A stretch of DNA of 64,000 nucleotides. Origin: Flavobacteriaceae bacterium (GTDB taxonomy: Bacteria; Bacteroidota; Bacteroidia; Flavobacteriales; Flavobacteriaceae). Made by a program: the position numbers and the translations under genes. The notes beneath the pieces are model-generated. The model did no database searches. It had not been told where the DNA came from and was given only the letters and a program-made list of their open reading frames with translations. Within the stretch, counting starts at the first letter, position 1, and every line of letters begins with the position of its first letter. The stretch lies in NCBI GenBank assembly GCA_020435965.1, contig JAGQYS010000010.1, positions 12,687-76,686 on the forward strand, in the 5' to 3' direction. This document shows, piece after piece, positions 1-64,000 of this stretch.

Positions 1-1267
1 TTATTCGTTTACCATCTTCATCAAAAAACATCTGGATAATTTGCTGTAAAGAATAAAGATGTGCATGCTTATTATTAATATTAAGAATCACATCACCAAC
101 TTCTATACCTGCTCGATAAGCTGGAGAATCAATCCGTAATTCAACAATTTTAAAAGAAGGCGCTAAAGAATATTTATAACTACCAGAGGACATAAGTGAA
201 CTAGTAGCAACAGACTCGTTAACAGACTGAAAACGTGAAATACCACGATCCTGTTCTACCGTTTTTACAACTCTAACACCATCGTGCTCTAAACTTATCC
301 CACTTTTATTATAATAAAATGGATCTGAGAAATTCCTATTTCGTTTCAAGCTTATTTTTCGATTAGGATAATCAAAAATGATGTTAAATCGTTTTAAAAC
401 TTCGCCAGAAATGGTACCGCTTCGTTCTTTAAACTTTCTAGCAAAACTTATTGATGTAGAGTCTGGAAATGCAACGTTAACTCTATCTAATTTAAATTTC
501 CCTAAGGAAAACCCATCTACTTTGGCTCTTTTACCATAAACACTGCCACTTAAACCTCTTCCTAAAAAGTCGTCAAAATATTTTTCAGGAATATCAATAC
601 CTCGTTCTTCATCATGAAATAGCCAAAGGGCATCGCTTCCACCAGAATCAATTAATAAAGTGACAGGGATTTCTTGATTGTTCATGGTAACAACAGCATT
701 TATATAAGGCTTGTTATTAAAAAATTCTATATCAAAAATTTCACAAGAAGAGCACCTTTTGGTTTTGTACTTATCAGGAGTATAAAGTTTAAGATATCTT
801 GAAGCATAATTTATTTCAACTACAAAATCTTTTAAAAAATCATAACCTATAATTCCATGAATGGGCACTCCAAGCCTTGGAGCAAAATTTAAATCTGGAT
901 CAAAAACCGCATATAAACTCTGGCTAATGCTTAAAGCGTTTCCAATTTTAAAAATATTGTTTCTAGATATTAAGGCTTCGACAGATTCGCCTTCGCCCAA
1001 ACCACGTAAGTATAATTTTTCTGTTTGGTTTATTTTCAATTCTTCGGTTATGTTTAAAAAATTAAAAATAATAGGTTTGCTCACTCCTGTATCAAGTAAA
1101 AATGATAGTTCAACACCATTTATTTCAACAGGAATAACAATAAGGTTATTTATTAATTTAAAGTTGATTCTATCCTTATCTCTTTCTTGAAGTACAAACT
1201 TACCTTGAGAAAAAGAAAACAAACCACACCATAAAAATAAAAAAGCAATTTTTTTTGATTGATACAT
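1..1267 (-). CDS. Secreted protein with two retropepsin-like aspartyl-protease lobes and a C-terminal PDZ-like region; 3' end lies outside the window
   Basis: Absent from the supplied ORF track because it is open at the window edge. Manual minus-strand translation from ATG 1267-1265 gives MYQSKKIAFLFLWCGLFSFSQGKFVLQERDKDRINFKLINNLIVIPVEINGVELSFLLDTGVS... with no stop down to position 2. Two aspartic-protease signatures (LLDTGVS, LLIDSGGS). C-terminal part reads ...IDSPAYRAGIEVGDVILNINNK (PDZ-like). The 861-1190 + ORF is antisense to it. Confidence 0.7.
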   Translation of the reverse strand, partial: MYQSKKIAFLFLWCGLFSFSQGKFVLQERDKDRINFKLINNLIVIPVEINGVELSFLLDTGVSKPIIFNFLNITEELKINQTEKLYLRGLGEGESVEALISRNNIFKIGNALSISQSLYAVFDPDLNFAPRLGVPIHGIIGYDFLKDFVVEINYASRYLKLYTPDKYKTKRCSSCEIFDIEFFNNKPYINAVVTMNNQEIPVTLLIDSGGSDALWLFHDEERGIDIPEKYFDDFLGRGLSGSVYGKRAKVDGFSLGKFKLDRVNVAFPDSTSISFARKFKERSGTISGEVLKRFNIIFDYPNRKISLKRNRNFSDPFYYNKSGISLEHDGVRVVKTVEQDRGISRFQSVNESVATSSLMSSGSYKYSLAPSFKIVELRIDSPAYRAGIEVGDVILNINNKHAHLYSLQQIIQMFFDEDGKRI

Positions 1268-1399
1268 TAAAAAACAAAGTATTTAACGTGTGATCTCTAA
1301 TTTACAAATCTTTTTGTAAATTCTGCATTGAACTTTAATAATTTAAATGAAATTTAAGATAAATTTTGCAACTTTGCACTTCACTTTAAAGCACACAGA

Positions 1400-2590
1400 A
1401 TGCCTAATATTTCAAATAAAGGCTTATCAATGCCACAATCGCCAATTCGTAAATTGGTTCCTTATGCTGAATTGGCCTACAGCAAAGGAAAAACAGTATA
1501 TCACTTAAATATTGGTCAGCCAGACATTAAAACACCGCAAATTGCTATGGATGCTGTTAAGGTTCACTCTTTGGATATCTTAGCGTATACACGATCTGAA
1601 GGTTCTGATGAATACAGAACAAAAATTGCCAATTATTACAGCAAGCATGATATAAATATAACAAAGCATGATATTATTGTTACCACTGGAGGAAGTGAGG
1701 CACTATTATTTGCTTTTGGAAGTGTGATGGATACTGATGATGAAATTATTATCCCAGAACCTTTTTATGCTAATTACAACGGGTTTTCAACCGCTTCAGG
1801 TGTAAAAATAGTGCCTGTAATCTCTAAAATTGAAGACAATTTTGCTTTGCCTCCAATTGAGGAATTTGAAAAACTTATCACTCCAAAAACCAAAGCAATT
1901 TTAATTTGCAATCCTGGAAATCCTACAGGCTATTTATATTCTAAAGAAGAGATAAAAAAACTTGCTGATATTGTTAAAAAACACGACTTGTTTTTAATTG
2001 CTGACGAAGTATATAGAGAATTTGCTTATGATGGCATTAAACATTATTCCATACTTCAAGAAGAAGGCTTAGACGAACATGCCATTGTGATTGATTCGGT
2101 TTCAAAACGATACAGTATGTGTGGCGCAAGAATTGGTTGCTTGGTTTCAAGAAACAAAGCGGTAATTGCTACAGCACTAAAATTTGCACAAGCACGATTG
2201 AGCCCTCCAACTTTAGCTCAAATAGCCAGTGAAGCTGCCTTAGACACACCACAAAGTTATTTTGATGATGTGATTAATGAGTATGTAAAACGCAGAAACA
2301 CCTTAATTTCTGAGCTTAAAAAAATCGAAGGATTAAAAGTAGCTACGCCAAAAGGAGCATTTTATTGTATTGTAGAACTACCTGTAAAAAACTCTGATGA
2401 TTTTGCCCAATGGCTATTAGAATCGTTTGATGTAAATGGCGAAACCGTTATGGTAGCTCCAGCTGGAGGCTTTTACTCATCACCTGGAGTTGGCCTTAAC
2501 CAAATCAGGATTGCTTACGTCCTTAAAGAAGAAAGCCTTATCAAAGCTGTACATATTTTAAAGGAAGCCCTTAAGGTATACCAAGATTAG
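1400..2590 (+). CDS. PLP-dependent aminotransferase, class I (aspartate/aromatic aminotransferase-like)
   Basis: 396 aa; NPGNPTG and SVSKRYSMCGARIG (PLP-lysine region) patterns typical of class I aminotransferases. Confidence 0.88.
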   Translation: MPNISNKGLSMPQSPIRKLVPYAELAYSKGKTVYHLNIGQPDIKTPQIAMDAVKVHSLDILAYTRSEGSDEYRTKIANYYSKHDINITKHDIIVTTGGSEALLFAFGSVMDTDDEIIIPEPFYANYNGFSTASGVKIVPVISKIEDNFALPPIEEFEKLITPKTKAILICNPGNPTGYLYSKEEIKKLADIVKKHDLFLIADEVYREFAYDGIKHYSILQEEGLDEHAIVIDSVSKRYSMCGARIGCLVSRNKAVIATALKFAQARLSPPTLAQIASEAALDTPQSYFDDVINEYVKRRNTLISELKKIEGLKVATPKGAFYCIVELPVKNSDDFAQWLLESFDVNGETVMVAPAGGFYSSPGVGLNQIRIAYVLKEESLIKAVHILKEALKVYQD

Positions 2591-3603
2591 TGCACATTCA
2601 AAAAAACATATCGCTAAAGCCTTACAACACATTTGGCATTGATGTACTTGCGAAACAATTTGTTTCAATCAATAGTATCAATGAATTGATTGATGTTTTA
2701 AAATCTGAAAACCATCAATCAAAATTCATTTTAGGAGGAGGTAGCAATATGTTGCTAACCCAAGATATTGATGCCTTAGTCTTACATCTCAATTTAAAAG
2801 GTATTTCAATTATATCTAAATCTGAAAATACAGTTTTAGTAAAAGCTTCTGCAGGAGAAAATTGGCATAACTTTGTGTTGTGGTGTATTGATAATGATTT
2901 TGGAGGTGTTGAAAATTTATCCTTAATTCCAGGGAATGTTGGCACTGCTCCTATTCAAAATATTGGTGCTTATGGTGTTGAACTAAAAGATGTATTTGAC
3001 TCTTGTGAAGCCTTGCATATAAGTTCTGGCACTATAAGAACATTTAACCATCAAGATTGTCAGTTTGATTATAGAAATTCAGTATTTAAAAATGAAAAGA
3101 AAGGTGAATTCATCATACTGAATGTCACTTTTAAACTAACCACAAAAAATCATCAAATTAAAACTGATTATGGTGCTATTGCCAGTGAGTTAAAGCAAAA
3201 AAACATTAAAAAACCAACCATAAAAGATGTTTCAAAAGTAGTGATTGCAATACGTTCGTCAAAGCTTCCAGATCCAAAAAAAATTGGAAACAGTGGTAGT
3301 TTCTTTAAAAACCCTGTCATTTCAATAAAACATTACAGTGCGCTCAAGCAAAATTTTCCAGATATGCCAAGTTATAGTGTTTCAGAAAATTTGGTTAAAG
3401 TTCCTGCTGGTTGGTTAATTGAGCATGCTGGTTTTAAGGGTAAAACTTTTGGCAATTATGGTGTTCATAAAAACCAAGCTTTGGTTTTAGTAAACTATGG
3501 CAATGCTAACGGAATTGACATTAAAAATTTGGCACAACTTATTCAAAAAACAATTGTCAGAATTTTCAATATTGAGCTAGAAGTAGAAGTGAATATTATT
3601 TAA
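2590..3603 (+). CDS. murB: UDP-N-acetylenolpyruvoylglucosamine reductase
   Basis: 337 aa; FAD-binding N-terminus (FILGGGSNMLL), GSFFKNP and PAGWLIEHAGFKG MurB C-terminal motifs. GTG start overlaps the upstream TAG by 1 nt. Confidence 0.9.
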   Translation: MHIQKNISLKPYNTFGIDVLAKQFVSINSINELIDVLKSENHQSKFILGGGSNMLLTQDIDALVLHLNLKGISIISKSENTVLVKASAGENWHNFVLWCIDNDFGGVENLSLIPGNVGTAPIQNIGAYGVELKDVFDSCEALHISSGTIRTFNHQDCQFDYRNSVFKNEKKGEFIILNVTFKLTTKNHQIKTDYGAIASELKQKNIKKPTIKDVSKVVIAIRSSKLPDPKKIGNSGSFFKNPVISIKHYSALKQNFPDMPSYSVSENLVKVPAGWLIEHAGFKGKTFGNYGVHKNQALVLVNYGNANGIDIKNLAQLIQKTIVRIFNIELEVEVNII

Positions 3604-3709
3604 ACAATTTTTCCTTTACTTGAACGTTTGCTAAGTTTCAGCGCTCAAATTGGTACAATTGTTGCCATTTTTTAGTAAATTTAAACGCATCCTAACAAAT
3701 TAAATACGC

Positions 3710-4240
3710 TTGATTACAGATTTAGAAAAGGAAATCGTGAGCCTTTTAAAAAAAGGAGATAAAAGAGCAATTTCAATTATATATGAAAATTACTCAAGCG
3801 CTCTTTATGGTGTTATTTTAAAAATAACCATAGATGAAGCCATTGCTGAAGATGCATTACAAGAAAGCATTATTAAAATTTGGCGATACGCCAAAAAATA
3901 TGATGCCGAAAAAGCTAAGCTTTTCACATGGATGTATCGTATTGCAAGAAACACTGCTATTGACAAATTAAGAAGCCATAACTTAAAATTTACTAAAGAA
4001 GTCCAAATTTCAGATTCAAACGTATATAAGTTATCAACAGACAGTATAAATCAAGACGCGATTGATTTAAAAAAACATGTTGCAAACTTAGACTCTAAGT
4101 ACCAAATTGTGTTAAACGCTCTTTATTTTGAGGGCATGACACAACAAGAAGCTAGCGAAGAATTAAATATTCCGTTAGGCACTATAAAGTCTAGATTAAA
4201 AATTGGATTAAGAGAATTAAAAAAGGTCTATAATCCTTAA
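3710..4240 (+). CDS. ECF-type RNA polymerase sigma factor
   Basis: 176 aa; region 2 (FTWMYRIARNTAIDKLR) and region 4 HTH (MTQQEASEELNIPLGTIKSRL); TTG start. Confidence 0.85.
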   Translation: MITDLEKEIVSLLKKGDKRAISIIYENYSSALYGVILKITIDEAIAEDALQESIIKIWRYAKKYDAEKAKLFTWMYRIARNTAIDKLRSHNLKFTKEVQISDSNVYKLSTDSINQDAIDLKKHVANLDSKYQIVLNALYFEGMTQQEASEELNIPLGTIKSRLKIGLRELKKVYNP

Positions 4241-4251
4241 AACGTAAAGTC

Positions 4252-5049
4252 ATGAAAACAAAAGTACTCAATTTTTTAAATTCTGGATTACTGGATAAGT
4301 ATGTTATTGGTGCTACGACAGACTTAGAATCTAAACAAGTAGAAGATTACATTAACAAATACCCAGAAATTGAAGAAGAATACAACTTACTTCAAGAACA
4401 ATTGGAGTTGGCAGCCAGGACCAATGCTGTTAAACCTCCAACAAATGTATTGGCATCTATTTTAAATGAACTAGATGAAAAACCTGTTATCACCTTGAAC
4501 GAAACAAGAAAAAGATCAAAATCATGGTATAGCATTGCGGCAAGTATTGCTGCACTAGTATTTGCAGGTTCGTCATATATGCTTTACACTAAAAATCAAG
4601 TATTACTTGAAGAAAACAATACCATAGCTGAAGAAGTTTTTGATTTAAGAAAAGATATCAACGAAAACAACAATAAACTTGATAATGTACTTCGTGCATT
4701 TAATAGGCTAAACAATCCTGAAACCGAAAAATACGTGCTTCGAGGAAACGAAAGAGCTAAAGAACTAAAAACCGTTGCGTATATAAATCCTATTGATAAG
4801 TCTTCATTGATTGATGTGGTTTCATTACCTAAACTTTCAGATGAGCAAACCTATCAAATGTGGGCAAATTTACAAGATAGAAAGATAAACTTAGGAACAT
4901 TAGACGCCTCAAATGGCAAGCTAAAATCTGTTCCTTACATTGAAGATGCTCTAAGTTTAAGTATTACCATTGAGCCAAAAAACGGCAACAAAATGACATC
5001 TTCAGAGAATTCTGTTGCTGAAATACCTATAAAAAACAAAGACAATTAG
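4252..5049 (+). CDS. Anti-sigma factor (RskA-like C-terminal domain), single-pass membrane protein
   Basis: Starts 11 nt after the sigma gene. One TM (WYSIAASIAALVFAGSSYMLY). C-terminal YQMWA...SITIEPKNG pattern as in anti-sigma-K/RskA family. Confidence 0.7.
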   Translation: MKTKVLNFLNSGLLDKYVIGATTDLESKQVEDYINKYPEIEEEYNLLQEQLELAARTNAVKPPTNVLASILNELDEKPVITLNETRKRSKSWYSIAASIAALVFAGSSYMLYTKNQVLLEENNTIAEEVFDLRKDINENNNKLDNVLRAFNRLNNPETEKYVLRGNERAKELKTVAYINPIDKSSLIDVVSLPKLSDEQTYQMWANLQDRKINLGTLDASNGKLKSVPYIEDALSLSITIEPKNGNKMTSSENSVAEIPIKNKDN

Positions 5050-5064
5050 AGCAATCTAATTGCT

Positions 5065-5125
5065 AAAGAGAGGCTTCCTAAGAATTGATTAATAGCATTA
5101 TCCTTAAATTAGAAGCCTCTTTTTT
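5065..5125. terminator. Possible bidirectional terminator between convergent anti-sigma and aqpZ genes
   Basis: aaagagaggcttc (5065-5077) pairs with gaagcctcttt (5112-5123), followed by a T run; the loop is long (about 34 nt), so the call is weak. Confidence 0.35.
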
Positions 5126-5127
5126 AT

Positions 5128-5829
5128 TTAATTATTTTCGGTTGCAATACCATACTTCCAAATAAGTGTACCTAGAATACCACCAGCTAAAGGCGCCACA
5201 ATAAACAACCAAAGCTGTTGCAACGCCATACCTTGAGCTAGCACTGCAGGCCCAAAACTTCTAGCGGGATTCACAGAAGTTCCAGTTACTGGAATAACAA
5301 CCATGTGAATTAACACTAAAGTAATACCTATAGCCAATCCAGCCATTGTAGAATTACCTAATTTAGACGTTACTGCATGAATAACAATCAAGAAAATTGC
5401 AGTAAATACCAATTCTGCTATAAATGCCGATTGCATACTGTAATTCCCTAAGTATCCTTCTCCCCAGCCATTAGAGCCATAAGCCCATTCGCCAACTTCA
5501 AAACCAGATTGACCATTTAAGATAAGTGATAGTACTAAAGCACCTAGAAGCGCTCCAATACATTGCGCTATCACGTAACCAACTGTATCTTTCATAGATA
5601 ACTTGCCAGCTACAAGCATTCCAACGGAAATTGCTGGGTTAATGTGGCATCCTGAAATTGGACCAATAGCATAAGCCATAGCTACAACCGCTAAACCAAA
5701 AGCAAGTGAGATACCTAATAAACCAAGCCCTGAAACTGCTCCAACAGATCCACCAGCAATGGCAGCTGCACCACAACCAAATAAGACCAAGCAAAACGTT
5801 CCGAATAATTCTGAAATAAGTTTTTTCAT
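5128..5829 (-). CDS. aqpZ: Aquaporin Z
   Basis: 233 aa, six hydrophobic segments, both NPA boxes (HINPAISV and SVNPARSF). Confidence 0.93.
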   Translation of the reverse strand: MKKLISELFGTFCLVLFGCGAAAIAGGSVGAVSGLGLLGISLAFGLAVVAMAYAIGPISGCHINPAISVGMLVAGKLSMKDTVGYVIAQCIGALLGALVLSLILNGQSGFEVGEWAYGSNGWGEGYLGNYSMQSAFIAELVFTAIFLIVIHAVTSKLGNSTMAGLAIGITLVLIHMVVIPVTGTSVNPARSFGPAVLAQGMALQQLWLFIVAPLAGGILGTLIWKYGIATENN

Positions 5830-5968
5830 AAAAAAATAATTAATGGTTAGTTAGTAATAAATATAAACAATTATAAATAAGACACTTAAAAAAATTCGAA
5901 GTCACAAATACTATACTTATCTAAAAAAAAGAAATTTAAAGCCTCCTAAGTAATTTATTAGAAAACAT

Positions 5969-5976
5969 TATCTTTG
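5969..5976 (+). promoter_or_regulatory. Bacteroidota-type -7 promoter box (TAtcTTTG)
   Basis: TATCTTTG 18 nt upstream of ATG 5994; matches the TAnnTTTG -7 consensus described for Bacteroides/Flavobacterium sigma-A promoters. Confidence 0.5.
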
Positions 5977-5993
5977 CACAAAGAAATTACACA

Positions 5994-6197
5994 ATGAAAC
6001 TTCTACTTATTACACTTGTCATATTAGCTTTGTGCATTGCAGGAATTGCCATAAAACTTTGGGCAAAAAAAGACGGACAATTTGCTGGAACATGTGCAAG
6101 CCAAAACCCAATGCTAAACAAAGATGGCGAAGCTTGCGGGTTTTGTGGCAGAACTCCAGATCAGTTTAAAGATTGCAATGACCCTAAACATTCTTAG
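5994..6197 (+). CDS. Small Cys-rich membrane protein, unknown function
   Basis: 67 aa; N-terminal TM (LLLITLVILALCIAGIAI), then CASQNP...CGFCG...C. Preceded by a -7 box and followed 6 nt later by the glycosyltransferase gene. Confidence 0.45.
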   Translation: MKLLLITLVILALCIAGIAIKLWAKKDGQFAGTCASQNPMLNKDGEACGFCGRTPDQFKDCNDPKHS

Positions 6198-6203
6198 TTT
6201 TCA

Positions 6204-7316
6204 ATGTTTTTGTTTGATGTGCTGCTTTACGCATTCTTAGTAATTGTTGGCATTCAATTTGTTTATTACGTTATTATATTCTCTAAGTTCTCTTTTGCAG
6301 AAGGAGACAAACCATCCTTAAAGAACATTCCCGTTTCGGTTATTATTTGTGCTAAAAACGAAGCCAAAAATTTATCAGTTTTAATTCCAAAATTATTAGA
6401 GCAAGATTACAAACAATTTGAAATTGTATTGATAAATGATGCTTCAAGTGATAATAGCTTGGAGATCATGGAATCTTTTATGTTTAAATATTCAAACATA
6501 AAAATTGTTAATGTTGTAAATAATGAAGCCTTTTGGGGAAACAAAAAATACGCTTTAACGCTTGGCATAAAAGCAGCTACTCATGAGTTTTTGTTGTTTA
6601 CAGATGCAGATTGCATTCCTAATTCAAAATACTGGATTAAAACAATTAGCAGTCATTTTTCCAAAAATAAATCAATCGTTATTGGCTATGGAGCCTATGC
6701 TAAGCAAAAAGGTTCTTTTTTAAATAAGCTTATTCGGTTTGAAACACTACTTACGGCCGTACAATATTTTTCGTACACAAAAATTGGATTGCCATATATG
6801 GCAGTTGGGCGAAATTTAGCCTATAAAAAAGAGACCTTTTTTAAAACTAATGGTTTTATTAGCCATTTTAAAATAAGATCTGGTGATGATGATTTATTCG
6901 TAAATGAAGCTGCGACCAAAAAAAATACAAGCATTTGCTTTTCTGAAGATAGTTTTACTATATCCAAGCCTAAAACAACATTTATTGAGTGGTTCAATCA
7001 AAAACGTCGTCATGTATCAACAGCACACCATTACAAATTTAAGCACAAGTTCATGCTCGGTTTGTTTTATGTTTCACAATTCCTTTTTTGGCTGTTGGCT
7101 ATTGTACTTCTCGCTGTTGCTTTTAAACCAATAACAGTAATGTTACTTATTGGTTTAAGATTTATGTTTCAATATGGAATCATTGGCTCTTCAGCAAAAA
7201 AATTAAATGAAAAAGACATTATTTTGCTATTACCATTATTAGAACTCTTTTTAATTATTTTTCAATTCTATATCTTTATAACCAATCTTGTATCAAAACC
7301 AACACATTGGAAATAA
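6204..7316 (+). CDS. Family 2 glycosyltransferase, membrane-bound
   Basis: 370 aa; VSVIICAKNE...VLINDASSDNS...FTDADC GT-A motifs; N- and C-terminal TM helices. Confidence 0.8.
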   Translation: MFLFDVLLYAFLVIVGIQFVYYVIIFSKFSFAEGDKPSLKNIPVSVIICAKNEAKNLSVLIPKLLEQDYKQFEIVLINDASSDNSLEIMESFMFKYSNIKIVNVVNNEAFWGNKKYALTLGIKAATHEFLLFTDADCIPNSKYWIKTISSHFSKNKSIVIGYGAYAKQKGSFLNKLIRFETLLTAVQYFSYTKIGLPYMAVGRNLAYKKETFFKTNGFISHFKIRSGDDDLFVNEAATKKNTSICFSEDSFTISKPKTTFIEWFNQKRRHVSTAHHYKFKHKFMLGLFYVSQFLFWLLAIVLLAVAFKPITVMLLIGLRFMFQYGIIGSSAKKLNEKDIILLLPLLELFLIIFQFYIFITNLVSKPTHWK

Positions 7317-7858
7317 TTGAAGCCATTGAAAAGGCAAAAAAGAACAATCAAATTGCATTCAATTTTTTACTCGATAAGTTTTGGAACGATGTCTACGGAT
7401 TTCTTCTAAAACGTACTGAAAATGAAAATGATGCTGAAGACATATCTATTGAAACATTTTCACGTGCGTTTGATAAGATAAGTTTCTACGACCCGAAATA
7501 TAAGTTTAAAACATGGCTTATTACTATTGCCAAAAACATTCATGTTGATTTTTTAAGAAAGAAAAAGAACATTATTTCAAGCGATAAAAGTAAAGATGAT
7601 GAACATCATGCAAATTTAATTATTGATGAATCACCTTCGCCTGAAGACACTTTAATTACTGAGCAAAATTTAGCAAAACTTTTGCGTGATATTAAAAAAC
7701 TAAAACCTCATTATCAGGAAGTTATTAATTTAAGATACTTTCAGGAATTAAGTTACCAAGAAATTTCTGATGAACTCCAAGAACCAATGAGCAATGTAAA
7801 AGTCAAACTGCTTCGTGCCAAAAAACTGTTGGCAGAAATTATCCGAAAGAAAAAATGA
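7307..7858 (+). CDS. Sigma-70 family (ECF-like) RNA polymerase sigma factor
   Basis: 183 aa; region 2 (FKTWLITIAKNIHVDFLRK) and region 4 (LSYQEISDELQEPMSNVKVKLLRA). TTG start overlapping the GT2 gene by 10 nt; no in-frame ATG nearby. Confidence 0.78.
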   Translation: MEIIEAIEKAKKNNQIAFNFLLDKFWNDVYGFLLKRTENENDAEDISIETFSRAFDKISFYDPKYKFKTWLITIAKNIHVDFLRKKKNIISSDKSKDDEHHANLIIDESPSPEDTLITEQNLAKLLRDIKKLKPHYQEVINLRYFQELSYQEISDELQEPMSNVKVKLLRAKKLLAEIIRKKK

Positions 7859-9069
7859 CAGCAATTTTAAAGAAATTAGGCCCTGGCTTACTATTTGCAG
7901 GTGCAGCCATTGGAGTTTCACATTTAGTACAATCTACAAGGGCTGGAGCTGATTTTGGTTTGGGCTTACTTTGGGCTTTACTTTTGGTTAATTTATTTAA
8001 ATATCCTTTTTTTCAATTTGGCCCTCGTTATGCTTCGGCAACTGGAGAAAGTCTATTGGATGGATATAAAAAATTAGGAAAAGGTATTTTAATTGCTTAT
8101 TATATCTTAACATTTGCCACCATGTTTACTATACAAACTGCTGTTACTATTGTCACAGCTGGAATTGCCACATCACTCTTTGGCAATTTTTTAAGTATTG
8201 AAATGTGGACAGTAGTTATACTATTCATTTGCTTATTACTACTTGTTATTGGTCGTTACAACTTGCTTGATGTTTTAATGAAAATAATCATTATCACTCT
8301 AACAATAAGCACATTGGCTGCAGTTGTAGTTGCTCTTTCAAGTAACAATCAACCAATTTCGTTAACACAAATATTACCAAAAGAAACACTGGAAATTGGT
8401 TTTCTGATTGCATTTATGGGCTGGATGCCAGCACCTTTAGATATTTCTGTTTGGCACTCACTCTGGACTATTGAAAAAAAGAAAGACGATAACAACTTCG
8501 TAACAAAATCTGCTCTTTTCGATTTCAATATTGGCTACATTAGTACTATAATTTTGGGCATTTGTTTTATGTTTTTGGGCTATTTGGTTATGCATAGTCA
8601 AAACGAAACATTTAGTAGTAATGGAGGACAATTTGCAAACCAATTAATAGACATGTACACAACTAGCCTTGGTAATTGGTCTTACATTATTATTGGAATC
8701 GCAGCATTTACAACCATGTTCAGCACAACATTAACCACACTTGATGCCTCACCAAGAGCCATGCATAAAACCTCGCAACTACTATTTGGAAATACGTTTA
8801 GCAAAGGCTATTTATTCTGGATTTTATTACTTGCTACTGGAACCATCGTTATCTTTTTTGTGTTTGCTTCAGAAATGGGATTATTGGTTGAAATAGCAAC
8901 CATTTTATCCTTTCTAACAGCGCCTTTTTATGCTATAATCAATTACAAGCTCATTAGCAGCAAGCATACACCAAAAGAATGGCAACCTTCAAAAGCAGTA
9001 CATATTTTAAGCTGGTCTGGCATTCTTTTTCTATTAGGCTTTAGTATTTGGTATATATTCACTCTGTAA
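7855..9069 (+). CDS. NRAMP-like divalent metal cation transporter
   Basis: 404 aa polytopic membrane protein; N-terminus GPGLLFAGAAIGVSHLVQSTRAGADFGLGLLW resembles the MntH/NRAMP signature. ATGA overlap with the sigma gene. Confidence 0.65.
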   Translation: MTAILKKLGPGLLFAGAAIGVSHLVQSTRAGADFGLGLLWALLLVNLFKYPFFQFGPRYASATGESLLDGYKKLGKGILIAYYILTFATMFTIQTAVTIVTAGIATSLFGNFLSIEMWTVVILFICLLLLVIGRYNLLDVLMKIIIITLTISTLAAVVVALSSNNQPISLTQILPKETLEIGFLIAFMGWMPAPLDISVWHSLWTIEKKKDDNNFVTKSALFDFNIGYISTIILGICFMFLGYLVMHSQNETFSSNGGQFANQLIDMYTTSLGNWSYIIIGIAAFTTMFSTTLTTLDASPRAMHKTSQLLFGNTFSKGYLFWILLLATGTIVIFFVFASEMGLLVEIATILSFLTAPFYAIINYKLISSKHTPKEWQPSKAVHILSWSGILFLLGFSIWYIFTL

Positions 9070-9133
9070 AATTTATTCGTTGGACTTTACTGAATTTGGA
9101 TTTATGAATTTGCATATTGTTTAACTTACTTTG

Positions 9134-9141
9134 TATCTTTG
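9134..9141 (+). promoter_or_regulatory. Bacteroidota-type -7 promoter box (TAtcTTTG)
   Basis: TATCTTTG 17 nt upstream of lipA ATG 9159. Confidence 0.5.
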
Positions 9142-9158
9142 CAACTTATCATTAAAAA

Positions 9159-10034
9159 ATGACTACAGATCTTGCTTCAAATAATACAGAACGTATAGTC
9201 AAACCTAAATGGCTACGTGTAAAACTGCCAACTGGTAAAAAATACACAGAACTTCGTGGTTTAGTAGATAAATACAAATTAAATACCATTTGTACTTCTG
9301 GAAGTTGCCCAAATATGGGAGAATGTTGGGGAGAAGGTACGGCGACGTTTATGATTCTTGGTAATATCTGCACACGTTCTTGCGGATTTTGTGGCGTTAA
9401 AACTGGAAGGCCAGAAACTGTAGATTGGGACGAACCTGAAAAAGTGGCACGATCCATAAAAATCATGAACATTAAACATGCTGTGTTAACAAGTGTAGAT
9501 CGCGATGATCTAAAAGACATGGGAAGTATTATGTGGAGCGAAACTGTAAAGGCTGTAAGGCGCATGAACCCTGAAACAACCATGGAAACCCTTATTCCAG
9601 ATTTTCAAGGTATCGAAAAGCATTTAGATAGAATTTTAGAAGTTTCTCCAGAAGTCATTTCACATAACATGGAAACTGTGCGTAGATTAACAAGAGAAGT
9701 TCGCATTCAGGCAAAATACGATAGAAGTTTAGATGTTTTAAAATATTTAAAAAATTCTGGACAACGAAGAACCAAAACTGGAATCATGCTTGGCCTAGGT
9801 GAAACCCGAGACGAAGTCATAGAAACACTTCACGATTTAAAATCTGTAAATGTTGATGTTGTCACCATTGGGCAATATTTACAACCAAGTAAAAAACATT
9901 TACCAGTAAAACAGTTCATCACACCAGACCAATTTCAAGAATACAAAGAAATTGGACTTAATCTTGGCTTCAGACATGTAGAAAGCAGTGCTTTAGTTCG
10001 ATCTTCATACAAAGCACAAAAACATATCAATTAA
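9159..10034 (+). CDS. lipA: Lipoyl synthase
   Basis: 291 aa; [13 protein letters not shown] auxiliary-cluster motif and [10 protein letters not shown] radical-SAM motif. Confidence 0.95.
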
Positions 10035-11030
10035 ATGATTAGAGTTGCCTTAAACGGGTTTGGTCGTATTGGGAGAAGAGTCTTTAGACTTCTCCATAAT
10101 AATACTCAAATTGAAGTTGTTGCCATTAACGATCTCGCAGATGCCAAAACGCTGAGTCATTTATTAAAATATGATAGTATACATGGCATTTTTAAGGAAT
10201 CTATAACTCACGATGATAATCACATAATAGTTAATGGCAAAAAAATTCCACTGTCAAACCATTCACATCCAAAAGATACCAATTGGGAAAAATATAATGT
10301 TGATATAGTGGTTGAAGCATCAGGAAAATTCAAGTCACGTTCAGACTTGCAGCATCACATTAATAATGGTGCAAAAAAAGTAATCTTAACAGTGCCTCCA
10401 AACGATGAAGACATACCAACAGTAGTTTTAGGCGTAAATGATAATATATTAAAGAAAGAGGAAACCATTATTTCCAATGCATCATGCACAACCAATAATG
10501 CGGCACCAATGATTGCTGTAATTAATGAGCTTGCAGAAGTGAAACAAGCATATATTACAACTGTACATTCTTATACAACTGACCAGAGTTTACATGACCA
10601 ACCTCACCGTGATTTACGACGTGCTAGAGCCGCAGGACAATCTATTGTTCCAACAACTACAGGAGCTGCAAAAGCATTGACAAAAATTTTTCCTGAGTTA
10701 TCAAATGTAATTGGTGGCTGTGGAATTAGAGTTCCTGTTGCCAACGGCTCACTTACAGATATAACTTTTAATGTAGCAAAAACAGTAAGCGTTTCAGAGA
10801 TTAACAATGCTTTTAAAAAAGCTTCTGAAGGTCGTTATAAACATATTCTAGAATATACTGAAGATCCTATTGTTTCTATTGATATTGTTGGAAATACACA
10901 TTCATGCATATTTGATGCGCAAATGACTTCAGTAATCCGAAATATGGTAAAAATAATAGGTTGGTATGATAATGAAACTGGATATTCAAGCAGAATCATT
11001 GATTTAATCTACAAAGTATCAAGTACATAA
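10035..11030 (+). CDS. gap: Type I glyceraldehyde-3-phosphate dehydrogenase
   Basis: 331 aa; NGFGRIGR NAD-binding start, catalytic SNASCTTN, WYDNETGYS C-terminus. Confidence 0.93.
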   Translation: MIRVALNGFGRIGRRVFRLLHNNTQIEVVAINDLADAKTLSHLLKYDSIHGIFKESITHDDNHIIVNGKKIPLSNHSHPKDTNWEKYNVDIVVEASGKFKSRSDLQHHINNGAKKVILTVPPNDEDIPTVVLGVNDNILKKEETIISNASCTTNNAAPMIAVINELAEVKQAYITTVHSYTTDQSLHDQPHRDLRRARAAGQSIVPTTTGAAKALTKIFPELSNVIGGCGIRVPVANGSLTDITFNVAKTVSVSEINNAFKKASEGRYKHILEYTEDPIVSIDIVGNTHSCIFDAQMTSVIRNMVKIIGWYDNETGYSSRIIDLIYKVSST

Positions 11031-11086
11031 ATCTTAGTTGAAATACATAATTTTTACAAAAAAATGCATTTTATCGAATAAATTGT

Positions 11087-11094
11087 TATATTTG
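11087..11094 (+). promoter_or_regulatory. Bacteroidota-type -7 promoter box (TAtaTTTG)
   Basis: TATATTTG 13 nt upstream of TTG 11108 and 19 nt upstream of ATG 11114. Confidence 0.45.
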
Positions 11095-11107
11095 TCGATA
11101 AAACGAC

Positions 11108-13342
11108 TTGAAAATGTCCCGAATCAAATATTACATATTTGTTTTTTTGGTCTTAATTTGCGCACTAATTTACCCTCAAGATAAAATTGAGGATGATAAA
11201 GAGCTACAGCAAAGCGAAATTGCATTTGGCATACAAACTGCCGAATTAGAAACACAACGCAATAATTTTTACGAAGCCATAAAAAAGCTTGAAACCGTTC
11301 TTGCTTTAACAGAAAAAGTACAAGACAAAAAAAATCAAGGAATCGTTCTGTCAAAAATTGCAAACCTTCAATACGTTGTTGGAGAATATGATGATGCCGA
11401 AATAAGCATTATAAGAGCTATTGAAGTACAGCTAGGAATTGATGATACTGCAAATTTAGCAGTATCGCGTTTTACGTATGGTAAAATTGATTTAGCTCAA
11501 AAAGAATATAAAAAGGCTTTGGATTACTTCAAATCGTCAAAAGCTATTTTTGAAGAACAAGGGCTCAATGAGCTTGCCCTTCAAGCAACATTAAGCGAAG
11601 CCGAAGCCAACATTAAGCTTATTAACTTTGCAGAGGCTAATACGCTTTTAGATAAAGTAATTATTCTTTCAAAAAAGAATGAATTTGACCTCATTCATGC
11701 TTCAGCGTTAAATAAAAGCGGCTATATAGCATTACAGGAAGGAAAATTAGATAAAGCTCTTTCTCAAACTAGTAAAGGATTAGAATTTGCTGAAAATTTA
11801 AAAAACTTAGAACTTCTAAGGGAATCGAATGAAATTCTGAGTAAGGTTTATGAAGCTATAGGAAATGATGGTTTAGCTGTAAAAAGTTTAAGGACTTATA
11901 TAACACTAAATGACTCTATTTTAAAAATTCAAAGAGAAAATTTATCGCCAGAAAGAAGAGCGCAACTAATCATTGCAGATAAAGATGCTGTGATAAAAAA
12001 TCAGGCAGATGAAATTCAAGAAAAAGATGAGGCAAGTAGCTTAACAAGGCTAATTACTATTTTAAGTGTTTCATTAATAACAATTTTGTCGTTGCTTACA
12101 TTGTCCTTATATAAAAACAATAATATTAGGTTAAAAACCAATAATATGTTGTACAAGAAAAATGAAGAATTACTAACTGAAAAAGAACGTGCTGAAATTG
12201 CTGCAAAAACAAAAACCAATTTCCTATCAACTGTTACACATGAACTAAGAACGCCTTTATATGCTGTTACAGGACTAACAAATATGCTACTTGAAGACAA
12301 CCCTAAACCAGATCAAGTACAGCATTTAAAAAGCTTAAAATTTTCAGGTGACTATTTGCTTACCTTCATTAATGACATTCTTCAAATCAATAAAATTGAA
12401 GCCAATAAAGTAGAACTTGACCCAGAAATATTCAATTTAAAAAACAAAGTTGAAAACGTAATTGCGGCATTAAATAACTCAGCATTAGACAACAATATCA
12501 TGATGCATTTTGAGTACGATAAAAAACTTCCAGAAGTTTTTGATGGCGACCAACTAAAAATCTCTCAAATACTCATTAACCTTATAGGCAACTCTATTAA
12601 GTTTACTAAAGATGGTGATATTTGGGTACGAGTGACACAGCTAAATAAAGCTGACAAAATACACACCATACGCTTAGAAGTTGAAGATAATGGTATTGGA
12701 ATAACAAAAGAAAAGCAAGACAATATGTTTGAAAGCTTTTCACAAGGCTCTGTGCAAATTAACCGAAAATATGGAGGAACAGGACTTGGTCTTTCAATTG
12801 TAAAAGGCTTGGTCGACATATTAAAAGGTAAAATTTACATGAAGAGTGAATTAGGTAAAGGCACCTCTTTTTTCATTGAACTCCCTCTTAAAGAGTCTGA
12901 AGAAGTCAAAAAAGTCAAAAAGCATGACTATTCAAAAGATATTAGTAAACTAGATTTAAAAAACGTGAAAATTTTAGTAGTAGAAGACAACAAAATCAAC
13001 CAAATGATTACAAAGAAGATTCTTAACAAAATGAATCTTAATTGTGATTTAATTGACAATGGCGAAGACGCTGTTGAAATGGTTAAAGAAACATCTTATG
13101 ATGTTGTATTGATGGACATCCATATGCCTGGAATAAGTGGTCTTGAAGCCACAAAGCGCATTAGAAGTTTTGATAAAGAACTTACCATTTTTGCCTTAAC
13201 AGCTGTAACGCTTGAGGACAAAATGCAAGAGTTTGATGAAGCTGGTTTTAACGATATCATTTCAAAACCTTTTAAACAAGAAGACTTTGAAAAGAAATTG
13301 TATCTGGCATTAACTAAAAATCAAACTGAAGCTTCAGCTTAA
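11108..13342 (+). CDS. Hybrid sensor histidine kinase/response regulator with TPR-like periplasmic half
   Basis: 744 aa; N-terminal signal/TM, TPR-like repeats, internal TM (LITILSVSLITILSLLTLSLY), H-box THELRTPL, HATPase GGTGLGLSIV, C-terminal receiver (ILVVEDN...VLMDIHMPGISG). ATG 11114 is an equally plausible start. Confidence 0.9.
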   Translation: MKMSRIKYYIFVFLVLICALIYPQDKIEDDKELQQSEIAFGIQTAELETQRNNFYEAIKKLETVLALTEKVQDKKNQGIVLSKIANLQYVVGEYDDAEISIIRAIEVQLGIDDTANLAVSRFTYGKIDLAQKEYKKALDYFKSSKAIFEEQGLNELALQATLSEAEANIKLINFAEANTLLDKVIILSKKNEFDLIHASALNKSGYIALQEGKLDKALSQTSKGLEFAENLKNLELLRESNEILSKVYEAIGNDGLAVKSLRTYITLNDSILKIQRENLSPERRAQLIIADKDAVIKNQADEIQEKDEASSLTRLITILSVSLITILSLLTLSLYKNNNIRLKTNNMLYKKNEELLTEKERAEIAAKTKTNFLSTVTHELRTPLYAVTGLTNMLLEDNPKPDQVQHLKSLKFSGDYLLTFINDILQINKIEANKVELDPEIFNLKNKVENVIAALNNSALDNNIMMHFEYDKKLPEVFDGDQLKISQILINLIGNSIKFTKDGDIWVRVTQLNKADKIHTIRLEVEDNGIGITKEKQDNMFESFSQGSVQINRKYGGTGLGLSIVKGLVDILKGKIYMKSELGKGTSFFIELPLKESEEVKKVKKHDYSKDISKLDLKNVKILVVEDNKINQMITKKILNKMNLNCDLIDNGEDAVEMVKETSYDVVLMDIHMPGISGLEATKRIRSFDKELTIFALTAVTLEDKMQEFDEAGFNDIISKPFKQEDFEKKLYLALTKNQTEASA

Positions 13343-14346
13343 AAGCTTTTAATAAACATTTTTATATTATTGTCAAATGCCTCTGCATTTAATATTTTTG
13401 ACGCTATTGGCAAGTAGAAAACATTATTACCTTTCAAGGCATCTTTTAGTCTAACATAATCCTTTTCGGTAGTTAATACCAATTCCATTTTCTCAAGTTT
13501 ACTTATATCTGAAGCAGTAAAATCATGATGATCTTTATAAGCTTCATGGTTAAAATTAAATCCTTTCTTATTCAAATAATCCACAAGCGGCATCGGATTT
13601 GCAATTCCGGTAACTAAAGTAAATGGTTTGTTTTTCAATTCTTCTAAATCCATTCCTTTTTCTTTGGAAATTATTTCATTTGCATATGAAATTGAACTAA
13701 AAAACAATTGCTGATGCGATTTAATTTTCAGCTCGTCTTTAATTTTTTCCTGTTCTTTAACACTAATGTTTTCAGGACATTTGGTCACTATAATAAGATC
13801 TGCTCGTTTAGCTCCAGATTTTGGTTCGCGTAAGTTTCCTGTTGGCAAAACCATATCATTCACGTACAAATCGTTATAACTTGTTAGTAAAATATTGAGT
13901 CCTGCTTGTACCTTTCTATGCTGAAATGCATCATCTAAAAGTAAAACTTCAGGTGATTTTTCCAATTGTAGAAGTTGCTCAATAGCAAGTTGCCTATCTT
14001 CACCAACACTTACAATGATCTCTGAAAATTTCTGATAAAACTGAAATGGTTCATCGCCAACGGTTTTTGCTGTTGCAGTATCATCAGCCAACAAAAAACC
14101 TTTCGTTTCTCTTCTATAACCACGACTTAAAGTCCCAACATAGTAATCTTCTTTCAGTAGCTGAATTAAATACTCAATCATTGGTGTTTTTCCTGTTCCA
14201 CCAACACTTAAATTCCCCACACAGATAACTGGAAAATTGTAGGACTTCGATTTCAGAATATCGTTATCAAAACAATAATTGCGCAACCAAGTAATACCTT
14301 GATAAACTGGAACAGTTGGAATAAGTATTTTTCTTAATAAATTCAC
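13339..14346 (-). CDS. lpxK: Tetraacyldisaccharide 4'-kinase
   Basis: 335 aa; P-loop GNLSVGGTGKTP. Its stop and the stop of the convergent kinase gene share the palindrome TTAA at 13339-13342. Confidence 0.9.
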   Translation of the reverse strand: MNLLRKILIPTVPVYQGITWLRNYCFDNDILKSKSYNFPVICVGNLSVGGTGKTPMIEYLIQLLKEDYYVGTLSRGYRRETKGFLLADDTATAKTVGDEPFQFYQKFSEIIVSVGEDRQLAIEQLLQLEKSPEVLLLDDAFQHRKVQAGLNILLTSYNDLYVNDMVLPTGNLREPKSGAKRADLIIVTKCPENISVKEQEKIKDELKIKSHQQLFFSSISYANEIISKEKGMDLEELKNKPFTLVTGIANPMPLVDYLNKKGFNFNHEAYKDHHDFTASDISKLEKMELVLTTEKDYVRLKDALKGNNVFYLPIASKILNAEAFDNNIKMFIKSF

Positions 14347-14385
14347 CTTGGCTAAAGTAATTATTTATAAACTAAAGTAAATATT

Positions 14386-14393
14386 TATCTTTG
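14386..14393 (+). promoter_or_regulatory. Bacteroidota-type -7 promoter box (TAtcTTTG)
   Basis: TATCTTTG 17 nt upstream of ATG 14411. Confidence 0.5.
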
Positions 14394-14410
14394 AACATAA
14401 ATAAAATTTT

Positions 14411-15505
14411 ATGATTGTTCAAGACGTAATACATCATTTAGAAGAACTATCGCCTTTGGCTTATGCTGAAGATTTTGATAATGTTGGCCTGCTAGTTGGT
14501 GACAAAAACGCAAAAGTCACAGGAATTTTAGTCACCTTAGACACCATTGAAACCGTTGTTGATGAAGCCATTGAAAACAATTGCAATCTCATTGTAAGCT
14601 TTCATCCAATTATCTTTAAAGGCTTAAAAAAGTTAACAGGAAACAGTTACGTAGAACGTGTTGTGATGAAAGCCATAAAGCATGACATTTCCATTTTCGC
14701 CATTCATACAGCATTGGATAATGCGATTAATGGTGTAAACGATATGATTTGCGAAAAACTTGGACTTAAAAATAGACAGATTCTCATTCCTCAAAATGCA
14801 ACCATAAAAAAACTCACAACCTATGTCCCAAAAGATGAGATAAATAAAGTTCGTGAAGCCTTATTTCAAGCTGGAGCTGGTGCTATAGGAAATTATAACA
14901 ATTGTAGTTTTAATGTAGATGGCATTGGTACGTTTAATGGAAATGAGCAATCCAACCCAACAAAGGGAAAAAAAGGCATTACACAAGAAGAACACGAAGT
15001 AAAACTGTCAGTTATTTTTCCAAAACATGTTGAAAATGCTTTACTACAATCGCTTTTTAAAGCACATTCTTATGAAGAAGTGGCTTATGAAGTTGTTACA
15101 CTTGAAAATAAAAACCAGCACATTGGCATGGGAATGATAGGCGAATTACCTCAAGCAATGGATGAACTCACTTTTTTAAACGATTTGAAAACAAAAATGA
15201 ATACTTCTGCCATTAGACATTCACAATTACTAAAAAAGCCAATAAAAAAAGTTGCCGTTTTAGGAGGTTCCGGAAGCTTTGCCATTTCGGCTGCAAAAGC
15301 AGCAAAAGCCGATGTTTTTATCACTGCTGATCTAAAATACCACGACTTTTTTCAAGCCGAAAATTCCATTTTATTGGCAGATATTGGCCACTATGAAAGC
15401 GAACAATTCACAAAATCGCTTTTAGTAGCTTATCTTACAAAAAAAATTCATAATTTTGCAATCATTTTATCAAACACAAATACAAATCCAGTAAAGTATT
15501 TATAA
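14411..15505 (+). CDS. Nif3-like dinuclear metal centre protein (GTP cyclohydrolase 1 type 2 homologue)
   Basis: 364 aa; AEDFDNVGLLVG N-terminus, inserted PII-like middle domain, C-terminal GHYESE pattern. Confidence 0.85.
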   Translation: MIVQDVIHHLEELSPLAYAEDFDNVGLLVGDKNAKVTGILVTLDTIETVVDEAIENNCNLIVSFHPIIFKGLKKLTGNSYVERVVMKAIKHDISIFAIHTALDNAINGVNDMICEKLGLKNRQILIPQNATIKKLTTYVPKDEINKVREALFQAGAGAIGNYNNCSFNVDGIGTFNGNEQSNPTKGKKGITQEEHEVKLSVIFPKHVENALLQSLFKAHSYEEVAYEVVTLENKNQHIGMGMIGELPQAMDELTFLNDLKTKMNTSAIRHSQLLKKPIKKVAVLGGSGSFAISAAKAAKADVFITADLKYHDFFQAENSILLADIGHYESEQFTKSLLVAYLTKKIHNFAIILSNTNTNPVKYL

Positions 15506-15507
15506 GC

Positions 15508-16287
15508 ATGGCAAAAAAGAAAGAAGTTAGTGTAGAAGAGCGTTTAAGAGCACTATATGATTTACAGTTAATTGACTCTAGAGTTGACGAAATTAGAAAT
15601 GTAAGAGGAGAACTTCCTTTAGAAGTACGTGATTTAGAAGACGAAGTCGAAGGTCTTAGCACAAGACTTCAAAAACTTAACGAAAGTCTTGCTGATATTG
15701 ACGAGCAAATCAAGTCCAAGAAAAACTTAATTGAAGAAGCTAAAGCTTTAATTAAAAAATACTCAGAACAACAAAAGAATGTTCGTAACAATAGAGAGTA
15801 CAACTCTTTAACAAAAGAAACTGAATTTCAGGAACTTGAAATTCAATTGGCTGAAAAGCACATCAAAGAATTTAAAGTTCAAATTGAGCAAAAAAACGAG
15901 ATAATTAACGAAACCAAAGAGCGTTTAAAAGAACGCCAAGACCACTTAAAACATAAAAAAAGTGAGTTAGATGCTATTTTAGCTGAGACTGAAAAAGAAG
16001 AATTAGCTCTTATAGAAAAATCTAAAGATTTTAAAGAATCAATTGAAGAGCGCTTAGTGATTGCTTATGACAGAATCAGACAAAACGTAAAAAATGGATT
16101 AGCAGTTGTAGCTATTGAAAGAGGTGCATCTGGTGGTTCATTCTTTACAATTCCTCCTCAAGTTCAAATGGAGATTGCATCTCGCAAAAAAATCATTACA
16201 GACGAGCATAGTGGTCGTATTTTAGTGGATGAAGAACTTGCCAACGAAGAAAAAGAGAAAATGGAAAAAATGTTTGCTAAATTATAA
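15508..16287 (+). CDS. Coiled-coil protein of the COG1579 type whose C-terminal zinc-ribbon cysteines are all replaced
   Basis: 259 aa; long heptad-rich region, then ...ERGASGGSFFTIPPQ...ITDEHSGRILVDEE where relatives (from memory) carry CxxC...CxxC. Starts 2 nt after the Nif3-like gene, the usual partner of this family. Confidence 0.65.
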   Translation: MAKKKEVSVEERLRALYDLQLIDSRVDEIRNVRGELPLEVRDLEDEVEGLSTRLQKLNESLADIDEQIKSKKNLIEEAKALIKKYSEQQKNVRNNREYNSLTKETEFQELEIQLAEKHIKEFKVQIEQKNEIINETKERLKERQDHLKHKKSELDAILAETEKEELALIEKSKDFKESIEERLVIAYDRIRQNVKNGLAVVAIERGASGGSFFTIPPQVQMEIASRKKIITDEHSGRILVDEELANEEKEKMEKMFAKL

Positions 16288-16307
16288 TTAGCAACACTCA
16301 ACATAGA

Positions 16308-16342
16308 AAAAAGCCTTTAACAATACGTTAAAGGCTTTTTTT
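16308..16342 (+). terminator. Rho-independent terminator
   Basis: aaaagcctttaac / gttaaaggctttt stem with a 5-nt loop, followed by a T run, 20 nt after stop 16287. Confidence 0.8.
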
Positions 16343-16393
16343 ATGTGTAATTATTTTACTTACTTAACGACAGAGTTAAAAAATTAATACTAA

Positions 16394-17074
16394 ATGAAAT
16401 CTTTAATAGTCTCCCTTTCTATTGCATTACTTTTTAGTTGTAACAATAATGCACAGCAAAAAACGGTTTCTAAAAACACTAAATCCAAAATTGAACAAGG
16501 GCTCATGGATGCTGATCCTGTTGAAGTGCCTTTACAAAATGGGAAAGCAAGAGCTTATTTTGCAAGTGGCTGTTTTTGGTGTGTTGAAGCCATTTACGAA
16601 AGTGTAAAAGGTGTTGAAGAATCTATTTCTGGTTATTCTGGAGGTCATACCTTAAACCCAACTTACGAAAGCAGTAATACAGGAAGAACAGGACATGCCG
16701 AAGCTGTTGAGATTATTTATGACCCAAAGGTGGTGAGCTTTGCTACTTTGGTCGATGTGTATTTTGGCTCACAAAATCCAGTACAGGAAAATGGGCAAGG
16801 TCCAGATATTGGCTCGCAATATCGTTCCATTATTTTCTATCAAAATGAAGAACAAAAGCAGATTATTTTGGAGAAAAAAGAAACCTTAGCCAAAAAACTC
16901 AATAAACGTATTGCTGCCGAAGTGATGCCTTTCCAGAAGTTTTGGGTTGCAGAAGATTATCACCAAGACTATGAGCGTTTACATCCTGAAAGCAGCTATA
17001 TACAACGTATATCCATACCAAGACTAAACCGTTTTAAGCAGAAATTTCCACATTTATTGAAAGAGAATCATTAA
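16394..17074 (+). CDS. msrA: Peptide-methionine (S)-S-oxide reductase, lipoprotein-type signal
   Basis: 226 aa; GCFWCVE active site, HDPT-like block (IIYDPKV...), signal ending LLFSC. Confidence 0.92.
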   Translation: MKSLIVSLSIALLFSCNNNAQQKTVSKNTKSKIEQGLMDADPVEVPLQNGKARAYFASGCFWCVEAIYESVKGVEESISGYSGGHTLNPTYESSNTGRTGHAEAVEIIYDPKVVSFATLVDVYFGSQNPVQENGQGPDIGSQYRSIIFYQNEEQKQIILEKKETLAKKLNKRIAAEVMPFQKFWVAEDYHQDYERLHPESSYIQRISIPRLNRFKQKFPHLLKENH

Positions 17075-17225
17075 ATTTATAATTTGACTTTCTTATAAAA
17101 AACAGCTAACTTCGTTTAACGTCTGATATATAACATTGAAACGTTGCATATCATAACATTGGCATGCATTATGAGAATCTCGAAGTTATACTCGCATAAC
17201 CTTTGTAATTAAAACCTTTGATATT

Positions 17226-18293
17226 ATGGAAACAAAAAACATGCTCCTGATTATTTTCTTAATCCCATTAATCTGTTTTGGACAACGAAAAGAATTTAAT
17301 GAAATTCAAGGAAAAAAAGGTATTGAAGAAACTATAAATGCTTATACGGAATTTCTGGAAAAATATCCAGAAAGCAAATTTACAGAAAAGGCTATTGCAG
17401 GTAGACTTAAGGCTTGTAACAAATGGGCAGGATACCAAATCAACTACCATTACAAGAGCTATAAATATACGGTGTCAGGAAAGAATAAATATTTAATCAC
17501 CAAGCATCTTAATTCTATAAAATCGTTTATGGATAAATGCCCTGAAACGGATAGCATAAATTCAATAAAGCAGATGCTAAAAGAAACCATTTGGCAAAAT
17601 ACCACACTTGATAACACCCAAGATGCTTATAAAAATTTTCAAAAATTGTATCCAAATTCAGAATACGAGAACGAACTTTTAAAAAAAATAGAAGAATCGG
17701 CTTATCAAAAAGCATTAACAGCAGACAATGAAAGTGGTTACATAGAATATTTAAAAAACTACCCGAATTCCGATAGAAAGAATACTGTCGACAGTCTCTT
17801 AATAGCATCAAAAAAATTCGCACTTGTAAAAGCTGCACAAAAAGGAAATTTACAAAGAGTACAAGAAATAATTCCAAATTCTGACACTGAAATAAAATCT
17901 CGTGCTCTTATGGAAGCTGTAAGAGGAGCACTTTACACTGTACAAACTTATGAATATGACAAAAATGGAAACATAACTTTTAAAACCAAAAGAAAATTTG
18001 AAGTGCCTCGTGAAACCTATGTGGAAATCATTAAGTTGCTTATTGACAATGGAGCAAGTCCAAAACTCTTCTCATACGAAGAATTTGGAAGTGTAGAAGA
18101 TAGAGCTTCTACTGCGAGAGCTGCAAGTCAAATCAATAAAAAAAATACTGGTATTACCGTAATGAGAACAAAAATTGGAGGCGAAATTAATGAGAACCTT
18201 GTACCTTACCGAAAAAGTGGAAAGTCAGTTTATATAATACTTTCAATTCATAGAGCAAGGGACATAATGGAAATACTTCCTGAACAATTTTAA
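17226..18293 (+). CDS. Secreted hypothetical protein with three Y-x-x-F/Y-L-x-K/N-YP-x-S repeats
   Basis: 355 aa; signal peptide (LLIIFLIPLICFGQ). Repeats AYTEFLEKYPESKF, AYKNFQKLYPNSEY, GYIEYLKNYPNSDR (TPR/BamD-like half-motifs). C-terminal part has a weak ankyrin-like feel (LMEAVRGA...LIDNGASP). Confidence 0.4.
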   Translation: METKNMLLIIFLIPLICFGQRKEFNEIQGKKGIEETINAYTEFLEKYPESKFTEKAIAGRLKACNKWAGYQINYHYKSYKYTVSGKNKYLITKHLNSIKSFMDKCPETDSINSIKQMLKETIWQNTTLDNTQDAYKNFQKLYPNSEYENELLKKIEESAYQKALTADNESGYIEYLKNYPNSDRKNTVDSLLIASKKFALVKAAQKGNLQRVQEIIPNSDTEIKSRALMEAVRGALYTVQTYEYDKNGNITFKTKRKFEVPRETYVEIIKLLIDNGASPKLFSYEEFGSVEDRASTARAASQINKKNTGITVMRTKIGGEINENLVPYRKSGKSVYIILSIHRARDIMEILPEQF

Positions 18294-18640
18294 AAAGAAA
18301 TAACAAATAACGACATGCCAACAATGGCTATAAGTAATTGCTCAGTTGGTCAAGACAAGGAATTTTTCCTAACTTTAATAAAACTCAGTTGCGACGGAAC
18401 AATAATTGCCAAACCAAAACGCAACTACCCATAGCCTAAGACGTTAAACGAACTCCTCAAATTTTCATAGCCTTCAACTCAAAAAATATTTCGTATCATA
18501 CGTATCAATCACTTTAGGTTTTTTATTTTTGAGAAAACCACCATACATTATGAAATGCCCAATAATAACTTTCTAAAATATACTGAAATGATAATTTTGG
18601 GCATTGCATCTGACATTAACAAAACAATACACATTTACAG

Positions 18641-19321
18641 ATGAAAAAACTATTCCTCCTTTCGTTGCTAATTATTTTTTCCGCTTGCAAACAAACCGAA
18701 GACAAAAAAGATATTGAACAAGAATCAAAAAAAGAACTTACCATTGCTGAAAAAATTGCCAATGCTCATGGTTATGAACACTGGAACAACGTCAAAACAT
18801 TTGAATTTAAATTTGGTGGCACTTTAGAAGATTCTACAAGTGGACGTTCTTGGGTTTGGAACCCAAAAACAAGTGATGTTAAAATGACACGAAATGGTGA
18901 AACCACAGAATACAATAGAAACAAGATGGATTCTGTAGCCATAAATGCAGACAGAGCCTTTATTAACGATAAATTTTGGGCTTTAATTCCGTTTCAATTG
19001 GTTTGGGATACTAGTGCAACAATTACTGAATCAACAAAAGAAAAATCACCTGTTTTAGAACAAGATTTAAATAAAATTACAATCACCTACTCAAATGAAG
19101 GAGGCTATACTCCAGGTGATGCTTATGACATTTATTTTGACGATGATTACATTATTAGAGAATGGAGTTACAGACGAGGCAATGCTCCAGAACCATCACT
19201 TTCTAATACTTTTGAAAACTACAGTGATTACAATGGTATAAAAGTAGCACAAGATCATAAATTCGCTGGAAGTGATCGTAATTTACTTGTCAGGAATGTG
19301 AAAGTGACTTTAGAAGAATAA
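18641..19321 (+). CDS. Hypothetical lipoprotein
   Basis: 226 aa; lipobox LLIIFSAC; no recognisable catalytic motif. Confidence 0.4.
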   Translation: MKKLFLLSLLIIFSACKQTEDKKDIEQESKKELTIAEKIANAHGYEHWNNVKTFEFKFGGTLEDSTSGRSWVWNPKTSDVKMTRNGETTEYNRNKMDSVAINADRAFINDKFWALIPFQLVWDTSATITESTKEKSPVLEQDLNKITITYSNEGGYTPGDAYDIYFDDDYIIREWSYRRGNAPEPSLSNTFENYSDYNGIKVAQDHKFAGSDRNLLVRNVKVTLEE

Positions 19322-19337
19322 TTTTACCAACTAACTT

Positions 19338-19757
19338 TTAACCAACAAACCCTTGCTTATTGTGTGTACCATCACAATAAGGTTTATTAGATGAACTACC
19401 ACATCTGCAAAAGGCTGTGGTTTTGGATTTGGTTTCTTCTTTTCCGTCTTTATGCACAACTTTTAAACTACCATGTACCAACAAAGGTCCATTTTCAAGA
19501 ACATCAACTTTAGTTTCAGAACTTGTGGTTTCCTCAGGTGTTTCATTATTCATATAATAACTCAAAGCACCTGAAGGACAAGCCTTAACCTGATTAACTA
19601 AGGCATCAGTTGCTGCAGCATCAATTTTTATCCAAGGTCGTTCTCTAGGTTGAAACACTTGTGGCAAACCTTTGGCACAAATTGCAGAATGAATACATTT
19701 CTCTGCTTCCCAAACCACTGTAACGTCTCCATTTGAATATTCTTTTATTTTTCCCAT
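19338..19757 (-). CDS. Fusion of a divergent 4Fe-4S mono-cluster domain and a CDGSH iron-sulfur domain
   Basis: 139 aa; N-terminal C-x-x-x-x-C...C-P pattern (EKCIHSAICAKG...KACPSGALSY) and C-terminal FCRCGSSSNKPYCDGTHNK (CDGSH signature). Confidence 0.72.
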   Translation of the reverse strand: MGKIKEYSNGDVTVVWEAEKCIHSAICAKGLPQVFQPRERPWIKIDAAATDALVNQVKACPSGALSYYMNNETPEETTSSETKVDVLENGPLLVHGSLKVVHKDGKEETKSKTTAFCRCGSSSNKPYCDGTHNKQGFVG

Positions 19758-19841
19758 ACCTTATTGTTTTTACTAAAGATACAAAAAAATTGAGCAGAAA
19801 TTAAGTATGTTTTTAAGCTTCATTTCTAAACTTATAATTCT

Positions 19842-19849
19842 TATTTTTG
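19842..19849 (+). promoter_or_regulatory. Bacteroidota-type -7 promoter box (TAttTTTG)
   Basis: TATTTTTG 25 nt upstream of the kynU TTG start at 19875. Confidence 0.4.
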
Positions 19850-19874
19850 TTGGAAACCGAAAAAACTACAACTC

Positions 19875-21143
19875 TTGTCAAACTACAAAACAGGTCTTGA
19901 TTACGCCAAAGAGCAAGATGAAAAAGACCCATTGGCATTGTATAGAAACAAATTCCACATTCCAAAAGATAATAACGGAAACGAACTTATTTATCTCTGT
20001 GGTAATTCTCTTGGACTACAACCAAAATCAACCAAAGACTATATAAATCAAGAACTTTTAGATTGGGCTAATCTAGGTGTTGAAGGTCATCTGGAAGCAA
20101 AAAACCCTTGGTTGCCTTATCATGAGTTTTTAGCTAAAAGCACAGCAAAATTAGTTGGCGCTAAGCCTATAGAAGTGGTTACTATGAATACCTTAACCAC
20201 CAATTTGCACTTAATGATGGTGTCGTTTTACCAACCAACTCCAGAACGTTACAAAATACTTATTGAGAGTGATGCTTTCCCTTCCGATAAATATGCTGTT
20301 GAATCCCAATTACGACACCATGGATTTGATGACAAAGAAGGATTAATTCTTTGGAAACCAAGACAAGGAGAAGAATTATTGCGTTATGAAGATTTGGAAC
20401 AGATTCTAGAGAATCAAGGCGACGAGATTGCATTGATTATGATAGGAGGCGTTAATTATTATACAGGACAATATTTCGATTTAAAACGAATCACGCAACT
20501 TGGGCATAAACATGGTTGTATGGTTGGTTTTGATTGTGCTCATGGCGCAGGAAATGTACAATTGAATCTTCATGATTCTGGAGCAGATTTTGCAGTATGG
20601 TGCACCTATAAATATTTAAATTCTGGACCAGGAAGTTTAAGTGGTTGCTTTGTACATGAACGTCATGCACATAACAAAGATCTTAACCGATTTACAGGTT
20701 GGTGGAGTCATAACAAGCAAACGCGCTTTAATATGAGACATGAATTTGATGTGCTACCAGGAGCCGAAGGTTGGCAATTGAGCAATCCTCCTATCCTATC
20801 TATGGCTGCTATAAAAGCATCATTGGATATGTTTAATGAAGTTGGTATTGAAAAGCTAACAGAAAAATCTAAAAAACTAACTGGTTATTTTGAGTTTCTG
20901 TTAAAGCAATTAGGTGAAGATATGATTAGAATAATTACTCCTGAAAATCCAAATGAACGTGGTTGTCAACTTTCCATACAAGTAAAAAGTGCCAATAAAG
21001 CATTACACAATAAATTAACTGAAGCTGGTGTGATTAGTGATTGGAGAGAACCTGATGTAATACGTTGCTCTCCTGTTCCTTTGTACAACAGTTTTGAAGA
21101 TGTTTTCAGAATGGTTGAAAAATTAAAGGAAATAGTAAACTAA
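19875..21143 (+). CDS. kynU: Kynureninase
   Basis: 422 aa; N-terminus ...DPLALYRNKFHIP, PLP region CTYKYLNSGPGS, overall kynureninase layout. TTG start; no in-frame ATG before the conserved N-terminus. Confidence 0.92.
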   Translation: MSNYKTGLDYAKEQDEKDPLALYRNKFHIPKDNNGNELIYLCGNSLGLQPKSTKDYINQELLDWANLGVEGHLEAKNPWLPYHEFLAKSTAKLVGAKPIEVVTMNTLTTNLHLMMVSFYQPTPERYKILIESDAFPSDKYAVESQLRHHGFDDKEGLILWKPRQGEELLRYEDLEQILENQGDEIALIMIGGVNYYTGQYFDLKRITQLGHKHGCMVGFDCAHGAGNVQLNLHDSGADFAVWCTYKYLNSGPGSLSGCFVHERHAHNKDLNRFTGWWSHNKQTRFNMRHEFDVLPGAEGWQLSNPPILSMAAIKASLDMFNEVGIEKLTEKSKKLTGYFEFLLKQLGEDMIRIITPENPNERGCQLSIQVKSANKALHNKLTEAGVISDWREPDVIRCSPVPLYNSFEDVFRMVEKLKEIVN

Positions 21144-21145
21144 GT

Positions 21146-21244
21146 TGTCATTCCGCACTGTCCCACTGAGCGCAGTCGAAGTGTGATGCGGAATCCATTA
21201 TAATTAAAAACTAAAAGTAGATTCCTGCCTTCGCAGGAATGACA
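21146..21244. repeat. REP/MITE-like palindromic element (TGTCATTCC...GGAATGACA termini)
   Basis: tgtcattccgca...gagcgcagtcga...tgcggaatcc...gattcctgccttcgcaggaatgaca: terminal inverted repeats plus two internal hairpins. Fills the whole kynU-kmo spacer. Confidence 0.85.
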
Positions 21245-22648
21245 AAAATGAAAGAAAAAAAACAAAACATACTCATCATTGGTGCAGGACTTTGCGGAAG
21301 CTTACTAGCACTTCGTTTAGGGCAAAGAGGCTATAATGTAACCGTTTACGAAATGCGTCCAGACCTAAGGAAAGTAGACATTTCTGCTGGACGTTCTATC
21401 AACTTAGCGTTTTCAGATAGAGGCATTAAGGCTATGAAACTTGTTGGCATTCAAGACAAAGTAAAAGCGCTTTGCATACCTATGAATGGTCGTATGCTAC
21501 ATGATAAAGATGGCAATACATTTCTTTCAAATTATAGTGGACGAGACCATGAATATATCAATTCAATATCGAGAGGAGGTTTAAATGCTCTATTATTGGA
21601 TGAAGCCGAAAAACATAAAAATGTAAAGATTCATTTTAATAGAAAATGTAAGTCGGTTGATTTTGAAAAAACCACAGCCTTATTTAAGGATTATGATGGC
21701 AATTCAGAATTTGTTGAAGATGCAGATGTAATTATTGCTACAGATGGAGCAGGATCAGCAATGCGCAAAAGTTATTTTTTAAGCAAAAAATTCTTGTTTA
21801 GTTTTTCACAAGATTGGCTTACTCATGGTTATAAAGAGTTGAGCATATTACCAACAAAAGATGGAGATTATAAAACGTATAAAAACGCTTTACATATTTG
21901 GCCTCGTGGCGATTTTATGCTCATAGCATTACCTAATTTAGATGGTAGTTTTACAGTTACTTTATTTTTACATCATAGTGAAGGTGAATACAATTTTAGT
22001 AATTTAACCACACCTGAGATTGTCACTAAATTTTTCCAAAAAGAATTTCCAGATGCACTGGAACTCATGCCAAATCTGGTTGACGATTTCTTTGAGAATC
22101 CAACAGCAGCACTAGGCACTGTAAAATGTTCTCCTTGGCATTATAAAGGCAACACATTGTTAATGGGAGATGCTGCACATGCCATCGTTCCTTTTTATGG
22201 ACAAGGTATGAATGCCTCATTTGAAGATGTGGTTGAATTTGACAAAGTTCTTGACCAGAACCTCGATAATTGGAAAGCCATTTTTACAGCTTATGAAAAG
22301 TCACGTAAAAAAGATACTGATGCCATTGCAGATTTAGCAATTGACAACTTTCATGAAATGAAAGACCATGTAGCCAACCCAATATTTCAGAAAAAGCGTA
22401 AATTAGAAATGGCCTTAGAGAAACATTTTCCTGATGACTATTCTTCTAAATATTCATTAGTAACGTTTAATGAAGATATAAACTACAGAGCGGCAATGCT
22501 AAGAGGTCGTGCACAAGATAAAGCCATATTAAACATGCTTTCAGATGGTGAAATTGATCTTAAAGGTGATTTAAAAAGCATATTAGAAAAAGTAAAACAT
22601 GAAACCGAGGCCATTCTACAAGACGATAGAATTGCTGGATTAAAATAA
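21239..22648 (+). CDS. kmo: Kynurenine 3-monooxygenase
   Basis: 469 aa; FAD fold ILIIGAGLCGSLLALRL, GDAAHAIVPFYGQGMN motif. ATG 21239 lies inside the repeat terminus; ATG 21248 (MKEKKQN) is an alternative start. Confidence 0.9.
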   Translation: MTKMKEKKQNILIIGAGLCGSLLALRLGQRGYNVTVYEMRPDLRKVDISAGRSINLAFSDRGIKAMKLVGIQDKVKALCIPMNGRMLHDKDGNTFLSNYSGRDHEYINSISRGGLNALLLDEAEKHKNVKIHFNRKCKSVDFEKTTALFKDYDGNSEFVEDADVIIATDGAGSAMRKSYFLSKKFLFSFSQDWLTHGYKELSILPTKDGDYKTYKNALHIWPRGDFMLIALPNLDGSFTVTLFLHHSEGEYNFSNLTTPEIVTKFFQKEFPDALELMPNLVDDFFENPTAALGTVKCSPWHYKGNTLLMGDAAHAIVPFYGQGMNASFEDVVEFDKVLDQNLDNWKAIFTAYEKSRKKDTDAIADLAIDNFHEMKDHVANPIFQKKRKLEMALEKHFPDDYSSKYSLVTFNEDINYRAAMLRGRAQDKAILNMLSDGEIDLKGDLKSILEKVKHETEAILQDDRIAGLK

Positions 22649-22654
22649 CCAACT

Positions 22655-23059
22655 ATGAGTGAAAAAACAGTAACACCTAGAGGCGCTTATCCACACACAA
22701 AACGTGCTGGCGATTTTATTTTTGTGTCAGGCACAAGTTCACGTCGTGCAGACAATACCATTGCAGGAGTTGATATTATTGACGAAATGGGAACAAAACG
22801 CCTGAATATTGAAGTACAAACCAGAGAAGTACTTCAAAACATAGAAAAAAACCTCATAAAAGTAGGTGCATCAATGAAAGACGTAGTTGATGTAACTTCC
22901 TTTTTAGTGAATATGAATGACTTTGCTGGCTACAATAAAGCCTATGCAGAATTTTTTAATGCCGAAACAGGACCAGCTCGAACTACTGTTGCAGTACACC
23001 AACTTCCACATCCTGATTTGGTGGTTGAAATTAAGGTAATGGCATACAAACCACAATAA
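22655..23059 (+). CDS. RidA/YjgF-family enamine/imine deaminase (candidate 2-aminomuconate deaminase)
   Basis: 134 aa; YjgF/RidA pattern ([11 protein letters not shown]...[12 protein letters not shown]...VEIKVMA). The deaminase role is inferred from context only. Confidence 0.85.
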
Positions 23060-23067
23060 AAATAGTC

Positions 23068-23142
23068 TGTCATTCCGACAGAGCGCAGCGACGAGGAATC
23101 TCATCATTGGATTTCTCAATTGTTCCTCATGTTGAAATGACA
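23068..23142. repeat. REP/MITE-like palindromic element, same family as 47715-47792
   Basis: tgtcattccgacagagcgcagcgacgaggaatctc...atttctcaattgttcctcatgttgaaatgaca; termini TGTCAT/ATGACA; shares the right half almost verbatim with the element at 47715. Confidence 0.85.
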
Positions 23143-23222
23143 ATACTTAATATTAAAATTACCTATATTTAGATAACCAACCTCAAACCAACCTTAGCTT
23201 AATCACTTTTTAATTATAAACT

Positions 23223-24005
23223 GTGATTAAATTTTTCCGTAATATTCGAAAGCAACTTCTTGGAGAAGGAAAAACTTCCAAATACTTTAAATACGCTGTT
23301 GGTGAAATACAATTAGTAGTTATAGGAATCCTTATTGCGCTTCAAATTAATAATTGGAACGAAAACAGAAAATTAGAAAGTAGCAAACACAAGCTATTGT
23401 TAGCCTTAAAAAAGGAATTGGTTAATAATAAAAATGCAATGGATGATTATCTACTTGAGATGCATAAGAGCAATGCCAAATTTAATAAAGTGCTTCTTTA
23501 TTCAGTTGGACAATATAATATCCCAACCGATAGCTTAAAATACTATCTTTCTAATATGGTCTACGGAAGAACATTATCTCTATTAAACTCAGTACAGGAA
23601 GAAGCTATTAATTCTGGTAAATTTGAACTGTTAAACGATAGCCTAAAACAAACTCTTTCTCAACTAAAAGATTATACCAATTCAAGAAATTATGTTCAAG
23701 AACAAGGTATAGATATGTATTATTTTAAAAGTGACAAACAGACAGATAAGTTAATTAATAGTTTATACATGTCTCCAGTTGTGCCTGATGAATTATCAAA
23801 TCATCCATTAATCCCTACACATCCTGATTTAATATTAAGCAATAGTGAATTATCGGTTTTACTTAAAGATGCTGATACTTATTTAACATTAAATAAAATA
23901 TACCTAACACATATAGCTGACGAAGTTTGGGTTAAACATGGTCTTTTTAGAATTACAAACAATACAATTGAATTGATTAAAAAAGAACTGAATGCTTATG
24001 ATTAA
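23223..24005 (+). CDS. MIKFF...NNWNE family single-pass membrane protein, copy 1 (unknown function)
   Basis: 260 aa; GTG start; VIKFFRNIRKQLLGEGKTSKYFKYAVGEIQLVVIGILIALQINNWNE anchor module, divergent C-terminal domain. Confidence 0.8.
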   Translation: MIKFFRNIRKQLLGEGKTSKYFKYAVGEIQLVVIGILIALQINNWNENRKLESSKHKLLLALKKELVNNKNAMDDYLLEMHKSNAKFNKVLLYSVGQYNIPTDSLKYYLSNMVYGRTLSLLNSVQEEAINSGKFELLNDSLKQTLSQLKDYTNSRNYVQEQGIDMYYFKSDKQTDKLINSLYMSPVVPDELSNHPLIPTHPDLILSNSELSVLLKDADTYLTLNKIYLTHIADEVWVKHGLFRITNNTIELIKKELNAYD

Positions 24006-24702
24006 GTTTTTTAGAAAAATACGTCACGGACTCATGAATGAAAACAAAATGGGAAAATACTTTAAATATGCTATTGGTGAGATTCTTCTGGTAGTTATAG
24101 GTATCCTCATTGCATTAGGCGTTAACAATTGGAACGAAAAAAGAAAAGAAAAAAACAAAGAAGTTGTTTACTTAAATAGGTTAATGTCCAATTTAAGTTA
24201 TGATGTGTCATTGTACAAACAAATCATGCAAAGAGATTCCTTATTATTGGAAAGCATGACAAACTTAGAGGATGGGCTCACATCTAATGTTCTTTTGGAT
24301 AAAGAAAACATAACAGAATTAGTAACTGGTTATAGATTTACTTCCAACAAAACTACTATTGACAATTTAATATCCTCTGGACAAATTGAAGTACTAAGAA
24401 GTCATTATTTAGTGGAAAAAATATTCATGTACTACAGAACTGTGGAAAACATAGATAATGGAACTGACGAGGCTATATCCAATAATAATCGAAATACATT
24501 TGGACCCTTAATAATTAATTCAGGATATTTTAAAAATTCAGAAATTGATTTATACACATTAAAAAAGGATACTTCATTATTAACATCTATACGATTTAAA
24601 AAATTTTTGCTAGATAATCAATTAAAATTATACAATGGTCAGTATCAATTAGCACAAGAGCTTATTGAAGACATTAGAAATGAACTAAATTATATAGATT
24701 AA
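23998..24702 (+). CDS. MIKFF...NNWNE family single-pass membrane protein, copy 2
   Basis: Track ORF starts at 23992 (MLM...). The family-conserved MIKFFRKIRHGL start is ATG 23998, whose ATGATTAA contains the stop (TAA 24003-24005) of copy 1. Confidence 0.8.
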   Translation: MIKFFRKIRHGLMNENKMGKYFKYAIGEILLVVIGILIALGVNNWNEKRKEKNKEVVYLNRLMSNLSYDVSLYKQIMQRDSLLLESMTNLEDGLTSNVLLDKENITELVTGYRFTSNKTTIDNLISSGQIEVLRSHYLVEKIFMYYRTVENIDNGTDEAISNNNRNTFGPLIINSGYFKNSEIDLYTLKKDTSLLTSIRFKKFLLDNQLKLYNGQYQLAQELIEDIRNELNYID

Positions 24703-25436
24703 TGATTAAATTCTTACGTCATTTCCGCAAAACACTAATCTCAGAAAACAAAATGGGTAAATACTTCAAATACGCTATTGGTGAAATTCTATTAGTAGTT
24801 ATAGGAATTCTTATTGCATTACAAATTAATAATTGGAACGAACAACGTAAAGCAGAAAAATTAGGTCAAGATTATTTAAAAGGCATTAAAAGTGACCTTA
24901 CTAAAGATTTTGTATTGCTCGACTCAATTCTAAAAGGATACAGTAATGATATTAGTCTTATTAATTCAATTGATAATGAGTTTGAAAAACCCATTTATGA
25001 AATTAACCCTAAGTATAAACAGGTCTTAATTGAACCTGACACCAGTAGAACAAAACACTTGTTTTATAGAGGGATTTCTTTTAGACCAATACAAGCAACT
25101 TATAGTTCTTTGGTGGCAGATGGTAAATCCAGTCTAATAAAAAACCGTGATCTTTTTGAAGTCATTCAAGAGATTTACGATGAACGCCACAACCGCATTG
25201 AAAGTGTTTATGAATCCTTTAAAGCTAGTGAAAATCGCATTCATTGGAACTATGCTTACGAAAAGAAAAACTGGAACTATACAGATTTATTAAACTCTAA
25301 AAACGACAAAATATTTTTAGACCTATTTAATTTCACCGAAATTAAATACTTCTATAGTCAACATTTACTAAACCTCAGAAAAAAAATGACAGAAGTTATT
25401 ACTTTAATTGATAAAGAAATAAACCAAATTAAATGA
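24702..25436 (+). CDS. MIKFF...NNWNE family single-pass membrane protein, copy 3
   Basis: 244 aa; MIKFLRHFRKTLISENKMGKYFKYAIGEILLVVIGILIALQINNWNE; TAATG overlap with copy 2. Confidence 0.8.
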   Translation: MIKFLRHFRKTLISENKMGKYFKYAIGEILLVVIGILIALQINNWNEQRKAEKLGQDYLKGIKSDLTKDFVLLDSILKGYSNDISLINSIDNEFEKPIYEINPKYKQVLIEPDTSRTKHLFYRGISFRPIQATYSSLVADGKSSLIKNRDLFEVIQEIYDERHNRIESVYESFKASENRIHWNYAYEKKNWNYTDLLNSKNDKIFLDLFNFTEIKYFYSQHLLNLRKKMTEVITLIDKEINQIK

Positions 25437-26227
25437 TTAAATTCTTCCGTCATATTAGAAAATCGTTAATCGAAAAGAACAAAATGGGAAAGTACTTTAA
25501 ATACGCTATTGGTGAAATCATTTTGGTAGTTATCGGAATTTTAATTGCCTTAGGTATTAATAACTGGAATGAAAATAGAAAACAAAAGCTTGAAGAAAAA
25601 ATTATATTAGCTCAATTACATACCGAGTTTAACAGCAACCTTAAACAATTAAATCAAAAAATTGAACTAAAAAAAGAAATCATTAATTCGGCTTTAAAAC
25701 TATTTAAATATATAGATTTTGAAGAACTTAGAAACAAAGATAGTATCGATTATTATTTAGCCAGAACCATCCCATACACAACATTCGATCCAATTGTAAA
25801 CGAAATAACACTGTCCAATCAATTAAACCTATTACAAAATGACAGTTTAAAACAAAAACTTACTTATTGGACTTCTGAATTAGCCGATAATAGAGAAGAT
25901 GAATTAACTTGGAAATACTACCGTGAAAATAAATACATTCCATTTTTAGTAGAACATTACCAACTTAGAACCATTAGAAATCTTGCCAATCAATCAAATT
26001 TATTAGAAAAATATTTAATCGAAGAAAACACTTCTAACATTGTTGCTAAAATTGGAAAATCGAAGTATGAAGAAAATTATAATACATTATTAAATCTGCC
26101 AAATTTTGAGGATCACATAGAAAGATGTGTCACACAAAATAGGCATTCGCTTAATCAATCGTTAATTTTAAGAAAAAAAATAATGCAAATTATTGGTATC
26201 TTGGATCATGAAATCAAGCATCGATAA
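25433..26227 (+). CDS. MIKFF...NNWNE family single-pass membrane protein, copy 4 (full-length paralogue of copy 8)
   Basis: 264 aa; ATGA overlap with copy 3. The C-terminal domain aligns along its whole length with the 50076-50879 product. Confidence 0.8.
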   Translation: MIKFFRHIRKSLIEKNKMGKYFKYAIGEIILVVIGILIALGINNWNENRKQKLEEKIILAQLHTEFNSNLKQLNQKIELKKEIINSALKLFKYIDFEELRNKDSIDYYLARTIPYTTFDPIVNEITLSNQLNLLQNDSLKQKLTYWTSELADNREDELTWKYYRENKYIPFLVEHYQLRTIRNLANQSNLLEKYLIEENTSNIVAKIGKSKYEENYNTLLNLPNFEDHIERCVTQNRHSLNQSLILRKKIMQIIGILDHEIKHR

Positions 26228-26234
26228 ATTAAAG

Positions 26235-27674
26235 ATGAACATCCAAAACTATATAAACGGAAATTTCTACAACCCAATACAAGATAATTGGTTAGATAAC
26301 TACAACCCTTCAAACGGAGAAGTTTATGGCAAAATTCCTAATTCATCCAAAGAAGATGTAGAAAATGCTTACATCGCAGCAAAATCTGCTTTTCCAAGTT
26401 GGAGTCAAACCACTTTAGATGAACGCAGCAGAATCTTGCTCAAAATTTCTGAGCTCATCGAAACTAATCTTGACAGATTAGCTGAAGCAGAAAGCAAAGA
26501 CAATGGCAAACCCATTTGGCTAGCCAAAGCAGTAGATATACCAAGAGCATCTAGCAATTTTCGTTTTTTTGCTAACGCCACAACGCAATTTGCGAGTGAA
26601 AGCCACGAAAGTGTTGGTCATGATGCTATAAATTACACTCTGCGTCAACCTATTGGAGTTGTGGGCTGTATTAGCCCTTGGAACCTTCCACTCTATTTAT
26701 TTACTTGGAAAATCGCTCCAGCCATTGCAGCTGGAAACTGTGTAGTTGCCAAACCAAGTGAAGTCACACCAATGACAGCTTATTTGTTAAGCGAAATTTG
26801 CAATGAAGCAGGTTTACCAAAAGGTGTACTAAACATTGTTCATGGCTTAGGAACTACTGCAGGACAAGCTATTATAGAACATCCAGATATTAAAGCCATT
26901 TCTTTTACTGGAGGCACTGCGACTGGAGCACATATTGCTAAAGTAGCTGCACCTATGTTTAAAAAATTATCATTAGAACTAGGTGGTAAAAACCCAAACA
27001 TCATTTTTGATGATTGCGATTATGAAGATATGCTTAATACAACTATTCGCTCTTCCTTTGGTAATCAAGGTCAAATATGTTTATGTGGTAGTCGTATTTT
27101 TGTTCAAGATACTATTTACGAGCAGTTCAAAAAAGACTTTGTAAATGTAGTCAGCAAACAAAAAGTAGGTCATCCATCAGCTCGTGACACAAAAATTGGA
27201 GCCTTAGTATCAAAATCTCATCTGGAAAAAGTGTTGAGTTATGTAGATATAGCAAAAGATGAAGGTGGAAAAATATTATATGGTGGTAATCAGCTTACTA
27301 TTGAAGGTTATGAAAATGGTTATTATATGGAACCAACCATTATTGAAGTACCAACTGATGAATGTCGTGTAAACCAAGAAGAAATTTTTGGTCCAATTGT
27401 AAGTATCATGCCTTTTAAAACTGAAGATGAAGTGTTACAAATGGCAAACAAAGTGAAGTATGGATTATCAGCCACATTGTGGACGAACGATTTAAAACGA
27501 ACCATGCGCATGACCAATCAATTACAAGCAGGAATTGTTTGGGTAAACACGTGGCTAATGAGAGATTTACGTACACCTTTTGGAGGTGTAAAAGACTCTG
27601 GAGTTGGCCGTGAAGGTGGTTTTGAAGCTTTGCGCTTTTTTACAGAAGCAAAGAATGTTTGTATAAAGTATTAA
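26235..27674 (+). CDS. NAD-dependent aldehyde dehydrogenase, probable 2-aminomuconate-6-semialdehyde dehydrogenase
   Basis: Track ORF begins at 26193, but the ALDH-typical N-terminus (MNIQNYINGNF...) starts at ATG 26235. ELGGKNP and catalytic FGNQGQICLCGSR motifs. Pathway role inferred from neighbours. Confidence 0.82.
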   Translation: MNIQNYINGNFYNPIQDNWLDNYNPSNGEVYGKIPNSSKEDVENAYIAAKSAFPSWSQTTLDERSRILLKISELIETNLDRLAEAESKDNGKPIWLAKAVDIPRASSNFRFFANATTQFASESHESVGHDAINYTLRQPIGVVGCISPWNLPLYLFTWKIAPAIAAGNCVVAKPSEVTPMTAYLLSEICNEAGLPKGVLNIVHGLGTTAGQAIIEHPDIKAISFTGGTATGAHIAKVAAPMFKKLSLELGGKNPNIIFDDCDYEDMLNTTIRSSFGNQGQICLCGSRIFVQDTIYEQFKKDFVNVVSKQKVGHPSARDTKIGALVSKSHLEKVLSYVDIAKDEGGKILYGGNQLTIEGYENGYYMEPTIIEVPTDECRVNQEEIFGPIVSIMPFKTEDEVLQMANKVKYGLSATLWTNDLKRTMRMTNQLQAGIVWVNTWLMRDLRTPFGGVKDSGVGREGGFEALRFFTEAKNVCIKY

Positions 27675-27792
27675 AAGCCCACCCCAACCCTCTCAAAGGG
27701 AGGAAGTGTGCTAGAAACTAGAAAATAATGTATAATTAACTCTACTTTCCCGTTAGAGAGTTCCTCCCCTTTGGGGAGGTTAGGAGGGGCTT
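27675..27792. repeat. Palindromic intergenic element (AAGCCCACCCCAACC...GGTTAGGAGGGGCTT type)
   Basis: aagcccaccccaaccctctcaaagggagg ... cctcccctttggggaggttaggaggggctt: long imperfect inverted repeat filling the ALDH-SDR spacer. Confidence 0.8.
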
Positions 27793-27795
27793 ATT

Positions 27796-28578
27796 ATGAA
27801 TCTAAACTTAAACAATAAATACGCATTAGTCTGCGGAAGCACAGCAGGAATTGGTAAAGCAACAGCAATAGCTTTAGCAAGTGAAGGTGTACAAGTAACA
27901 CTAATTGCAAGAAACGAAGCTAAACTAAAAACAGTTTTAACAGAGTTGCCTCAACAGCGAAAACATAACTACATTGTTGCTGATTTCTCAAACCCAACAG
28001 AATTAAAACAAAAGGTATTAAATTATATAAACGAGAAGCATGGCTTTCATATTCTAGTAAATAATACTGGAGGACCAAAAGGAGGTCCTGTGTTTTCAGC
28101 TGAAATTGAAGAATTTGAATCTGCTTTTACACAGCATCTAAAATGCAACCATGTATTAGCACAAGCTGTAGTTCCGTTTATGAAAAGTGAAGGTTTTGGA
28201 AGAATTATTAATGTCATTTCAACCTCAGTAAAACAACCTTTAGATGGACTTGGTGTGAGCAACACCATTCGTGGTGCTGTAGCCAATTGGAGCAAAACCT
28301 TAGCTAATGAATTAGGTCAATTTGGAATTACAGTAAACAATGTACTTCCAGGAGCCACAGGAACTGAACGTTTAACAGAAATCATAAAAAATAAAAGTGC
28401 TAAAACTGGAAGTTCTGAAGATGAAGCTGCCAATGCCATGAAAAATGCAGTGCCAGCAAAACGTTTTGCTAAACCTGAAGAACTAGCTGATGCCATTACG
28501 TTTTTAGCAAGTGAACGCGCAGCATATATTAACGGAATTAACCTTCCTGTTGATGGCGGAAGAACAAAATCTTTGTAA
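27796..28578 (+). CDS. Short-chain dehydrogenase/reductase with atypical S-x3-R in place of the Y-x3-K catalytic pair
   Basis: 260 aa; cofactor motif CGSTAGIGKA, NNTGG, Ser in NVISTSV. A gapless alignment to FabG places S and R (GVSNTIRGAV) where Tyr151 and Lys155 sit. Confidence 0.82.
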   Translation: MNLNLNNKYALVCGSTAGIGKATAIALASEGVQVTLIARNEAKLKTVLTELPQQRKHNYIVADFSNPTELKQKVLNYINEKHGFHILVNNTGGPKGGPVFSAEIEEFESAFTQHLKCNHVLAQAVVPFMKSEGFGRIINVISTSVKQPLDGLGVSNTIRGAVANWSKTLANELGQFGITVNNVLPGATGTERLTEIIKNKSAKTGSSEDEAANAMKNAVPAKRFAKPEELADAITFLASERAAYINGINLPVDGGRTKSL

Positions 28579-28712
28579 AGCCATCCTAACCTTCCCAAAG
28601 GGAAGGAAAATCAAAAGGATTGTATTATCTTTAAGCTTTATTAATGATGTTAAATACTAACTCAAAACACCCCGTTTGAGTTTTTCCCCTTTGGGGAAAT
28701 TAAAAGGGGCTT
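28579..28712. repeat. Palindromic intergenic element, same family as 27675-27792
   Basis: aagccatcctaaccttcccaaagggaagg ... ttcccctttggggaaattaaaaggggctt; fills the SDR-HAO spacer and creates the false N-terminal extension of ORF 28676. Confidence 0.8.
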
Positions 28713-28717
28713 ATATC

Positions 28718-29254
28718 ATGAGCAAATTATATTCTCCAATTAATTTTAAAGCCTGGATTGAAGAAAACAGACATCTTTTAAAACCACCAGTAGGCAATAA
28801 AGTAGTTTGGAAAGATGGCGATTTTATTGTTATGGTTGTTGGTGGCCCTAATAGCCGAAAGGATTATCACTACAACGAAACACCAGAATTTTTCTATCAA
28901 GTTGAAGGTGATATTGTCTTAAAAGTGATTGACAAAGGCACACCAAAAGACATTCATATTAAAGAAGGTGAAATTTTCTTATTACCTCCAAAAGTACCGC
29001 ATTCACCTCAACGTGGCGCTAATACAGTAGGTTTAGTGATTGAATACCCAAGAGAAAAAGGGGTTAAAGATGCCTTACTTTGGTTCTGCGAAAATTGCAC
29101 AACCAAATTATATGAAGAAGATTTTACTTTAGATAATATTGAAACTGATATGCCTGTAATTTTTGACAAATATTATGGCGATAAAGGTAAACGTACATGC
29201 CCAAATTGCAGAGAAGTGATGCAACCACCAAAAAAAATTCAGATAGAAGACTAA
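28718..29254 (+). CDS. nbaC: 3-hydroxyanthranilate 3,4-dioxygenase
   Basis: Family-typical start MSKLYSPINFKAWIEENRHLLKPPVGNK at ATG 28718. Cupin core YHYNETPEFFYQVEG...LLPPKVPHSPQR. C-terminal rubredoxin-like CENC...CPNC site. Confidence 0.92.
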   Translation: MSKLYSPINFKAWIEENRHLLKPPVGNKVVWKDGDFIVMVVGGPNSRKDYHYNETPEFFYQVEGDIVLKVIDKGTPKDIHIKEGEIFLLPPKVPHSPQRGANTVGLVIEYPREKGVKDALLWFCENCTTKLYEEDFTLDNIETDMPVIFDKYYGDKGKRTCPNCREVMQPPKKIQIED

Positions 29255-29265
29255 TTAAAAAATTC

Positions 29266-29336
29266 GTCATGACGAGGAAGTGTGACGAAGTAATCTCACA
29301 ATAAAAGATTGCCACGCCAAATGGCTCGCAATGACA
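29266..29336. repeat. REP/MITE-like palindromic element (GTCAT...AGATTGCCACG...CTCGCAATGACA type)
   Basis: gtcatgacgaggaagtgtgacgaagtaatctc...agattgccacgccaaatggctcgcaatgaca; its right half recurs at 45633-45665. Confidence 0.8.
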
Positions 29337-30425
29337 ACTATGGAAAAACGTAAATTACGAATAAACGGTCACTCACACTTGCTTCCATATCCTGAGGAAA
29401 TCCCCCAGTTTATGAAAGACAAAGGTATTTTTTGGGTAGATAAAGACCGGAAATTTATGCTTCAAAAAGATTGGAATCGCCCAATAACTGATTCTAGTTT
29501 TTTCTTAAATGAAAAATTAGCATGGATGGAGCGTTTCAAGATAGATCACGCTGTTGTTTTAAATTTGTCACAACTCTATGGTAATGGTTTGCGTGTAGAA
29601 GAAATGAAGCAAGCACTACGTTTTCAAAATGATTTTAATGCAAGAATACAACGAGAGAATCCTAGTAAATTCACTTGTGGCTTTGTGGTTCATCCTGGTT
29701 TTGTTAAAGGAGCTTGTTGGGAAATTGAGCGTTGTGTTGAAGAATTAGGAATGCAACTATTGTGCTTACCAACACATTATATGGACACCATTGGCACTTG
29801 GCGTTGTATTTTTGATGAAGAAAACGAACCCATTTTTGAACTTGCAAATAAGTATAATCTTGCGGTTGAAATCCACCCTTATGATGGTGAAAAATTCATC
29901 AAATTAGAAAATACTTCTTGGCGTTTTCACCTTATATGGATGTTGGCGCAATGTGCTGATGCCTATCACTTTTTAACTTTAAATGGTTATCAAGAAAAAT
30001 ATCCAAATATGCGTACGTGTTTTGCTCATGGAGGACAATTAGCACAAATAAACTTAGGAAGACGCATACAAGGGTTTGATGGACGACCAGATTTATTTGA
30101 AGGCAAACATCACCCAAGGAAGGCTGTTGGCCATAAAAACATTTTCTTTGACACTTTGGTTCATGACACTGGTGGACTGCAACTTTTAATTAAGAATCAA
30201 GGTTCAAAACAAGTCCTGATGGGATTAGACGACCCTTATCCTTTAGGGGAAATGGAGAGTGCCAAGCAAAGCTCGTATCCAGGTAAAATTTTAGATTTAG
30301 CCATGGAACGCCAAATCATTACAGAAGAAGAACGCGACGCCATTTGGGAAGACAATGTGATACAATGGTTGTGTGGTGGTGATGAAGAAGCAAAACAAAA
30401 ATTACTCAACAGAATATTAGATTAA
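29331..30425 (+). CDS. nbaD: Amidohydrolase-2 family decarboxylase, probable 2-amino-3-carboxymuconate-6-semialdehyde decarboxylase (ACMSD)
   Basis: 364 aa; blocks shared with human ACMSD as I recall it: HSHLLP, ERCVEELG, EIHPYD, CFAHGG, RPDLF, DTLVHD, DDPYPLGE. ATG 29331 is inside the repeat terminus; ATG 29340 is an alternative. Confidence 0.78.
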   Translation: MTTMEKRKLRINGHSHLLPYPEEIPQFMKDKGIFWVDKDRKFMLQKDWNRPITDSSFFLNEKLAWMERFKIDHAVVLNLSQLYGNGLRVEEMKQALRFQNDFNARIQRENPSKFTCGFVVHPGFVKGACWEIERCVEELGMQLLCLPTHYMDTIGTWRCIFDEENEPIFELANKYNLAVEIHPYDGEKFIKLENTSWRFHLIWMLAQCADAYHFLTLNGYQEKYPNMRTCFAHGGQLAQINLGRRIQGFDGRPDLFEGKHHPRKAVGHKNIFFDTLVHDTGGLQLLIKNQGSKQVLMGLDDPYPLGEMESAKQSSYPGKILDLAMERQIITEEERDAIWEDNVIQWLCGGDEEAKQKLLNRILD

Positions 30426-30435
30426 TGAAAAAGAA

Positions 30436-30510
30436 TGTCACCTCGAGCGCAGTCGAGAGGTCTTTTTTATAAAATAATTTTAATAGGTCTCGACTGCGCT
30501 CGACCAGACA
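30436..30510. repeat. REP/MITE-like palindromic element with GAGCGCAGTCGAGA core
   Basis: tgtcacctcgagcgcagtcgagaggtc...(AT-rich loop)...ggtctcgactgcgctcgaccagaca: 16-nt perfect arms (tcgagcgcagtcgaga); creates the false N-terminal extension of ORF 30435. Confidence 0.85.
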
Positions 30511-30515
30511 TTGTA

Positions 30516-31160
30516 ATGCACTTTTTACCTGAAAAAATTGATGATTATGTTGTAAAACATTCTGAAGAGGAACCAGAATTATTGCAACAACTTAATAGAG
30601 AAACCTTTCAAAAGATTTTGCAACCACGAATGTTGAGTGGTCATTACCAAGGTCGTGTTTTAAGCATGATATCTAAGCTGGTTAATCCGAAACATATTCT
30701 TGAAATAGGTACTTACACAGGTTATTCAGCTATATGTTTAGCTGAAGGTATGCAAAAATCTGGAGAATTACACACTATTGATATTAATGAAGAGTTGTAC
30801 GATTTTCAACGTAAGTATTTTGATAAATTTGGTTTTGGGCAACAAATCATTCAACATCTAGGAAATGCTTTAGATATCATTCCGAAACTTGATAAGACTT
30901 TTGATCTTGTTTTTATTGATGCTGACAAAGAAAATTACTCAAACTATTTTCATGCCATCATTGACAAGATGAATACTGGAGGAATCATTCTGTCTGATAA
31001 TGTGTTATGGAGTGGAAAAGTATTGGATACAGAATTTAAAAAAGAAGACAAATCCACACCTGCTTTAATTGAGTACAATAAACTATTAAAAGCAGATAAA
31101 CGAGTTGAAACCATCATTCTACCGATTAGAGATGGGTTAACTATTTCTAGAAAATTGTAG
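30516..31160 (+). CDS. Class I SAM-dependent O-methyltransferase (caffeoyl-CoA OMT-like)
   Basis: Start moved to ATG 30516 (MHFLPEKIDDYV...). LEIGTYTGYSAICLA SAM motif and FIDADKENY motif. Confidence 0.8.
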   Translation: MHFLPEKIDDYVVKHSEEEPELLQQLNRETFQKILQPRMLSGHYQGRVLSMISKLVNPKHILEIGTYTGYSAICLAEGMQKSGELHTIDINEELYDFQRKYFDKFGFGQQIIQHLGNALDIIPKLDKTFDLVFIDADKENYSNYFHAIIDKMNTGGIILSDNVLWSGKVLDTEFKKEDKSTPALIEYNKLLKADKRVETIILPIRDGLTISRKL

Positions 31161-31162
31161 TA

Positions 31163-31450
31163 CTATAACTTTCTTTTTACAGAACCTGTAAAATCGTCAA
31201 GTCCTTCTTTAACTTTTTTAACCTCCTCATTGATGCTACTGGCAACATCAGTATCAATGCCATGCTTATCAGCACTTTTAGCTATTTCGTGTTTAATATC
31301 ATTGGTAGCATCTTTTAGCGTACGCATTCCTTTACCAAGTCCACGCGCTATTTCAGGAATTTTATCTGCACCAAAAACCATAACCACAATAAAAAGCACC
31401 ACTGCGATTTCGGCTCCACTGATAAATAAAAAAGTTACTAGTTGTATCAC
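31163..31450 (-). CDS. tatA: Twin-arginine translocase subunit TatA/E
   Basis: 95 aa; TM plus amphipathic helix, VVLFIVVMVFGADKIPEIARGLGKGMR. Confidence 0.85.
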   Translation of the reverse strand: MIQLVTFLFISGAEIAVVLFIVVMVFGADKIPEIARGLGKGMRTLKDATNDIKHEIAKSADKHGIDTDVASSINEEVKKVKEGLDDFTGSVKRKL

Positions 31451-31486
31451 GTTACAAATATAGTGAGTAAGTTTAAATTGATTAAA

Positions 31487-31516
31487 AAAATACCGACTTT
31501 TAAAAGTCGGTATTTT
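31487..31516 (-). terminator. Perfect palindromic hairpin terminator downstream of the M1 peptidase gene
   Basis: aaaataccgactttt / aaaagtcggtatttt, flanked by A/T runs on both sides. Confidence 0.75.
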
Positions 31517-31537
31517 AATTTTTAACTAAAAACAGTA

Positions 31538-33835
31538 TTAATTTTTACTTTTAAACTGTTCAAATTTACTTTGTTTGATTTCTTTTGGCCAAGAATTATT
31601 TGATGTATCTATATCTGCTGTTTCTAAATCTGGATCAATTTCTATAGATACAATTTCTTTTTGTGTAGCCATAGCTCTTGTAACTTGCTTATCATTATGT
31701 CTCCAAATTTGTGCAGGATATGTTATTCGTTCTTTAGAACCATCTGCATAAGTATATTCAACAATAATTGGCATTACCAAACCTCCTGGTTTTTCAAATG
31801 TTATATTGTAAAAATACTTAGGTGATTTTATGTTTTTACGTTCGGCTTCAGTGAAGTTATCCATTAAATATTCTTTTAATGTTGTTGAGTTTTCCAATGG
31901 TTCGTTATTTTTCATACTTGCCATATACTCTTCACTACCTTCTTCTACAAAATAAACCAAAGGCCCTAATTCTTCAACACTTGTTTTTCTAAAATCAGCA
32001 ATTCTTTTAGCTGCAGCGTTAGGTTGCGAAGAAACGTATAGTTTTTTTACATCTTTAAGTCCAATATCTACATAATCCGTTGTATAAAACCATCCTCTCC
32101 AAAACCAATCTAAATCCATTGCTGAGGCATCTTCCATGGTTCTGAAAAAATCCTCAGGAGTTGGGTGTTTAAATTTCCAACGGTTTGCATATTCTTTAAA
32201 CGAATAGTCAAATAAGTCTCTTCCCATAACGGTTTCACGTAAAATATTTAAAGCAGTTGCAGGCTTTGCGTAGGCATTATTACCAAATTGGTAGGTATTT
32301 AAGCCCTTACTCATAATTGGAGCAATGAAGTCTTGGTCGCCAGACATATAAGGTATAATATTCTTAGCTGGACCACGTCTTGCTGGAAACTCTGTATCTC
32401 CTTCAGCTAAAGCATCTGGGTATTTTTCTCCAAAATCTCTCTCTGCTACATATTGCACAAAAGTATTTAAACCTTCGTCCATCCATGTCCATTGACGCTC
32501 ATCACTATTAACAATCATTGGAAAGAAATTATGTCCAACTTCATGAATAATAACTCCTTGCATACCATATCTGGTTCTTGGAGGTATTGTTCCATCTTTA
32601 TTTGGACGTCCAAAATTATAGCATATCATTGGATATTCCATTCCCATTGGCGCACTTACTGAAATGGCTTTGTGGTAAGGATAATCAAAGGTCATTCTTG
32701 AATAAGAAATTAAGGTGCTAGCCACAGTTTTTGATGACCAATCGCCCCAAAGTGGATTAGCCTCTGGTGGATACATTGACACAGCCATCACATCTTTACC
32801 TCCAATTTTAACAGCCATCATATCCCAAATAAACTTTCTAGAGGATGCCCAACCAAAATCGCGTACATTTTCTGCATGTAATTTCCAAGTCTTTTTGGCA
32901 CTACTCTTTTTTTGTGAGGCTGCTTCAGCTTCTTTTTGGGTAACAATTTCAACTGGTTCATCAAATGATCTTTTTGCTTTTTCATAGCGCGCCATCATGT
33001 CTTTGGTAAAAACCTCACTCCTATTCATTAGACGTCCCGTTCCATCTAAAATATGATCGGCTGGCACTGTAATGTTCACTTCAAAATTACCGAATGGTAA
33101 CGCAAATTCATCACGACCAAAAAACTGTGCGTTTTGCCATCCTTCAACATCATTGTAAACTGCCATTCTTGGGTAGAATTGTGCCATTACATAGATTTTA
33201 TTATCTGTATCTGGGAAGTACTCAAATCCTGAACGGCCTCCTTCTTCTACATGGTTGTTGATATTGTACCACCATTGTATCTTGAATGAAAATTTATCTC
33301 CTGTATTCATTGGTTGTGGCAATTCAACTCGCATCATAGTTCCATTGATCATGTGAGATAATGGCTTACCGTTTGTATCTGTAACTTTTTCTATGTGAAA
33401 CCCTCTCTCTAAAGGATCTTTCATGTATTTTTTTACAAAATTTGAAGGGCTTTCAACAGGACTGGTAAACGTACTTTCAATTAATGGTGTTTTTGAGTCT
33501 GGAGCTCTCATGTTTTGATCTAACTGAACCCATAAAAACTTTAATTCGTCTGGTGAATTGTTTGTATAGGTTATGGTTTCGTTACCTGACAACCTGCTGT
33601 TAACGTCATCAAGTTCTATGTCCATTTTATAATCTGCTTGTTGCTGATAATATCCTGGTCCTGGTGCTCCTGAACCTGTTCTGAACATGTTTGGAGTAGC
33701 AAATTCATCGTATAATTCTTTGAATTTGTTTTCGTTTTTATGTCCTGGTTTACGTTCTGGCTGCGTTTGTTCTTGAGCAAACATTCCTATGGAAACAAAT
33801 AGAAATGAAAGACATAAGTATTTGATTTTTTTCAT
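31538..33835 (-). CDS. M1-family zinc metallopeptidase (aminopeptidase N-like), secreted
   Basis: 765 aa; signal peptide; HEVGHNFF...WMDEGLNTF (HExxH-x18-E). Confidence 0.9.
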   Translation of the reverse strand: MKKIKYLCLSFLFVSIGMFAQEQTQPERKPGHKNENKFKELYDEFATPNMFRTGSGAPGPGYYQQQADYKMDIELDDVNSRLSGNETITYTNNSPDELKFLWVQLDQNMRAPDSKTPLIESTFTSPVESPSNFVKKYMKDPLERGFHIEKVTDTNGKPLSHMINGTMMRVELPQPMNTGDKFSFKIQWWYNINNHVEEGGRSGFEYFPDTDNKIYVMAQFYPRMAVYNDVEGWQNAQFFGRDEFALPFGNFEVNITVPADHILDGTGRLMNRSEVFTKDMMARYEKAKRSFDEPVEIVTQKEAEAASQKKSSAKKTWKLHAENVRDFGWASSRKFIWDMMAVKIGGKDVMAVSMYPPEANPLWGDWSSKTVASTLISYSRMTFDYPYHKAISVSAPMGMEYPMICYNFGRPNKDGTIPPRTRYGMQGVIIHEVGHNFFPMIVNSDERQWTWMDEGLNTFVQYVAERDFGEKYPDALAEGDTEFPARRGPAKNIIPYMSGDQDFIAPIMSKGLNTYQFGNNAYAKPATALNILRETVMGRDLFDYSFKEYANRWKFKHPTPEDFFRTMEDASAMDLDWFWRGWFYTTDYVDIGLKDVKKLYVSSQPNAAAKRIADFRKTSVEELGPLVYFVEEGSEEYMASMKNNEPLENSTTLKEYLMDNFTEAERKNIKSPKYFYNITFEKPGGLVMPIIVEYTYADGSKERITYPAQIWRHNDKQVTRAMATQKEIVSIEIDPDLETADIDTSNNSWPKEIKQSKFEQFKSKN

Positions 33836-33873
33836 AATTAAGTGGTAGTTGATAATTGTATTAAAAGTTTTTG

Positions 33874-34377
33874 TTAATCAAAATGTAATTCGGCTTTATT
33901 GTTCTGTGAGGTTAATAGGTGGCTTTTATGTTTGTTTTTAATTTTGGTTTTAATAATATTTTGTTGCTCACTGAAAACATCAAAAAATAAGTTGTTTATT
34001 ATTTCAAAGTCGTTAATATCTGTAACATTATTTATTTCTAAATAACAATAAACAATATCGTTTTCGTATTCTTTGCCTAAAAACTTAAAATTTGTTGGCT
34101 TATTATCAATTTTGATTTCAACTTTATTGGTAAGATACTTATTAATGTAGTCGTCTATTTTGTCTTCATTTTTTGATACATCAAGTGTTATTGATTCGTC
34201 ATATCTTTTTCGTAACAATGTTTCAAAATCATCAATAAAAATACGCATTATGATTTGCACAGACTCTTTACTTTCAACGTATTCTATTTGTGTAACACTA
34301 ACGTAATATTTGTGCGCAACTGTGAACGACAGTAACGGAATTAGTACGGCGACAAACAGTATTTTAATTGATTTCAT
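33874..34377 (-). CDS. Secreted hypothetical protein
   Basis: 167 aa; signal/TM (ILFVAVLIPLLSFTVA); no motif recognised; upstream in the same operon-like string as the M1 peptidase. Confidence 0.4.
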   Translation of the reverse strand: MKSIKILFVAVLIPLLSFTVAHKYYVSVTQIEYVESKESVQIIMRIFIDDFETLLRKRYDESITLDVSKNEDKIDDYINKYLTNKVEIKIDNKPTNFKFLGKEYENDIVYCYLEINNVTDINDFEIINNLFFDVFSEQQNIIKTKIKNKHKSHLLTSQNNKAELHFD

Positions 34378-34446
34378 AAATAATGACTACTGAGGTATAC
34401 AAATTTATTAATTTGTAATCTGAATTACTATTTATTTAAGATAAAA

Positions 34447-35244
34447 TTAATCCTTTGATGCTTTGATGTTGGCCTTGAACTCCATATATTTTTCACTTAG
34501 AAATTGATGCACTTCGATACCGCTTTTCCCTTTGCATCTGGAGACAAAATTTGGATCTTCGGAGCAAAAATAAAAAAATTCCATTATTAGGCTTTCATCT
34601 AATGGATGTGTTTTGAGAAATTCATCTGAAAGCTCTTCTTTTATGCGGTACATAAGCTCATCATTGGCTTCTAACCTAACACGTTCTTTCAACATTTTGG
34701 TTCTACCAGTAATGGTATTTAATAGTTTATAAAAATTAAGGCTGAACCCAAAACCAATGCTAGGTATCATTTTTCCAGCATCAGCTTCATGCAGCCGTCG
34801 TTCATTTTGTGTTTTTGGTTTTCCTGTATAACCTGGAATGCCAACATCATAAAAATCGATAGGCTTTTCAACCTCAGCGTTTTTAACATCAAATTCTAAA
34901 TCACCTGAAAGCACTTTCCCGACGGTTACTTCTGGCAGTGCATTAATTTGTTCTTCCAAAAAAATGGTCATCTTTTTTTCTGCAATTATTTCGGAAGTGA
35001 CACGAACAGCGGTTAGCTTATACTGTATTGAAGAAAACACAATGGTGTCATTTAATTTTACATCAATTTCAAAACTTCCTGAAGCAGTAGTTGTTGTATA
35101 CTTTTTTGAAGTTTTATTGATAACATGAATACTTTCAACATCAGAATTTGCAAAGACTTGCCCTTCAATTTCAACCGATTGAGCTAAGCCAATTGAAACG
35201 GAAAATAAAATTACACTAAAAAAATATAGCCTAATCCTTTCCAT
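34447..35244 (-). CDS. Carboxypeptidase-regulatory-like (CarbopepD_reg) domain protein, paralogue A
   Basis: 265 aa; signal peptide, then IEGQVFANSDVESIHVINKTSKKYTTTTASGSFEIDVKLNDTIVFSSIQYK, a beta-sandwich pattern shared with the next gene. Confidence 0.55.
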   Translation of the reverse strand: MERIRLYFFSVILFSVSIGLAQSVEIEGQVFANSDVESIHVINKTSKKYTTTTASGSFEIDVKLNDTIVFSSIQYKLTAVRVTSEIIAEKKMTIFLEEQINALPEVTVGKVLSGDLEFDVKNAEVEKPIDFYDVGIPGYTGKPKTQNERRLHEADAGKMIPSIGFGFSLNFYKLLNTITGRTKMLKERVRLEANDELMYRIKEELSDEFLKTHPLDESLIMEFFYFCSEDPNFVSRCKGKSGIEVHQFLSEKYMEFKANIKASKD

Positions 35245-36055
35245 TCTTATTAGCTTGAAACTCCTTGCTTTTTTTTATTATGTAATCTAAGAATTGTAAC
35301 TCTTTACCATCATCCAACAAATTTTTATCCATTCCGGAATCTTCAACAAAATAAATAAATTCAGTTATTTGATGTTTAGGGATATTAAGTTTTTCCATTA
35401 AGTATTCTGGGGAATATTTATCAACAATATCTCTATCAAAAGCAAATTCATTTTTCAATATTTGTTTTTTATCAGATTTAAAAAGTGGTTTTAGAGCAAA
35501 ACCTAAAATTTTTACAAAATCTACACCATTGATAAGTCTTGTTTCATTTATTGCAATATTTTTTACTCCTGAAATATAATCGTCTGTAAATTCAAATTTA
35601 TCAAGATTATCCAATCCAAAATACAAGGCATCTAAATTTGGGTTAACGATTTTTGCCCTTACAGCATCAACTGTTAGGTTACCCGTTAAGCCATATGGTA
35701 AAATGATAATTTCCGGGAGTTTGTTTACTTCTTCAACCAAAACAACTGTTAAGGCTTTAGAGTCTATAATATCTTGGGTGACTACAATTTCAAAGTCTTC
35801 AAATTGCAAAGCAGAAATTTGTAATCTGTCATTGAGAGCCACTAGAATACTAAATTTGCCTTCTGCATCTGTTATGGTGCCTTTATTTGAAGATGTATTA
35901 AAAATAGCAACACCTTCTATATCTGGAGAGTCTACAATAATTTTCCCATTTACTTCAATACGCTGAACATCTTGAGCATTTATTAAAAAAATATTGAGTC
36001 CGAAAAACACAATTAAGCATAAAGGTTTAAGTAGTTTTAATGTTGGTTTGGTCAT
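35231..36055 (-). CDS. Carboxypeptidase-regulatory-like domain protein, paralogue B
   Basis: 274 aa; VNGKIIVDSPDIEGVAIFNTSSNKGTITDAEGKFSILVALNDRLQISALQFE; overlaps paralogue A by 14 nt. Confidence 0.55.
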   Translation of the reverse strand: MTKPTLKLLKPLCLIVFFGLNIFLINAQDVQRIEVNGKIIVDSPDIEGVAIFNTSSNKGTITDAEGKFSILVALNDRLQISALQFEDFEIVVTQDIIDSKALTVVLVEEVNKLPEIIILPYGLTGNLTVDAVRAKIVNPNLDALYFGLDNLDKFEFTDDYISGVKNIAINETRLINGVDFVKILGFALKPLFKSDKKQILKNEFAFDRDIVDKYSPEYLMEKLNIPKHQITEFIYFVEDSGMDKNLLDDGKELQFLDYIIKKSKEFQANKNGKD

Positions 36056-36200
36056 AGCTTTTAATTATTGCATAAATAAAGTTATTACAATTCATAAAAT
36101 TTGTGAATGATAATTAAACTTTTGTTAAATGATACATTTAATTAAATTTACAAAAATGGTTTGGTATGCAACGAATACTAAACGTTAAAACTATACTCAG

Positions 36201-36908
36201 TTGAAAAATTTAATTATCGCAAGCACTTCAACAGTTCATGGAAGTGACTTTTTAGAGTATCTTCTCAATGAATTAAAAGTGCTTTTTGAAAATACTAATC
36301 AAGTTATTTTTGTGCCTTATGCACGACCTGGAGGTATTACCCATGAACTTTATACAGATAAAGTAAAATCCGTATTTAAAAAGATTGGGAAATCAGTAAA
36401 TGGGCTACATGAATTCAAAAATTCTGCTGAAGCCATTAAAAATTCAAAAGGGATTTTTGTTGGTGGTGGCAATACTTTTGTTTTGGTCAATCAGCTTTAT
36501 AAAAACCATTTAATTAAACCTCTTCAAGATTCTGTTTTGACTGGAACTCCATATTTAGGAACAAGTGCAGGCAGCAATATTTGTGGTTTGACCATGAATA
36601 CAACCAACGATATGCCAATCGTGTATCCTCCAAGTTTTAAAACATTGGCTTTGGTACCTTTTAATATCAATCCACATTATTTAGATCCAGATCCAAATAG
36701 CAAGCATATGGGAGAAACGCGAGAAACACGTATTAAAGAGTTTCATAAATTTAACACACAACCTGTTATTGGGTTAAGAGAAGGTAGCTATCTGAAAGTA
36801 AAAAATGATGATGTTATTTTAAAAGGAAACCTTTCTGCTAGAATATTTGAATTTGATAAGTTACCTTATGAATTAAACTCAAATTCCAGTTTAACTTTCC
36901 TTAAATAA
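36201..36908 (+). CDS. pepE: Dipeptidase E (S51 peptidase)
   Basis: 235 aa; GGGNTF and nucleophile GTSAGS motifs; TTG start. Confidence 0.83.
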   Translation: MKNLIIASTSTVHGSDFLEYLLNELKVLFENTNQVIFVPYARPGGITHELYTDKVKSVFKKIGKSVNGLHEFKNSAEAIKNSKGIFVGGGNTFVLVNQLYKNHLIKPLQDSVLTGTPYLGTSAGSNICGLTMNTTNDMPIVYPPSFKTLALVPFNINPHYLDPDPNSKHMGETRETRIKEFHKFNTQPVIGLREGSYLKVKNDDVILKGNLSARIFEFDKLPYELNSNSSLTFLK

Positions 36909-37001
36909 AAAACTGTGACTTTTCAAGCTCTTGTAGTGTCAAAAGTTTATAAACCATAACATAATCTTTTGTATTTTTAAAAATACATTAAAATAACAAT
37001 C

Positions 37002-37775
37002 ATGAGAAGAGGTAATAACAAAATAAGGCTATTAATTGGTGCAGGAATTGTATTATTTGCAGTTATTAAATATTGCTCTAGTGCAGAAATTAACCCTTAC
37101 ACTGGCGAAAAGCAACATATAGCACTTAACGAAGAACAAGAAATTGCACTTGGCTTGCAAGCTGCTCCACAAATGGCACAACAACATGGTGGTTTATATC
37201 CAAATGACAACTATCAAGCTTTTGTAGATCAAGTTGGTAACCGATTGGTAAACAATAGCATTGCTAGACAAACTGGTTATAAATACGACTTTCACTTACT
37301 AGCAGATAAAAACACCATCAATGCGTTTGCACTTCCTGGTGGACAAATATTTATTACATATGCCTTGTTTTCAAAGCTAAAAAACGAAGATCAACTTGCT
37401 GGTGTTTTGGGTCATGAAATTGGTCATGTGGTTGGAAGGCATTCTGCTGAGCGTATGGCAAATCAAGGCTTAATGGAAGGCATCTTAAATGGAGTTGCTG
37501 TTGGTATTGATCCAAGTACTGCACAAGGAGCTGCTGCCATTGCGCAAATGGTAAATATGAGTTATGGTAGAGAAGATGAGCTACAAAGCGATGATCTGGG
37601 AGTAAAATTCATGATGGAATCCAATTACAACCCTGAGGCTATGATTGGTGTTATGGAAATATTAAAAGCTGCAGCTGGACCAAATAGAACTCCTGAGCGA
37701 ATGAGTACACATCCTGATCCAGAAAATCGTGTTCAAAAAATTAAAGAAGCGATTGAAAAATATAAAAACATGTAG
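37002..37775 (+). CDS. M48-family zinc metalloprotease
   Basis: 257 aa; N-terminal TM; HEIGHVVGRH motif, NAFALPGG block. Confidence 0.87.
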   Translation: MRRGNNKIRLLIGAGIVLFAVIKYCSSAEINPYTGEKQHIALNEEQEIALGLQAAPQMAQQHGGLYPNDNYQAFVDQVGNRLVNNSIARQTGYKYDFHLLADKNTINAFALPGGQIFITYALFSKLKNEDQLAGVLGHEIGHVVGRHSAERMANQGLMEGILNGVAVGIDPSTAQGAAAIAQMVNMSYGREDELQSDDLGVKFMMESNYNPEAMIGVMEILKAAAGPNRTPERMSTHPDPENRVQKIKEAIEKYKNM

Positions 37776-37798
37776 TCTACTTAACACGACATTAATAC

Positions 37799-37830
37799 AA
37801 ATCCTGCCTTTAAGCAGGATTTTGTTTTTT
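37799..37830 (+). terminator. Rho-independent terminator
   Basis: aaatcctgc / gcaggattt stem, 6-nt loop, T-rich tail; it abuts the gpmI -7 box. Confidence 0.75.
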
Positions 37831-37837
37831 ATCTTTG
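37830..37837 (+). promoter_or_regulatory. Bacteroidota-type -7 promoter box (TAtcTTTG)
   Basis: TATCTTTG 17 nt upstream of gpmI ATG 37855. Confidence 0.5.
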
Positions 37838-37854
37838 TACCATAATCTAAGTAC

Positions 37855-39372
37855 ATGAACAAAAAAGTAATCTTGATGATTTTGGATGGTTGGGGAAAAT
37901 CTCCAGACCCAAAAGTTTCTGCTATTGATAATGCCAACACGCCATTTATTGATTCTCTTTACCAAAAATACCCTAATGCAAGCTTAAGAACAGATGGGCT
38001 AAATGTTGGTTTGCCTGAAGGGCAAATGGGAAATAGTGAAGTTGGCCACATGAACCTTGGCGCTGGACGTATTGTATATCAGGATTTGGTAAAAGTAAAC
38101 TTAGCGGTAAAAAACAAAACCTTAGGTCAGGAAAAAGCACTTGTAAATGCTTTCAATTATGCGAAAAGTAACTATAAGAATGTTCATTTTCTAGGCTTGG
38201 TTAGTGATGGTGGTGTACATTCGCATATCAATCATTTATTTGGATTATTAGATGCTGCAAACGATTATGGCTTATCCAATGTTTTTGTACATGCCTTTAC
38301 TGATGGTCGTGATGTTGACCCAAAATCAGGTTTTGGTTTTATTACAGAACTGGAAGCGTATTTAGAAAAATCTACAGGACAACTTGCAACCGTAACTGGA
38401 CGATATTATGCTATGGATCGTGACAAACGTTGGGAACGTGTTAAAATCGCTTATGACGCTTTAGTGAATGGCAAGGGCGAGCTAACCAATAATATCACAA
38501 AATCAATAGAAAACAGCTACGATAATGATATTACTGACGAATTTTTAAAGCCAATAATTAATACAGATGAACATGGAAAACCCATTGCAACAATTCAAGA
38601 CGATGATGTTGTGATTTTTTTCAATTTCAGAACAGATAGAGGACGACAACTTACACAAGCCTTAACTCAAGAACATTTCCATGAGTTTAATATGCACAAA
38701 TTGAGGCTTCATTATGTAACACTTACTAATTATGATGAAACTTTTAAAAACATCAATGTAGTGTTCAACAAAGATAACCTTAAAGACACTTTAGGTGAAG
38801 TACTTGAAAAGCACCACAAAAAACAAATACGTATAGCTGAAACCGAAAAATATCCTCATGTCACATTTTTCTTTTCTGGTGGACGAGAAGAACCTTTTAA
38901 TGGAGAAACTCGTATTCTTAGAAATTCGCCAAAAGTAGCAACTTACGATTTGAAACCTGAAATGAGCGCTTTTGAATTAAAAGATGCACTTATTCCTGAA
39001 CTTGAAAAAGGTGAAGTTGATTTTGTTTGTTTGAATTTTGCAAATGGTGACATGGTTGGTCATACAGGAGTTATGGAAGCAGCAATTAAAGCTTGTGAAG
39101 CAGTTGATAAATGTGTTGAAGAAATCGTTAATTCTGCACTAAAGAATAACTATACAACATTACTCATTGCAGACCATGGTAATTGCGAAACAATGATAAA
39201 TCCTGATGGTTCTCCAAATACTGCTCACACAACCAATCCTGTTCCAATTATTCTTATTGACAAAGATTTAAAACATATCAACGATGGTGTTTTAAGTGAT
39301 TTAGCTCCAACCATTTTAAAACTGATTGGCATTGAAAAACCAGCAGCAATGTCGCAAAATTCGTTAATTTAA
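37855..39372 (+). CDS. gpmI: 2,3-bisphosphoglycerate-independent phosphoglycerate mutase
   Basis: 505 aa; MILDGWG, GNSEVGHMNLGAGR, ADHGN motifs. Confidence 0.96.
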   Translation: MNKKVILMILDGWGKSPDPKVSAIDNANTPFIDSLYQKYPNASLRTDGLNVGLPEGQMGNSEVGHMNLGAGRIVYQDLVKVNLAVKNKTLGQEKALVNAFNYAKSNYKNVHFLGLVSDGGVHSHINHLFGLLDAANDYGLSNVFVHAFTDGRDVDPKSGFGFITELEAYLEKSTGQLATVTGRYYAMDRDKRWERVKIAYDALVNGKGELTNNITKSIENSYDNDITDEFLKPIINTDEHGKPIATIQDDDVVIFFNFRTDRGRQLTQALTQEHFHEFNMHKLRLHYVTLTNYDETFKNINVVFNKDNLKDTLGEVLEKHHKKQIRIAETEKYPHVTFFFSGGREEPFNGETRILRNSPKVATYDLKPEMSAFELKDALIPELEKGEVDFVCLNFANGDMVGHTGVMEAAIKACEAVDKCVEEIVNSALKNNYTTLLIADHGNCETMINPDGSPNTAHTTNPVPIILIDKDLKHINDGVLSDLAPTILKLIGIEKPAAMSQNSLI

Positions 39373-39390
39373 TGTAACTTTCGGCATTAT

Positions 39391-39801
39391 ATGGATATAT
39401 ACAACAGACTTACAATTGCTATAGATTTTGATGGAACCATTGTAGAAGATGCGTATCCGAAAATTGGAAAACCTCGTATTTTTGCTTTTGAAACACTTAC
39501 TAAACTTCAAGAAGATGGTCACCGACTTATTTTATGGACCTATAGAAGTGGAGTGCGATTAGACGAAGCCGTTGAATTCTGCAAAAACAATGGTGTTGAG
39601 TTTTATGCAGTCAATAAAAGTTTTCCTGAGGAACAATTTGATTATACCAAAAGCCGCAAAATTCACGCAGACCTTTTTATTGATGATCGGAATATTGGTG
39701 GCATTTTAGGCTGGGGCGAAATTTACCAAATGCTCACCAACGCTAAACCACACATTAAACCAAACCAAAAGAAAAAAGGTTTTTTTGGTCTTTTTCGCTA
39801 A
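39391..39801 (+). CDS. Small HAD-superfamily phosphatase-like protein
   Basis: 136 aa; DFDGTI (DxDxT) motif I and late FIDDRN motif; resembles the small BT0820-type HAD proteins as I recall them. Confidence 0.5.
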   Translation: MDIYNRLTIAIDFDGTIVEDAYPKIGKPRIFAFETLTKLQEDGHRLILWTYRSGVRLDEAVEFCKNNGVEFYAVNKSFPEEQFDYTKSRKIHADLFIDDRNIGGILGWGEIYQMLTNAKPHIKPNQKKKGFFGLFR

Positions 39802-39802
39802 C

Positions 39803-41074
39803 TTAACTTCTTATTAAATTAAAATAATCACGCTCTATTGACTCCCTAAAATCAGGATGAGCAATTTCAGTTAAGGCTTTTACTCGTTGCTTAATTGTTT
39901 TTCCATATAAATTGGCTACACCATACTCTGTAACCACATAATGAACGTGAGAACGTGTTGTAACAACTCCTGCTCCTGGCTTTAAAGAAGGTACAATTCT
40001 GCTAATTCCTTTTCCTGTAACTGATGGTAAAGCAATAATAGCTTTTCCGCCCTCACTTAAAGACGCAGCTCTAATAAAATCCATCTGACCTCCTACTCCT
40101 GAATACATTTTAGCACCAATGGAATCTGCACAAACCTGACCAGTAACATCCACTTCAATGGCCGAATTTATGGCTACCATCCTAGGGTTTTGCTTAATTA
40201 TAGAAACATCATTTACATAATCTGAAGCACGCATTTCTATAAAAGGATTATCATCAACATAATCATACAATCGTTTAGAACCCATTAAAAAGGTTGTTAA
40301 CGCTCTTCCTCTGTTTATACCTTTATAATTGCCATTAATAACATCATTTAAAATTAAATCAATCACACCATCAGAAAACATTTCAGTATGCAACCCTAAA
40401 TCTTTATGATTTGTCAATCTTGATAATACAGCATTTGGAATATTACCAATTCCCATTTGTAAGGTGCTTTTATCATCAATTAGTCCTGCAACATTATTCC
40501 CTATTTTGCTTTCTATTTCGTTTGGTTCAGACACAGCATGAATTGGCAATGGCTCATCACACTCTACAAAAGCATTAATTTCAGACACATGAATAATTCC
40601 AGCACCATGAGTTCTTGGCATCTGCTTATTTACTTGAGCAATCACATAATCTGCATTATCAATAGCTGCCAATGTGGCTTCAACTGAAACACCTAAAGAA
40701 CAATAACCATGCTTATCTGGCACAGACACATGAATCAAAGCCACTTGTAAATCGACAATATTTCTCTTAAACAACAAAGGTAATTCGCTTAAAAAAACTG
40801 GTGTATAAGATCCATTTCCTGCTTTAAGCGTATGCCTTACATTTTTTCCAATAAAAAAGGAGTTTACATGAAAGCTATCTTTAAGTTCTGGGTTAGCATA
40901 AGGAGCTTCGCCTTCTGTGTGTAGTTGACAAATTTGAACATTTCTTAGTTCTTCATGACGATTAGTCATTGCATTGATTAAAACTTGAGGCACTGCTGCT
41001 GCTGCTTGCAAATATACTTTATCGTTTGATTTAATAATTTTTACCGCATCTTCTGCGCTTATTGCTTTGTACAT
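39803..41074 (-). CDS. Acetyl-CoA hydrolase/transferase family protein (CoA-transferase)
   Basis: 423 aa; overall pattern incl. LQMGIGNIPNAV and GGQMDF(I)RAA blocks typical of 4-hydroxybutyrate/succinyl-CoA:acetate CoA-transferases. Confidence 0.87.
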   Translation of the reverse strand: MYKAISAEDAVKIIKSNDKVYLQAAAAVPQVLINAMTNRHEELRNVQICQLHTEGEAPYANPELKDSFHVNSFFIGKNVRHTLKAGNGSYTPVFLSELPLLFKRNIVDLQVALIHVSVPDKHGYCSLGVSVEATLAAIDNADYVIAQVNKQMPRTHGAGIIHVSEINAFVECDEPLPIHAVSEPNEIESKIGNNVAGLIDDKSTLQMGIGNIPNAVLSRLTNHKDLGLHTEMFSDGVIDLILNDVINGNYKGINRGRALTTFLMGSKRLYDYVDDNPFIEMRASDYVNDVSIIKQNPRMVAINSAIEVDVTGQVCADSIGAKMYSGVGGQMDFIRAASLSEGGKAIIALPSVTGKGISRIVPSLKPGAGVVTTRSHVHYVVTEYGVANLYGKTIKQRVKALTEIAHPDFRESIERDYFNLIRS

Positions 41075-41171
41075 TTTATTATTATTTAGGGTGCAAAACT
41101 ATAGATTAAAACGTTTTAAAAAACTGTCGAAAGTCATAAAAACATAAAAAAATTACATTTTATTTTTTGAG

Positions 41172-41179
41172 TATCTTTG
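41172..41179 (+). promoter_or_regulatory. Bacteroidota-type -7 promoter box (TAtcTTTG)
   Basis: TATCTTTG 16 nt upstream of map ATG 41196. Confidence 0.5.
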
Positions 41180-41195
41180 CCATTATTTTTTAAGC

Positions 41196-42014
41196 ATGAT
41201 CATAGTAAAAACAAGAGAGGAAATTGAATTGATGCGTGAAAGCGCTTTGGTAGTTTCAAGAACCTTAGGAATGTTGGCCAAAGAAGTGAAACCAGGTGTC
41301 ACTACTTTACAATTAGATAAATTAGCAGAAGACTATATTCGCTCACAAGGTGCTGTTCCAGGATTTTTAGGGTTGTACGATTTTCCAAATACGCTTTGTA
41401 TGAGTCCTAATGAACAAGTGGTTCATGGTTTTCCAACCAATGAGCCTTTAAAAGAAGGTGATATTATATCTATTGACTGTGGTGCAATAAAGAATGATTT
41501 TTATGGTGATCATGCCTATACATTTGCTGTTGGAGAAATAGCTCCTGAAACCGAAAAACTCTTACAAGTAACTAAAGAATCACTTTATGTTGGCATCAGA
41601 GAATTAAAAATCAATAATCGAGTTGGCGATGTTGGTTATGCTATACAACAATATTGCGAAGCTCATGGTTATGGTGTGGTTAGAGAATTAGTTGGACATG
41701 GAATAGGACGTAAAATGCACGAAGATCCAGAAATGCCAAATTATGGAAAACGTGGCAGAGGTAAAAAGTTTATTGAAGGTATGGTCGTGGCCATAGAACC
41801 TATGATAAACATGGGAACTCATCGTATTAAACAACATCGCGATGGTTGGACCATTACCACTTTAGACGGAAAACCGAGTGCACACTTTGAACACGATGTT
41901 GCTATTGTTGATGGAAAACCTGAATTACTGTCAACCTTTGCATATATTTATCAGGCATTAGGTATTGAAAGTAATGAAGAAGATGAATTTAGACAAGAAG
42001 CAATAATTTTATAA
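41196..42014 (+). CDS. map: Type I methionine aminopeptidase
   Basis: 272 aa; VVHGFP, IDCGAIKNDFYGD, GHGIG, EPM, HFEH metal-ligand blocks. Confidence 0.95.
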   Translation: MIIVKTREEIELMRESALVVSRTLGMLAKEVKPGVTTLQLDKLAEDYIRSQGAVPGFLGLYDFPNTLCMSPNEQVVHGFPTNEPLKEGDIISIDCGAIKNDFYGDHAYTFAVGEIAPETEKLLQVTKESLYVGIRELKINNRVGDVGYAIQQYCEAHGYGVVRELVGHGIGRKMHEDPEMPNYGKRGRGKKFIEGMVVAIEPMINMGTHRIKQHRDGWTITTLDGKPSAHFEHDVAIVDGKPELLSTFAYIYQALGIESNEEDEFRQEAIIL

Positions 42015-42019
42015 TATTC

Positions 42020-42098
42020 TGTCATCCTGAACTTGATTCAGTATCTTTTTTATTTTTATACAATTTATAATAGATTCCGCATCAAGTGCGGAATGACA
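42020..42098. repeat. REP/MITE-like palindromic element (TGTCATCCTGAAC...GCGGAATGACA)
   Basis: tgtcatcctgaacttgattcagtatc...gattccgcatcaagtgcggaatgaca; two hairpins and TGTCAT/ATGACA termini. Confidence 0.8.
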
Positions 42099-42105
42099 AA
42101 AGAAG

Positions 42106-42870
42106 TTGAAAAAACTATTCAAACTCATTTTAAACTTAATTCCAAGACCAATACTTATTCGCTTAAGTTATGTGGTTAGACCAATTCTTGCTTTTTTCTT
42201 AAAAGGCAACACATTTACTGATCCAATAGATGGAAAGAGCTTTAAGTCTTTTCTGCCTTATGGTTATGGTACACAAAGGCAAAATGTGTTATCTCCTTCT
42301 ACGCTAAGTTTAGAACGTCACAGGTTATTGTGGTTGTATTTACAGAATGAATCTGATTTCTTTTCGGCTGAAAAAAAAGTACTTCACTTTGCTCCTGAAC
42401 AAGCGTTTTACAAACGTTTTAGAAAGATGAAAAATCTGGATTATGTAACAACCGATTTGAATTCGCCTTTAGCTGATGTGAAAGCAAATATATGTGACCT
42501 TCCTTTTAAAGACAATGAGTTTGATGCTATTTTATGTAACCATGTCTTAGAGCATATTCAAGATGATACTAAAGCGATGCAAGAATTGTATCGTATTTTA
42601 AAACCTGGAGGTTATGGCGTGTTTCAAATTCCGCAAGATTTAAATAGGGCAACGACTTTTGAAGATGATAGCATCACTGATAAAAAAGAGCGTGCGAAAA
42701 TTTTTGGTCAATACGATCATGTTCGCATTTACGGCAGGGATTATTTTGACAAGCTTCGTTCAGTTGGTTTTAAAGTTGAAGAAGTTGACTATACAAGTAA
42801 GCTATCGGAATCAGACATTACTAAATACTGTTTAGCAAAAGGAGAAATAATTCCTGTGGTAAGCAAATAG
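42106..42870 (+). CDS. Class I SAM-dependent methyltransferase
   Basis: 254 aa; methyltransferase type-11 pattern (FDAILCNHVLEHIQD, LKPGGYGVF); TTG start directly after the repeat. Confidence 0.78.
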   Translation: MKKLFKLILNLIPRPILIRLSYVVRPILAFFLKGNTFTDPIDGKSFKSFLPYGYGTQRQNVLSPSTLSLERHRLLWLYLQNESDFFSAEKKVLHFAPEQAFYKRFRKMKNLDYVTTDLNSPLADVKANICDLPFKDNEFDAILCNHVLEHIQDDTKAMQELYRILKPGGYGVFQIPQDLNRATTFEDDSITDKKERAKIFGQYDHVRIYGRDYFDKLRSVGFKVEEVDYTSKLSESDITKYCLAKGEIIPVVSK

Positions 42871-42874
42871 ACTT

Positions 42875-44149
42875 TTAGGTTTTTATAGTCAATATTTCAT
42901 GCCATTGGGTTGTGTAACGAGCACTACGTTCTTCTTTAATCAGTTCCCACTCCTTTATTCTAGTACCAATAGAACCAGACATCACTTTTGATTTTCCAAA
43001 TTTAGAGTTTAGCCTATCTATAGTGTCCACAAGCCGAGCATCATTATATCTATTTTGGCTTTCAAATAAATTGCCTTGCACATATTGCTCTGGTACAATG
43101 CCACTAAGGCACACACCTACTTTTTTGTAACGAAATCCAGGTTTATAAATGGCGTGCAGGGCTTTTTTTGCTTCAGTTATTAAAATAAAGGTGTTGTTGG
43201 TTGGTATAGCAAGTGTGCTGGTAATACTGTTAGAATATTGTTTATCTGTTTTACTATGGTAATTGGTATGTAAAAATACTTGTACATACGTTGCGCACGA
43301 TTTTTGGCTACGTAATACTTCGGCAACTTCTGCAATATAATACGAGCAAGCTTCTTCTATCAGGCTTATATTTTCAAGTCGCTTTCCAAAGGATTTGGCA
43401 GTTCCAATATTTTTTTTGGGTTTTGGCTCTGTCATAAAATCAATACAAGGGTCACCTTGTAGTTCATTCCAAAGGCGTTCGCCAACCACTGTCATTTGTT
43501 TACGCACCCAATGTAGTGGCAACTGTGTAAAGTGATAAGCCGTAACAACACCAACAGCATTCAATCGTTTTGCGTGTTTTCTTCCTATTCCCCAAACATC
43601 CTTAATAGCTGTACTTTTGAGTGCCTCTATCCTCTTTTCTTCAGAGTCTATAACATATACCTGATCGGTTTCCGAGGTTTTTTTCTTAGCAATACGATTT
43701 GCTAGCTTTGCCAACACCTTTGTTGGTGCTATACCTACACCAACTGGCAATCCAGTATGCTTAAAAACTGTGTTTTTTATCTCTTGCCCATAATCTGTAT
43801 AGGAGGTAGTATGGCATACACCTGAAAGGTCTAAAAAAGATTCATCAATACTGTAAACTTCCACCAAAGGTGAAAATGTTCGGAGGATATTTATAACGCG
43901 TTGGGACATATCTCCATACAACGTATAGTTAGAAGAAAAGCAGGTTATACCATTTTCGCCCAAAACTTTTTTGATTTTGAAAACAGGTTCATAAAGCGGT
44001 ATGTGCGTTAGTGCCTTTGCTTGTTTATTTGCAGCAATGATACAACCGTCGTTATTGCTCAATACCACAACTGGTTTATTCCATAAATCTGGTCTAAAAA
44101 CCTGCTCGCACGAAGCGTAAAAACTATTGCAATCTACCAACGCAATCAT
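42875..44149 (-). CDS. umuC: Y-family translesion DNA polymerase, UmuC-like
   Basis: Track ORF starts at 44185, but the family start MIALVDCNSFYASCEQVFRP is ATG 44149-44147, which forms an ATGA overlap with the umuD-like stop. SIDESFLD catalytic block present. Confidence 0.9.
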   Translation of the reverse strand: MIALVDCNSFYASCEQVFRPDLWNKPVVVLSNNDGCIIAANKQAKALTHIPLYEPVFKIKKVLGENGITCFSSNYTLYGDMSQRVINILRTFSPLVEVYSIDESFLDLSGVCHTTSYTDYGQEIKNTVFKHTGLPVGVGIAPTKVLAKLANRIAKKKTSETDQVYVIDSEEKRIEALKSTAIKDVWGIGRKHAKRLNAVGVVTAYHFTQLPLHWVRKQMTVVGERLWNELQGDPCIDFMTEPKPKKNIGTAKSFGKRLENISLIEEACSYYIAEVAEVLRSQKSCATYVQVFLHTNYHSKTDKQYSNSITSTLAIPTNNTFILITEAKKALHAIYKPGFRYKKVGVCLSGIVPEQYVQGNLFESQNRYNDARLVDTIDRLNSKFGKSKVMSGSIGTRIKEWELIKEERSARYTTQWHEILTIKT

Positions 44150-44511
44150 GAGACAGCGTGTATAATGTAAGTAATTATTCCCCAAATGGTGTAAGGTTCA
44201 GATGGCCTTTTAGAAAAGCGCTTTACCTTAAATTCGCCTTCTTCAACAGCTAGTACCAAACCGTTTTCTTTTGGTGTTAATGACCTGTCAATTATCAAAA
44301 CATCGTTATTGTGGATATTAAACCCTGAAAGACCATCACCATCAATACGAACAAAAAATGTGGCGTCTGTATTTTTTATAAGATGCTCATGCAAATCTAT
44401 GGTATGCTCCAGATAATGTGTGGCAGGACTTGGGAAACCCGTTTGTTTGGAGACCTCTGGAGTATGCTTTGCTTTTGCTCTTTTAAGTTTATTAAATGCG
44501 ATTAAATCCAT
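44146..44511 (-). CDS. umuD: UmuD-like S24 peptidase-fold protein with Gly at the catalytic serine position
   Basis: 121 aa; gapless alignment with E. coli UmuD from GFPSPA to VKK. Residue 60 is Gly (codon GGT at 44334-44332) where UmuD has Ser60; Lys97 equivalent retained; positions 24/25 are Thr-Gly instead of Cys-Gly. Confidence 0.8.
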   Translation of the reverse strand: MDLIAFNKLKRAKAKHTPEVSKQTGFPSPATHYLEHTIDLHEHLIKNTDATFFVRIDGDGLSGFNIHNNDVLIIDRSLTPKENGLVLAVEEGEFKVKRFSKRPSEPYTIWGIITYIIHAVS

Positions 44512-44631
44512 GCTTAAAATTAAACAAATTGAAGGTAAAAGAATAGGATTTTTTTAAATAAAAGTTCATTGAGATATTCTACAGCAGACTCTCAGATAAC
44601 GTGTAGCTTTGGATAAAATGATATGGCTTTT

Positions 44632-45606
44632 TTAGCTTTCAGGAAACCCATTTAAAGCGAGGGTTTCTAATTCTTTATTTTCATTTTCGAAAATAAAAAA
44701 CACTTTCAATTCAGGATGTGTTTTTAAAAGCTCTGTTACCTTTTCAATTCCCATAGCTTGAAATGCAGTAGCATAAGCATCAGCAGTCATGCAATCATTA
44801 GCTATTACAGATACGCTTAGCACATTTGTTTTACTTGGATAACCTGTTTTGGTATCAATGATATGTGCATAACGATTGCCATTTTCATCAAGTTTAAATT
44901 TTCTATAAGTTCCAGAGGTTGCCATAGCTCCATCTTCTAAATTTATAGCCTTAATAACAGATTGAGAGCCATCAAAATTTGGTTTGTCAATACCAACCAT
45001 CCAATTGGATTGCTTTTCTTTGTTTGTGCCTTTGCAGCGTATCTCTCCTCCTATTTCAACGAGATAGTTATTAACATTTTGAGATTCTAAAAATTCAGCA
45101 ATCACATCTACAGCATAGCCTTTGGCAATAGCATTAAAATCTAAAAACGTATTCAGATTCTCTTTTGAAATAGCGTTCCTTCTCAACGTTACCTTATCTA
45201 AACCAACGGAAAGCATCAAACTATCAATTTTTAGGCTATCCAAGGATACAATTTTCCCTTCAGGCCCAAAATCCCAAGCGTTTACAACAGCTCCAATAGT
45301 TGGGTCAAAAGCTCCATAAGTAGCGTCGTAAATTGCTTTTGAAGTATTAAAAACATTGGTAAAGTGCGCATCAACCTCAACAGCTTCATTTCTGTTTATT
45401 TTAGAAATATCTGAGTTTTCAATGTAAGTTGACATGGATTTGTTTATCACATAAAACAGGCTGTCAAACTGCTTTTCGTAATTTTCATTACTATCATAAA
45501 TTACGCTATAAGAAGTACCAAAAACCTGACCTGAAAGTTTAGTGTTTTTAGGCTCTTTCTTACAAGAAAAAATTGATATCAATAATAAAATTATAACCTT
45601 TTTCAT
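44632..45606 (-). CDS. apbE: FAD:protein FMN transferase (flavinylates NqrB/NqrC), lipoprotein
   Basis: 324 aa; lipobox LISIFSC; ATSGTYRKF...YAHIIDTKTGYP and ADAYATA blocks typical of ApbE. Confidence 0.9.
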   Translation of the reverse strand: MKKVIILLLISIFSCKKEPKNTKLSGQVFGTSYSVIYDSNENYEKQFDSLFYVINKSMSTYIENSDISKINRNEAVEVDAHFTNVFNTSKAIYDATYGAFDPTIGAVVNAWDFGPEGKIVSLDSLKIDSLMLSVGLDKVTLRRNAISKENLNTFLDFNAIAKGYAVDVIAEFLESQNVNNYLVEIGGEIRCKGTNKEKQSNWMVGIDKPNFDGSQSVIKAINLEDGAMATSGTYRKFKLDENGNRYAHIIDTKTGYPSKTNVLSVSVIANDCMTADAYATAFQAMGIEKVTELLKTHPELKVFFIFENENKELETLALNGFPES

Positions 45607-45632
45607 AGTGAAATTAATTCCAGTCTATTAAC

Positions 45633-45665
45633 AGATTGCCACGTCGTAAACTCCTCGCAATGACA
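45633..45665. repeat. Solo half-copy of the AGATTGCCACG...CTCGCAATGACA element
   Basis: agattgccacgtcgtaaactcctcgcaatgaca matches the right arm of the element at 29266-29336. Confidence 0.65.
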
Positions 45666-45667
45666 CT

Positions 45668-46045
45668 TCAATTTAAATTAGTATCAACAACTTGAATGCC
45701 ATTGTACTCAATAAGATAATCTTCGTTTAAGTAAATTGGTAAATCTTCACCTTTAGGATTGCCAAGACCTACTCCTGCATACAACACTTTAGCATCTTTT
45801 TCCCTAGCATGCTTTTTAAAGGTCTCCATCCAAACCACATCATAATTATTTGGGTTTTCAGGTAAGATTACAGCTCTAACTATCACAAAAAAGTACTGGC
45901 TATTTTTGTCAACACATACAAACTGAGGATGTTTTTTTAGTTTACTGTTTATGGCAACAAACTCAAAGCCTCTGTTTTCCAGATCTTTACCAACATGATT
46001 CATGGCCAAATTATGTAATTCTTGTGTTGTAAGTGCAATACTCAT
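45668..46045 (-). CDS. Hypothetical cytoplasmic protein
   Basis: 125 aa; no signal peptide or recognised motif; directly upstream of apbE on the same strand. Confidence 0.35.
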   Translation of the reverse strand: MSIALTTQELHNLAMNHVGKDLENRGFEFVAINSKLKKHPQFVCVDKNSQYFFVIVRAVILPENPNNYDVVWMETFKKHAREKDAKVLYAGVGLGNPKGEDLPIYLNEDYLIEYNGIQVVDTNLN

Positions 46046-46155
46046 AATGCAAAAATACTATTTATAAAATGATAGATAAAATTGTTTAACTTTAAATGCT
46101 ACAACCAACCAAAGCTACACGTTAACTAAATACTACTTACAACTAGTGTAAGTAT

Positions 46156-46938
46156 ATGATTAAATTTTTTCGTCGTATTAGACAACGATTGGTTTCTGAA
46201 AGCAAATTTTCTAAATACATATTATACGCCATTGGTGAAATTATTCTCGTAGTTATCGGAATTCTTTTAGCGCTTCAAATAAATAACTGGAATCAACAAC
46301 GAATTGAAGACAAAAAAGAGATAGAACTACTTATCGATCTAAAAGATGAATTTAAAAATAATTTAACCGAATTGGAAGAGTCTATTAACATCAATAAAAA
46401 AGTTACTCAATCCTGCGTTGACCTTACCAATATTATCAGGTCAAATTCATTATCCAAAAAACCTGATGTTGTAGATAAACTATTGATCTCAATTGGCAAT
46501 TTTAATTCTTTTGATGCCAAAACTGGAGTTTCAAGCGAAATAGTTAACTCTGGCAAATTGAGCATTTTAAAAAACGAAGCCCTAAGAATACAATTAAACA
46601 ATTGGTTAACCATAATTATTGACTCTGAAGAAGATATTCTTTTTAGGTCAGACAACTACACGATTAGCCTAATGCCTTTTTTGATGAAGCGGTTTCCGCT
46701 CGCAAATGGAGAGCTTACCAAAAAACTACCTTTTGATAGGAACAACAAATTGCAAACATACCAAGAAAAATCGCCTTTTGAAGCTGATTTAAACCAAGAG
46801 GATTTAATGGAATTTGAAAATCAGATCTGGCACCATAAACATAATCAAGATTATGTTGCTATCAACGAACTAAACCTAAAGGATTTTATTCTGGCCACAA
46901 TTGGTATGATTGAAAACGAGTTAAACAAAAAGTTATAA
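46156..46938 (+). CDS. MIKFF...NNWNE family single-pass membrane protein, copy 5
   Basis: 260 aa; MIKFFRRIRQRLVSESKFSKYILYAIGEIILVVIGILLALQINNWNQ. Confidence 0.8.
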   Translation: MIKFFRRIRQRLVSESKFSKYILYAIGEIILVVIGILLALQINNWNQQRIEDKKEIELLIDLKDEFKNNLTELEESININKKVTQSCVDLTNIIRSNSLSKKPDVVDKLLISIGNFNSFDAKTGVSSEIVNSGKLSILKNEALRIQLNNWLTIIIDSEEDILFRSDNYTISLMPFLMKRFPLANGELTKKLPFDRNNKLQTYQEKSPFEADLNQEDLMEFENQIWHHKHNQDYVAINELNLKDFILATIGMIENELNKKL

Positions 46939-47679
46939 ATGATTAAATTCTTTAGAAAAATACGCTACAACCTCATGGAAACAGGAAAAACTGGTAAATA
47001 CCTAAAATATGCCATTGGCGAAATTATTCTCGTAATGATTGGTATTCTTTTAGCACTACAAGTAAACAATTGGAATCAAGATCGATTAAACACTATCGAA
47101 AAAAAGGAGTTGCTCTCAAAACTACACTTTGAGTTTAAATCCAATAAAAAAGCTATTGAAACTTTTAGAATTGCTGAAGACAAAGCCATGAGTTCAAGTA
47201 TTGAATTAATCAATCTTGTTGGAGCTACTAAACAAGAGTTATCTAAACATAATCTCGATAGCTTATTTTTTGAATCTTTTCCTGCAAATGAATTGGCTTT
47301 TGCTAATAATGCTGTAAACGATATAGTACAAAATGGACATCTTAATCTTTTTAAAGACGAAGAAATTACAACATTGTTGTACCAATGGAATTCGCTTTCC
47401 GAGATTAGAAAAACCCGATTCGAAAAACTGGATTTATGGAACAACGAGCAGTTTATCCCCTTTTTATTGCCTTTTATTTCAATGAGGGAAATGGACAAAT
47501 ATTCCAATTACAAATGGACTGGAAAATCTAAAGTAAAGCCAGATTATTACCCTTTGTTCCAGAAAGTTGAATTTGAAAACCTATTGGACAATTCTTTATG
47601 GTTACATCAACAGATTGTTGAGAGGCTTAATGAAACTGAAAAACTGATTGATGAGATAATCAATGCCACAAAACCTTAA
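46939..47679 (+). CDS. MIKFF...NNWNE family single-pass membrane protein, copy 6
   Basis: 246 aa; ATG immediately follows the copy-5 stop (TAAATG); N-terminal 46 aa are identical to copy 7 except for 1 residue. Confidence 0.8.
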   Translation: MIKFFRKIRYNLMETGKTGKYLKYAIGEIILVMIGILLALQVNNWNQDRLNTIEKKELLSKLHFEFKSNKKAIETFRIAEDKAMSSSIELINLVGATKQELSKHNLDSLFFESFPANELAFANNAVNDIVQNGHLNLFKDEEITTLLYQWNSLSEIRKTRFEKLDLWNNEQFIPFLLPFISMREMDKYSNYKWTGKSKVKPDYYPLFQKVEFENLLDNSLWLHQQIVERLNETEKLIDEIINATKP

Positions 47680-47685
47680 CTATTT

Positions 47686-47714
47686 ATGATTAAATTCTTT
47701 AGAAACATATCAAC
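47686..47714 (+). pseudogene. Orphan 5' stub of a MIKFF-family gene, truncated at the MITE-like element
   Basis: atgattaaattctttagaaac (MIKFFRN) is identical to the copy-6 start for 20 nt, then runs straight into the repeat at 47715. Confidence 0.6.
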
Positions 47715-47792
47715 TGTCATGTTGAGCGCAGTCGAGACATCTCATTATGAGATTTCTCAATCGTCACTTCGTTTCCTCATGTCGAAATGACA
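47715..47792. repeat. REP/MITE-like palindromic element, same family as 23068-23142
   Basis: tgtcatgttgagcgcagtcgagacatctcattatgagatttctcaatcgtcacttcgtttcctcatgtcgaaatgaca. Confidence 0.85.
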
Positions 47793-47798
47793 AACAAA

Positions 47799-48518
47799 AT
47801 GATAAAGTTCTTTAGAAAAATACGATACAACCTTATGGAAACAGGAAAAACTGGTAAATACCTAAAATATGCCATTGGCGAAATTATTCTCGTAATGATT
47901 GGTATTCTTTTAGCACTACAAGTAAGCAATTGGAATGAAAAACGCAAAGACAGGATAAAAGAGCAATCCGTTTTATCATCAATCAATAAAGAATTTAAAA
48001 TGAACAAAATTCAATTTGATTCTGTTTTATACTTTCATAAAAAGGCTTATAATGGCTGCAACAAATTGATTGCAATGTTTCCCATTGATATTGAAAGGGA
48101 TAATTTAGATACCATTTCAAAGCACCTTTGGGATGCTGCATATAATTGGACGTTTAACCCTTCACAAGGAACTATAAACAGCATTATAAATACATCATCT
48201 TTTGATATTATAAGCAATGATGAGCTTAGAGGTTTGCTGGTATCTTGGTCAGACATCGTTTTGGATTTACAAGAAGATGAAATTCAGAATAAGAAAGTAG
48301 TATTTGAGCAGATGGATCCTTTTTTTGCAGGAAACATTGACTATAATTTTAATTTAAAAGACAAGCGAAATAATTTAAACGTACTAGAATCCATTAAATT
48401 TGAATATCTCATTAGGTTAAGGCAAGCTCTTCTTTGGGAACTTTTTAAACCAGGAGCAGAAATTGAAGTTTTAGAGAAAAACCTAGAAAGAATTATTGAA
48501 CTTACATCAGAAAAATAG
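47799..48518 (+). CDS. MIKFF...NNWNE family single-pass membrane protein, copy 7
   Basis: Track ORF begins at 47787 inside the repeat terminus (MTNK); the family start MIKFFRKIRYNL is ATG 47799. Confidence 0.8.
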   Translation: MIKFFRKIRYNLMETGKTGKYLKYAIGEIILVMIGILLALQVSNWNEKRKDRIKEQSVLSSINKEFKMNKIQFDSVLYFHKKAYNGCNKLIAMFPIDIERDNLDTISKHLWDAAYNWTFNPSQGTINSIINTSSFDIISNDELRGLLVSWSDIVLDLQEDEIQNKKVVFEQMDPFFAGNIDYNFNLKDKRNNLNVLESIKFEYLIRLRQALLWELFKPGAEIEVLEKNLERIIELTSEK

Positions 48519-48538
48519 AAACTCTTAAACCAACACAC

Positions 48539-49966
48539 ATGAAAAAAGCTTTAAAACTATTAGGAATACTAATACTCATCGTTTTAGCTGTCTTAATTTT
48601 TAATACCTTAAGACTAAGCTCAAAACAAGTAGCTCCACAAGCCTTAGAAAGTGTCAACCTACCAAGTGATGCCTTTCACAACCTTTCAAAAGCCATACAA
48701 TTTCCAACCGTTTCTTTCAGTGAAGATGCCATTCCAGACTCAACAGCATTTTTTGGTTTTCACAGATTTCTTGAAGAAACCTTTCCGTTAACACATACTA
48801 ATTTATCTCTAGAAAAAATAAACGATTACAGTTTACTCTATAAATGGGAAGGTTCAGACGCTTCAAAAAAACCTATTATCTTAATGTCACATCAAGACGT
48901 AGTTCCTGTTGATGAGCCAACTTTAAACGATTGGGAAGCCGAGCCGTTTTCAGGTAAGATTACTGACACGCATATTATTGGTCGTGGCACAATGGACGAT
49001 AAAGGTACATTGATAGGATTATTAGAGGCTGTGGAAAAATTACTCGAAGAAGGTTTTGTACCAACTCGAACCATTTATCTTGCTTCTGGACACGATGAAG
49101 AAGTTGGTGGAAGCAATGGTGCTGCTGCCATCGCAGCACATTTAAAAGCAAAAGGAATACATGCAGCCATGACACTCGATGAAGGTGGTTTTATTGCTGA
49201 AGATTTAGTTCCAGGAGTAAATAATCCTGTTGCTATGATTAATCTATCCGAAAAAGGTTTTGCTTCATTTAGGTTGATTGTAGAAACCACTGGAGGACAC
49301 AGCTCGCAACCTCCACGCGAAAATACCATTGGCATGTTGGCACAAGCCATTGTAGATTTAGAAAACAATCAGTTACCTTACAAATTGGTTAATCCTGTTG
49401 ATTACCAATTAGAATATATGGGAGCTGAACTACCCTTTTTTCAAAAAATGGCTTTTGCCAATCCTTGGTTGTTTAAAAAACCAATATTGGAAGCTTTAAA
49501 TGCGCATACCACGACTGCTCCAACCATAATTGATGGAGGAGTGAAAAACAATGTGATTCCAACAGTTGCTGAAGCAACCATTAATTTTAGAATTCTACCT
49601 GGTGAAACCATAGAATCTACACAGCAACATATTGAAGCTGCCATTTCAGATAAAATAAGAGTAGAACCTGTTGGTTTTTTAACCAATCCATCTCCTGTTT
49701 CAAGTATCGATTCTGAAGCTTTTAAAATATTAGAACAAACCATTCGTGATATGTTTCCAACAAGTATTGTTGTTCCAGGTTTAGTTGGTGGTGGCACTGA
49801 TGCCAGATATTTTTATGACATTTCAGATGATGTGTATCGTTTTTACCCTATTCGTATCGGTCCAGACAGCATGACCAGATTTCATGGTATTGACGAAAAA
49901 ATAAGTAAAGACAATTACAAAGAGATTATTGAATTTGCCTACCATTTAATAAAAAAGTTTAATTAA
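48539..49966 (+). CDS. M20/M25/M40-family metallopeptidase with N-terminal membrane anchor
   Basis: 475 aa; TM (LLGILILIVLAVLIF); SHQDVVPV, GRGTMDDKG, GHDEEVGG metal-binding blocks. Confidence 0.85.
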   Translation: MKKALKLLGILILIVLAVLIFNTLRLSSKQVAPQALESVNLPSDAFHNLSKAIQFPTVSFSEDAIPDSTAFFGFHRFLEETFPLTHTNLSLEKINDYSLLYKWEGSDASKKPIILMSHQDVVPVDEPTLNDWEAEPFSGKITDTHIIGRGTMDDKGTLIGLLEAVEKLLEEGFVPTRTIYLASGHDEEVGGSNGAAAIAAHLKAKGIHAAMTLDEGGFIAEDLVPGVNNPVAMINLSEKGFASFRLIVETTGGHSSQPPRENTIGMLAQAIVDLENNQLPYKLVNPVDYQLEYMGAELPFFQKMAFANPWLFKKPILEALNAHTTTAPTIIDGGVKNNVIPTVAEATINFRILPGETIESTQQHIEAAISDKIRVEPVGFLTNPSPVSSIDSEAFKILEQTIRDMFPTSIVVPGLVGGGTDARYFYDISDDVYRFYPIRIGPDSMTRFHGIDEKISKDNYKEIIEFAYHLIKKFN

Positions 49967-49983
49967 TGATAAAGTTTTTTAGA
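49966..49983 (+). pseudogene. Orphan 5' stub of a MIKFF-family gene overlapping the M20 stop (TAATG)
   Basis: atgataaagttttttaga = MIKFFR, then unrelated sequence and a stop after 33 codons. Confidence 0.55.
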
Positions 49984-50075
49984 TTATCGAAACAAAATTT
50001 TGCTACTGCAAAATCAAATGTCCAATGGACATTTGGTGGAGATAGCCGCTTGCGGAAAAAATAGAAACTAAAAGT

Positions 50076-50879
50076 ATGATAAAATTCTTCAGAAAAATAA
50101 GATACAATCTTATGGAAACTGGTAAAACTTCAAAATATTTAAAGTATGCTATTGGCGAAATTATTCTTGTAGTTATTGGTATCCTCATTGCTTTAAGCAT
50201 TAATAATTGGAATGAGTCAAGGAAAGAAGCTATTCAAGAAACTGCAATACTAAACCAATTACATATTGAATTTAGAAGCAATTTAAGACAATTGGATGAA
50301 AAAATTGATTTGAAAAAGGAAGCGATAAATTCATCATTACAGCTATTTAAATATATTGATTTTCAAAATCTTCGAAATAAAGATAGCGTTGATTATCATT
50401 TAGCAAGGACATTGCCATTTTCTACATTTGACCCAATAGTAAATGACTTGGCTAGTTCAGGAGAATTAAGAATGATAAAAAACGATAGTTTAAAACAAAA
50501 GCTCTCTTTTTGGACGTCTGAAGTAAAGGATTTACGAGAAGAAGAGGTGGCTTGGCAAGAGCATAGAAATAATAAATATGAACCTTTCCTTATTAAGCAT
50601 TATCAACTAAGAACCATTAGAAATATCGCCAATAAAACGAACGTTTTAGGAAAATATTTAATTGAAGACAAGTCGACCATCATGAAACCTGTAATTGGTG
50701 TCACTAAACATCCTGAAAATTTTAACCTATTGTTGAATCACCCAGACTTTGAAGATCATATAGAAAGGTGCTTAACAAAAAATAATCATGCGCTTAACCA
50801 AGCTTCTATTTTGAGAAAAAGATTAATAGAAATATTAGACATATTAAATTCTGAATTAAAGAATACAAACAATGATTAA
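50076..50879 (+). CDS. MIKFF...NNWNE family single-pass membrane protein, copy 8 (paralogue of copy 4)
   Basis: 267 aa; MIKFFRKIRYNLMETGKTSKYLKYAIGEIILVVIGILIALSINNWNE; the C-terminal domain aligns along its whole length with copy 4. Confidence 0.8.
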   Translation: MIKFFRKIRYNLMETGKTSKYLKYAIGEIILVVIGILIALSINNWNESRKEAIQETAILNQLHIEFRSNLRQLDEKIDLKKEAINSSLQLFKYIDFQNLRNKDSVDYHLARTLPFSTFDPIVNDLASSGELRMIKNDSLKQKLSFWTSEVKDLREEEVAWQEHRNNKYEPFLIKHYQLRTIRNIANKTNVLGKYLIEDKSTIMKPVIGVTKHPENFNLLLNHPDFEDHIERCLTKNNHALNQASILRKRLIEILDILNSELKNTNND

Positions 50880-51593
50880 ATTCTTTCGTCATATTCGTAA
50901 ATCACTCCTTATGGAAAACAAAACAGGAAAGTACTTTAAATACGCTATTGGCGAAATTGTACTCGTTGTAATTGGTATTCTTATTGCTTTAAGCATTAAT
51001 AATTGGAATGAAAAACGAAAAACAGAAGAAAAAAAACCCATAGGTTTTTATTAGGCTTAAAAGCCGATTTACAAAACGATTTAGAAGCCATCAATTTTGT
51101 GATTGATATCCAAAATTCACGATTTAATGCTATTAAAGATTTAATTGATTTTAGCAACTCGCCAAATGTAAAAACCATCATTGAAAATGACTCCATGAAA
51201 GCATCACAAGGTGGTAGGAATTTTACTTTTTTTCCTGTTGTTGGTTCGTATAAAGCAGCCAGCAATACAGGATTAATTGATAATATAAAAGATGAACAAC
51301 TCAAAAACAATATTTTAAACTTATATGAACATTTATATGTAAGAATAAATTATAATGGAGAAATTAATGATAATAGATACGAAATGGTTGATTGGGAAAG
51401 CAGGAACTATATTGATTATACAAAAAAGGAACTTGTGTTTGATAAGCGTGGACTGCTCGATAAGGATTTCGTGAATCAATTAGGCTTTTTAAATAGATTT
51501 GTAAGAGTATATATTGGACGATGTGATGACACAAAATTAGCGATAGAAACAACCTTAAAGGAAATAAACAATTATTTAATGGTTTATGATTAA
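50872..51593 (+). pseudogene. MIKFF-family copy 9, split by a frameshift at an A8 tract
   Basis: ORF 50872-51054 carries the anchor module and stops 6 codons after A8 (51029-51036). Frame 0 is open from 51012 and continues as ...HRFLLGLKADLQNDLEAINFVIDIQNSRFN... into ORF 51099-51593, matching the juxtamembrane pattern of copy 3 (YLKGIKSDLTKD). One extra A or two fewer As would restore about 241 aa. Confidence 0.75.
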
Positions 51594-51612
51594 ATGCTTT
51601 AAAAACTTATAA
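51586..51612 (+). pseudogene. Orphan 5' stub of a MIKFF-family gene at the array end
   Basis: atgattaaatgctttaaaaacttataa (MIKCFKNL*); its ATGATTAA supplies the stop codon of copy 9. Confidence 0.55.
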
Positions 51613-51724
51613 ACCCATCACCTAAAAAAGATCTTCAGCTCTTTAAATGTGTTAAAAACCACTAATTCTATAAACCAAAATAGTCTTTTTTTGTATCTTA
51701 ATCGTATCATAAATACATCAGGTT

Positions 51725-52186
51725 ATGAAATCAGCATCTCGTTTAGACCAAGCCATTGCGAAACTTTACAACGCTTTTAATAATAATACCTTACATCCTG
51801 AATGCTCCAAGAATTGTGCTGTTGGGAATATCCTTGATAATAGCGATTTTTGGAAACACATATCAGATAATCATGGTTCATTACAACTGAATTATGTTGG
51901 TTTGGTCAATCAAAAAATTGGCAAACGCTTTAATGGTTATACACCTTATGAGCTGCTACAGATTGAAGCGGTCTTTCTAAAGGCTTGCAACTATGAGCTT
52001 CCATTTCATCATCAAAACAAAAAGCCAAAAAACCCTACAGATAAAGATGTTTTGTTTAAAGGTCTTTCTGCCGTGGTATCATTTTTATGCCAATTAGATG
52101 GCATTGACAATGTGATGGATTATTCCAAGATATTTAAATTAAAAAATGGTACACCTTTTTATGAATTAAATGAAATTCTTATATAA
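51725..52186 (+). CDS. Hypothetical cytoplasmic protein
   Basis: 153 aa; no motif recognised; convergent with nqrF. Confidence 0.35.
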   Translation: MKSASRLDQAIAKLYNAFNNNTLHPECSKNCAVGNILDNSDFWKHISDNHGSLQLNYVGLVNQKIGKRFNGYTPYELLQIEAVFLKACNYELPFHHQNKKPKNPTDKDVLFKGLSAVVSFLCQLDGIDNVMDYSKIFKLKNGTPFYELNEILI

Positions 52187-52222
52187 AACAGAAACCCAAC
52201 AGAAAATGTTGGGTTTTGTTTT
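52186..52222. terminator. Bidirectional hairpin terminator between the hypothetical gene and nqrF
   Basis: aaacccaac / gttgggttt stem with a 7-nt loop, flanked by an A-rich run on the left and a T-rich run on the right. Confidence 0.75.
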
Positions 52223-52237
52223 ATAATTGATTGAAGA

Positions 52238-53545
52238 TTATCCTCCAAAGTCATCAAATCTGATGTGCTCATCTGGGATTCCAAAATCTTCTCCCATTTT
52301 CTGAACGGCTTTGTTCATTAATGGTGGTCCACAGAAGTAAAGCTCAATATCTTCTGGAGCTTCATGATGATTTAAGTAGTTGTCTATAACACAATTGTGT
52401 ATAAATCCAACAAAACCATCTCCAGGAGCATCAATATTTTCTTTTACTTTCCAGTTATCTTCTGGTAAAGGCTCAGATAAAGCAAGGTAGAACTTAAAGT
52501 TTGGGAAATCGCGCTCTAAAGCTTCAAAATGCTCTAAGTAGAACAACTCACGTTTAGATCGTCCTCCATACCAATAGGTTACTTTTCTACCAGTTTTTAA
52601 GGTTTTAAACAAGTGATATAAATGTGAACGCATTGGTGCCATTCCTGCTCCACCACCAACGTATAGCATTTCGCTTTCAGATTCGTTGATAAAGAATTCT
52701 CCATAAGGTCCTGAAATGGTAACTTTATCACCAGGTTTTTGAGCAAAAATATAAGAAGATGCTACACCTGGATTTACGTCCATCCATCCATTCTTATTAC
52801 GATCCCAAGGTGGAGTTGCAATACGAACGTTTAACATGATCTCACGTCCTTCAGCTGGATAAGAAGCCATAGAGTAAGCTCTTTCAACTGTTTCAGTGTT
52901 TTTCATCACTAAAGGCCAAAGCCCAAATTTATCCCATTCTGCTTGAAATTTATCTGGTGTTTCGTGCTCTTCAGGATGCGCAGTAATATCTATATCTGAA
53001 TATTTAATTTCGCATGGAGGGATTTCAATTTGAATATATCCTCCAGCTTTATAGTTCATATCTTCAGGAATACGAACAACAAATTCTTTAATAAACGAAG
53101 CTACGTTATAGTTTCTTACCACTTCAGCTTCCCATTTCTTAATACCAAAAACTTCTTCTGGAATGGTGATTTCCATGTCTTGTTTTACTTTGACTTGACA
53201 AGACAAACGTGCGCCATGCTGTAATTCTTTACGTGTAAAGTGTGGTGTTTCAGTAGGCAAAGCTTCTCCACCACCTGACAATACATGACATTCACATTGA
53301 ATACATGTTCCACCACCACCACATGCAGATGGTAAAAATATTTTTTCACCACCTAAAGTAGCTAACAAACTGTTTCCAGAGGCAACTTCAATTTCTCTCT
53401 CACCATTAATTAAGATCTTTACAGGACCTGAAGGTGATAATTTTTGTTTTACAAATAATAGTAATGCAACCAATAATAAGGTTAAAACCAAAAATGCAGC
53501 AACTGTTGCTAAAATTGTTCCTAATGTACTTGCGGCTAATATCAT
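52238..53545 (-). CDS. nqrF: Na+-translocating NADH:quinone oxidoreductase subunit F
   Basis: 435 aa; N-terminal TM, 2Fe-2S ferredoxin motif CGGGGTCIQC, FAD (RAYSMAS) and NADH (GGGAGMAP) motifs. Confidence 0.95.
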   Translation of the reverse strand: MILAASTLGTILATVAAFLVLTLLLVALLLFVKQKLSPSGPVKILINGEREIEVASGNSLLATLGGEKIFLPSACGGGGTCIQCECHVLSGGGEALPTETPHFTRKELQHGARLSCQVKVKQDMEITIPEEVFGIKKWEAEVVRNYNVASFIKEFVVRIPEDMNYKAGGYIQIEIPPCEIKYSDIDITAHPEEHETPDKFQAEWDKFGLWPLVMKNTETVERAYSMASYPAEGREIMLNVRIATPPWDRNKNGWMDVNPGVASSYIFAQKPGDKVTISGPYGEFFINESESEMLYVGGGAGMAPMRSHLYHLFKTLKTGRKVTYWYGGRSKRELFYLEHFEALERDFPNFKFYLALSEPLPEDNWKVKENIDAPGDGFVGFIHNCVIDNYLNHHEAPEDIELYFCGPPLMNKAVQKMGEDFGIPDEHIRFDDFGG

Positions 53546-53546
53546 G

Positions 53547-54296
53547 TTATTCCTCTTCTTTTAAAGTGTTATTAGCTAATTCTTCTGTTTTCTCTTCTGT
53601 TGAAGTAATTATCTTTTCAGATTCTATTTGTTCTTTTTGAACCAATACTGTTTTTTCTTCTTTTACTTCTTCATCTCCTCCAGTAAGCATTCCACCGAAG
53701 CTCATAAAACCAATAGCCATTAAACCAGTAATGATGAAAGTAATTCCTAATCCTCTTAAAGGTGCTGGCACATTTGAGTATCTGATTTTTTCACGTATTG
53801 CTGCTATTGCTAAAATGGCTAAAAACCATCCAATTCCAGACGATACACCATAATTAAATGCCAAACCAAATGTTGCAATTTCACGTGATTGCATAAATAA
53901 CGAGCCTCCTAAAATTGCACAGTTTACAGCAATTAATGGTAAAAAAATACCAAGTGAGTTATATAACGATGGTGAAAATTTCTCTACTACAATCTCTACT
54001 AATTGTACCATGGTTGCAATAGTTGCGATAAACATGATGAATGAAAGGAAACTTAAATCGTAATCTGAATATTCTGCACCTAACCATTTACCTAATGCTC
54101 CTGGTTGCAAAATATATTGATCTAATAACCAGTTTAAAGGCACTGTAATGGCCAATACAAATATTACAGCAGCTCCAAGACCAACAGCTGTTGATACTTT
54201 TTTAGATACTGCAAGGTATGAACACATTCCTAAGAACGTGGCAAATACCATGTTGTCTATAAATATTGATTTGAAAAATAATTCTATATGTTCCAT
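53547..54296 (-). CDS. nqrE: Na+-NQR subunit E with a roughly 45-aa acidic C-terminal extension
   Basis: 249 aa; NqrE/RnfA-type core to ...[13 protein letters not shown], then [44 protein letters not shown]. Confidence 0.9.
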
Positions 54297-54307
54297 AATA
54301 TTTTATT

Positions 54308-54955
54308 CTAGTTGTCTTCAATTAATGCTGGGTTCTTGCTACGTTGCACCCAAATTATAATCCCTACAACAATTAATGCCATTGGTGCCAATAACATAAA
54401 TCCGTTATTTTCGTAACCAATACTATATAATCCTGTTTTTGCTATAGGATCTCCTAAAACTTTAAATCCTAGCAAAGTACCTGATCCTAACAATTCTCTA
54501 AAGAATCCTACAATGATTAAGATAATTCCATATCCTAATGCATTACCAATTCCATCTAAGAAAGATCTCCAAGGTCCATTTCCTAAAGCAAAGGCTTCAA
54601 AACGTCCCATAATGATACAGTTGGTAATAATAAGTCCGATAAAAGCTCCAAGCTCTTTACTTAATTGATAAGAGAATGCTTTTAAAACCTGATCTACGAT
54701 AATTACTAAAGCAGCTACGACAGTTAGCTGTACAATAATTCTGATTTTTGATGGAATGATGTTTCTAATCAGTGAGATAACAACGTTACCAACACCTAAT
54801 ACAAATATTACAGAAACTGCCATTACAATGGACGCTTTTAACTGCGCTGTAATTGCCAAAGCCGAACAAATACCTAATACCTGAATAGTAATTGGGTTAT
54901 CGTCTGCTAAAGGATCTAATATTAATTTGCTGTCTTTTTTAGATAAAAGTCCCAT
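54308..54955 (-). CDS. nqrD: Na+-NQR subunit D
   Basis: 215 aa polytopic; NqrD/RnfE pattern (LGICSALAIT, ITNCIIMGR). Confidence 0.92.
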   Translation of the reverse strand: MGLLSKKDSKLILDPLADDNPITIQVLGICSALAITAQLKASIVMAVSVIFVLGVGNVVISLIRNIIPSKIRIIVQLTVVAALVIIVDQVLKAFSYQLSKELGAFIGLIITNCIIMGRFEAFALGNGPWRSFLDGIGNALGYGIILIIVGFFRELLGSGTLLGFKVLGDPIAKTGLYSIGYENNGFMLLAPMALIVVGIIIWVQRSKNPALIEDN

Positions 54956-54958
54956 AAA

Positions 54959-55711
54959 TTAATTGTTTTTTAAAGTTTTAAAATAAGGTAAGTACAGCTT
55001 TAAATCTTTTTTCAGCATTGCTGCAACACCATCTCCTGTAATGGTTGCGCCAGCGATAGCATCAACCTCATTATCTGTTTTGTCATTATTTAACGGATCT
55101 GCATTACTTTTTGAAATGTTAATTCCAACAAAGTTTCCAGATTCATCCAATAAATGTTCTCCAATAAAATCGTCCATAAAGAAACGTTCTTTTATGTTTG
55201 CTCCCAGACCAGCGGTTTCTCCTTGATGGTCAAAATAAGCTCCTTGAACAACCATATTCTCATCCATAGCTACATAAGCCCAAACCGCATCCCAAAGTCC
55301 TTTTCCTCTAATTGGTGCTATATAATATGTTTTACCATCTTTTTCACCAATAAATAGTGGTAACCGTCTTTCTTTTCCTTCCTTAGCATTAGACTGCTCT
55401 TTCTTAACATCTATTAAATAAGCTTGGTCATCTTCTTTAACATCTGTTCCGTTAGTGATTACAATTTGATGTGTAATGTATTTTGAAAACTCGTCTCCTA
55501 CTTTTGCATCTTCAATAAAAGCAACGCTGCTTTCATCATTTTCATGAATTCCCATGGCATATAGGATGTTTTGTTGCTTTTCTATGCGTTTGTTTTCATC
55601 AATTTTTGGTCTCAATGAAGATGCAACAAAAGCTAATAAAGAACCTACTACTACTACCATACCAATGGCAAATAGTATTGTATATACATTTTTATCTGTT
55701 TTCTTTTCCAT
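54959..55711 (-). CDS. nqrC: Na+-NQR subunit C (FMN-binding)
   Basis: 250 aa; one N-terminal TM; FMN-attachment region DAIAGATITGDGV. Confidence 0.92.
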   Translation of the reverse strand: MEKKTDKNVYTILFAIGMVVVVGSLLAFVASSLRPKIDENKRIEKQQNILYAMGIHENDESSVAFIEDAKVGDEFSKYITHQIVITNGTDVKEDDQAYLIDVKKEQSNAKEGKERRLPLFIGEKDGKTYYIAPIRGKGLWDAVWAYVAMDENMVVQGAYFDHQGETAGLGANIKERFFMDDFIGEHLLDESGNFVGINISKSNADPLNNDKTDNEVDAIAGATITGDGVAAMLKKDLKLYLPYFKTLKNN

Positions 55712-55713
55712 TG

Positions 55714-56919
55714 TTAAGCCGTTTTTGTTTTAAGACGCTTAAGTCTACGTTTAACATTACCTTGAACCACATAATGATCAATAGTTGGTGCAAATACGTT
55801 CATTAATAAAATAGCAAGCATTACACCTTCAGGATAAGCTGGGTTGAACACTCGAATCATAATTGAAATAAAACCAGCTAAAAACCCATAAATCCATTTT
55901 CCTTTATTGGTTTGTGAGGCAGTAACAGGATCTGTTGCCATGAACACTGTACCAAAAGCAAAACCACCTATTATTAAGTGATGCCACCAAGTGGTACTCA
56001 TTAAGCTATAAAATTTACTGCTTTCTCCTATCCATCCTGAATCTACAACTCCATTAAAAATTAATCCCATGGCTAATCCACCTAATGTCATAGATAGCAT
56101 GATTCTCCAACTTCCAATTTTTGTGAATATTAAGAACAAACCTGCTAGTAAGATTAATAGTGCAGACGTCTCTCCAACAGAACCTGGAATAATTCCGTAG
56201 AACATATCCATTATGCTATAAGAAGCTTCATGGCCTTGAGCTAAACTTCCTAAAATAGTTTCTCCTGAAATTGCATCAGGTGTTCCAGCGCGTTCTACTG
56301 CACCATGAACCCAAACTTTATCACCAGACATCCATGTTGGATAAGCAAAGAATAAAAAGGCTCTAATAGTTAAAGCTGGGTTAAGAATATTCATTCCTGT
56401 ACCACCAAAAACTTCTTTACCAATAACAACTCCAAAAGCGACTGCAACAGCGAGCATCCAAAGAGGAATATCAACAGGTACAATTAATGGCACTAACATT
56501 CCTGTTACCAAATAACCTTCTTCTACTTCGTGTTTTTTGATGATTGCGAATAAAAACTCTATTCCTAATCCAACTCCATAAGATACAATCACTAAAGGTA
56601 GCACTTTCCAAAGTCCTATTACTAAGTTATCCCAAGACCAGAAAATTGGATCCAAAAATCCGCTTGCTCTTGAAATATCGCCTAAGGCTAAGTGGTGCTG
56701 ATAACCAGCGTTAAACATACCAAAGATTAAACATGGAATCAATGCCATGATAACCGTATTCATTGTACGTTTTAAATCGTCGGCTGCTTTTATATGAGTT
56801 CCACCATGAGTGGTCTCATTTGGTAAGTATAAAAACGTATGGATTGCGTTAAACGCAGGCGCCATTTTGGTTCCTTTATACTTTTCTTTTAAATTGTGTA
56901 AGTTTTGTTTTAAGCCCAT
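55714..56919 (-). CDS. nqrB: Na+-NQR subunit B
   Basis: 401 aa polytopic; NqrB/RnfD pattern incl. PDAISGETILGS flavinylation-site region; TAATG overlap with nqrA. Confidence 0.93.
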   Translation of the reverse strand: MGLKQNLHNLKEKYKGTKMAPAFNAIHTFLYLPNETTHGGTHIKAADDLKRTMNTVIMALIPCLIFGMFNAGYQHHLALGDISRASGFLDPIFWSWDNLVIGLWKVLPLVIVSYGVGLGIEFLFAIIKKHEVEEGYLVTGMLVPLIVPVDIPLWMLAVAVAFGVVIGKEVFGGTGMNILNPALTIRAFLFFAYPTWMSGDKVWVHGAVERAGTPDAISGETILGSLAQGHEASYSIMDMFYGIIPGSVGETSALLILLAGLFLIFTKIGSWRIMLSMTLGGLAMGLIFNGVVDSGWIGESSKFYSLMSTTWWHHLIIGGFAFGTVFMATDPVTASQTNKGKWIYGFLAGFISIMIRVFNPAYPEGVMLAILLMNVFAPTIDHYVVQGNVKRRLKRLKTKTA

Positions 56920-58274
56920 TATCCTATCTCTTTAAGCATTAAGTCTAAACCTTCTCTTATAATTTTTTGATGTGGTTGTTTAGACACACACACAAATTCT
57001 GTTAATGCAAAATCTTCAGGAGCTACTTCATACATACCTAAAGCCTCCATTTCATCAAGGTCTTTATACATACAAGCCTTTAAAATTTGCATTGGATAAA
57101 TATCTAAAGGAAACACTTCTTCATAAGTTCCTGTAGTCACAAAAGCACGATGTTCACCATTGGTATTGGTATTTAGATCGTATTTTTTCTTTGGGTTTAA
57201 CCAAGAAAATGTCAGAGCTCGTGAAGTAGAAATTTTATTGAAAACTGGTTTGTTCCATCCGAAGAATTCATAATCATCGCCTTCTGGAATTACTGTAATG
57301 GTGTTACTATAATAGTCAAGGTAACCATCAGGTTTAATCTGCTTCCCGCTTAATACATTTCCTGAAATGATTCTAACATTGGCATCTTTTTCAACACCAT
57401 GATCGTAAATCATTGTTGCTACTTCACAACCTAATTTTGTAGTAAAGTATCTTGGTTTTTTAACTGAGGAACCTACTAAAGCCACAACACGTTCTGCATT
57501 GAATTTTCCAGTAACTAACAATTCTCCAATAATTACAAGGTCTTGTGCATTAACTGTCCACACTGTTTCACCCTTATTAATAGGATCAACCTTATTGATT
57601 AAAGTGCCAACATTTCCTGATGGATGTGGTCCAGAAACTTTGTGAATGGTTACTCCTGCTAAATTACCTAAAGGAGAGTTAGCATTCTTTCCTACAGAAA
57701 TATGAACTTTCCCTTCTGTTAATTTTCCTAAGGCAGTCACAGCAGCTTGCAACTCTTTTTCTTTACCTTGAAGTGTAAAATCTAAATCAGCACTTAAAGG
57801 AGCAGACGCATAACCAGAAATAAAAATTGCTTTTGGTAATTTGCTTGGATTTGCAATCACATCATAAGGACGTTGCTTAATAAAAGGCCAACAACCAGCA
57901 GTTAATAATTTTGATTTTACCTCATCTGCAGAAGCACTATTAACATTTAATGATCCAAAATCTTGATATGCTTGTTCTTTATCTGCCTGAATTTTAATAG
58001 ATAAAATTCTTCGTTTTTCACCACGTGCTATCTCAATAACTTCACCAGATACTGGAGAAGCAAATTTTATTGCTTCATTAGATTTATCGTAAAAAATGGT
58101 TTCACCAGCTTTTACTTTTGATCCTTCTTTAGCAACAAGTTTTGGAATAACACTGTGAAAGTCTTCAGGTCTAATGGTGTAAAAATTGCTTATAATAGCA
58201 GCTTCTTTAGCCTTTTCGGCTTCACCTTTAAGATTAATGTCTAGACCTTTTTTGATTCGAATGTCGTTTGACAT
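56919..58274 (-). CDS. nqrA: Na+-NQR subunit A
   Basis: 451 aa; IRIKKGLDINLKG start typical of NqrA; first gene of the six-gene minus-strand operon. Confidence 0.93.
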   Translation of the reverse strand: MSNDIRIKKGLDINLKGEAEKAKEAAIISNFYTIRPEDFHSVIPKLVAKEGSKVKAGETIFYDKSNEAIKFASPVSGEVIEIARGEKRRILSIKIQADKEQAYQDFGSLNVNSASADEVKSKLLTAGCWPFIKQRPYDVIANPSKLPKAIFISGYASAPLSADLDFTLQGKEKELQAAVTALGKLTEGKVHISVGKNANSPLGNLAGVTIHKVSGPHPSGNVGTLINKVDPINKGETVWTVNAQDLVIIGELLVTGKFNAERVVALVGSSVKKPRYFTTKLGCEVATMIYDHGVEKDANVRIISGNVLSGKQIKPDGYLDYYSNTITVIPEGDDYEFFGWNKPVFNKISTSRALTFSWLNPKKKYDLNTNTNGEHRAFVTTGTYEEVFPLDIYPMQILKACMYKDLDEMEALGMYEVAPEDFALTEFVCVSKQPHQKIIREGLDLMLKEIG

Positions 58275-58429
58275 ATTTAATTTTTTGAGTTTAGTTGTCT
58301 AAAAATCCGTGCAAATTTACGAATTTAAAATGCAGTTTTCATAATAAATGAGCCAAAATTTAGCAATGATTTTTAGTATGAATTTTAAGGCACAGATTTT
58401 GTTTATCTTTACCACAAATATACTTATTA

Positions 58430-59680
58430 ATGACCTCAAAATATTTTAGTCTATTCATCACATTTTTTTGGTTTCAATTTATGGCAAGTCAAGTTGCTGA
58501 AGAAGTTGAACCTCCTTATTACATTAAAACCATTACTTTTAAAAGTAATACAAACGAAAGCGAATTGCCCATTTTAAGGTTAGGTGAGCGTTTGCAATTG
58601 GAGTTTGATGTATTGAATAATGAAGAAGCCGATTTTTACTATGTGATAGAACATTACGATTACGATTGGACGCCTTCACGACTTATAAAATCAAGATATT
58701 TACAAGGATTTGATGACCAACGTATTGTGAATTATGAAAACTCGTTTAACACATATCAATTGTATTCGCACTACAGATTGCAAATTCCAAACAATCAAAC
58801 TCAATTATTGGTTTCAGGGAATTATATGATGAAAATTTTTGATGAAAATGGTGAGTTGATGTTTAGTAGAAAATTTATGGTTTATGAAGATTTGGCAACT
58901 GTTGGTGTTGCAGTAAAGCGTTCTCGTGATGTGAGATATATTAACCAAAAGCAATCGGTTGATATCAGTATTGGTTCACTCAATTTAAATTTTGTTAACC
59001 CTAAGCAAACTGTCAATGTTGCCATCGTTCAGAATAACAACCTAAAAACTGCTATCACTGGTTTAAAACCTCAATATACACTTGGCAATGAGTTGCTTTA
59101 CAAATATGACACTGAAACCAGTTTTTGGGGAGGAAATGAGTACTTATTCTTTGAAAATAAAAATGTAAGAGGCGCTAATATTGGTGTACAGTTTTTTGAC
59201 TTAAAAGATTTGTACCACAACTATTTATACACAGATATTGTTAGAGCTAACAGGCCTTATACTTACAATCCAGATATTAATGGAAACTTTCTAATAACTG
59301 CGTTAGACACAGATAACGTTGACATTGAAGCCGATTATACTATACTTCATTTTTCGCTACAACATCCAGAAATGTTATTAGACAAAAATATACATGTATA
59401 TGGTAATTTTAATAATTACGCTATTACTGATGATACCAAAATGACTTTTAATCCTGATACCAATGTTTATGAAACACGTTTACTTTTAAAGCAAGGTTTC
59501 TACAATTACAAATATGTGGTGGTTGATAAAAACAATAATCTTGATGAAGGAGCTATTAGTGGGAATTTTGACCAAACAGAAAATAATTATAAAGTATTGG
59601 TCTATTATAGAGATTTGGGTGGTTTATACGACAAGATTATTGGTGTTGGTGAGGCTTCATCGACTTTAATTACCAATTAA
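58430..59680 (+). CDS. Secreted beta-rich protein, possibly DUF5103 / type IX secretion plug family
   Basis: 416 aa; signal peptide (FITFFWFQFMASQ). Length and N-terminal pattern (IKTITFKS...LPILRLGE.L.LEFD) resemble my recollection of DUF5103; not verifiable here. Confidence 0.4.
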   Translation: MTSKYFSLFITFFWFQFMASQVAEEVEPPYYIKTITFKSNTNESELPILRLGERLQLEFDVLNNEEADFYYVIEHYDYDWTPSRLIKSRYLQGFDDQRIVNYENSFNTYQLYSHYRLQIPNNQTQLLVSGNYMMKIFDENGELMFSRKFMVYEDLATVGVAVKRSRDVRYINQKQSVDISIGSLNLNFVNPKQTVNVAIVQNNNLKTAITGLKPQYTLGNELLYKYDTETSFWGGNEYLFFENKNVRGANIGVQFFDLKDLYHNYLYTDIVRANRPYTYNPDINGNFLITALDTDNVDIEADYTILHFSLQHPEMLLDKNIHVYGNFNNYAITDDTKMTFNPDTNVYETRLLLKQGFYNYKYVVVDKNNNLDEGAISGNFDQTENNYKVLVYYRDLGGLYDKIIGVGEASSTLITN

Positions 59681-59786
59681 CCCTTTGTTATGTTAAATTT
59701 ATGTTGGTTTATCTACTTTTACGCATTCCAATTGACGTGTTTAAATATTTTTAATTAAATTTAGCTTTAAAGTTTCAATAAAATCT

Positions 59787-60173
59787 ATGGTACAACAAGT
59801 AACACAAGGCATAAAAATTTCGGTCGAAACAAATTTTGAAGGCACTTTTTACAAAAACTATAAAGTGCATTTTGCTTTTGGTTATAAAGTTACCATTGAG
59901 AACCAAAGCAAAGACTCAGTGCAGCTAAATTCAAGACATTGGAGAATTCTCGATGCTTTAAATAATGTTGAGTTTGTTGATGGTGAAGGTGTTATAGGGA
60001 AAAAACCCATTTTAAAACCTGGAGAATCTCACACGTACACATCTGGATGTTTGCTTACATCTCCTTTTGGCGCTATGCAAGGACATTATAACATGGTAAA
60101 TTTCACAACTTCAAATACGTTTCAAGTTGCCATTCCAACATTTAAATTGAGCGCTCAGTTTGCACTTAATTAA
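59787..60173 (+). CDS. apaG: ApaG (DUF525) protein
   Basis: 128 aa; FAYKVTIEN-type core (FGYKVTIENQS...VQLNSRHWRI.D...V.GEGV.G..P.L.PGE...Y.S). Confidence 0.88.
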   Translation: MVQQVTQGIKISVETNFEGTFYKNYKVHFAFGYKVTIENQSKDSVQLNSRHWRILDALNNVEFVDGEGVIGKKPILKPGESHTYTSGCLLTSPFGAMQGHYNMVNFTTSNTFQVAIPTFKLSAQFALN

Positions 60174-61167
60174 ACTTCTTAGACAAAATAAATTTAAAAA
60201 CTTTGTTTTTTTGTTCTATGTGAAAAAAAGCACAATTTGAATATTGTATAAAACTATAGGTTTCTGAGTAATTGAAAGTGGCATCATGCACTAAATACAA
60301 ACCATCAACATCAATATTTCCATGTGGTGAAATTCGCTTAAACCTGTACAATTGCAATTGTTCTGTAAGATGCAATTCAAACCAAGCACCAGCAGCAATA
60401 CCGTCTAGCCACTGTGCATGATGACTTTTTATATCTGTATGTTTTGGCTCTAAGGTTCCAACAAAATTTGGCGAATGATCTTTTAATCGATCTAAAAAAT
60501 AACGCCTATTATCCTTTTTTACCGAAGATTGATACTCTGATATTTCTCCTTTCTCACTAACCTCATAAACATGGTTTTCAGTATCAGCAATCACCACATT
60601 GCCAATAGTACTTGGTGTAAACCATTTCGATTTTTTTAAGCGTTTCTTGATACCAACATTAGTAACTGAGGCTATCAAACTATCTGTAACAAATCGAGCG
60701 CAATTACAGCTGTTTTTTTCAAAAGCTGCATACTTAATAAACTGACGGTTTTGCATTCTTGTAATGTGGCTTCTTGCTTTCTCATAATCAACCTCCCTAC
60801 AAACCGAAGCAATTAATTTTCCATCACCATGGGTTAGCTTTGGGTGTGTTGCCAAAAATTCTAAAATGGCATTTAGGTTTTGTATTTTATCGCCTTTAAT
60901 ATCTGCTTTAATGGGAAAATCCAGTTCATGGTCAGTATCTCTTCCTCTTACGCGACCATTGGGAATTGGTGTAATGTAACGTCCAAAATCATGATACTCC
61001 AAAACACCTGTTGTTTTATCTATCAGCACCAATGCTGAGTGTCCAGCCCTTACATAATTTTTTTTTCCAATACCAAAATAGTGCATGTATGGTGAGTACC
61101 ATTCATCAGCAACCATGACTATGGTTTCAGGATAAGCCAAGGTTAAAACGATTGCTGAATTAGTCAT
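60166..61167 (-). CDS. Hypothetical protein with a His...His...NC-x-x-F pattern (possible permuted papain/LRAT-like thiol enzyme)
   Basis: 333 aa; AGH43SALVL, EYH59DFG and NSCNC156ARFV. The last resembles the NCEHF catalytic-Cys motif of LRAT/H-Rev107 enzymes. Motif-level inference only. Confidence 0.35.
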   Translation of the reverse strand: MTNSAIVLTLAYPETIVMVADEWYSPYMHYFGIGKKNYVRAGHSALVLIDKTTGVLEYHDFGRYITPIPNGRVRGRDTDHELDFPIKADIKGDKIQNLNAILEFLATHPKLTHGDGKLIASVCREVDYEKARSHITRMQNRQFIKYAAFEKNSCNCARFVTDSLIASVTNVGIKKRLKKSKWFTPSTIGNVVIADTENHVYEVSEKGEISEYQSSVKKDNRRYFLDRLKDHSPNFVGTLEPKHTDIKSHHAQWLDGIAAGAWFELHLTEQLQLYRFKRISPHGNIDVDGLYLVHDATFNYSETYSFIQYSNCAFFHIEQKNKVFKFILSKKFN

Positions 61168-61885
61168 TTATGGCTATTGGGAATTTGAACACTTGTTTTG
61201 AAGTATTATTTGTTTGAAGATTTTCAAAACTCATCTGCACCTCATTATTTAATTTTATAATTTGAGTTATACTTGTGGTTTTTACGAAAAACCTGTCCAT
61301 AATAACACCATAATCTTCATTGCCTAGTCCAGCGGTTTTATGAAATTTCATGATACTTTTAGAGGACAAATCCTTTTCATTTTTAAAATCGGCAAACCAT
61401 TGCAATCGTTCTTGTTTCATTTCGCTGTCATACAATGACGAAGATGACCATAATTTAGGCTCTAAAGGCAAATCACTAAGGTGTTTTTTTGTACCATCCC
61501 AGACCAGTTCCATGAATTTCATTGACGAACGCCACTCAACAATCACCAAAGTAAAAGGCTCAACACCATCTAATTTATAATTTTTAATTGCTTTTGCTAA
61601 ATTTTCGGCTACCAATAAATCTTTCATGACCACGCCTCTACTCAATCTATAAGACGCTTTACGCTTATGCATTTCAAATCCACCATTCAACACACACAAC
61701 ACACGTTGTTTTTCACTAACACCAATCCACGAACCTCCTGCAACCTCATCTTTTGGGAATAGCAACCTAGTATTATTAATGCGATAAAATTCTGGAGACA
61801 AGGTTGTTCTGTTTGGAGCTTCGTCTCTGTTTGAAGTCAACACAAAATCGTTTGTTCCAGTTGGAATAAGGGTTACCGTACACAT
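61160..61885 (-). CDS. NRDE-family (TANGO2-like) protein
   Basis: 241 aa; MCTV N-terminus with Cys2 and TSNRDE motif characteristic of the NRDE/TANGO2 family; overlaps the downstream gene by 8 nt (ATGACTAA). Confidence 0.8.
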   Translation of the reverse strand: MCTVTLIPTGTNDFVLTSNRDEAPNRTTLSPEFYRINNTRLLFPKDEVAGGSWIGVSEKQRVLCVLNGGFEMHKRKASYRLSRGVVMKDLLVAENLAKAIKNYKLDGVEPFTLVIVEWRSSMKFMELVWDGTKKHLSDLPLEPKLWSSSSLYDSEMKQERLQWFADFKNEKDLSSKSIMKFHKTAGLGNEDYGVIMDRFFVKTTSITQIIKLNNEVQMSFENLQTNNTSKQVFKFPIAIND

Positions 61886-61941
61886 GAGTTTTTAAGTCTG
61901 TAATCCATTGAGCAACTTACAAAATATCATCAAAAAAATCG

Positions 61942-61949
61942 TACCTTTG
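61942..61949 (+). promoter_or_regulatory. Bacteroidota-type -7 promoter box (TAccTTTG)
   Basis: TACCTTTG 35 nt upstream of pruA ATG 61985. Confidence 0.45.
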
Positions 61950-61984
61950 CAGTCATTTTTAATAATTATAAAACAAAATATATT

Positions 61985-63610
61985 ATGGGAAAAGGTTTCT
62001 TTAACGTACCAATTGCAGTCAACGAACCTGTAAAAAGTTATGCTCCAGGATCTCCAGAAAGAGAAGCTGTTTTAAAAGCTTACAAAGATATGTATAACAG
62101 TCACATTGATGTGCCAATGTACATTAACGGAAAAGACGTTACCACAGGAAATACGAGAACCTTGTCGCCTCCGCATGACCATAAACACGTGGTTGGAACT
62201 TTTCATTTAGCTGAAAAATCTCATGTAGAAGAAGCTATTGCAACTGCACTAGAAGCAAGAAAAGCTTGGGCAGATATGCCTTGGGAGCAGCGTGCAGGCA
62301 TCTTTTTAAAAGCAGCCGAATTAATTGCAGGCCCATACAGAGCAAAAATAAATGCTGCTACCATGATAGCTCAATCTAAAACCATTCATCAAGCTGAAAT
62401 TGATTCAGCCTGCGAGTTGATAGATTTTTTACGTTTCAACGTTCAGTTTATGTCTAACATTTACATGGAGCAACCCGAAAGCACAAGTGATGCTTGGAAC
62501 CGAATTGAGTACAGACCACTTGAAGGGTTTACGTATGCTGTAACGCCTTTTAACTTTACTGCTATCGCTGGAAACTTACCATCTTGTATGGCTTTAATGG
62601 GAAATGTAGTGATTTGGAAGCCAAGTAACAACCAAATATATTCGGCTAAAGTCATTATGGATGTTTTTAAGGAAGCTGGTGTACCTGACGGTGTTATTAA
62701 TGTTGTTTTTGGAAATCCAGGAATGATTACAGATACCGTTATGGCTAATCCACATTTTTCTGGATTGCATTACACAGGTTCTACACCTGTTTTCCAGAGC
62801 TTATGGAAACAAATTGGAAATAATATTGAAAACTATAAAACCTACCCAAGAATTGTAGGTGAAACAGGAGGGAAAGACTTTATCGTAGCTCATAAATCTG
62901 CCGATGCAAAACAAGTAGCGACTGCTATTTCTAGAGGTGCTTTTGAATTCCAAGGGCAAAAATGTAGTGCTGCCTCTCGTGTATATATTCCAACTAATCT
63001 ATGGGATGACGTAAAAAAATATCTTGTAGAAGATATCAAATCATTTAAAATGGGCTCTCCTGAAGATATGAGTAATTTTATTACTGCTGTAATCAACGAA
63101 GGGTCTTTTGACAAATTAGCTAAATATATAGACCAAGCAAAAGCAGATAATGATGCTGAAATTATTGCTGGTGGTGGTTACGATAAAAGCAAAGGTTACT
63201 TTATAGAACCAACCGTTATTGTAACTACAAACCCAAAATATGACACGATGTGTACCGAGCTATTTGGTCCAATTGTTACTATTTATGTATATGATGAAAA
63301 AGCATATTCTGAAACCTTAAAATTGGTTGATGAAACCAGTGAATATGCTTTAACAGGAGCCATTTTAGCAACTGACAGATATGCTATAGTTGAAGCGACT
63401 AAAGCATTACAAAACTCTGCCGGAAACTTCTATATTAACGATAAACCAACAGGAGCAGTTGTAGGTCAGCAACCATTTGGTGGCGCAAGAGCCTCTGGAA
63501 CCAATGACAAAGCAGGTTCTGCTCAAAACTTATTACGTTGGGTATCTCCAAGAATGATTAAAGAAACGTTTGTAACACCAGTAGATTACAGGTATCCTTT
63601 TTTAGGATAA
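61985..63610 (+). CDS. pruA: L-glutamate gamma-semialdehyde (1-pyrroline-5-carboxylate) dehydrogenase
   Basis: 541 aa; ALDH core with ETGGKDF and catalytic FEFQGQKCSAASR, long N-terminal P5CDH-type extension. Confidence 0.9.
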   Translation: MGKGFFNVPIAVNEPVKSYAPGSPEREAVLKAYKDMYNSHIDVPMYINGKDVTTGNTRTLSPPHDHKHVVGTFHLAEKSHVEEAIATALEARKAWADMPWEQRAGIFLKAAELIAGPYRAKINAATMIAQSKTIHQAEIDSACELIDFLRFNVQFMSNIYMEQPESTSDAWNRIEYRPLEGFTYAVTPFNFTAIAGNLPSCMALMGNVVIWKPSNNQIYSAKVIMDVFKEAGVPDGVINVVFGNPGMITDTVMANPHFSGLHYTGSTPVFQSLWKQIGNNIENYKTYPRIVGETGGKDFIVAHKSADAKQVATAISRGAFEFQGQKCSAASRVYIPTNLWDDVKKYLVEDIKSFKMGSPEDMSNFITAVINEGSFDKLAKYIDQAKADNDAEIIAGGGYDKSKGYFIEPTVIVTTNPKYDTMCTELFGPIVTIYVYDEKAYSETLKLVDETSEYALTGAILATDRYAIVEATKALQNSAGNFYINDKPTGAVVGQQPFGGARASGTNDKAGSAQNLLRWVSPRMIKETFVTPVDYRYPFLG

Positions 63611-63632
63611 GAAATAGGTAACTCTCTTATTT

Positions 63633-63667
63633 AAAAACCCTTAAACAAAATGTTTAAGGGTTTTTTA
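63633..63667 (+). terminator. Rho-independent terminator
   Basis: aaaaacccttaaac / gtttaagggttttt stem, 5-nt loop, T run; 22 nt after the pruA stop. Confidence 0.85.
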
Positions 63668-63723
63668 TTGGTCTTTTTTGGGATTTCTTTTGTATCTTGA
63701 AGTGCTAATTAATCAACAATTAT

Positions 63724-64000
63724 TATGAAAAAAATTACTTTATTACTCTTACTCCCTTTTTCACTTTTTGCGCAAAACAATCTGAATTCTATTTTTAGTG
63801 ATTTAGATACATCAGGAATGAAAACCTCAATTTTGTTCAATCATTTTATGAGTTCATCAGATATTGTAAATGATTCTAAAACCCATTTTGATACCTATGG
63901 TTATTTTCAAGCCTACAATGAACTGGCAAGTGGCGACAAGCAAAAACGTTTCAAAGATTTTTCTTTTTTAAAGATGCTTCAAAAAGAAGAAAAATTAAAC
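63724..64000 (+). CDS. Secreted hypothetical protein, 5' part only (runs off window)
   Basis: Manual translation from ATG 63724: MKKITLLLLLPFSLFAQNNLNSIFSDLDTSGMKTS... gives a signal peptide and stays open to the window end; not in the ORF track. Confidence 0.45.

Follow-up and report, generated by a model that had tools for sequence, protein, structure and literature searches.

Tandem DUF6090 membrane-protein genes inserted in the kynurenine operon of a Flavobacteriaceae bacterium

What are four tightly packed genes for membrane-protein paralogues doing between a RidA-family gene and an aldehyde dehydrogenase (ALDH) gene of an otherwise coherent kynurenine cluster? The genes, designated A1–A4, are overlapping plus-strand ORFs at positions 23223–26227 of the window (the whole 64,000-nt stretch of DNA that was analysed); the overlaps of 8, 1 and 4 nt and the tight packing claimed in a preliminary description of this DNA were reproduced from the ORF coordinates. 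That description had also guessed that the proteins belong to DUF6090. Indeed, A1–A4 all exceed the gathering cut-off of the corresponding Pfam model, PF19578 (23.5 bits; scores in Table 1), with the A3 match spanning model positions 1–143 of 182; in the window as a whole, B2 is the one intact copy out of eight that falls below it, and the interrupted copy B5, once repaired, exceeds it. In length (about 235–265 aa) and in having an N-terminal membrane helix the copies agree with the DUF6090 family. A1–A4 and the five genes at 46156–51593 are ordinary DUF6090 members, predicted type-II bitopic inner-membrane proteins; they belong to an already catalogued family and are not different in kind from its other members. 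Proteins of PF19578 are labelled ‘DUF6090 family protein’ in NCBI annotation; the literature searched contained no paper naming the family. The PF19578 model begins at E28; it leaves out a conserved 27-residue cytoplasmic leader and covers the diverged C-terminal domains (C-domains) partly.

Table 1. Coordinates of the DUF6090 copies, stubs and adjoining features in the window
Feature	Position	Strand	Remarks
RidA-family gene	22655..23059	+	Rid family match; upstream border of insertion slot
Dispersed intergenic repeat, ~85 nt	23063..23145	+	RidA–A1 spacer; aligns with 47706–47792
A1, DUF6090 copy	23223..24005	+	260 aa, GTG start; PF19578 30 bits
A2, DUF6090 copy	23998..24702	+	234 aa; 8 nt overlap with A1; PF19578 47.9 bits
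A3, DUF6090 copy	24702..25436	+	244 aa; 1 nt overlap with A2; PF19578 48.9 bits
A4, DUF6090 copy	25433..26227	+	264 aa; 4 nt overlap with A3; PF19578 41.8 bits
Aldehyde dehydrogenase (ALDH)	26235..27674	+	downstream slot border; NCBIfam TIGR03216, E = 4e-169, below the model’s curated cut-off
B1, DUF6090 copy	46156..46938	+	260 aa; PF19578 46.6 bits
B2, DUF6090 copy	46939..47679	+	246 aa; PF19578 21.0 bits, just short of the gathering cut-off of 23.5; anchor HMM E = 2e-33
5′ stub (MIKFFRN...)	47686..47790	+	anchor HMM positions 1–21; dispersed repeat then follows
B3, DUF6090 copy	47799..48518	+	239 aa; PF19578 32.5 bits
M20 family peptidase	48539..49966	+	N-terminal signal anchor; Pfam Peptidase_M20 and M20_dimer; NCBIfam M20 family peptidase
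5′ stub (MIKFFR...)	49966..50064	+	anchor HMM positions 1–12; 1 nt overlap with M20 stop
B4, DUF6090 copy	50076..50879	+	267 aa; PF19578 46.9 bits; paralogue of A4
B5, interrupted DUF6090 copy	50872..51593	+	frameshift in A8 run 51029–51036, one base short

The count of nine copies and three stubs given earlier for the window has to be corrected to eight intact copies, a ninth (B5) that is frameshifted, and two stubs; the estimate of about 10% of the DNA stands, as copies and stubs together make up about 10.8% of the window. With one A added, B5 encodes 240 aa and reaches 96.9 bits on PF19578 (model positions 1–174 of 182). The B genes had been taken for a separate, second locus. In relatives, however, the M20 peptidase embedded in the B array and B-type copies occupy the same RidA–ALDH slot as A1–A4: M20 copies with 84–90% protein identity are found inside the slot arrays of contigs L034, L044, L045 and L075 (L032 and L033 match the peptidase gene at about 80–82% DNA identity), the C-domain of B2 has orthologues in the slots of L075 (69%) and L062 (57%), and that of B4 is 67% identical to the slot copy L034:5339–6130.

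The proteins proved to be built from a constant anchor and a variable domain, as had been proposed. Pairwise identity among A1–A4 is 74–84% over residues 1–50 and 22–25% over the remainder; for all eight intact copies the ranges are 64–92% and 18–28%, the exception being the paralogues A4 and B4, whose C-domains are 59–60% identical. The claim that the C-domains are barely alignable holds for pairwise comparison but not for profiles: hhalign aligned the profiles of two subfamilies over 179 columns with a probability of 100% (E = 1e-44), and the domains are homologous. A central motif noticed earlier is real; its consensus frequencies in 176 family members are S.49, G.75, I.56, N.64, L.77 and L.53, and the position that follows is hydrophobic in 96% of them. 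The same 176 sequences show one invariant face of the transmembrane (TM) helix in the anchor (E28, L31, G35, I36, A39) and, in the C-domain, no cluster of polar residues that the whole family conserves.

The N-in/C-out topology suggested before agrees with a charge bias (mean net charge +5.8 for residues 1–27 vs +1.0 for residues 45–64), from which this orientation is predicted. AlphaFold models of A2 (pLDDT 89, pTM 0.76) and A4 (pLDDT 84, pTM 0.70) have the same helix layout at about 22% shared identity. In the predicted layout a short basic amphipathic helix (residues 2–14) precedes the TM helix, which would continue unbroken into a stalk of ~50 residues; two more long helices are modelled as packing against the stalk to form an elongated three-helix bundle, of which only the hydrophobic core and one turn motif are kept across the family. 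Fold searches against PDB and BFVD found no significant match; they yielded only generic elongated helical bundles (best E = 0.01–0.05; TM-score <= 0.33 for natural proteins). Membrane-attached elongated three-helix bundles with many paralogues are also found in the trypanosome haptoglobin–haemoglobin receptor and VSG and in Borrelia PFam12; these are eukaryotic and spirochaete surface proteins with other anchors, and given weak, non-significant fold matches the analogy is limited to the scaffold.

Considering the same junction in relatives, we saw that an empty gap of 3–94 nt separates the RidA-like gene from the ALDH gene in about 27 related contigs, as expected if A1–A4 were, as stated in the preliminary description, inserted into a coherent cluster. 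Other relatives hold 1, 3, 4, 8, at least 10 or at least 11 copies in the junction, and W. flava about 15–17. Nor do relatives repeat the same four orthologues at this position: in L029 the flanking DNA is 85–88% identical, yet the slot carries four non-orthologous copies and only 5′ modules of ~150 nt align with the window array. The 87 slot members that we compared fall into 62 clusters at >=50% C-domain identity. M20 peptidases recur in the slot, which also takes GH3 and other unrelated genes (L048 shows a stub–GH3 junction). The RidA–ALDH junction is a hotspot, and the array is a lineage-specific insertion in the kynurenine operon; whole genes are gained, lost and replaced in it, and the old subfamilies from which they are drawn form a very large pool. 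G+C content of the array is 27.5–29.7% vs about 35–37% in the flanks. The closest model for the ALDH is 2-hydroxymuconic semialdehyde dehydrogenase. Since the A4 stop is followed after only 7 nt by the likely ALDH start (ATG 26235) and no terminator-like site was found on the plus strand within the array, transcriptional read-through across A1–A4 into ALDH is likely.

Variable domains side by side in one array could suggest diversification in place; the orthologues found elsewhere argue otherwise. Each of A1–A4 has full-length orthologues in other genera at 48–74% identity. For the A1 C-domain the figure is 67% (Microcosmobacter, L005:9218–9991) and for that of A3 it is 48% (L005 and L066); A2 has orthologues at 74/67/63% and about 50% in Aquimarina, Robiginitalea and Melioribacteraceae, and A4 has more than 100 full-length ones at 50–71%. 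C-domains of the A4 subfamily show a mean pairwise identity of 57% and many invariant polar residues; more generally, the subfamilies retain full-length ORFs and many such residues across genera. Judged from these sequence comparisons, the C-domains are old, individually conserved subfamilies and not hypervariable regions; it is slot occupancy that turns over. The C-domains do not resemble targets of a diversity-generating retroelement: they have no detectable DNA similarity and differ across the whole domain.

Apart from the 179-nt coding 5′ module, the array contains no repeated DNA. Identity of the module at the DNA level is low (median about 68%, exact runs of about 13 nt) and its synonymous sites are heavily diverged; therefore, conservation acts at the protein level. 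Mosaic leader types were observed, along with a tract of about 135 nt at the start of B3 that is nearly identical to B2 (93% identity, a 91-nt exact run, sharp borders), and neighbouring copies occasionally swap the 5′ module. The ~85-nt dispersed repeat was not consistently present at the array borders of the relatives examined.

The family is large, with 18,996 representative clusters at E <= 1e-3 (about 19,000 at 50% identity), and it is not restricted to Bacteroidota as had been believed. Homologues occur in the isolate genome of Kordiimonas lipolytica and in MAGs of Woeseiaceae, other Gammaproteobacteria, Lysobacterales and Nitrospina, as well as in Melioribacteraceae, where orthologues are 52% identical to those of Flavobacteriaceae; the L109 protein scores 25.9 bits on PF19578. 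All 136 neighbour pairs of family members are same-strand; 60 of them overlap and 39 more are 0–20 nt apart. Most arrays lie outside the RidA–ALDH slot, in unrelated contexts, and no common neighbour gene was seen across more than 20 annotated or compared contexts.

How could these features be explained together? We propose that the proteins are N-in/C-out and non-enzymatic, that the constant anchor would dock to, or oligomerise with, a shared membrane component encoded elsewhere, and that the periplasmic bundles would differ in the ligand or protein that each recognises. On this view the array would be a collection of recognition or adaptor modules tethered to the membrane, co-expressed via translational coupling and without any specific part in tryptophan catabolism; it is probably carried along on the operon transcript, whose read-through may depend on it. 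The docking and recognition steps are suggested by conservation patterns alone, and we give the explanation as a whole roughly even chances of being right. It finds a partial parallel in helical-bundle sensors (TorS, the HBM of McpS, 4HB_MCP/Tar), which have an elongated periplasmic bundle continuous with a TM helix, diverse paralogue sequences and paralogue-specific recognition surfaces. Sensor receptors and kinases, however, possess a second TM helix and a cytoplasmic signalling module, whereas the DUF6090 copies lack both and end in the bundle. Pfam sensor domains (4HB_MCP, TarH, HBM, TorS-type) did not match the window copies, and the Foldseek hits to TorS (E = 0.14) and McpS (E = 0.5), with TM-score <= 0.32, were not significant.

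Turnover, lower G+C, pseudogenes and stubs would suit a conflict-type function equally well. The copies could be membrane-tethered periplasmic immunity or exclusion proteins, each neutralising a different toxin (e.g. contact-dependent or type VI periplasmic effectors) or blocking a different phage at the inner membrane, with the array as an accumulated defence repertoire. Replacement of the repertoire between close relatives, from 0 to about 17 copies in one slot, the hotspot location, G+C below that of the flanks, the frameshifted copy and stubs, and a patchy distribution across phyla (with the 52% orthologues of Flavobacteriaceae and Melioribacteraceae) all agree with such a role. Same-strand tight arrays at a hotspot, rapidly gained, lost and replaced between close relatives, are likewise typical of orphan immunity islands and integron cassettes; however, every gene of a DUF6090 array belongs to one family, and there is no toxin, recombinase or integrase nearby. 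An integron origin was rejected, most spacings (-8 to +20 nt) leaving no room for attC-like sites and the contexts containing no integrase; the cognate toxin gene that immunity to polymorphic toxins would place immediately upstream was not seen either, the neighbour in 136 pairs being another family member and the annotated contexts showing no toxin-type domain (about 50 loci sampled). Indeed, no toxin-like gene adjoins any copy in about 50 member-bearing loci or in the annotated contexts, PADLOC models gave no match below E = 0.07, and tblastn found no copies in the phage and plasmid collections and IMG/VR contigs searched. As the subfamilies are conserved at ordinary rates across genera, unlike arms-race genes, and an immunity role leaves the invariant cytoplasmic helix and anchor unexplained, we consider a conflict system fairly unlikely. 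Still harder to accept is a self-propagating, largely dispensable expansion, in which the 5′ module would promote duplication and recombination with little benefit to the host. Stubs, the frameshifted copy, extreme copy-number variation and module exchange could be read in this way; full-length ORFs and invariant polar residues are nevertheless kept across genera, and a module with ~68% median DNA identity, ~13-nt exact runs and diverged synonymous sites is conserved as protein, which makes this reading highly doubtful.

The anchor itself invites two other comparisons. It might insert into a proton-driven complex of the ExbB/TolQ/MotA type, as the anchors of TonB, TolA and ExbD do, with the bundles coupling energy to periplasmic or outer-membrane targets. 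With TonB, TolA, ExbD and MotB the copies share a short basic tail and an N-in single span with an acidic residue (here the invariant E28 at the cytoplasmic end), followed by a periplasmic extension; the one invariant helix face with the small residues G35 and A39 fits as well, and a shared housekeeping machine would account for arrays without a dedicated partner. TonB paralogues share a single motor encoded elsewhere, and the absence of an ExbB/TolQ/MotA neighbour is still compatible with TonB-like use of a distant motor. Yet these likenesses are general features common to many membrane anchors, the periplasmic domain is unrelated, no ExbB/TolQ/MotA gene was present in any of the examined neighbourhoods, and profiles of ExbD/TolR/MotB and TonB/TolA gave no match at E <= 1 (Pfam, NCBIfam) or E <= 10 (PDB profiles); we regard motor coupling as very unlikely. 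Type IV pilins and pseudopilins also combine a conserved N-terminal module with variable C-terminal domains, minor pilins typically being tandem paralogues, and one could imagine that DUF6090 proteins carry a class III (prepilin-type) signal and, once processed, build a fibre or pseudopilus whose heads vary. The basic leader, the invariant Gly-Glu and a hydrophobic helix similar in composition to pilin alpha1-N recall pilins; when the anchor profile was searched against PDB, type IV pilins were the only bacterial matches with a name (E = 0.1, non-significant). The prepilin motif, G(-1), F/M(+1), E(+5), is nevertheless missing: in the consensus K23-Y24-A-I-G27-E28 the residue at -1 for the E(+5) alignment is K, G27 adjoins E28, and the HMM alignment begins two residues out of register. 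Neither N_methyl (PF07963) nor TIGR02532 matched at E <= 1, the 27-residue leader is long and highly conserved, unlike prepilin leaders, the modelled head is all-alpha instead of alpha/beta, and pilus machinery genes are absent nearby; we give this idea almost no credence. A link with the host operon, finally, would mean, for example, that the proteins sense tryptophan metabolites or peptides, help in their uptake or serve as scaffolds for them, acting with the M20 peptidase. The array lies inside the operon, 7 nt from ALDH, several relatives use the same slot and M20 peptidases recur there; but in about 27 related contigs the cluster is intact and the slot empty, most arrays lie elsewhere in unrelated contexts, the occupants are non-orthologous between relatives, and the slot admits GH3 and other unrelated genes. 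Such a pathway role seems highly improbable.

Returning to the anchored recognition or adaptor modules, one could speculate further that marine Bacteroidota and some Proteobacteria possess, in their DUF6090 arrays, a hitherto unrecognised cassette-like repertoire system in which the invariant anchor plugs interchangeable three-helix-bundle heads into one shared inner-membrane machine and the arrays are reshuffled at hotspots with the 5′ module as a portable junction. This extension is clearly unlikely as it stands; if true, it would describe a bacterial receptor or immunity repertoire working in the periplasm. Among the wholly uncharacterised membrane-protein families of marine Bacteroidota, DUF6090 ranks with the larger ones, and it shows an unusual trio of features: an anchor invariant across phyla, subfamily-specific bundles, and repertoires swapped between genomes whose flanks are 85–88% identical. 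The trio points to a conserved, so far unrecognised membrane interaction. The RidA–ALDH junction, with 0, 1, 4, 8 or more than 10 copies at the same place among relatives, is a natural experiment, and one could use it to ask what the arrays do and how a catabolic operon tolerates 1–12 kb inserted between cistrons. Peptidase and hydrolase genes often neighbour family members, and the role of these proteins might thus be more specific than the one proposed here.

All four genes of the array lying between the RidA-like gene and the aldehyde dehydrogenase (ALDH) gene of the kynurenine cluster (A1-A4) exceeded the Pfam gathering cut-off for DUF6090, the family that the preliminary description had guessed; the cut-off was also passed by B1, B3, B4 and a repaired B5 from the second array (B1-B5), with B2 slightly below. 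DUF6090 was the only Pfam match; NCBIfam, PADLOC and PDB-chain sequence and profile searches matched no characterised relative, and the searchable literature library held no relevant paper for DUF6090/PF19578, the motif strings or descriptive terms. Among 1.84 billion representative proteins the family formed 18,996 clusters at E <= 1e-3 (11,911 at E <= 1e-10).

The array is preceded by genes for kynureninase, kynurenine 3-monooxygenase and the RidA-family protein, and followed by those for ALDH, an SDR, 3-hydroxyanthranilate dioxygenase and an ACMSD-type amidohydrolase. The ORF coordinates agree with the overlaps of 8, 1 and 4 nt claimed earlier. Among the eight intact window copies, residues 1-50 (the anchor, encoded by the 5' module) are 64-92% identical, and the remainder (the C-domain) 18-28%, with the exception of A4/B4 (59%). 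A six-frame search of the 64 kb with an anchor HMM found nine complete modules, two short stubs and no further module; where nine copies and three stubs had been counted earlier, there are eight intact copies, the broken B5 and two stubs. The copies together occupy about 10.8% of the window, close to the 10 percent first estimated. With one A added, B5 encodes 240 aa and has the highest Pfam score of all copies; its break may reflect pseudogene formation, slip-strand on/off switching or an error in the assembly.

Coordinates of genes and repeats (L-numbers are comparison contigs from related or other bacteria)
Feature	Sequence	Position	Strand	Remark
A1	window	23223-24005	+	ORF
A2	window	23998-24702	+	ORF
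A3	window	24702-25436	+	ORF
A4	window	25433-26227	+	ORF
B5	window	50872-51593		DUF6090 copy split by one-base deficit, A8 run 51029-51036
M20 family peptidase	window	48539-49966		signal-anchored, inside DUF6090 array
~85-nt repeat	window	23063-23145		RidA-A1 spacer
~85-nt repeat	window	47706-47792		directly after B2-B3 stub
Related repeat cores	window	21168-21181; 30445-30501
~350-aa DUF6090 variant	L002	4230-5282
~350-aa DUF6090 variants	L005	4944-5987; 11558-12613; 15557-16609
~350-aa DUF6090 variants	L008	4025-5074; 5853-6914
~350-aa DUF6090 variant	L014	5189-6256
Exported RidA-like genes	L003	852-1301; 8363-8881
Exported RidA-like gene	L004	8155-8685
Exported RidA-like gene	L012	13765-14313
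Exported RidA-like gene	L023	1682-2062

In an alignment of 176 sequences, Y21, Y24, G27, E28, L31, G35, I36 and A39 of the anchor were 100% invariant and F5, R6, R9, A25, I29, V32, L37, L40, N43, W45 and N46 at least 97% conserved; the C-domain retained only a hydrophobic core, E55, D101 and the turn motif S-G-x-L-x-x-I-x-N-x-x-L-x-x-x-L-x-x-(W/Y). Mean net charge was +5.8 N-terminal of the membrane helix versus +1.0 after it, a bias that supports, without proving, the N-in/C-out topology proposed from the positive-inside rule. The less conserved leader residues 7-23 occur as a few discrete types, typically common to array neighbours (HIRKSLxxxNKMGKYF, KIRYNLMETGKTxKYL, KIRQxLLSENKFSKYLL and LFRNIRKNLLxEGKTxKYF).

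AlphaFold models of A4 (pLDDT 84, pTM 0.70) and A2 (pLDDT 89, pTM 0.76), built from orthologue alignments, share a helix at residues 2-14, a continuous helix at 18-95 making up membrane span and stalk, a helix at ~136-175 and a long C-terminal helix; the predicted architecture is an elongated three-helix bundle atop a membrane stalk. Profile-profile comparison of the A4 and A2 subfamilies gave a probability of 100% and E = 1e-44 over 179 columns; therefore the variable domains, earlier called barely alignable and indeed of low identity, are nevertheless homologous and have the same fold. Foldseek searches with these two confident models gave no match at E <= 0.001 in PDB or BFVD; the weak matches were to generic long helical bundles, among them TorS and McpS sensor domains, trypanosome and Borrelia three-helix surface receptors, and designed bundles.

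The C-domains are old subfamilies and not hypervariable regions. BLAST detects just 9% of C-domain pairs family-wide, and 118 members fall into 86 clusters at >=35% identity; within the A4 subfamily, mean pairwise C-domain identity is 57%, with many invariant polar residues. Full-length relatives of A4 number more than 100 across many Flavobacteriaceae genera, with identities of 50-71%; for A2, orthologues reach 74, 67 and 63%, and ~50% in Aquimarina, Robiginitalea and even Melioribacteraceae; C-domain orthologues of A1 (67%) and A3 (48%) were found in Microcosmobacter. Diversification in the sense of hypervariation thus did not hold, as each of A1-A4 has orthologues elsewhere at 48-74% identity. 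Strain-level hypervariation was also rejected: four metagenome contigs were 99.8-100% identical across the array, the lone apparent difference being a run of Ns. These are strain-level contigs from the window's own population with an identical array, therefore there is no rapid change within a population.

The array is an insertion at a hotspot, and its repertoire is replaced between relatives. We surveyed the RidA-ALDH junction in 80 metagenome contigs encoding a RidA-like relative at 86-98% identity. In ~27 of them the two genes are just 3-94 nt apart, which bears out the insertion proposed earlier; eight have a single DUF6090 gene, from differing subfamilies, others 3, 4, 8, at least 10 or at least 11 copies, and Winogradskyella flava has ~15-17. 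In 24 contigs, 87 slot members formed 62 clusters at >=50% C-domain identity, 46 of them singletons. Contig L029 also has four copies and flanks 85-88% DNA-identical to the window; between the two arrays only the ~150-nt 5' modules align (70-83%), with no detectable DNA similarity in the C-domains. Elsewhere the junction holds a polytopic membrane protein gene, several further unrelated genes, a second exported M20 peptidase type of ~500 aa (L077, L100, L104, L075) or a GH3 beta-glucosidase-like gene preceded by an in-frame MIKFFRQIRKSLLMEN stub (L048:3705-6065).

The L048 GH3 ORF begins with a DUF6090 stub, MDMIKFFRQIRKSLLMEN, and continues into a lipoprotein-type signal; this junction is apparently a scar left by a replaced DUF6090 gene. 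The M1 peptidase and DUF6702 genes (window ~31500-34400) are missing from the otherwise collinear L029, which suggests that more flexible segments surround the kynurenine cluster.

The second locus does contain further family copies, as described earlier, but it is not independent of the first: relatives carry the M20 peptidase and orthologues of B2 (69%, 57%), B3 (52%) and B4 (67%) in the RidA-ALDH slot, and in the window genome this part sits 20 kb downstream. Slot arrays of L034, L044, L045 and L075 include the peptidase at 84-90% protein identity, and L032 and L033 have the same gene at ~80-82% DNA identity. Within the slot, this peptidase travels with the DUF6090 array in relatives.

All 136 neighbouring family-gene pairs (136/136) are on the same strand; 60 overlap (32 by 8 nt, 19 by 4 nt, 9 by 1 nt) and 39 more are spaced by 0-20 nt. 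The 4- and 8-nt overlaps occur because the conserved start, ATGAT(T/A)AAA, reads TGA and TAA in its two alternative frames. With 60-79% nucleotide identity between 5' modules (median 68%) and ~15 of 48 codons per pair differing only synonymously, DNA-level gene conversion was rejected as the cause of the constant module, which is maintained by protein-level selection. A sharply bounded tract of ~135 nt, the sole recent one, is nearly identical between B2 and B3, and B4 has its neighbours' leader type while its C-domain orthologue A4 has an A-type leader; therefore exchange at the module occurs occasionally, and the stubs resemble scars left by such exchange. Read-through transcription into ALDH is likely, because the spacing is 7 nt and the array has no terminator-like site on the + strand. 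Upstream of A1, B1, B4 and ALDH only near-matches to the Bacteroidetes -7 promoter TAnnTTTG were found, none exact. An invertible-promoter or integron-type architecture was rejected.

What could such proteins do? The 176-sequence alignment has no family-wide cluster of catalytic-type residues in the C-domain, and we infer a non-enzymatic role: the constant anchor would dock to, or oligomerise with, a shared membrane component, and the bundles would recognise different ligands or proteins. The main rival is a conflict-type role, immunity or exclusion. Phage, plasmid and IMG/VR searches gave zero family matches, so carriage by mobile elements was rejected, and no toxin, recombinase or attC-like spacing was seen in the loci examined. 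Since the kynurenine cluster is intact around an empty slot in many relatives, the array is unlikely to act directly in tryptophan catabolism. Unlike type IV pilins, DUF6090 proteins have no prepilin motif or N_methyl match, and pilin matches to the anchor were non-significant and out of register; PDB profile searches showed no similarity to ExbD/TolR/MotB.

Comparison of over 20 contexts from Bacteroidota, Proteobacteria and Ignavibacteriota showed no recurrent neighbour gene. As conserved partners we rejected MBOAT (one syntenic group), PagP/PagL (two contexts), a TRAP transporter (one context) and various peptidases, none being general; genes for peptidases and hydrolases often lie nearby and are also abundant in these genomes. 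Reg_prop/Y_Y_Y histidine kinases were rejected as well, being present in two contigs only: in Algoriphagus kandeliae (L014:710-19889) DUF6090 runs are interleaved with three such sensor kinases, start and stop codons overlapping, and in L004 (4965-8003) the same kinase type adjoins a DUF6090 array. DUF6090 arrays at several unrelated loci (L003, L004, L012, L023) contain or adjoin genes for RidA-family proteins with a lipoprotein signal peptide, where shared synteny is possible; as a partner they were rejected as not general.

Variants of ~350 aa have an additional beta-rich C-terminal domain of ~100 aa; it gave a weak sub-threshold SusF_SusE match in the Algoriphagus variant (E = 0.048) and no match in the rest. 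A Kordiimonas-type query led to a further array with 14 or more genes of ~235-262 aa on one strand (L110:4688-14714, GCA_964486635.1), almost none of which attain the Pfam threshold; therefore the catalogued DUF6090 family under-counts its diverged branches.

The window also has a dispersed intergenic repeat of ~85 nt with the core GAGCGCAG(T/C)CGAG ... TCATGT(T/C)GAAATGACAA. It was rejected as the cause of the hotspot, being missing at the slot border in most relatives. A methyltransferase ORF (30435-31160) has an inverted pair of related cores (30445-30501) as its apparent first ~25 codons; since relatives align from residue 26 onward only, the true start of this gene is probably near 30510.

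Follow-up and report, generated by a model that had tools for sequence, protein, structure and literature searches.

Introduction

Same-strand neighbouring genes that overlap do so mainly by one of three distances, -4, -1 or -8 nt, of which -4 is by far the commonest across prokaryotes, and in reporter assays termination-reinitiation is efficient at about -8 to +10 nt (PMC10666635). Short overlaps are enriched among functionally linked genes (Huber et al. 2019, PMC6728339; 2023, PMC10666635; review, PMC12548453), and in Bacteroidetes neither initiation nor reinitiation uses Shine-Dalgarno sequences (PMC6728339, PMC7797042, PMC6847099). The genes described here belong to DUF6090 (PF19578), an uncharacterised membrane-protein gene family, and occur as tandem copies in a marine flavobacterium, of which a stretch of 64,000 nt (the window) was analysed. 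They resemble termination-reinitiation pairs in that same-strand neighbours share 1, 4 or 8 nt and in that the window junctions lie within the -8 to +10 nt range; they differ in that the junctions link paralogs of a single family, with the stop contributed by one conserved start sequence, in that -8 and not -4 is the commonest overlap, and in that coupling is here putative.

Several other systems invite comparison. As in the concerted evolution of tandem families, near-identical, sharp-edged tracts occur in very divergent paralogs, mostly between neighbours, but here conversion affects the conserved 5' module and not the variable region. The arrays do not qualify as antigenic variation systems of the pilE/pilS, vlsE or msp2 kind, having neither an expression site nor silent cassettes. 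Like integron arrays, they consist of tandem, same-strand, tightly packed variable genes, each opening at a recurrent sequence; unlike them, they have no integrase or attC, most of their junctions are too spacer-poor for an attC, the recurrent sequence is coding and part of the protein, and their place in a metabolic operon is conserved. Like REP/BIME and MITE-like repeats, the hairpin elements described below are ~80-110 nt long, lie in short operon spacers and are dispersed over genomes and genera; the type-B element differs in being confined, in all copies found, to the interval from a DUF6090 stub to an intact DUF6090 start, in having no target-site duplication or linked transposase, and in apparently spreading with flanking 5'-module homology. 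Set beside RAYT-mobilised REP sequences, related copies of the elements occur in other genera, with one copy each of type A and type B in the 64-kb window.

Two arrays of DUF6090 genes

Nine DUF6090 genes lie on the + strand of the window, split over two arrays. Array 1, inside a kynurenine-pathway gene cluster, comprises copies 1 (23223-24005), 2 (23998-24702) and 3 (24702-25436), and ends with copy 4 (25433-26227); array 2 comprises copies 5 (46156-46938), 6 (46939-47679), 7 (47799-48518), 8 (50076-50879) and 9 (50872-51593), with an M20 peptidase gene (48539-49966, + strand) within it. All copies have their own start and are full length; copy 1 starts with GTG, not ATG, and copy 9, in every assembly containing it, has a frameshift at an A8 run (51029-51036). 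The Pfam DUF6090 profile matches all nine, eight of them at 30-49 bits and copy 6 at 21.0 bits, slightly under the curated gathering threshold of PF19578 (23.5 bits); copy 6, sub-threshold as it is, carries the entire N-terminal module of the family. This conserved module of ~46 residues consists of a basic tail, one transmembrane helix and an NNWNE motif; beyond it lies a variable helical body of ~200 residues. No NCBIfam family matched the copies, and a literature search returned no paper that mentions DUF6090. The AlphaFold prediction for copy 1, made from an 8-sequence alignment, is all-helical with a mean pLDDT of 67; Foldseek found no match to this model in the PDB below E = 0.04, and no significant fold match.

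The arrays are best explained as two operon-like tandem sets of paralogs that would have diverged anciently. A terminator scan found no terminator-like site within either array, the only strong bidirectional terminator lying at 52191-52217; counts from sigma-70 promoter and terminator scans were at shuffle level, the promoter model being one that does not cover Bacteroidetes promoters, and an Rfam scan of 22500-52500 gave nothing relevant. The arrays would thus be putative operons, whose copies may be translationally coupled.

Junctions between copies

The junctions in the window measure -8, -1, -4, 0, -1 and -8 nt, and the first-pass annotation had described them correctly at every coordinate. 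Copy 1 ends in the TAA inside the ATGATTAA that starts copy 2 (overlap 23998-24005, -8); the stop of copy 2 shares one base with the ATG of copy 3 (TAATG at 24702, -1), and that of copy 3 is the TGA in the ATGA of copy 4 (25433, -4). In array 2, copy 5 abuts copy 6 (TAAATG, ATG at 46939, 0 nt), the M20 gene shares a base with a stub, an orphan start, at 49966 (TAATG, -1), and copy 8 ends in the TAA of the copy 9 start (50872, -8); the C-terminal open reading frame of copy 9 (51099-51593) in turn stops in the TAA of a terminal stub at 51586 (-8). The C-termini read ...AYD, ...NND and ...VYD, their final Tyr-Asp or Asn-Asp being encoded by the next start module, again as had been stated.

Were the true starts at internal downstream ATGs, no bases would be shared and the overlaps would be artefacts of annotation, and some automatic calls do take internal starts for copy 7 (227 aa) and copy 8 (255 aa). 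This reading is scarcely credible: in 370 of 402 homologues Met1 (MIKFF) is precisely where conservation sets in, after unrelated residues; the conserved starts are used by other gene calls, one of which also places the start of copy 2 at 23998; and the upstream stop lies inside the conserved module whichever start holds.

The same annotation took the start module to stop both other frames, and to be a frame-independent junction for that reason. Mechanically this is true of ATGATTAA, but three of the 12 start modules in the window (47799, 49966 and 50076) read ATGATAAA and have no frame-3 stop; the start of copy 7 reads ATGATAAAG and that of copy 8 ATGATAAAA. The ATGATTAA octamer is not enriched in the window, with 11 occurrences against 8.45 expected, and eight of the 11 stand at family starts or stubs because those sites are homologous.

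The tabulation of junctions in other genomes, which had been proposed as a check, shows the pattern to be general. Among 252 family-to-family junctions from 58 other Bacteroidota loci, which, inside one array and among related genomes, are not independent observations, -8 occurs in 57 (23%), -4 in 38 (15%), -1 in five and 0 to 12 nt in 63; -8 is the commonest single type. It is found in 24 loci and -4 in 26, both together in 14, and 64% of 274 intra-array junctions fall within -8 to +12 nt. In the background of 542 non-family same-strand pairs from the same DNA, a sample of that size only and from a crude longest-ORF gene caller, -8 occurs 17 times (3%), -4 12 times (2%) and -1 13 times; overlaps are thus about five times as frequent inside arrays (40% against 8%). 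The -8:-4 ratio is nearly the same in both sets (1.5 and 1.4), and background -8 junctions typically have the start ATGAATAA or similar.

These counts bear on the proposal that ATGATTAA is a universal stop-start adaptor, maintained by selection because it lets recombination between 5' modules add, remove or reorder cassettes whatever their frame. It draws support from the use of both alternative-frame stops, at times within one array, and from the frame classes of tight junctions, of which the in-frame one is the rarest (25, against 83 and 68). Once overlaps are removed, however, the three classes are even (20, 28 and 25). Nor do upstream genes from outside the family make use of the module: they overlap a family start in six of 96 cases, no more often than background pairs (42 of 542).

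The codons of the module tell further against selection for an adaptor. The start codon is profile position 1 in 370 of the 402 module matches, from 81 sequences, and the commonest start octamers are ATGATTAA (166), ATGATAAA (110) and ATGATCAA (30); the latter two, 38% of starts, have no frame-3 stop, which is missing from about half of family starts. Of 262 cases outside -8 junctions, 117 (45%) have ATT as codon 2, against a family-wide Ile usage of 53% ATT, or 46% before an AA- codon. ATT is thus at or below usual Ile usage wherever its TAA is unused, selection for ATT at codon 2 is rejected, and there is no sign that frame independence is a maintained design: codon-level selection for the unused frame-3 stop is lacking. 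Among background gene starts, 60% open with ATGA, and stops in both other frames occur within 8 nt in 6%. No in-frame fusion of two family modules was found.

Recombination at the 5' module

In their first 137 nt (46939-47075 and 47799-47935), copies 6 and 7 have five differences (96% identity); they then diverge abruptly, their bodies being 28% identical and the genes unrelated past nt 137. The bodies of copies 4 and 8 are 59% identical and their 5' modules 69% identical at the DNA level; despite its copy 4-like body, copy 8 has a 5' module of the copy 6/7 type. Overall, 37 mosaic pairs (5'-module DNA at least 88% identical, bodies less than 45% identical) occur in about 20 loci, against a between-locus 5'-module identity with a median of 69% and a 95th percentile of 77%. 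At a 90% cut, ten near-identical tracts join copies at a separation of 1, eight at 2, three at 3 and three beyond; in one locus (L043) two unrelated paralogs share, at 91% identity, a 267-nt block of stub, element and 5' module that was copied from one to the other. The similarity tracts span the ATG to about nt 137, so that breakpoints do map to the 5' module, as had been predicted; they support the conserved gene start as a real recombination hotspot, which would leave short stub starts behind.

No body pair within any locus is 70% or more identical, and no recent whole-gene duplicate came to light; because of this there is no evidence for recent gain of cassettes by duplication, and recent tandem duplication is rejected as the source of the arrays. 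Array composition does vary between genomes, as an adaptor would allow: a Polaribacter MAG has a DUF6090 array at the corresponding position of its kynurenine cluster, with non-orthologous cassettes (bodies at most 43% identical, flanking genes 67-84%), and orthologues of copy 1 (65-68% identical) stand in differently composed arrays in loci L002 and L006, and alone on a short contig in L001. Within the organism it does not: two exact-protein look-ups yielded nine contigs of it, which come from at least four samples or assemblies and show no structural variation at strain level, and the four aligned as DNA, in which breakpoints were sought, are 99.8-100% identical without structural differences, their sole variant being a 9-nt indel in copy 3. 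The genes called up to 10 kb from each array include no integrase, invertase or recombinase Pfam family. On all this evidence a selected adaptor is distinctly improbable.

Stubs and hairpin elements

The window holds three orphan start stubs, all on the + strand. Stub 1 (47686-47790), 6 nt after copy 6, has ~24 nt of the 5' module and a 34-codon frame that runs through a type-A element (47715-47792, +), a REP/MITE-like repeat of the form TGTCAT...ATGACA, and stops 8 nt before the ATG of copy 7; relatives of this element, 89-92% identical, occur in four loci of other genomes, three of them in named lineages and the fourth in an unclassified Bacteroidia MAG. Stub 2 (49966-50064), behind the M20 gene, has 18 nt of the 5' module (ATGATAAAGTTTTTTAGA) and a 32-codon frame that passes through the type-B element (49984-50055, +) and stops 11 nt before the ATG of copy 8; a tblastn search for this M20-stub arrangement elsewhere returned nothing even at E = 10, which is not taken as absence. 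The terminal stub (51586-51612) reads ATGATTAAATGCTTTAAAAACTTATAA, has eight codons and is followed by no family gene. The order stub, hairpin element of ~80-110 nt, intact start recurs in many loci. Stubs are not target-site duplications: of 15 nt they share 12.36 with their own downstream start, no better than the 12.22 shared with starts elsewhere, in other loci, and the stub at 47686 is like the start of copy 6 and unlike that of copy 7.

The type-B element is conserved and has three hairpins, with compensatory changes; the window copy folds at z = -2.4, and no Rfam covariance model matches at E <= 1 anywhere near it. It was found in 41 copies, every one of them with a 5'-module stub before it and an intact DUF6090 start behind it. 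This architecture raises the possibility that stubs are relay reading frames, on which ribosomes would restart at the stub ATG, unfold the element by translating it, and restart once more at the intact start, so that coupling would be preserved across the insertion; coupling is accepted to work through RNA unfolding as well as through reinitiation (PMC12548453). In 12 of 19 genomic stub-element-gene cases the stub frame runs without a stop to 12 nt or less from the intact ATG, against five of 38 for the other two frames (Fisher p = 2e-4). Among type-B copies, the stub frame ends at -8 to +12 nt in 25 of 36 (ten by the TAA of ATGATTAA), and the upstream gene stops within -8 to +9 nt of the stub ATG in 19 of 32; 33 of 36 stubs retain the ATG, and stub variation is almost wholly at third positions, while the element has diverged. 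However, a conserved element does not supply independent copies, and the outcome depends on the frame in which type B is read: in one frame 23 of 23 copies are open and end near the ATG, whereas of 13 read in the other frame, 11 stop 34-69 nt before it. Every start is preceded by an AT-rich tail in which each frame meets a stop, so that a stub frame need only remain open through the element in order to end near the ATG; repeated conversion by intact neighbouring modules could yield the third-position variation; and the terminal stub at 51586 leads to nothing. That stub frames often end at the next start suggests, but does not prove, a translational relay, which we regard as a tentative possibility.

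Discussion

The overlaps probably follow, as an ordinary side effect, from a conserved Met-Ile-Lys start in a genome rich in A and T, with the 5' module homogenised by gene conversion. Because the N-terminus is fixed as Met-Ile-Lys and the genome has a G+C content of ~33%, the usual start is ATGAT(T/A)AA(A/G), in which ATGA always brings a TGA in the +1 frame and the ATT version adds a TAA in the +2 frame. Upstream copies, with unconstrained C-terminal tails tightly packed on the next gene, would for these reasons meet their first stop, in two of three frames, inside the next start, giving rise to the -4 and -8 junctions; a -8 junction, once formed, would lock in the ATT. Junctions of -8 to +10 nt would permit translational coupling by termination-reinitiation or by unfolding, which might be of particular value in Bacteroidia, with their Shine-Dalgarno-blind ribosomes. 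The ~137-nt 5' module would serve as a portable homology block by which gene conversion homogenises neighbouring paralogs, in tracts from the ATG to the NNWNE codons, and small hairpin elements in or beside it may spread together with it, so that the former junction keeps a start stub and an intact start follows the element.

A purely passive by-product must be supplemented, as the roughly fivefold excess of overlaps would need a further contribution, for example selection for coupling or inheritance of the junctions. A separate observation that runs counter to it is the lead of -8 over other overlaps in the arrays, whereas -4 leads in prokaryotes generally (PMC10666635).

A bolder account would treat the first ~15 nt of a DUF6090 gene as a portable restart module in Bacteroidia blind to Shine-Dalgarno sequences, the stubs as relay frames that take ribosomes over the inserted hairpins, and type B as a family-specific structured element, homing-like without an endonuclease. 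Type B would then spread between non-orthologous paralogs by double-strand break repair or gene conversion, the duplicated 5'-module sequences acting as homology arms; as a whole we consider this account rather unlikely.

Stop-start overlaps are already well known, and the DUF6090 case is a family-specific instance of them; that there is no selection on a frame-independent adaptor as such guards against over-reading such junctions. The arrays, with several hundred junctions in the sampled loci, provide a large natural set of -8 junctions in a phylum without Shine-Dalgarno pairing, and are thus a convenient test bed for Shine-Dalgarno-free reinitiation and for whether -8 junctions truly work less efficiently than -4 ones. 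The 5' module clearly exemplifies coding sequence in the role of recombination homology within paralog arrays, and the stub-element-restart architecture, with a structured element apparently limited to DUF6090 starts, seems not to have been described before. If stubs are indeed translated relays, they would show how operons accept insertions while keeping their coupling.

Two arrays of a membrane-anchored family

The window (G+C about 33%), which is matched by a marine metagenome-assembled flavobacterium (ENA WANG18 scaffold_199, NCBI GCA_041392045.1), carries nine DUF6090 genes (PF19578; eight of the nine copies score over the threshold), all on the + strand and 234-267 codons long. Array 1 (copies c1-c4, 23223-26227, +) belongs to a kynurenine-pathway cluster, where its neighbours are the RidA gene and the aldehyde-dehydrogenase gene; array 2 (c5-c9, 46156-51593, +) is split by an M20 peptidase gene. 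The kynurenine / NAD-synthesis cluster (19875-30425) runs from kynureninase, KMO and RidA through the four DUF6090 genes to aldehyde dehydrogenase, SDR, 3-HAO and ACMSD. External gene calling places the start of the aldehyde dehydrogenase at 26208, giving a 20-nt overlap with the end of c4 (26208-26227); an alternative ATG at about 26235 gives a short spacer instead. Directly 3' of the 153-codon gene after array 2 is a strong bidirectional terminator-like hairpin (52191-52217; 11 pairs, T-runs on both strands), the sole such site near the arrays.

All nine proteins share the invariant N-terminal module MIKFFRxIRxxLxxxxKxxKYxKYAIGEIxLVxIGILxALxxNNWN, beyond which their bodies are 20-35% identical pairwise, with the exception of c4/c8 (59%). 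NCBIfam holds no model for these copies, and a literature search returned no paper mentioning the family. In the AlphaFold model of c1 (mean pLDDT 67) the fold is entirely helical and includes a long transmembrane-plus-stalk helix; no PDB entry matches it significantly. The nine proteins are best taken as helical and anchored in the membrane by a single pass.

Stop-start overlaps at family junctions

The first-pass annotation had proposed that the conserved start, with stop codons in both other frames, serves as a frame-independent stop-start junction. Rechecking confirmed every junction that it listed: TAA within the next start (stop-to-start distance -8 nt) at 23998, 50872 and 51586, ATGA (-4) at 25433, TAATG (-1) at 24702 and 49966, and TAAATG (0) at 46939. 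The start codon of c1 is GTG, and the modules at 47799, 49966 and 50076 lack the frame-3 stop because their octamer is ATGATAAA. As a word, the octamer is not over-represented in the window (11 observed, 8.45 expected); it recurs because the DUF6090 gene starts are homologous. In all four assemblies that carry c9, a frameshift at an A8 run (51029-51036) splits it into a 60-codon N-part and a 164-codon C-part; c9 could be a pseudogene or contain a slippage-prone tract.

The use of -8 and -4 junctions extends to arrays in other genomes. We surveyed 80 loci, each with 10 kb of flanking DNA, in other Bacteroidota genomes (Flavobacteriaceae, Saprospiraceae, Balneolales, Algoriphagus), finding family starts by a profile of the N-terminal module; in 370 of 402 hits a start codon falls exactly at profile position 1, and the first eight bases are most often ATGATTAA (n=166), ATGATAAA (n=110) or ATGATCAA (n=30). 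Among 252 family-to-family pairs, both full length, 57 (23%) are spaced at -8, 38 (15%) at -4, 5 at -1 and 63 at 0 to 12 nt, against 17 (3.1%), 12 (2.2%), 13 (2.4%) and 91 of 542 non-family pairs from the same DNA, as called by a simple longest-ORF gene caller that recovered 291 of 330 profile-defined family starts; for the 96 non-family-to-family pairs the counts are 1, 4, 1 and 19. At least one -8 junction occurs in 24 loci, at least one -4 in 26, and both in 14; upstream proteins at -8 junctions end in Asn-Asp, Asp-Asp, His-Asp or Tyr-Asp. The stop-start overlap is thus real and general, about five times richer in DUF6090 arrays than in the background. The -8:-4 ratio is essentially equal in the two (1.5 vs 1.4), and background -8 overlaps in these AT-rich genomes arise at many starts, for example ATGAATAA; prokaryote-wide, overlaps of -4 far outnumber all others, with -1 and -8 next in order (PMC10666635). 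Members in two Balneolales-like MAGs (L004 9201-13850, L005 1843-5600) begin MKIFRN or MPAIFKN rather than MIKFF, so that the ATGATTAA module is absent from them and they can serve as a natural control for junction types.

On frame independence as a selected property, three tests were negative. Among 262 starts outside -8 junctions, 117 (45%) have ATT as their second codon, compared with 53% of all Ile codons in family genes and 46% of those before AA-; where the gene before a family start is a non-family one, overlaps are no commoner than in the background (6/96 vs 42/542); and short spacers without overlaps fall evenly into the frame classes (20, 28, 25). An adaptor designed for any frame is therefore not supported: ordinary codon usage supplies the frame-3 stop in about half of the cases, and the stop is frozen only where the preceding gene now relies on it. 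An ATGA start is the rule in the surveyed genomes (60% of background genes), and 6% of background genes have a stop in each of the other two frames within their first 8 nt. Two modules fused in frame were never observed, as expected if selection removes such fusions.

Within arrays, 64% of junctions lie at -8 to +12 nt, compared with about 25% of background pairs. In reporter experiments reinitiation drops steeply past about +10-20 nt; the coupling range is taken as -8 to +10 nt, within which -8 performs somewhat worse than -4 or -1 (PMC10666635). In Bacteroidetes neither initiation nor reinitiation relies on Shine-Dalgarno pairing (PMC6728339), and the ribosomes of these bacteria sequester the anti-Shine-Dalgarno (PMC7797042, PMC6847099). 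From the junction distances, the published reinitiation range and this Shine-Dalgarno independence, translational coupling across the array junctions may reasonably be inferred, rather than taken as a result.

Support for gene conversion at the 5' module

Recombination at the conserved gene start of about 137 nt, the 5' module, which the first-pass annotation had also envisaged, is supported in the form of gene conversion. Copies c6 and c7 differ at 5 positions in their first 137 nt and are unrelated directly past the NNWN codons, as they are 5' of both ATGs; their bodies are 28% identical. Conversely, c4 and c8, with bodies 59% identical, have modules no closer than random pairs (69% DNA identity), that of c8 being of the c6/c7 type and that of c9 of the c4 type. 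Across the 80 loci we find 37 within-locus pairs, in about 20 loci, that are mosaic in having modules at least 88% identical in DNA and bodies less than 45% identical; between loci, module identity has a median of 69% and a 95th percentile of 77%. No within-locus pair in these loci has bodies at least 70% identical, which rules out recent duplication as the origin of the arrays and marks them as old sets of diverged paralogs.

According to the first-pass annotation, such arrays would also tolerate gain, loss or shuffling of whole cassettes. In a Polaribacter MAG (L018 4228-16568) the corresponding site of the kynurenine cluster is likewise occupied by a DUF6090 array, with flanking genes 67-84% identical and cassettes, at 43% identity or less, non-orthologous. 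Orthologues of c1 (65-68% identical) are found within arrays of different composition in two loci (L002, L006) and alone on a short contig in a third (L001), their homology beginning at the ATG and ending in the next gene's module. These comparisons are consistent with cassette turnover, but fast divergence of the bodies may account for the same patterns instead. Those assemblies of this organism that were compared by DNA alignment showed no structural variation.

Stubs, inserted elements and restarts

The window holds three stubs, family starts without a gene body, at 47686 (6 nt past c6), 49966 and 51586. They are not oddities, since 34 of 287 occurrences of the MIKFF-coding 15-mer in 81 sequences lie outside full-length genes and a common architecture recurs: a stub of 5-19 codons, an element of about 80-110 nt and an intact family start, 110-170 nt from ATG to ATG (L002, L017 twice, L026, L043 twice, L063 three times, L074, L010, L019, L027, L028 and twice in the window).

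Several kinds of element occupy the middle position. The type A element (47715-47792) is a REP/MITE-like TGTCAT...ATGACA palindromic repeat with copies 89-92% identical in four loci of other genomes, including other genera (L057, L028, L009). Such repeats are not confined to DUF6090 arrays; related sequence occurs in the window at 42072-42099, 21218-21244 and 23066-23117.

The type B element (49984-50055, with an AT-rich tail to 50075) comprises about 72 nt with three conserved hairpins, has no match in Rfam, and recurs at L002 13088-13185, L019 8406-8486, L074 7796-7908, L010 1055-1159 and L089-L132. A pattern search of metagenome contigs returned 44 contigs, and together with the genome loci 41 distinct copies have a recognisable stub. 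Among occurrences whose flanks are long enough to judge, the stub in nearly all precedes the search pattern by 21-60 nt (mostly some 30-40); on the downstream side, 36 of the 41 copies are followed by an intact family start at a distance of 74-119 nt (mostly some 80-90). The downstream genes are different, non-orthologous paralogs with bodies about 28% identical; type B has therefore moved among paralogs. Stubs that differ in length (5, 8 or about 15 codons) abut the same end of the element, and a target-site duplication as the source of the stub was rejected on these copies. The first hairpin is invariant, uninformatively so, being fixed by the search pattern; the second shows compensatory changes (one pair is G-C 19, U-A 12, A-U 2, another U-A 23, C-G 12), covariation supports the outer stem, and the region in the window folds with z = -2.4. 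In L043 a 267-nt block of stub, element and module is 91% identical between two otherwise unrelated paralogs, direct evidence that conversion carries such insertions along with the 5' module.

Short palindromic insertions, translated in frame, also occur within the module at about codon 18-20 (e.g. ...NKTGKPALPAGRYLKYAIGEI; L014 2881, L022 703, L058 3664, L078 6983, L092, L123), and many stubs end at the same position, which may be an insertion hotspot.

Whether stubs act as functional relay reading frames is doubtful, though several patterns would fit such a role. In 12 of 19 genome cases the stub frame has no stop until 12 nt or less from the intact ATG, against 5 of 38 for the other two frames (p = 2e-4); 25 of 36 type B stub ORFs end at -8 to +12, ten of them at the ATGATTAA TAA; in 19 of 32 type B cases the stop of the upstream gene falls at -8 to +9 relative to the stub ATG; and stub variation is nearly all at third codon positions, with 11 changes in 360 first- and second-position sites. 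However, the type B copies are not independent (one frame is open in 23 of 23, another ends near the ATG in 2 of 13), conversion from intact neighbours could imitate coding constraint, and the terminal stub of the window leads nowhere.

The core mechanism is thus the familiar stop-start overlap, concentrated in tandem paralog arrays, where it would be channelled by the conserved Met-Ile-Lys start in AT-rich genomes; the truly unfamiliar parts are the stub-element-restart architecture and the family-restricted type B element.

Follow-up and report, generated by a model that had tools for sequence, protein, structure and literature searches.

A Tyr-less SDR in the Bacteroidota tryptophan-breakdown cluster, a candidate 2-oxohex-3-enedioate reductase

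For decades, tryptophan catabolism has had a gap between 2-aminomuconate and 2-oxoadipate; the enzyme proposed for metazoa dates only from 2026 and forms a different product. A search of the available literature found no reductase for 2-oxohex-3-enedioate in 2-aminomuconate-deaminating bacteria or fungi, and no bacterial assignment of the step. The window analyzed here, a 64,000-nucleotide stretch of DNA from a member of the Flavobacteriaceae, carries an SDR gene among genes for kynurenine breakdown, and the question is whether its product could perform this reduction. An earlier note on this DNA proposed as much and added that the step in the animal-type pathway had no assigned gene. The addition no longer holds, a metazoan ASPDH having been identified (bioRxiv 10.64898/2026.06.05.730449). 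The reading of the SDR as a candidate reductase is supported, each of the computational checks suggested in the note having favoured it.

The SDR gene and the kynurenine cluster around it

Coordinates and profile matches agree with the earlier placement of the gene between an AMSDH-like ALDH (26193-27674) and 3-HAO (28676-29254). The cluster reads as follows.

19875..21143, + strand: kynureninase (KYNU); TIGR01814, 460.9 bits, exceeding the cut-off
21239..22648, + strand: kynurenine 3-monooxygenase-like (KMO) flavoprotein; Pfam FAD_binding_3; syntenic in 72/80 close loci
22655..23059, + strand: RidA-family 2-aminomuconate deaminase (AMD); PDB 6izh, 181 bits, E 7e-53; in 73/80 close loci
26193..27674, + strand: 2-aminomuconate-6-semialdehyde dehydrogenase (AMSDH); best PDB matches are AMSDH entries, the top one 4i1w at 450 bits
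27796..28578, + strand: Tyr-less SDR; 260-aa ORF with an ATG start; Pfam adh_short_C2 and adh_short
28676..29254, + strand: 3-hydroxyanthranilate 3,4-dioxygenase (3-HAO); NF009763, 262.9 bits, exceeding the cut-off
29331..30425, + strand: ACMSD; 13/13 PDB matches to ACMSD entries, with a top score of 91 bits
30435..31160, + strand: class I O-methyltransferase (Methyltransf_3) at the cluster end; Pfam 180 bits; in 71/80 loci

The RidA-like deaminase that had been suggested as a partner is borne out by its match to 6izh, an entry named "2-aminomuconate deaminase"; the runner-up scores 71 bits. AMSDH reaches 563 bits against TIGR03216, under the 693 cut-off of that model; its translation probably begins at the ATG at 26235. 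Likewise, 3-HAO probably starts at the ATG at 28718; the alignment of its homologues begins at about residue 17. The ACMSD ORF matches Pfam Amidohydro_2 only at E 9e-10 and has no match among the NCBIfam models. The O-methyltransferase still adjoins an orphan SDR in genome G163. A scan of 19500-31500 for sigma-70 promoters and terminators gave no sites above those in shuffled sequence; Bacteroidota promoters differ from the sigma-70 type.

The SDR protein scores 143.5 bits against Pfam adh_short_C2 (PF13561; cut-off 27) and 122.9 bits against adh_short (PF00106; cut-off 26.6). All its Pfam matches are to SDR and Rossmann-type NAD(P)-binding families, and the aspartate dehydrogenase family is not among them. 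The nearest NCBIfam model is NF006212 (PRK08339), at 178.9 bits and well under the cut-off of 339; by this score the protein is a relative of that equivalog and not a member. The genome from which the window comes also encodes a 46%-identical SDR paralogue, which adjoins a cupin gene.

The sequence features named in the earlier note are all present: the Rossmann G-x3-G-x-G motif (GSTAGIG, residues 14-20) and NNTGG at 89-93, both motifs invariant among orthologues, and the upstream Ser142, within ISTS (residues 141-144). Arg39 follows strand beta-2 and is predicted, by general SDR precedent, to bind the NADPH 2'-phosphate. Related solved structures with the S-N-x-x-R motif described below (5va8, 5idy, 5vps) contain NADP(H). 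Arg39 together with these relatives suggests that the SDR uses NADPH.

An active site without the Tyr-Lys pair

The residues that set this protein apart, with those of the cofactor site, are listed here.

27835..27855, + strand: Rossmann glycine motif G14-S-T-A-G18-I-G20; G14, G18 and G20 invariant among orthologues
27910..27912, + strand: Arg39, after strand beta-2; invariant in orthologues and found in 89% of the wider family
28135..28137, + strand: His114, where the classical tetrad has Asn; His in 61/63 orthologues
28219..28221, + strand: Ser142, the retained Ser of the classical catalytic region; invariant in 63/63 orthologues
28258..28272, + strand: S155-N156-T-I-R159 (translated SNTIR) in place of Y-x3-K; S, N and R invariant in 63/63 orthologues
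28561..28563, + strand: Arg256, C-terminal and specific to the orthologue clade; Arg in 61/63 orthologues vs 25% of the wider family

A MAFFT alignment with a classical SDR, P0208 (...SAYSTAKAG...), puts the Tyr and Lys of P0208 on Ser155 and Arg159, in agreement with the gapless FabG alignment of the earlier note. In place of the classical Asn-Ser-Tyr-Lys tetrad stand His114, Ser142, Ser155 and Arg159, so that Ser alone is kept. These replacements are conserved in 61-63 of the 63 orthologues, and the substitution of S-x3-R for Y-x3-K is not a one-off. Arg192, like Ser142, Ser155, Asn156 and Arg159, is invariant in the orthologue clade.

The S-N-x-x-R motif extends well past the orthologues: it is shared by 100 of 115 representatives of the family (full-length proteins, one per 50%-identity cluster), down to 36% identity, and by the solved structures 1o5i, 2z1n, 5va8 and 5vps. 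By its sequence the window SDR is placed in a Tyr-less S-N-x-x-R subfamily of SDRs.

A Tyr from elsewhere could in principle complete a classical site. Residue conservation in the orthologues and the wider family revealed no such substitute, as the earlier reading of a truly altered site implies. Tyr244 is the only Tyr conserved in the orthologues; it lies within the C-terminal ...AAYINGINLPVDGG motif and is rejected as a replacement, since 21% of the wider family carry Phe there. Position 118, which is Tyr in AerF, is N, A, S or G in orthologues and Asn in the window SDR. In the AF2 model, loop 144-154, which adjoins the active site, is predicted with low certainty.

Linkage, distribution and the alternative DmpG route

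The Tyr-less SDR is a conserved part of the Bacteroidota tryptophan-breakdown cluster. In Flavobacteriaceae the order ALDH-SDR-HAO-ACMSD is kept in 80/80 loci as far as contigs reach, and ALDH, HAO and ACMSD are all visible in 77 of these. A distant set of 60 orthologues (49-63% identity, many families) was used to count neighbours within 10 kb. HAO was found at 30 of the 60 loci, ACMSD and KYNU at 26 each, AMSDH at 23, KMO at 20 and RidA at 13, and 43 loci have at least one kynurenine gene. The linkage between SDR and kynurenine genes is seen in at least six gene orders or orientations. Unsupervised clustering of all neighbouring ORFs returned kynurenine genes and TDO as the only recurrent partners.

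Linkage to kynurenine genes was looked for in the sister clades of the SDR in Acidobacteriota and Gemmatimonadota and was not found there; the evidence therefore comes from one phylum. Sister-clade contexts in other phyla are cupin-SDR-aminotransferase and 3HCDH-methyltransferase-SDR. Among fungi, some Aspergillus species are reported to have an SDR in synteny with their 3-hydroxyanthranilate cluster (PMC7842363).

Distribution was surveyed in 401 Bacteroidota genomes, with ACMSD/AMSDH as markers of the catabolic branch and HAO alone as the marker of the NAD-only branch. As plain genome counts, uncorrected for shared ancestry, an SDR orthologue is present in 57/63 HAO+ACMSD+ genomes and in 15/338 of all others. 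The latter comprise 6/28 HAO+ACMSD- (NAD-only) and 9/310 HAO- genomes. A sister genus from the family of the window accounts for 14 of the NAD-only genomes, and the SDR is absent from 14/14. The SDR follows the catabolic-branch markers and not HAO alone. By its conserved linkage as well as its joint occurrence with ACMSD and AMSDH, it belongs to the kynurenine cluster module.

The co-occurrence predicted by the earlier note is thus seen in 57 of 63 genomes, but it is not absolute. Nine of the 72 orthologue-bearing genomes have no HAO, six of them in one family, and three keep only KYNU as a neighbour; therefore the enzyme may have another or a broader substrate. In the opposite direction, the SDR orthologue is missing from two genomes that do have ACMSD and an ALDH of the AMSDH type (66% and 48% identity). 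The survey scored six SDR candidates per genome, and SDR-less genomes were therefore rechecked with a degenerate DNA pattern for G-V-S-N-T-x-R-x-A. This gave no match in G107, G112, G049 or G341; the positive control, G219, matched. G107 lacks the orthologue despite its AMSDH at 66% identity, as does G112 despite a KMO-KYNU-ACMSD-HAO-RidA-ALDH cluster, and G112 lacks DmpG as well. An alternative enzyme was sought in the G112 cluster and around the lone AMSDH of G107, where nothing informative was found.

DmpG-type 4-hydroxy-2-oxovalerate aldolase occurs in only 5/401 genomes. Within the HAO+ACMSD+ group it turns up in three of the six genomes without the SDR vs 0/57 of those with it. In G341 it shares one operon with an AMD-type RidA, an FAA_hydrolase and acetaldehyde dehydrogenase. 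The complementary distribution of SDR and DmpG points to an SDR step after 2-aminomuconate and not before it. In the window's genome, a 90%-complete assembly, neither DmpG nor 4-oxalocrotonate tautomerase was found, nor was an FAA_hydrolase gene matching in size (~260 aa) the one in the G341 operon. The same genome encodes a glutaryl-CoA dehydrogenase, which scores 438 bits against 2eba, and a single 2-oxoglutarate dehydrogenase E1.

These patterns bear on two other readings of the gene. The SDR might have nothing to do with tryptophan catabolism, as a general unsaturated 2-oxo acid reductase or a housekeeping enzyme carried along in the cluster. The orthologues of the nine HAO-less genomes, intact and with all invariant residues kept in unrelated neighbourhoods, would fit such a role, as would the other contexts of the sister clades in other phyla and the paralogue beside a cupin gene. 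Yet the linkage outlasts at least six gene orders across many families, the SDR was not found in the NAD-only HAO genomes of the same family, and the DmpG route replaces it in 3/6 SDR-less catabolic genomes. Passive hitch-hiking would not produce this combination of linkage, phyletic and DmpG patterns, and an unrelated function is accordingly judged quite improbable.

Alternatively, the SDR could be a detoxifying or side-branch carbonyl reductase or dehydrogenase, acting on the aldehyde of 2-aminomuconate semialdehyde or 2-hydroxymuconate semialdehyde, or on the 2-keto group of 2-oxoadipate. Carbonyl reduction is what most SDRs do, and one family, f39, has a core unit of SDR adjoining HAO-ACMSD, with AMSDH elsewhere in the genome, which would fit a substrate coming straight from HAO and ACMSD. 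An AMSDH orthologue is nevertheless present in 5/5 f39 genomes tested, and the Tyr/Lys pair used by carbonyl-reducing SDRs is replaced in every orthologue. Complementarity with the DmpG route also points past 2-aminomuconate, and carbonyl chemistry appears very unlikely here.

The proposed step and its counterparts

For the bacterial reduction of deaminated 2-aminomuconate to 2-oxoadipate, the SDR is the best candidate enzyme. In terms of chemistry, it is probably, though with real room for doubt, an NADPH-dependent C=C reductase of 2-oxohex-3-enedioate (4-oxalocrotonate). We infer its substrate, product and cofactor, and the roles of its active-site residues, as follows. Tryptophan would pass through kynurenine and 3-hydroxykynurenine to 3-hydroxyanthranilate, with TDO encoded elsewhere in the genome and KMO and KYNU in the cluster. 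HAO would then form ACMS, ACMSD would yield 2-aminomuconate semialdehyde, and AMSDH would oxidize this to 2-aminomuconate. The RidA-type deaminase or spontaneous decay would give 2-hydroxymuconate/2-oxohex-3-enedioate. The SDR would transfer a hydride from NADPH to C4 of the alpha,beta-unsaturated 2-oxo acid, and protonation of the enolate at C3 would give 2-oxoadipate. A 2-oxoglutarate/2-oxoadipate dehydrogenase complex could convert this to glutaryl-CoA, for which glutaryl-CoA dehydrogenase would be the next step onward. In the active site, Ser142, Ser155, Asn156 and Arg159 may polarise the 2-oxo-carboxylate, His114 is a possible proton relay, and Arg192/Arg256 may bind carboxylate; a role of Arg256 at the distal carboxylate is speculation.

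The RidA partner matches a solved 2-aminomuconate deaminase, and therefore the substrate offered to the SDR would be the deaminated 2-oxo acid. 2-Aminomuconate also decays spontaneously to 2-oxohex-3-enedioate (bioRxiv 10.64898/2026.06.05.730449), because of which RidA would be less tightly linked than the SDR. The SDR could instead reduce 2-aminomuconate or its imine tautomer to 2-aminohex-3-enedioate or 2-aminoadipate, as an analogue of ASPDH/AMR, with RidA a mere scavenger. Metazoa do have an NAD(P)H-dependent 2-aminomuconate reductase, and in the 60 distant loci RidA is counted 13 times vs 23 for the ALDH that makes 2-aminomuconate and 30 for HAO. Against this, the closely matching RidA is kept in 73/80 Flavobacteriaceae loci, and AMD and AMR are mutually exclusive in eukaryotes. 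Moreover, the nearest characterised relatives of the SDR reduce C=C bonds, with none known to act on an imine or enamine, and no aminotransferase or deaminase for an amino-acid product recurs in the neighbourhoods. Reduction of 2-aminomuconate itself is hence considered unlikely.

Taken jointly, the observations can be read as an undescribed third 2-aminomuconate route in Bacteroidota, next to reduction by metazoan ASPDH and the decarboxylase/aldolase route of proteobacteria. It would combine a RidA deaminase with a dedicated ene-reductase whose new His/Ser/Ser-Asn/Arg site is neither the classical Tyr-Lys nor the Lys-Tyr of AerF, and would give a large subfamily its first function. This fuller reading seems to us evenly poised between right and wrong. 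The finding names one specific clonable gene, for which comparative-genomic support is strong, and provides a first lead on the function of the Tyr-less S-N-x-x-R subfamily, which includes several orphan crystal structures. If the C=C reductase assignment is true, bacteria reach the outcome of the textbook "glutarate pathway", the generic labels "FabG", "BacG" and "SDR family oxidoreductase" are to be corrected across Bacteroidota genomes, and the His/Ser/Ser-Asn/Arg site would be a catalytic arrangement new to the SDR fold. Adipate-type biocatalysis could also make use of an ene-reductase that acts on dicarboxylic 2-oxo acids.

Among characterised enzymes, the closest relatives of the SDR in both fold and sequence are AerF and BacG. 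AerF (6jh7/6jha/6jhb) takes Foldseek ranks 1-3 with TM 0.90-0.92, YwfH/BacG rank 13; phmmer against the PDB gives E 7e-37 for AerF and E 4e-29 for BacG, at about 28-33% identity. AerF from Microcystis aeruginosa and BacG/YwfH from Bacillus subtilis (3u49/3u4c) are described as NADPH-dependent SDR C=C reductases acting on dihydro-4-hydroxyphenylpyruvate, in aeruginosin (Choi) and bacilysin biosynthesis, respectively. BacG converts 3E-ex-H2HPP to 4S-H4HPP, and a review names as its substrate a 2-oxo acid whose double bond is at C3; 6jhb contains NADPH and 4-hydroxyphenylpyruvate. The window SDR shares their fold and, as proposed, their chemistry, with a hydride delivered to the C=C bond of a 2-oxo-3-enoic acid. 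AerF also has Ser at position 155 and lacks the classical Tyr/Lys. Only Ser155 is common, however: the K-x3-Y of AerF aligns with H114 and N118, and AerF has Asn at Arg159. Rajavel et al. in 2013 reportedly assigned BacG the catalytic tetrad Lys113-Tyr117-Ser155-Asn158. The SDR clade lacks the K-x3-Y of AerF, so the BacG/AerF catalytic mechanism cannot simply be transferred. AerF and BacG sit in another clade of the tree, and their substrates are cyclic dienyl pyruvates, whereas the one proposed here is a linear C6 dicarboxylate. Their genomic partners are prephenate decarboxylase and a cupin; those of the window SDR belong to the kynurenine pathway, and the prephenate/cupin association was not found for it.

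The best PDB sequence matches, at E 1e-38 to 1e-32, are uncharacterised S-N-x-x-R structures. These structural-genomics SDRs, TM1169 (1o5i), APE0912 (2z1n) and the Burkholderia proteins 5va8, 5vps and 5idx/5idy, have S-N-x-x-R, Ser142, Arg192 and Arg223 in common with the window SDR, and several were solved with NADP(H). They fall outside the kynurenine-linked clade and lack Arg256; most lack Thr143/Gly153, His57 occurs in 1o5i only, and His114 occurs in none.

The 2,4-dienoyl-CoA reductases (DECR-type), to which the earlier note had likened the SDR, are SDR-fold C=C reductases described as lacking the classical Tyr, and their substrates are CoA thioesters. A C=C reductase precedent does exist, in BacG/AerF, which fit better; DECR is absent from the 60 best PDB sequence matches and the 50 best fold matches, and was rejected as the nearest precedent.

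Metazoan ASPDH was found via co-evolution with HAAO and ACMSD and described in a June 2026 preprint as a 2-aminomuconate reductase (AMR) forming 2-aminohex-3-enedioate; the mutual exclusion of AMD and AMR in eukaryotes comes from the same work (bioRxiv 10.64898/2026.06.05.730449). Like the proposed SDR reaction, this is an NAD(P)H-dependent reduction right after 2-aminomuconate. ASPDH, however, belongs to the aspartate dehydrogenase family, unrelated to SDRs, acts on 2-aminomuconate itself and yields an unsaturated amino acid, and it excludes AMD, whereas the window SDR co-occurs with AMD.

The proteobacterial route after AMD runs through 4-oxalocrotonate decarboxylase, 2-oxopent-4-enoate hydratase, DmpG aldolase and DmpF acetaldehyde dehydrogenase. 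Its entry compound, the product of AMD, is also that of the proposed SDR step. In the proteobacterial route, decarboxylation and aldol cleavage then yield pyruvate and acetyl-CoA, whereas the SDR would lead by reduction to 2-oxoadipate.

The SDR gene and its neighbors

The short-chain reductase (SDR) scores above threshold by a wide margin for both Pfam adh_short_C2 and adh_short. Its features and those of the genes around it are as follows.

27796-28578, + strand: SDR, 260 aa, ATG start
SDR residues 14-20: glycine motif GSTAGIG (alignment)
SDR residues 89-93: NNTGG motif (alignment)
SDR Ser142: Ser of the catalytic region (alignment)
SDR residues 155-159: S155-N-T-I-R159, occupying the Tyr-x3-Lys position (translation)
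SDR His114: in helix alpha-4, in place of the tetrad Asn
Kynureninase (KYNU): TIGR01814, 461 bits
Kynurenine 3-monooxygenase (KMO)-like flavoprotein: in the cluster
3-Hydroxyanthranilate 3,4-dioxygenase (HAO): NF009763, 263 bits
Aldehyde dehydrogenase (ALDH): best PDB matches are 2-aminomuconate-6-semialdehyde dehydrogenases (AMSDH), top 4i1w, 450 bits
29331-30425: amidohydrolase; PDB matches are to ACMSD only, distant, 91 bits
RidA protein: 6izh, '2-aminomuconate deaminase' (AMD), 181 bits; next RidA-family structure 71 bits

The matches bear out the AMSDH-like ALDH, HAO and RidA-like deaminase that the earlier note had named as pathway partners. With these identities, the cluster therefore covers the route from kynurenine to deaminated 2-aminomuconate, plus the SDR.

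The Flavobacteriaceae ACMSD is strongly divergent: no NCBIfam model matched it, and Pfam Amidohydro_2 did so only at E 9e-10. Identity is 90-96% across most sampled Flavobacteriaceae genera but about 27-32% against the ACMSD-like gene found in most other Bacteroidota, and orthologs outside the family appeared in only three sampled genomes (G107, G137 and G083). A Methyltransf_3 (catechol-type) O-methyltransferase (OMT; 30435-31160) ends the cluster in 71 of 80 loci and still lies beside the SDR in G163 (L203 8024-8665), where the rest of the pathway is gone; o-aminophenols, for instance 3-hydroxyanthranilate or 3-hydroxykynurenine, are possible substrates. The mechanically assigned TTG starts of the ALDH (26193) and HAO (28676) are probably too far upstream, because alignments to homologs and PDB entries begin at about residue 15-18; ATG 26235 and ATG 28718 are likely, and the ALDH start at 26193 would run into the last DUF6090 gene.

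Active site and conservation

The SDR retains only one of the four residues that make up the classical catalytic tetrad. The substitution of Ser and Arg for Tyr and Lys, first read from a gapless comparison, was recovered when MAFFT aligned Ser155 and Arg159 with the Tyr and Lys of the single classical sequence included (...SAYSTAKAG...). Nor is it a one-off. A HMMER scan of 1.84 billion representatives returned 746 proteins at E<=1e-30, and among the best 150 of these, 100 of the 115 full-length proteins have S-N-x-x-R, down to 36% identity. Ser142, Ser155, Asn156, Arg159, Arg192, Arg223 and His57 are invariant in 63 Bacteroidota orthologs, and His114 and Arg256 are each present in 61. Arg256 is largely clade-specific (25% outside the ortholog clade). 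His114 is not, being also the commonest residue at its position in the wider family (39%). The orthologs conserve a single Tyr, Tyr244, which belongs to the C-terminal AAYINGINLPVDGG motif; 21% of wider-family members have Phe there. By alignment, therefore, no conserved Tyr appears to be left that could complete a classical site from elsewhere in the protein. Because Arg39, just past strand beta-2, is invariant in the orthologs and NADP(H) is bound in related structures, the cofactor is probably NADPH.

Among solved structures the closest are TM1169 (1o5i), APE0912 (2z1n) and the Burkholderia SDRs 5va8, 5vps and 5idx, none with a function given; S-N-x-x-R is visible in the printed alignments of 1o5i, 2z1n, 5va8 and 5vps. 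In a FastTree phylogeny of 180 family members the kynurenine-linked orthologs form a separate clade, outside which fall AerF, the orphan PDB proteins and a 46% identical paralog from the window genome.

Association with kynurenine catabolism

The order KYNU-KMO-RidA-...-ALDH-SDR-HAO-ACMSD-OMT is kept in 80 of 80 Flavobacteriaceae loci, as far as contigs extend. Linkage was also counted within 10 kb of 60 distant orthologs (49-63% identity; many families, more than one class): HAO accompanies 30, ACMSD 26, KYNU 26, an AMSDH ortholog 23, KMO 20 and RidA 13. These loci have at least six gene orders or orientations, among them SDR-ALDH-RidA-HAO-ACMSD-KYNU-KMO, HAO-ACMSD divergent from SDR, and HAO-KYNU-KMO divergent from ALDH-SDR, and the linkage persists although ACMSD in these lineages is only ~30% identical to that of the window. 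Label-free clustering of neighboring ORFs gave only kynurenine genes as recurrent partners, plus tryptophan 2,3-dioxygenase (TDO) in seven loci.

Occurrence of the SDR in one even sample of 401 Bacteroidota genomes searched for ACMSD, SDR and HAO (raw counts, kinship ignored)
HAO and ACMSD present: 63 genomes, 57 with an SDR ortholog
HAO present, ACMSD absent: 28 genomes, 6 with an SDR ortholog
HAO absent: 310 genomes, 9 with an SDR ortholog

SDR-positive genomes come from at least 14 families, and contrasts inside families agree in direction. None of 14 HAO-only genomes of a sister genus in the window's own family has the SDR; we interpret their HAO as serving NAD synthesis alone. In a family where only SDR, HAO and ACMSD are adjacent, an AMSDH ortholog lies elsewhere in five of five genomes tested.

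The co-occurrence with ACMSD and AMSDH genes anticipated in the earlier note is thus strong but not absolute. Genome G112 has KMO-KYNU-ACMSD-HAO-RidA-ALDH with neither the SDR nor DmpG (4-hydroxy-2-oxovalerate aldolase), and G117 has an SDR of only 46% identity. RidA, ALDH, SDR and the linked HAO are all gone from G115, and therefore seem to have been lost as a unit; its locus L201 (C30:24000-43900; Flavobacteriaceae) reads KYNU-KMO-...-ACMSD-OMT, with another HAO copy elsewhere in the genome. Six of the nine HAO-less genomes with an SDR ortholog are from one family; three have KYNU as the only neighbor, and G163 has the methyltransferase only. At L179, L186 and L188 (G287, G367 and G063; HAO-less, one family) the SDR ortholog is directly beside a somewhat divergent kynureninase, the order at L188 being OMP decarboxylase-KYNU-SDR-FMN_bind_2. 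This pairing is unexplained by a role in 2-oxohex-3-enedioate reduction.

The proteobacterial decarboxylase/aldolase route is a different outlet for the AMD product. Neither a DmpG-type aldolase nor 4-oxalocrotonate tautomerase was found in the window genome (90% complete), whose only FAA_hydrolase proteins are a 430-aa fumarylacetoacetase-like protein (with a partial near-duplicate on contig C78) and a 203-aa protein. It does have glutaryl-CoA dehydrogenase (438 bits to 2eba), one 2-oxoglutarate dehydrogenase E1, TDO and nadC. DmpG occurs in 5 of the 401 genomes. Three of these (G107, G049 and G341) belong to the six SDR-less genomes with HAO and ACMSD, and none is among the 57 SDR-positive ones (hypergeometric probability 20/39711, ~5e-4, which overstates independence, two of the three sharing a family). 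In G341 an AMD-type RidA stands in the order RidA-FAA_hydrolase-acetaldehyde dehydrogenase-DmpG, which is the classical proteobacterial outlet. Apart from exceptions such as G112, Bacteroidota that catabolize kynurenine thus carry one of two outlets, the SDR or the decarboxylase/aldolase route, a pattern expected if the SDR is an alternative outlet for the AMD product.

Near-duplicate genes on separate short contigs of the window genome (C82/C93 and C63/C78), for example two acyl-CoA dehydrogenases differing at few residues and a fumarylacetoacetase present once complete and once in part, suggest strain heterogeneity in this metagenome-assembled genome.

Proposed function and comparison with AerF and BacG

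We consider it fairly probable that the SDR is an NADPH-dependent 2-oxohex-3-enedioate reductase feeding 2-oxoadipate to glutaryl-CoA. Judged from the conserved residues, catalysis would proceed through a His/Ser/Ser-Asn/Arg site. The earlier note's interpretation, reduction of deaminated 2-aminomuconate, was favored by all computational tests set, with three corrections. The animal step, there taken to lack an assigned gene, now has a candidate in metazoan ASPDH, which converts 2-aminomuconate to 2-aminohex-3-enedioate (June 2026 preprint, bioRxiv 10.64898/2026.06.05.730449); the same preprint describes fungi as using an AMD of bacterial type and mentions neither SDRs nor Bacteroidota. In some Aspergillus species, an SDR is listed among the genes syntenic with the cluster for 3-hydroxyanthranilate catabolism (PMC7842363, Fig. 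5 legend). No bacterial reductase for the 2-oxohex-3-enedioate step was found in the literature searched, subscription journals lying outside it, and an earlier report is possible.

Dienoyl-CoA reductases had been offered as precedent; by sequence and fold ranking BacG and AerF fit better. Of the seven PDB entries closest in sequence, a function is known only for AerF (6jh7, E 7e-37) and BacG/YwfH (3u49, E 4e-29); the next match is the classical sorbose reductase 3ai1 (E 9e-29). With an AlphaFold2 model from a 66-sequence alignment (pLDDT 86.2, pTM 0.88; loop 144-154 below 50) as predicted query, Foldseek against the PDB placed AerF at rank 1 (TM 0.90-0.92) and YwfH at rank 13; the matches include AerF entry 6jhb, with bound NADPH and 4-hydroxyphenylpyruvate. 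BacG adds hydride to a C=C bond in conjugation with a 2-oxo acid, and converting 2-oxohex-3-enedioate to 2-oxoadipate requires this very transformation. Its reaction is 3E-ex-H2HPP to 4S-H4HPP (review). Some annotation pipelines already label Bacteroidota orthologs 'BacG' or 'YwfH' from the best match.

Sister clades lie in other contexts with no kynurenine linkage, 3HCDH-methyltransferase-SDR in Acidobacteriota and cupin-SDR-class IV aminotransferase in Gemmatimonadota (L233). The 46% identical paralog of the window genome (G000:C20:40914-41666; locus L227 7138-9030) has S-N-x-x-R and lies in tandem with a second SDR, beside a 119-aa cupin. The Gemmatimonadota arrangement and this cupin both echo the logic of BacB-BacG-BacF, which is only a hint that the whole S-N-x-x-R subfamily may prefer unsaturated 2-oxo acids. 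AerF has Lys and Tyr where the SDR has His114 and Asn118, and Asn where it has Arg159, so that its active site is not that of AerF. If the proposed function is right, the SDR would be an ene-reductase of the SDR fold with a new pathway role and a new active-site make-up.
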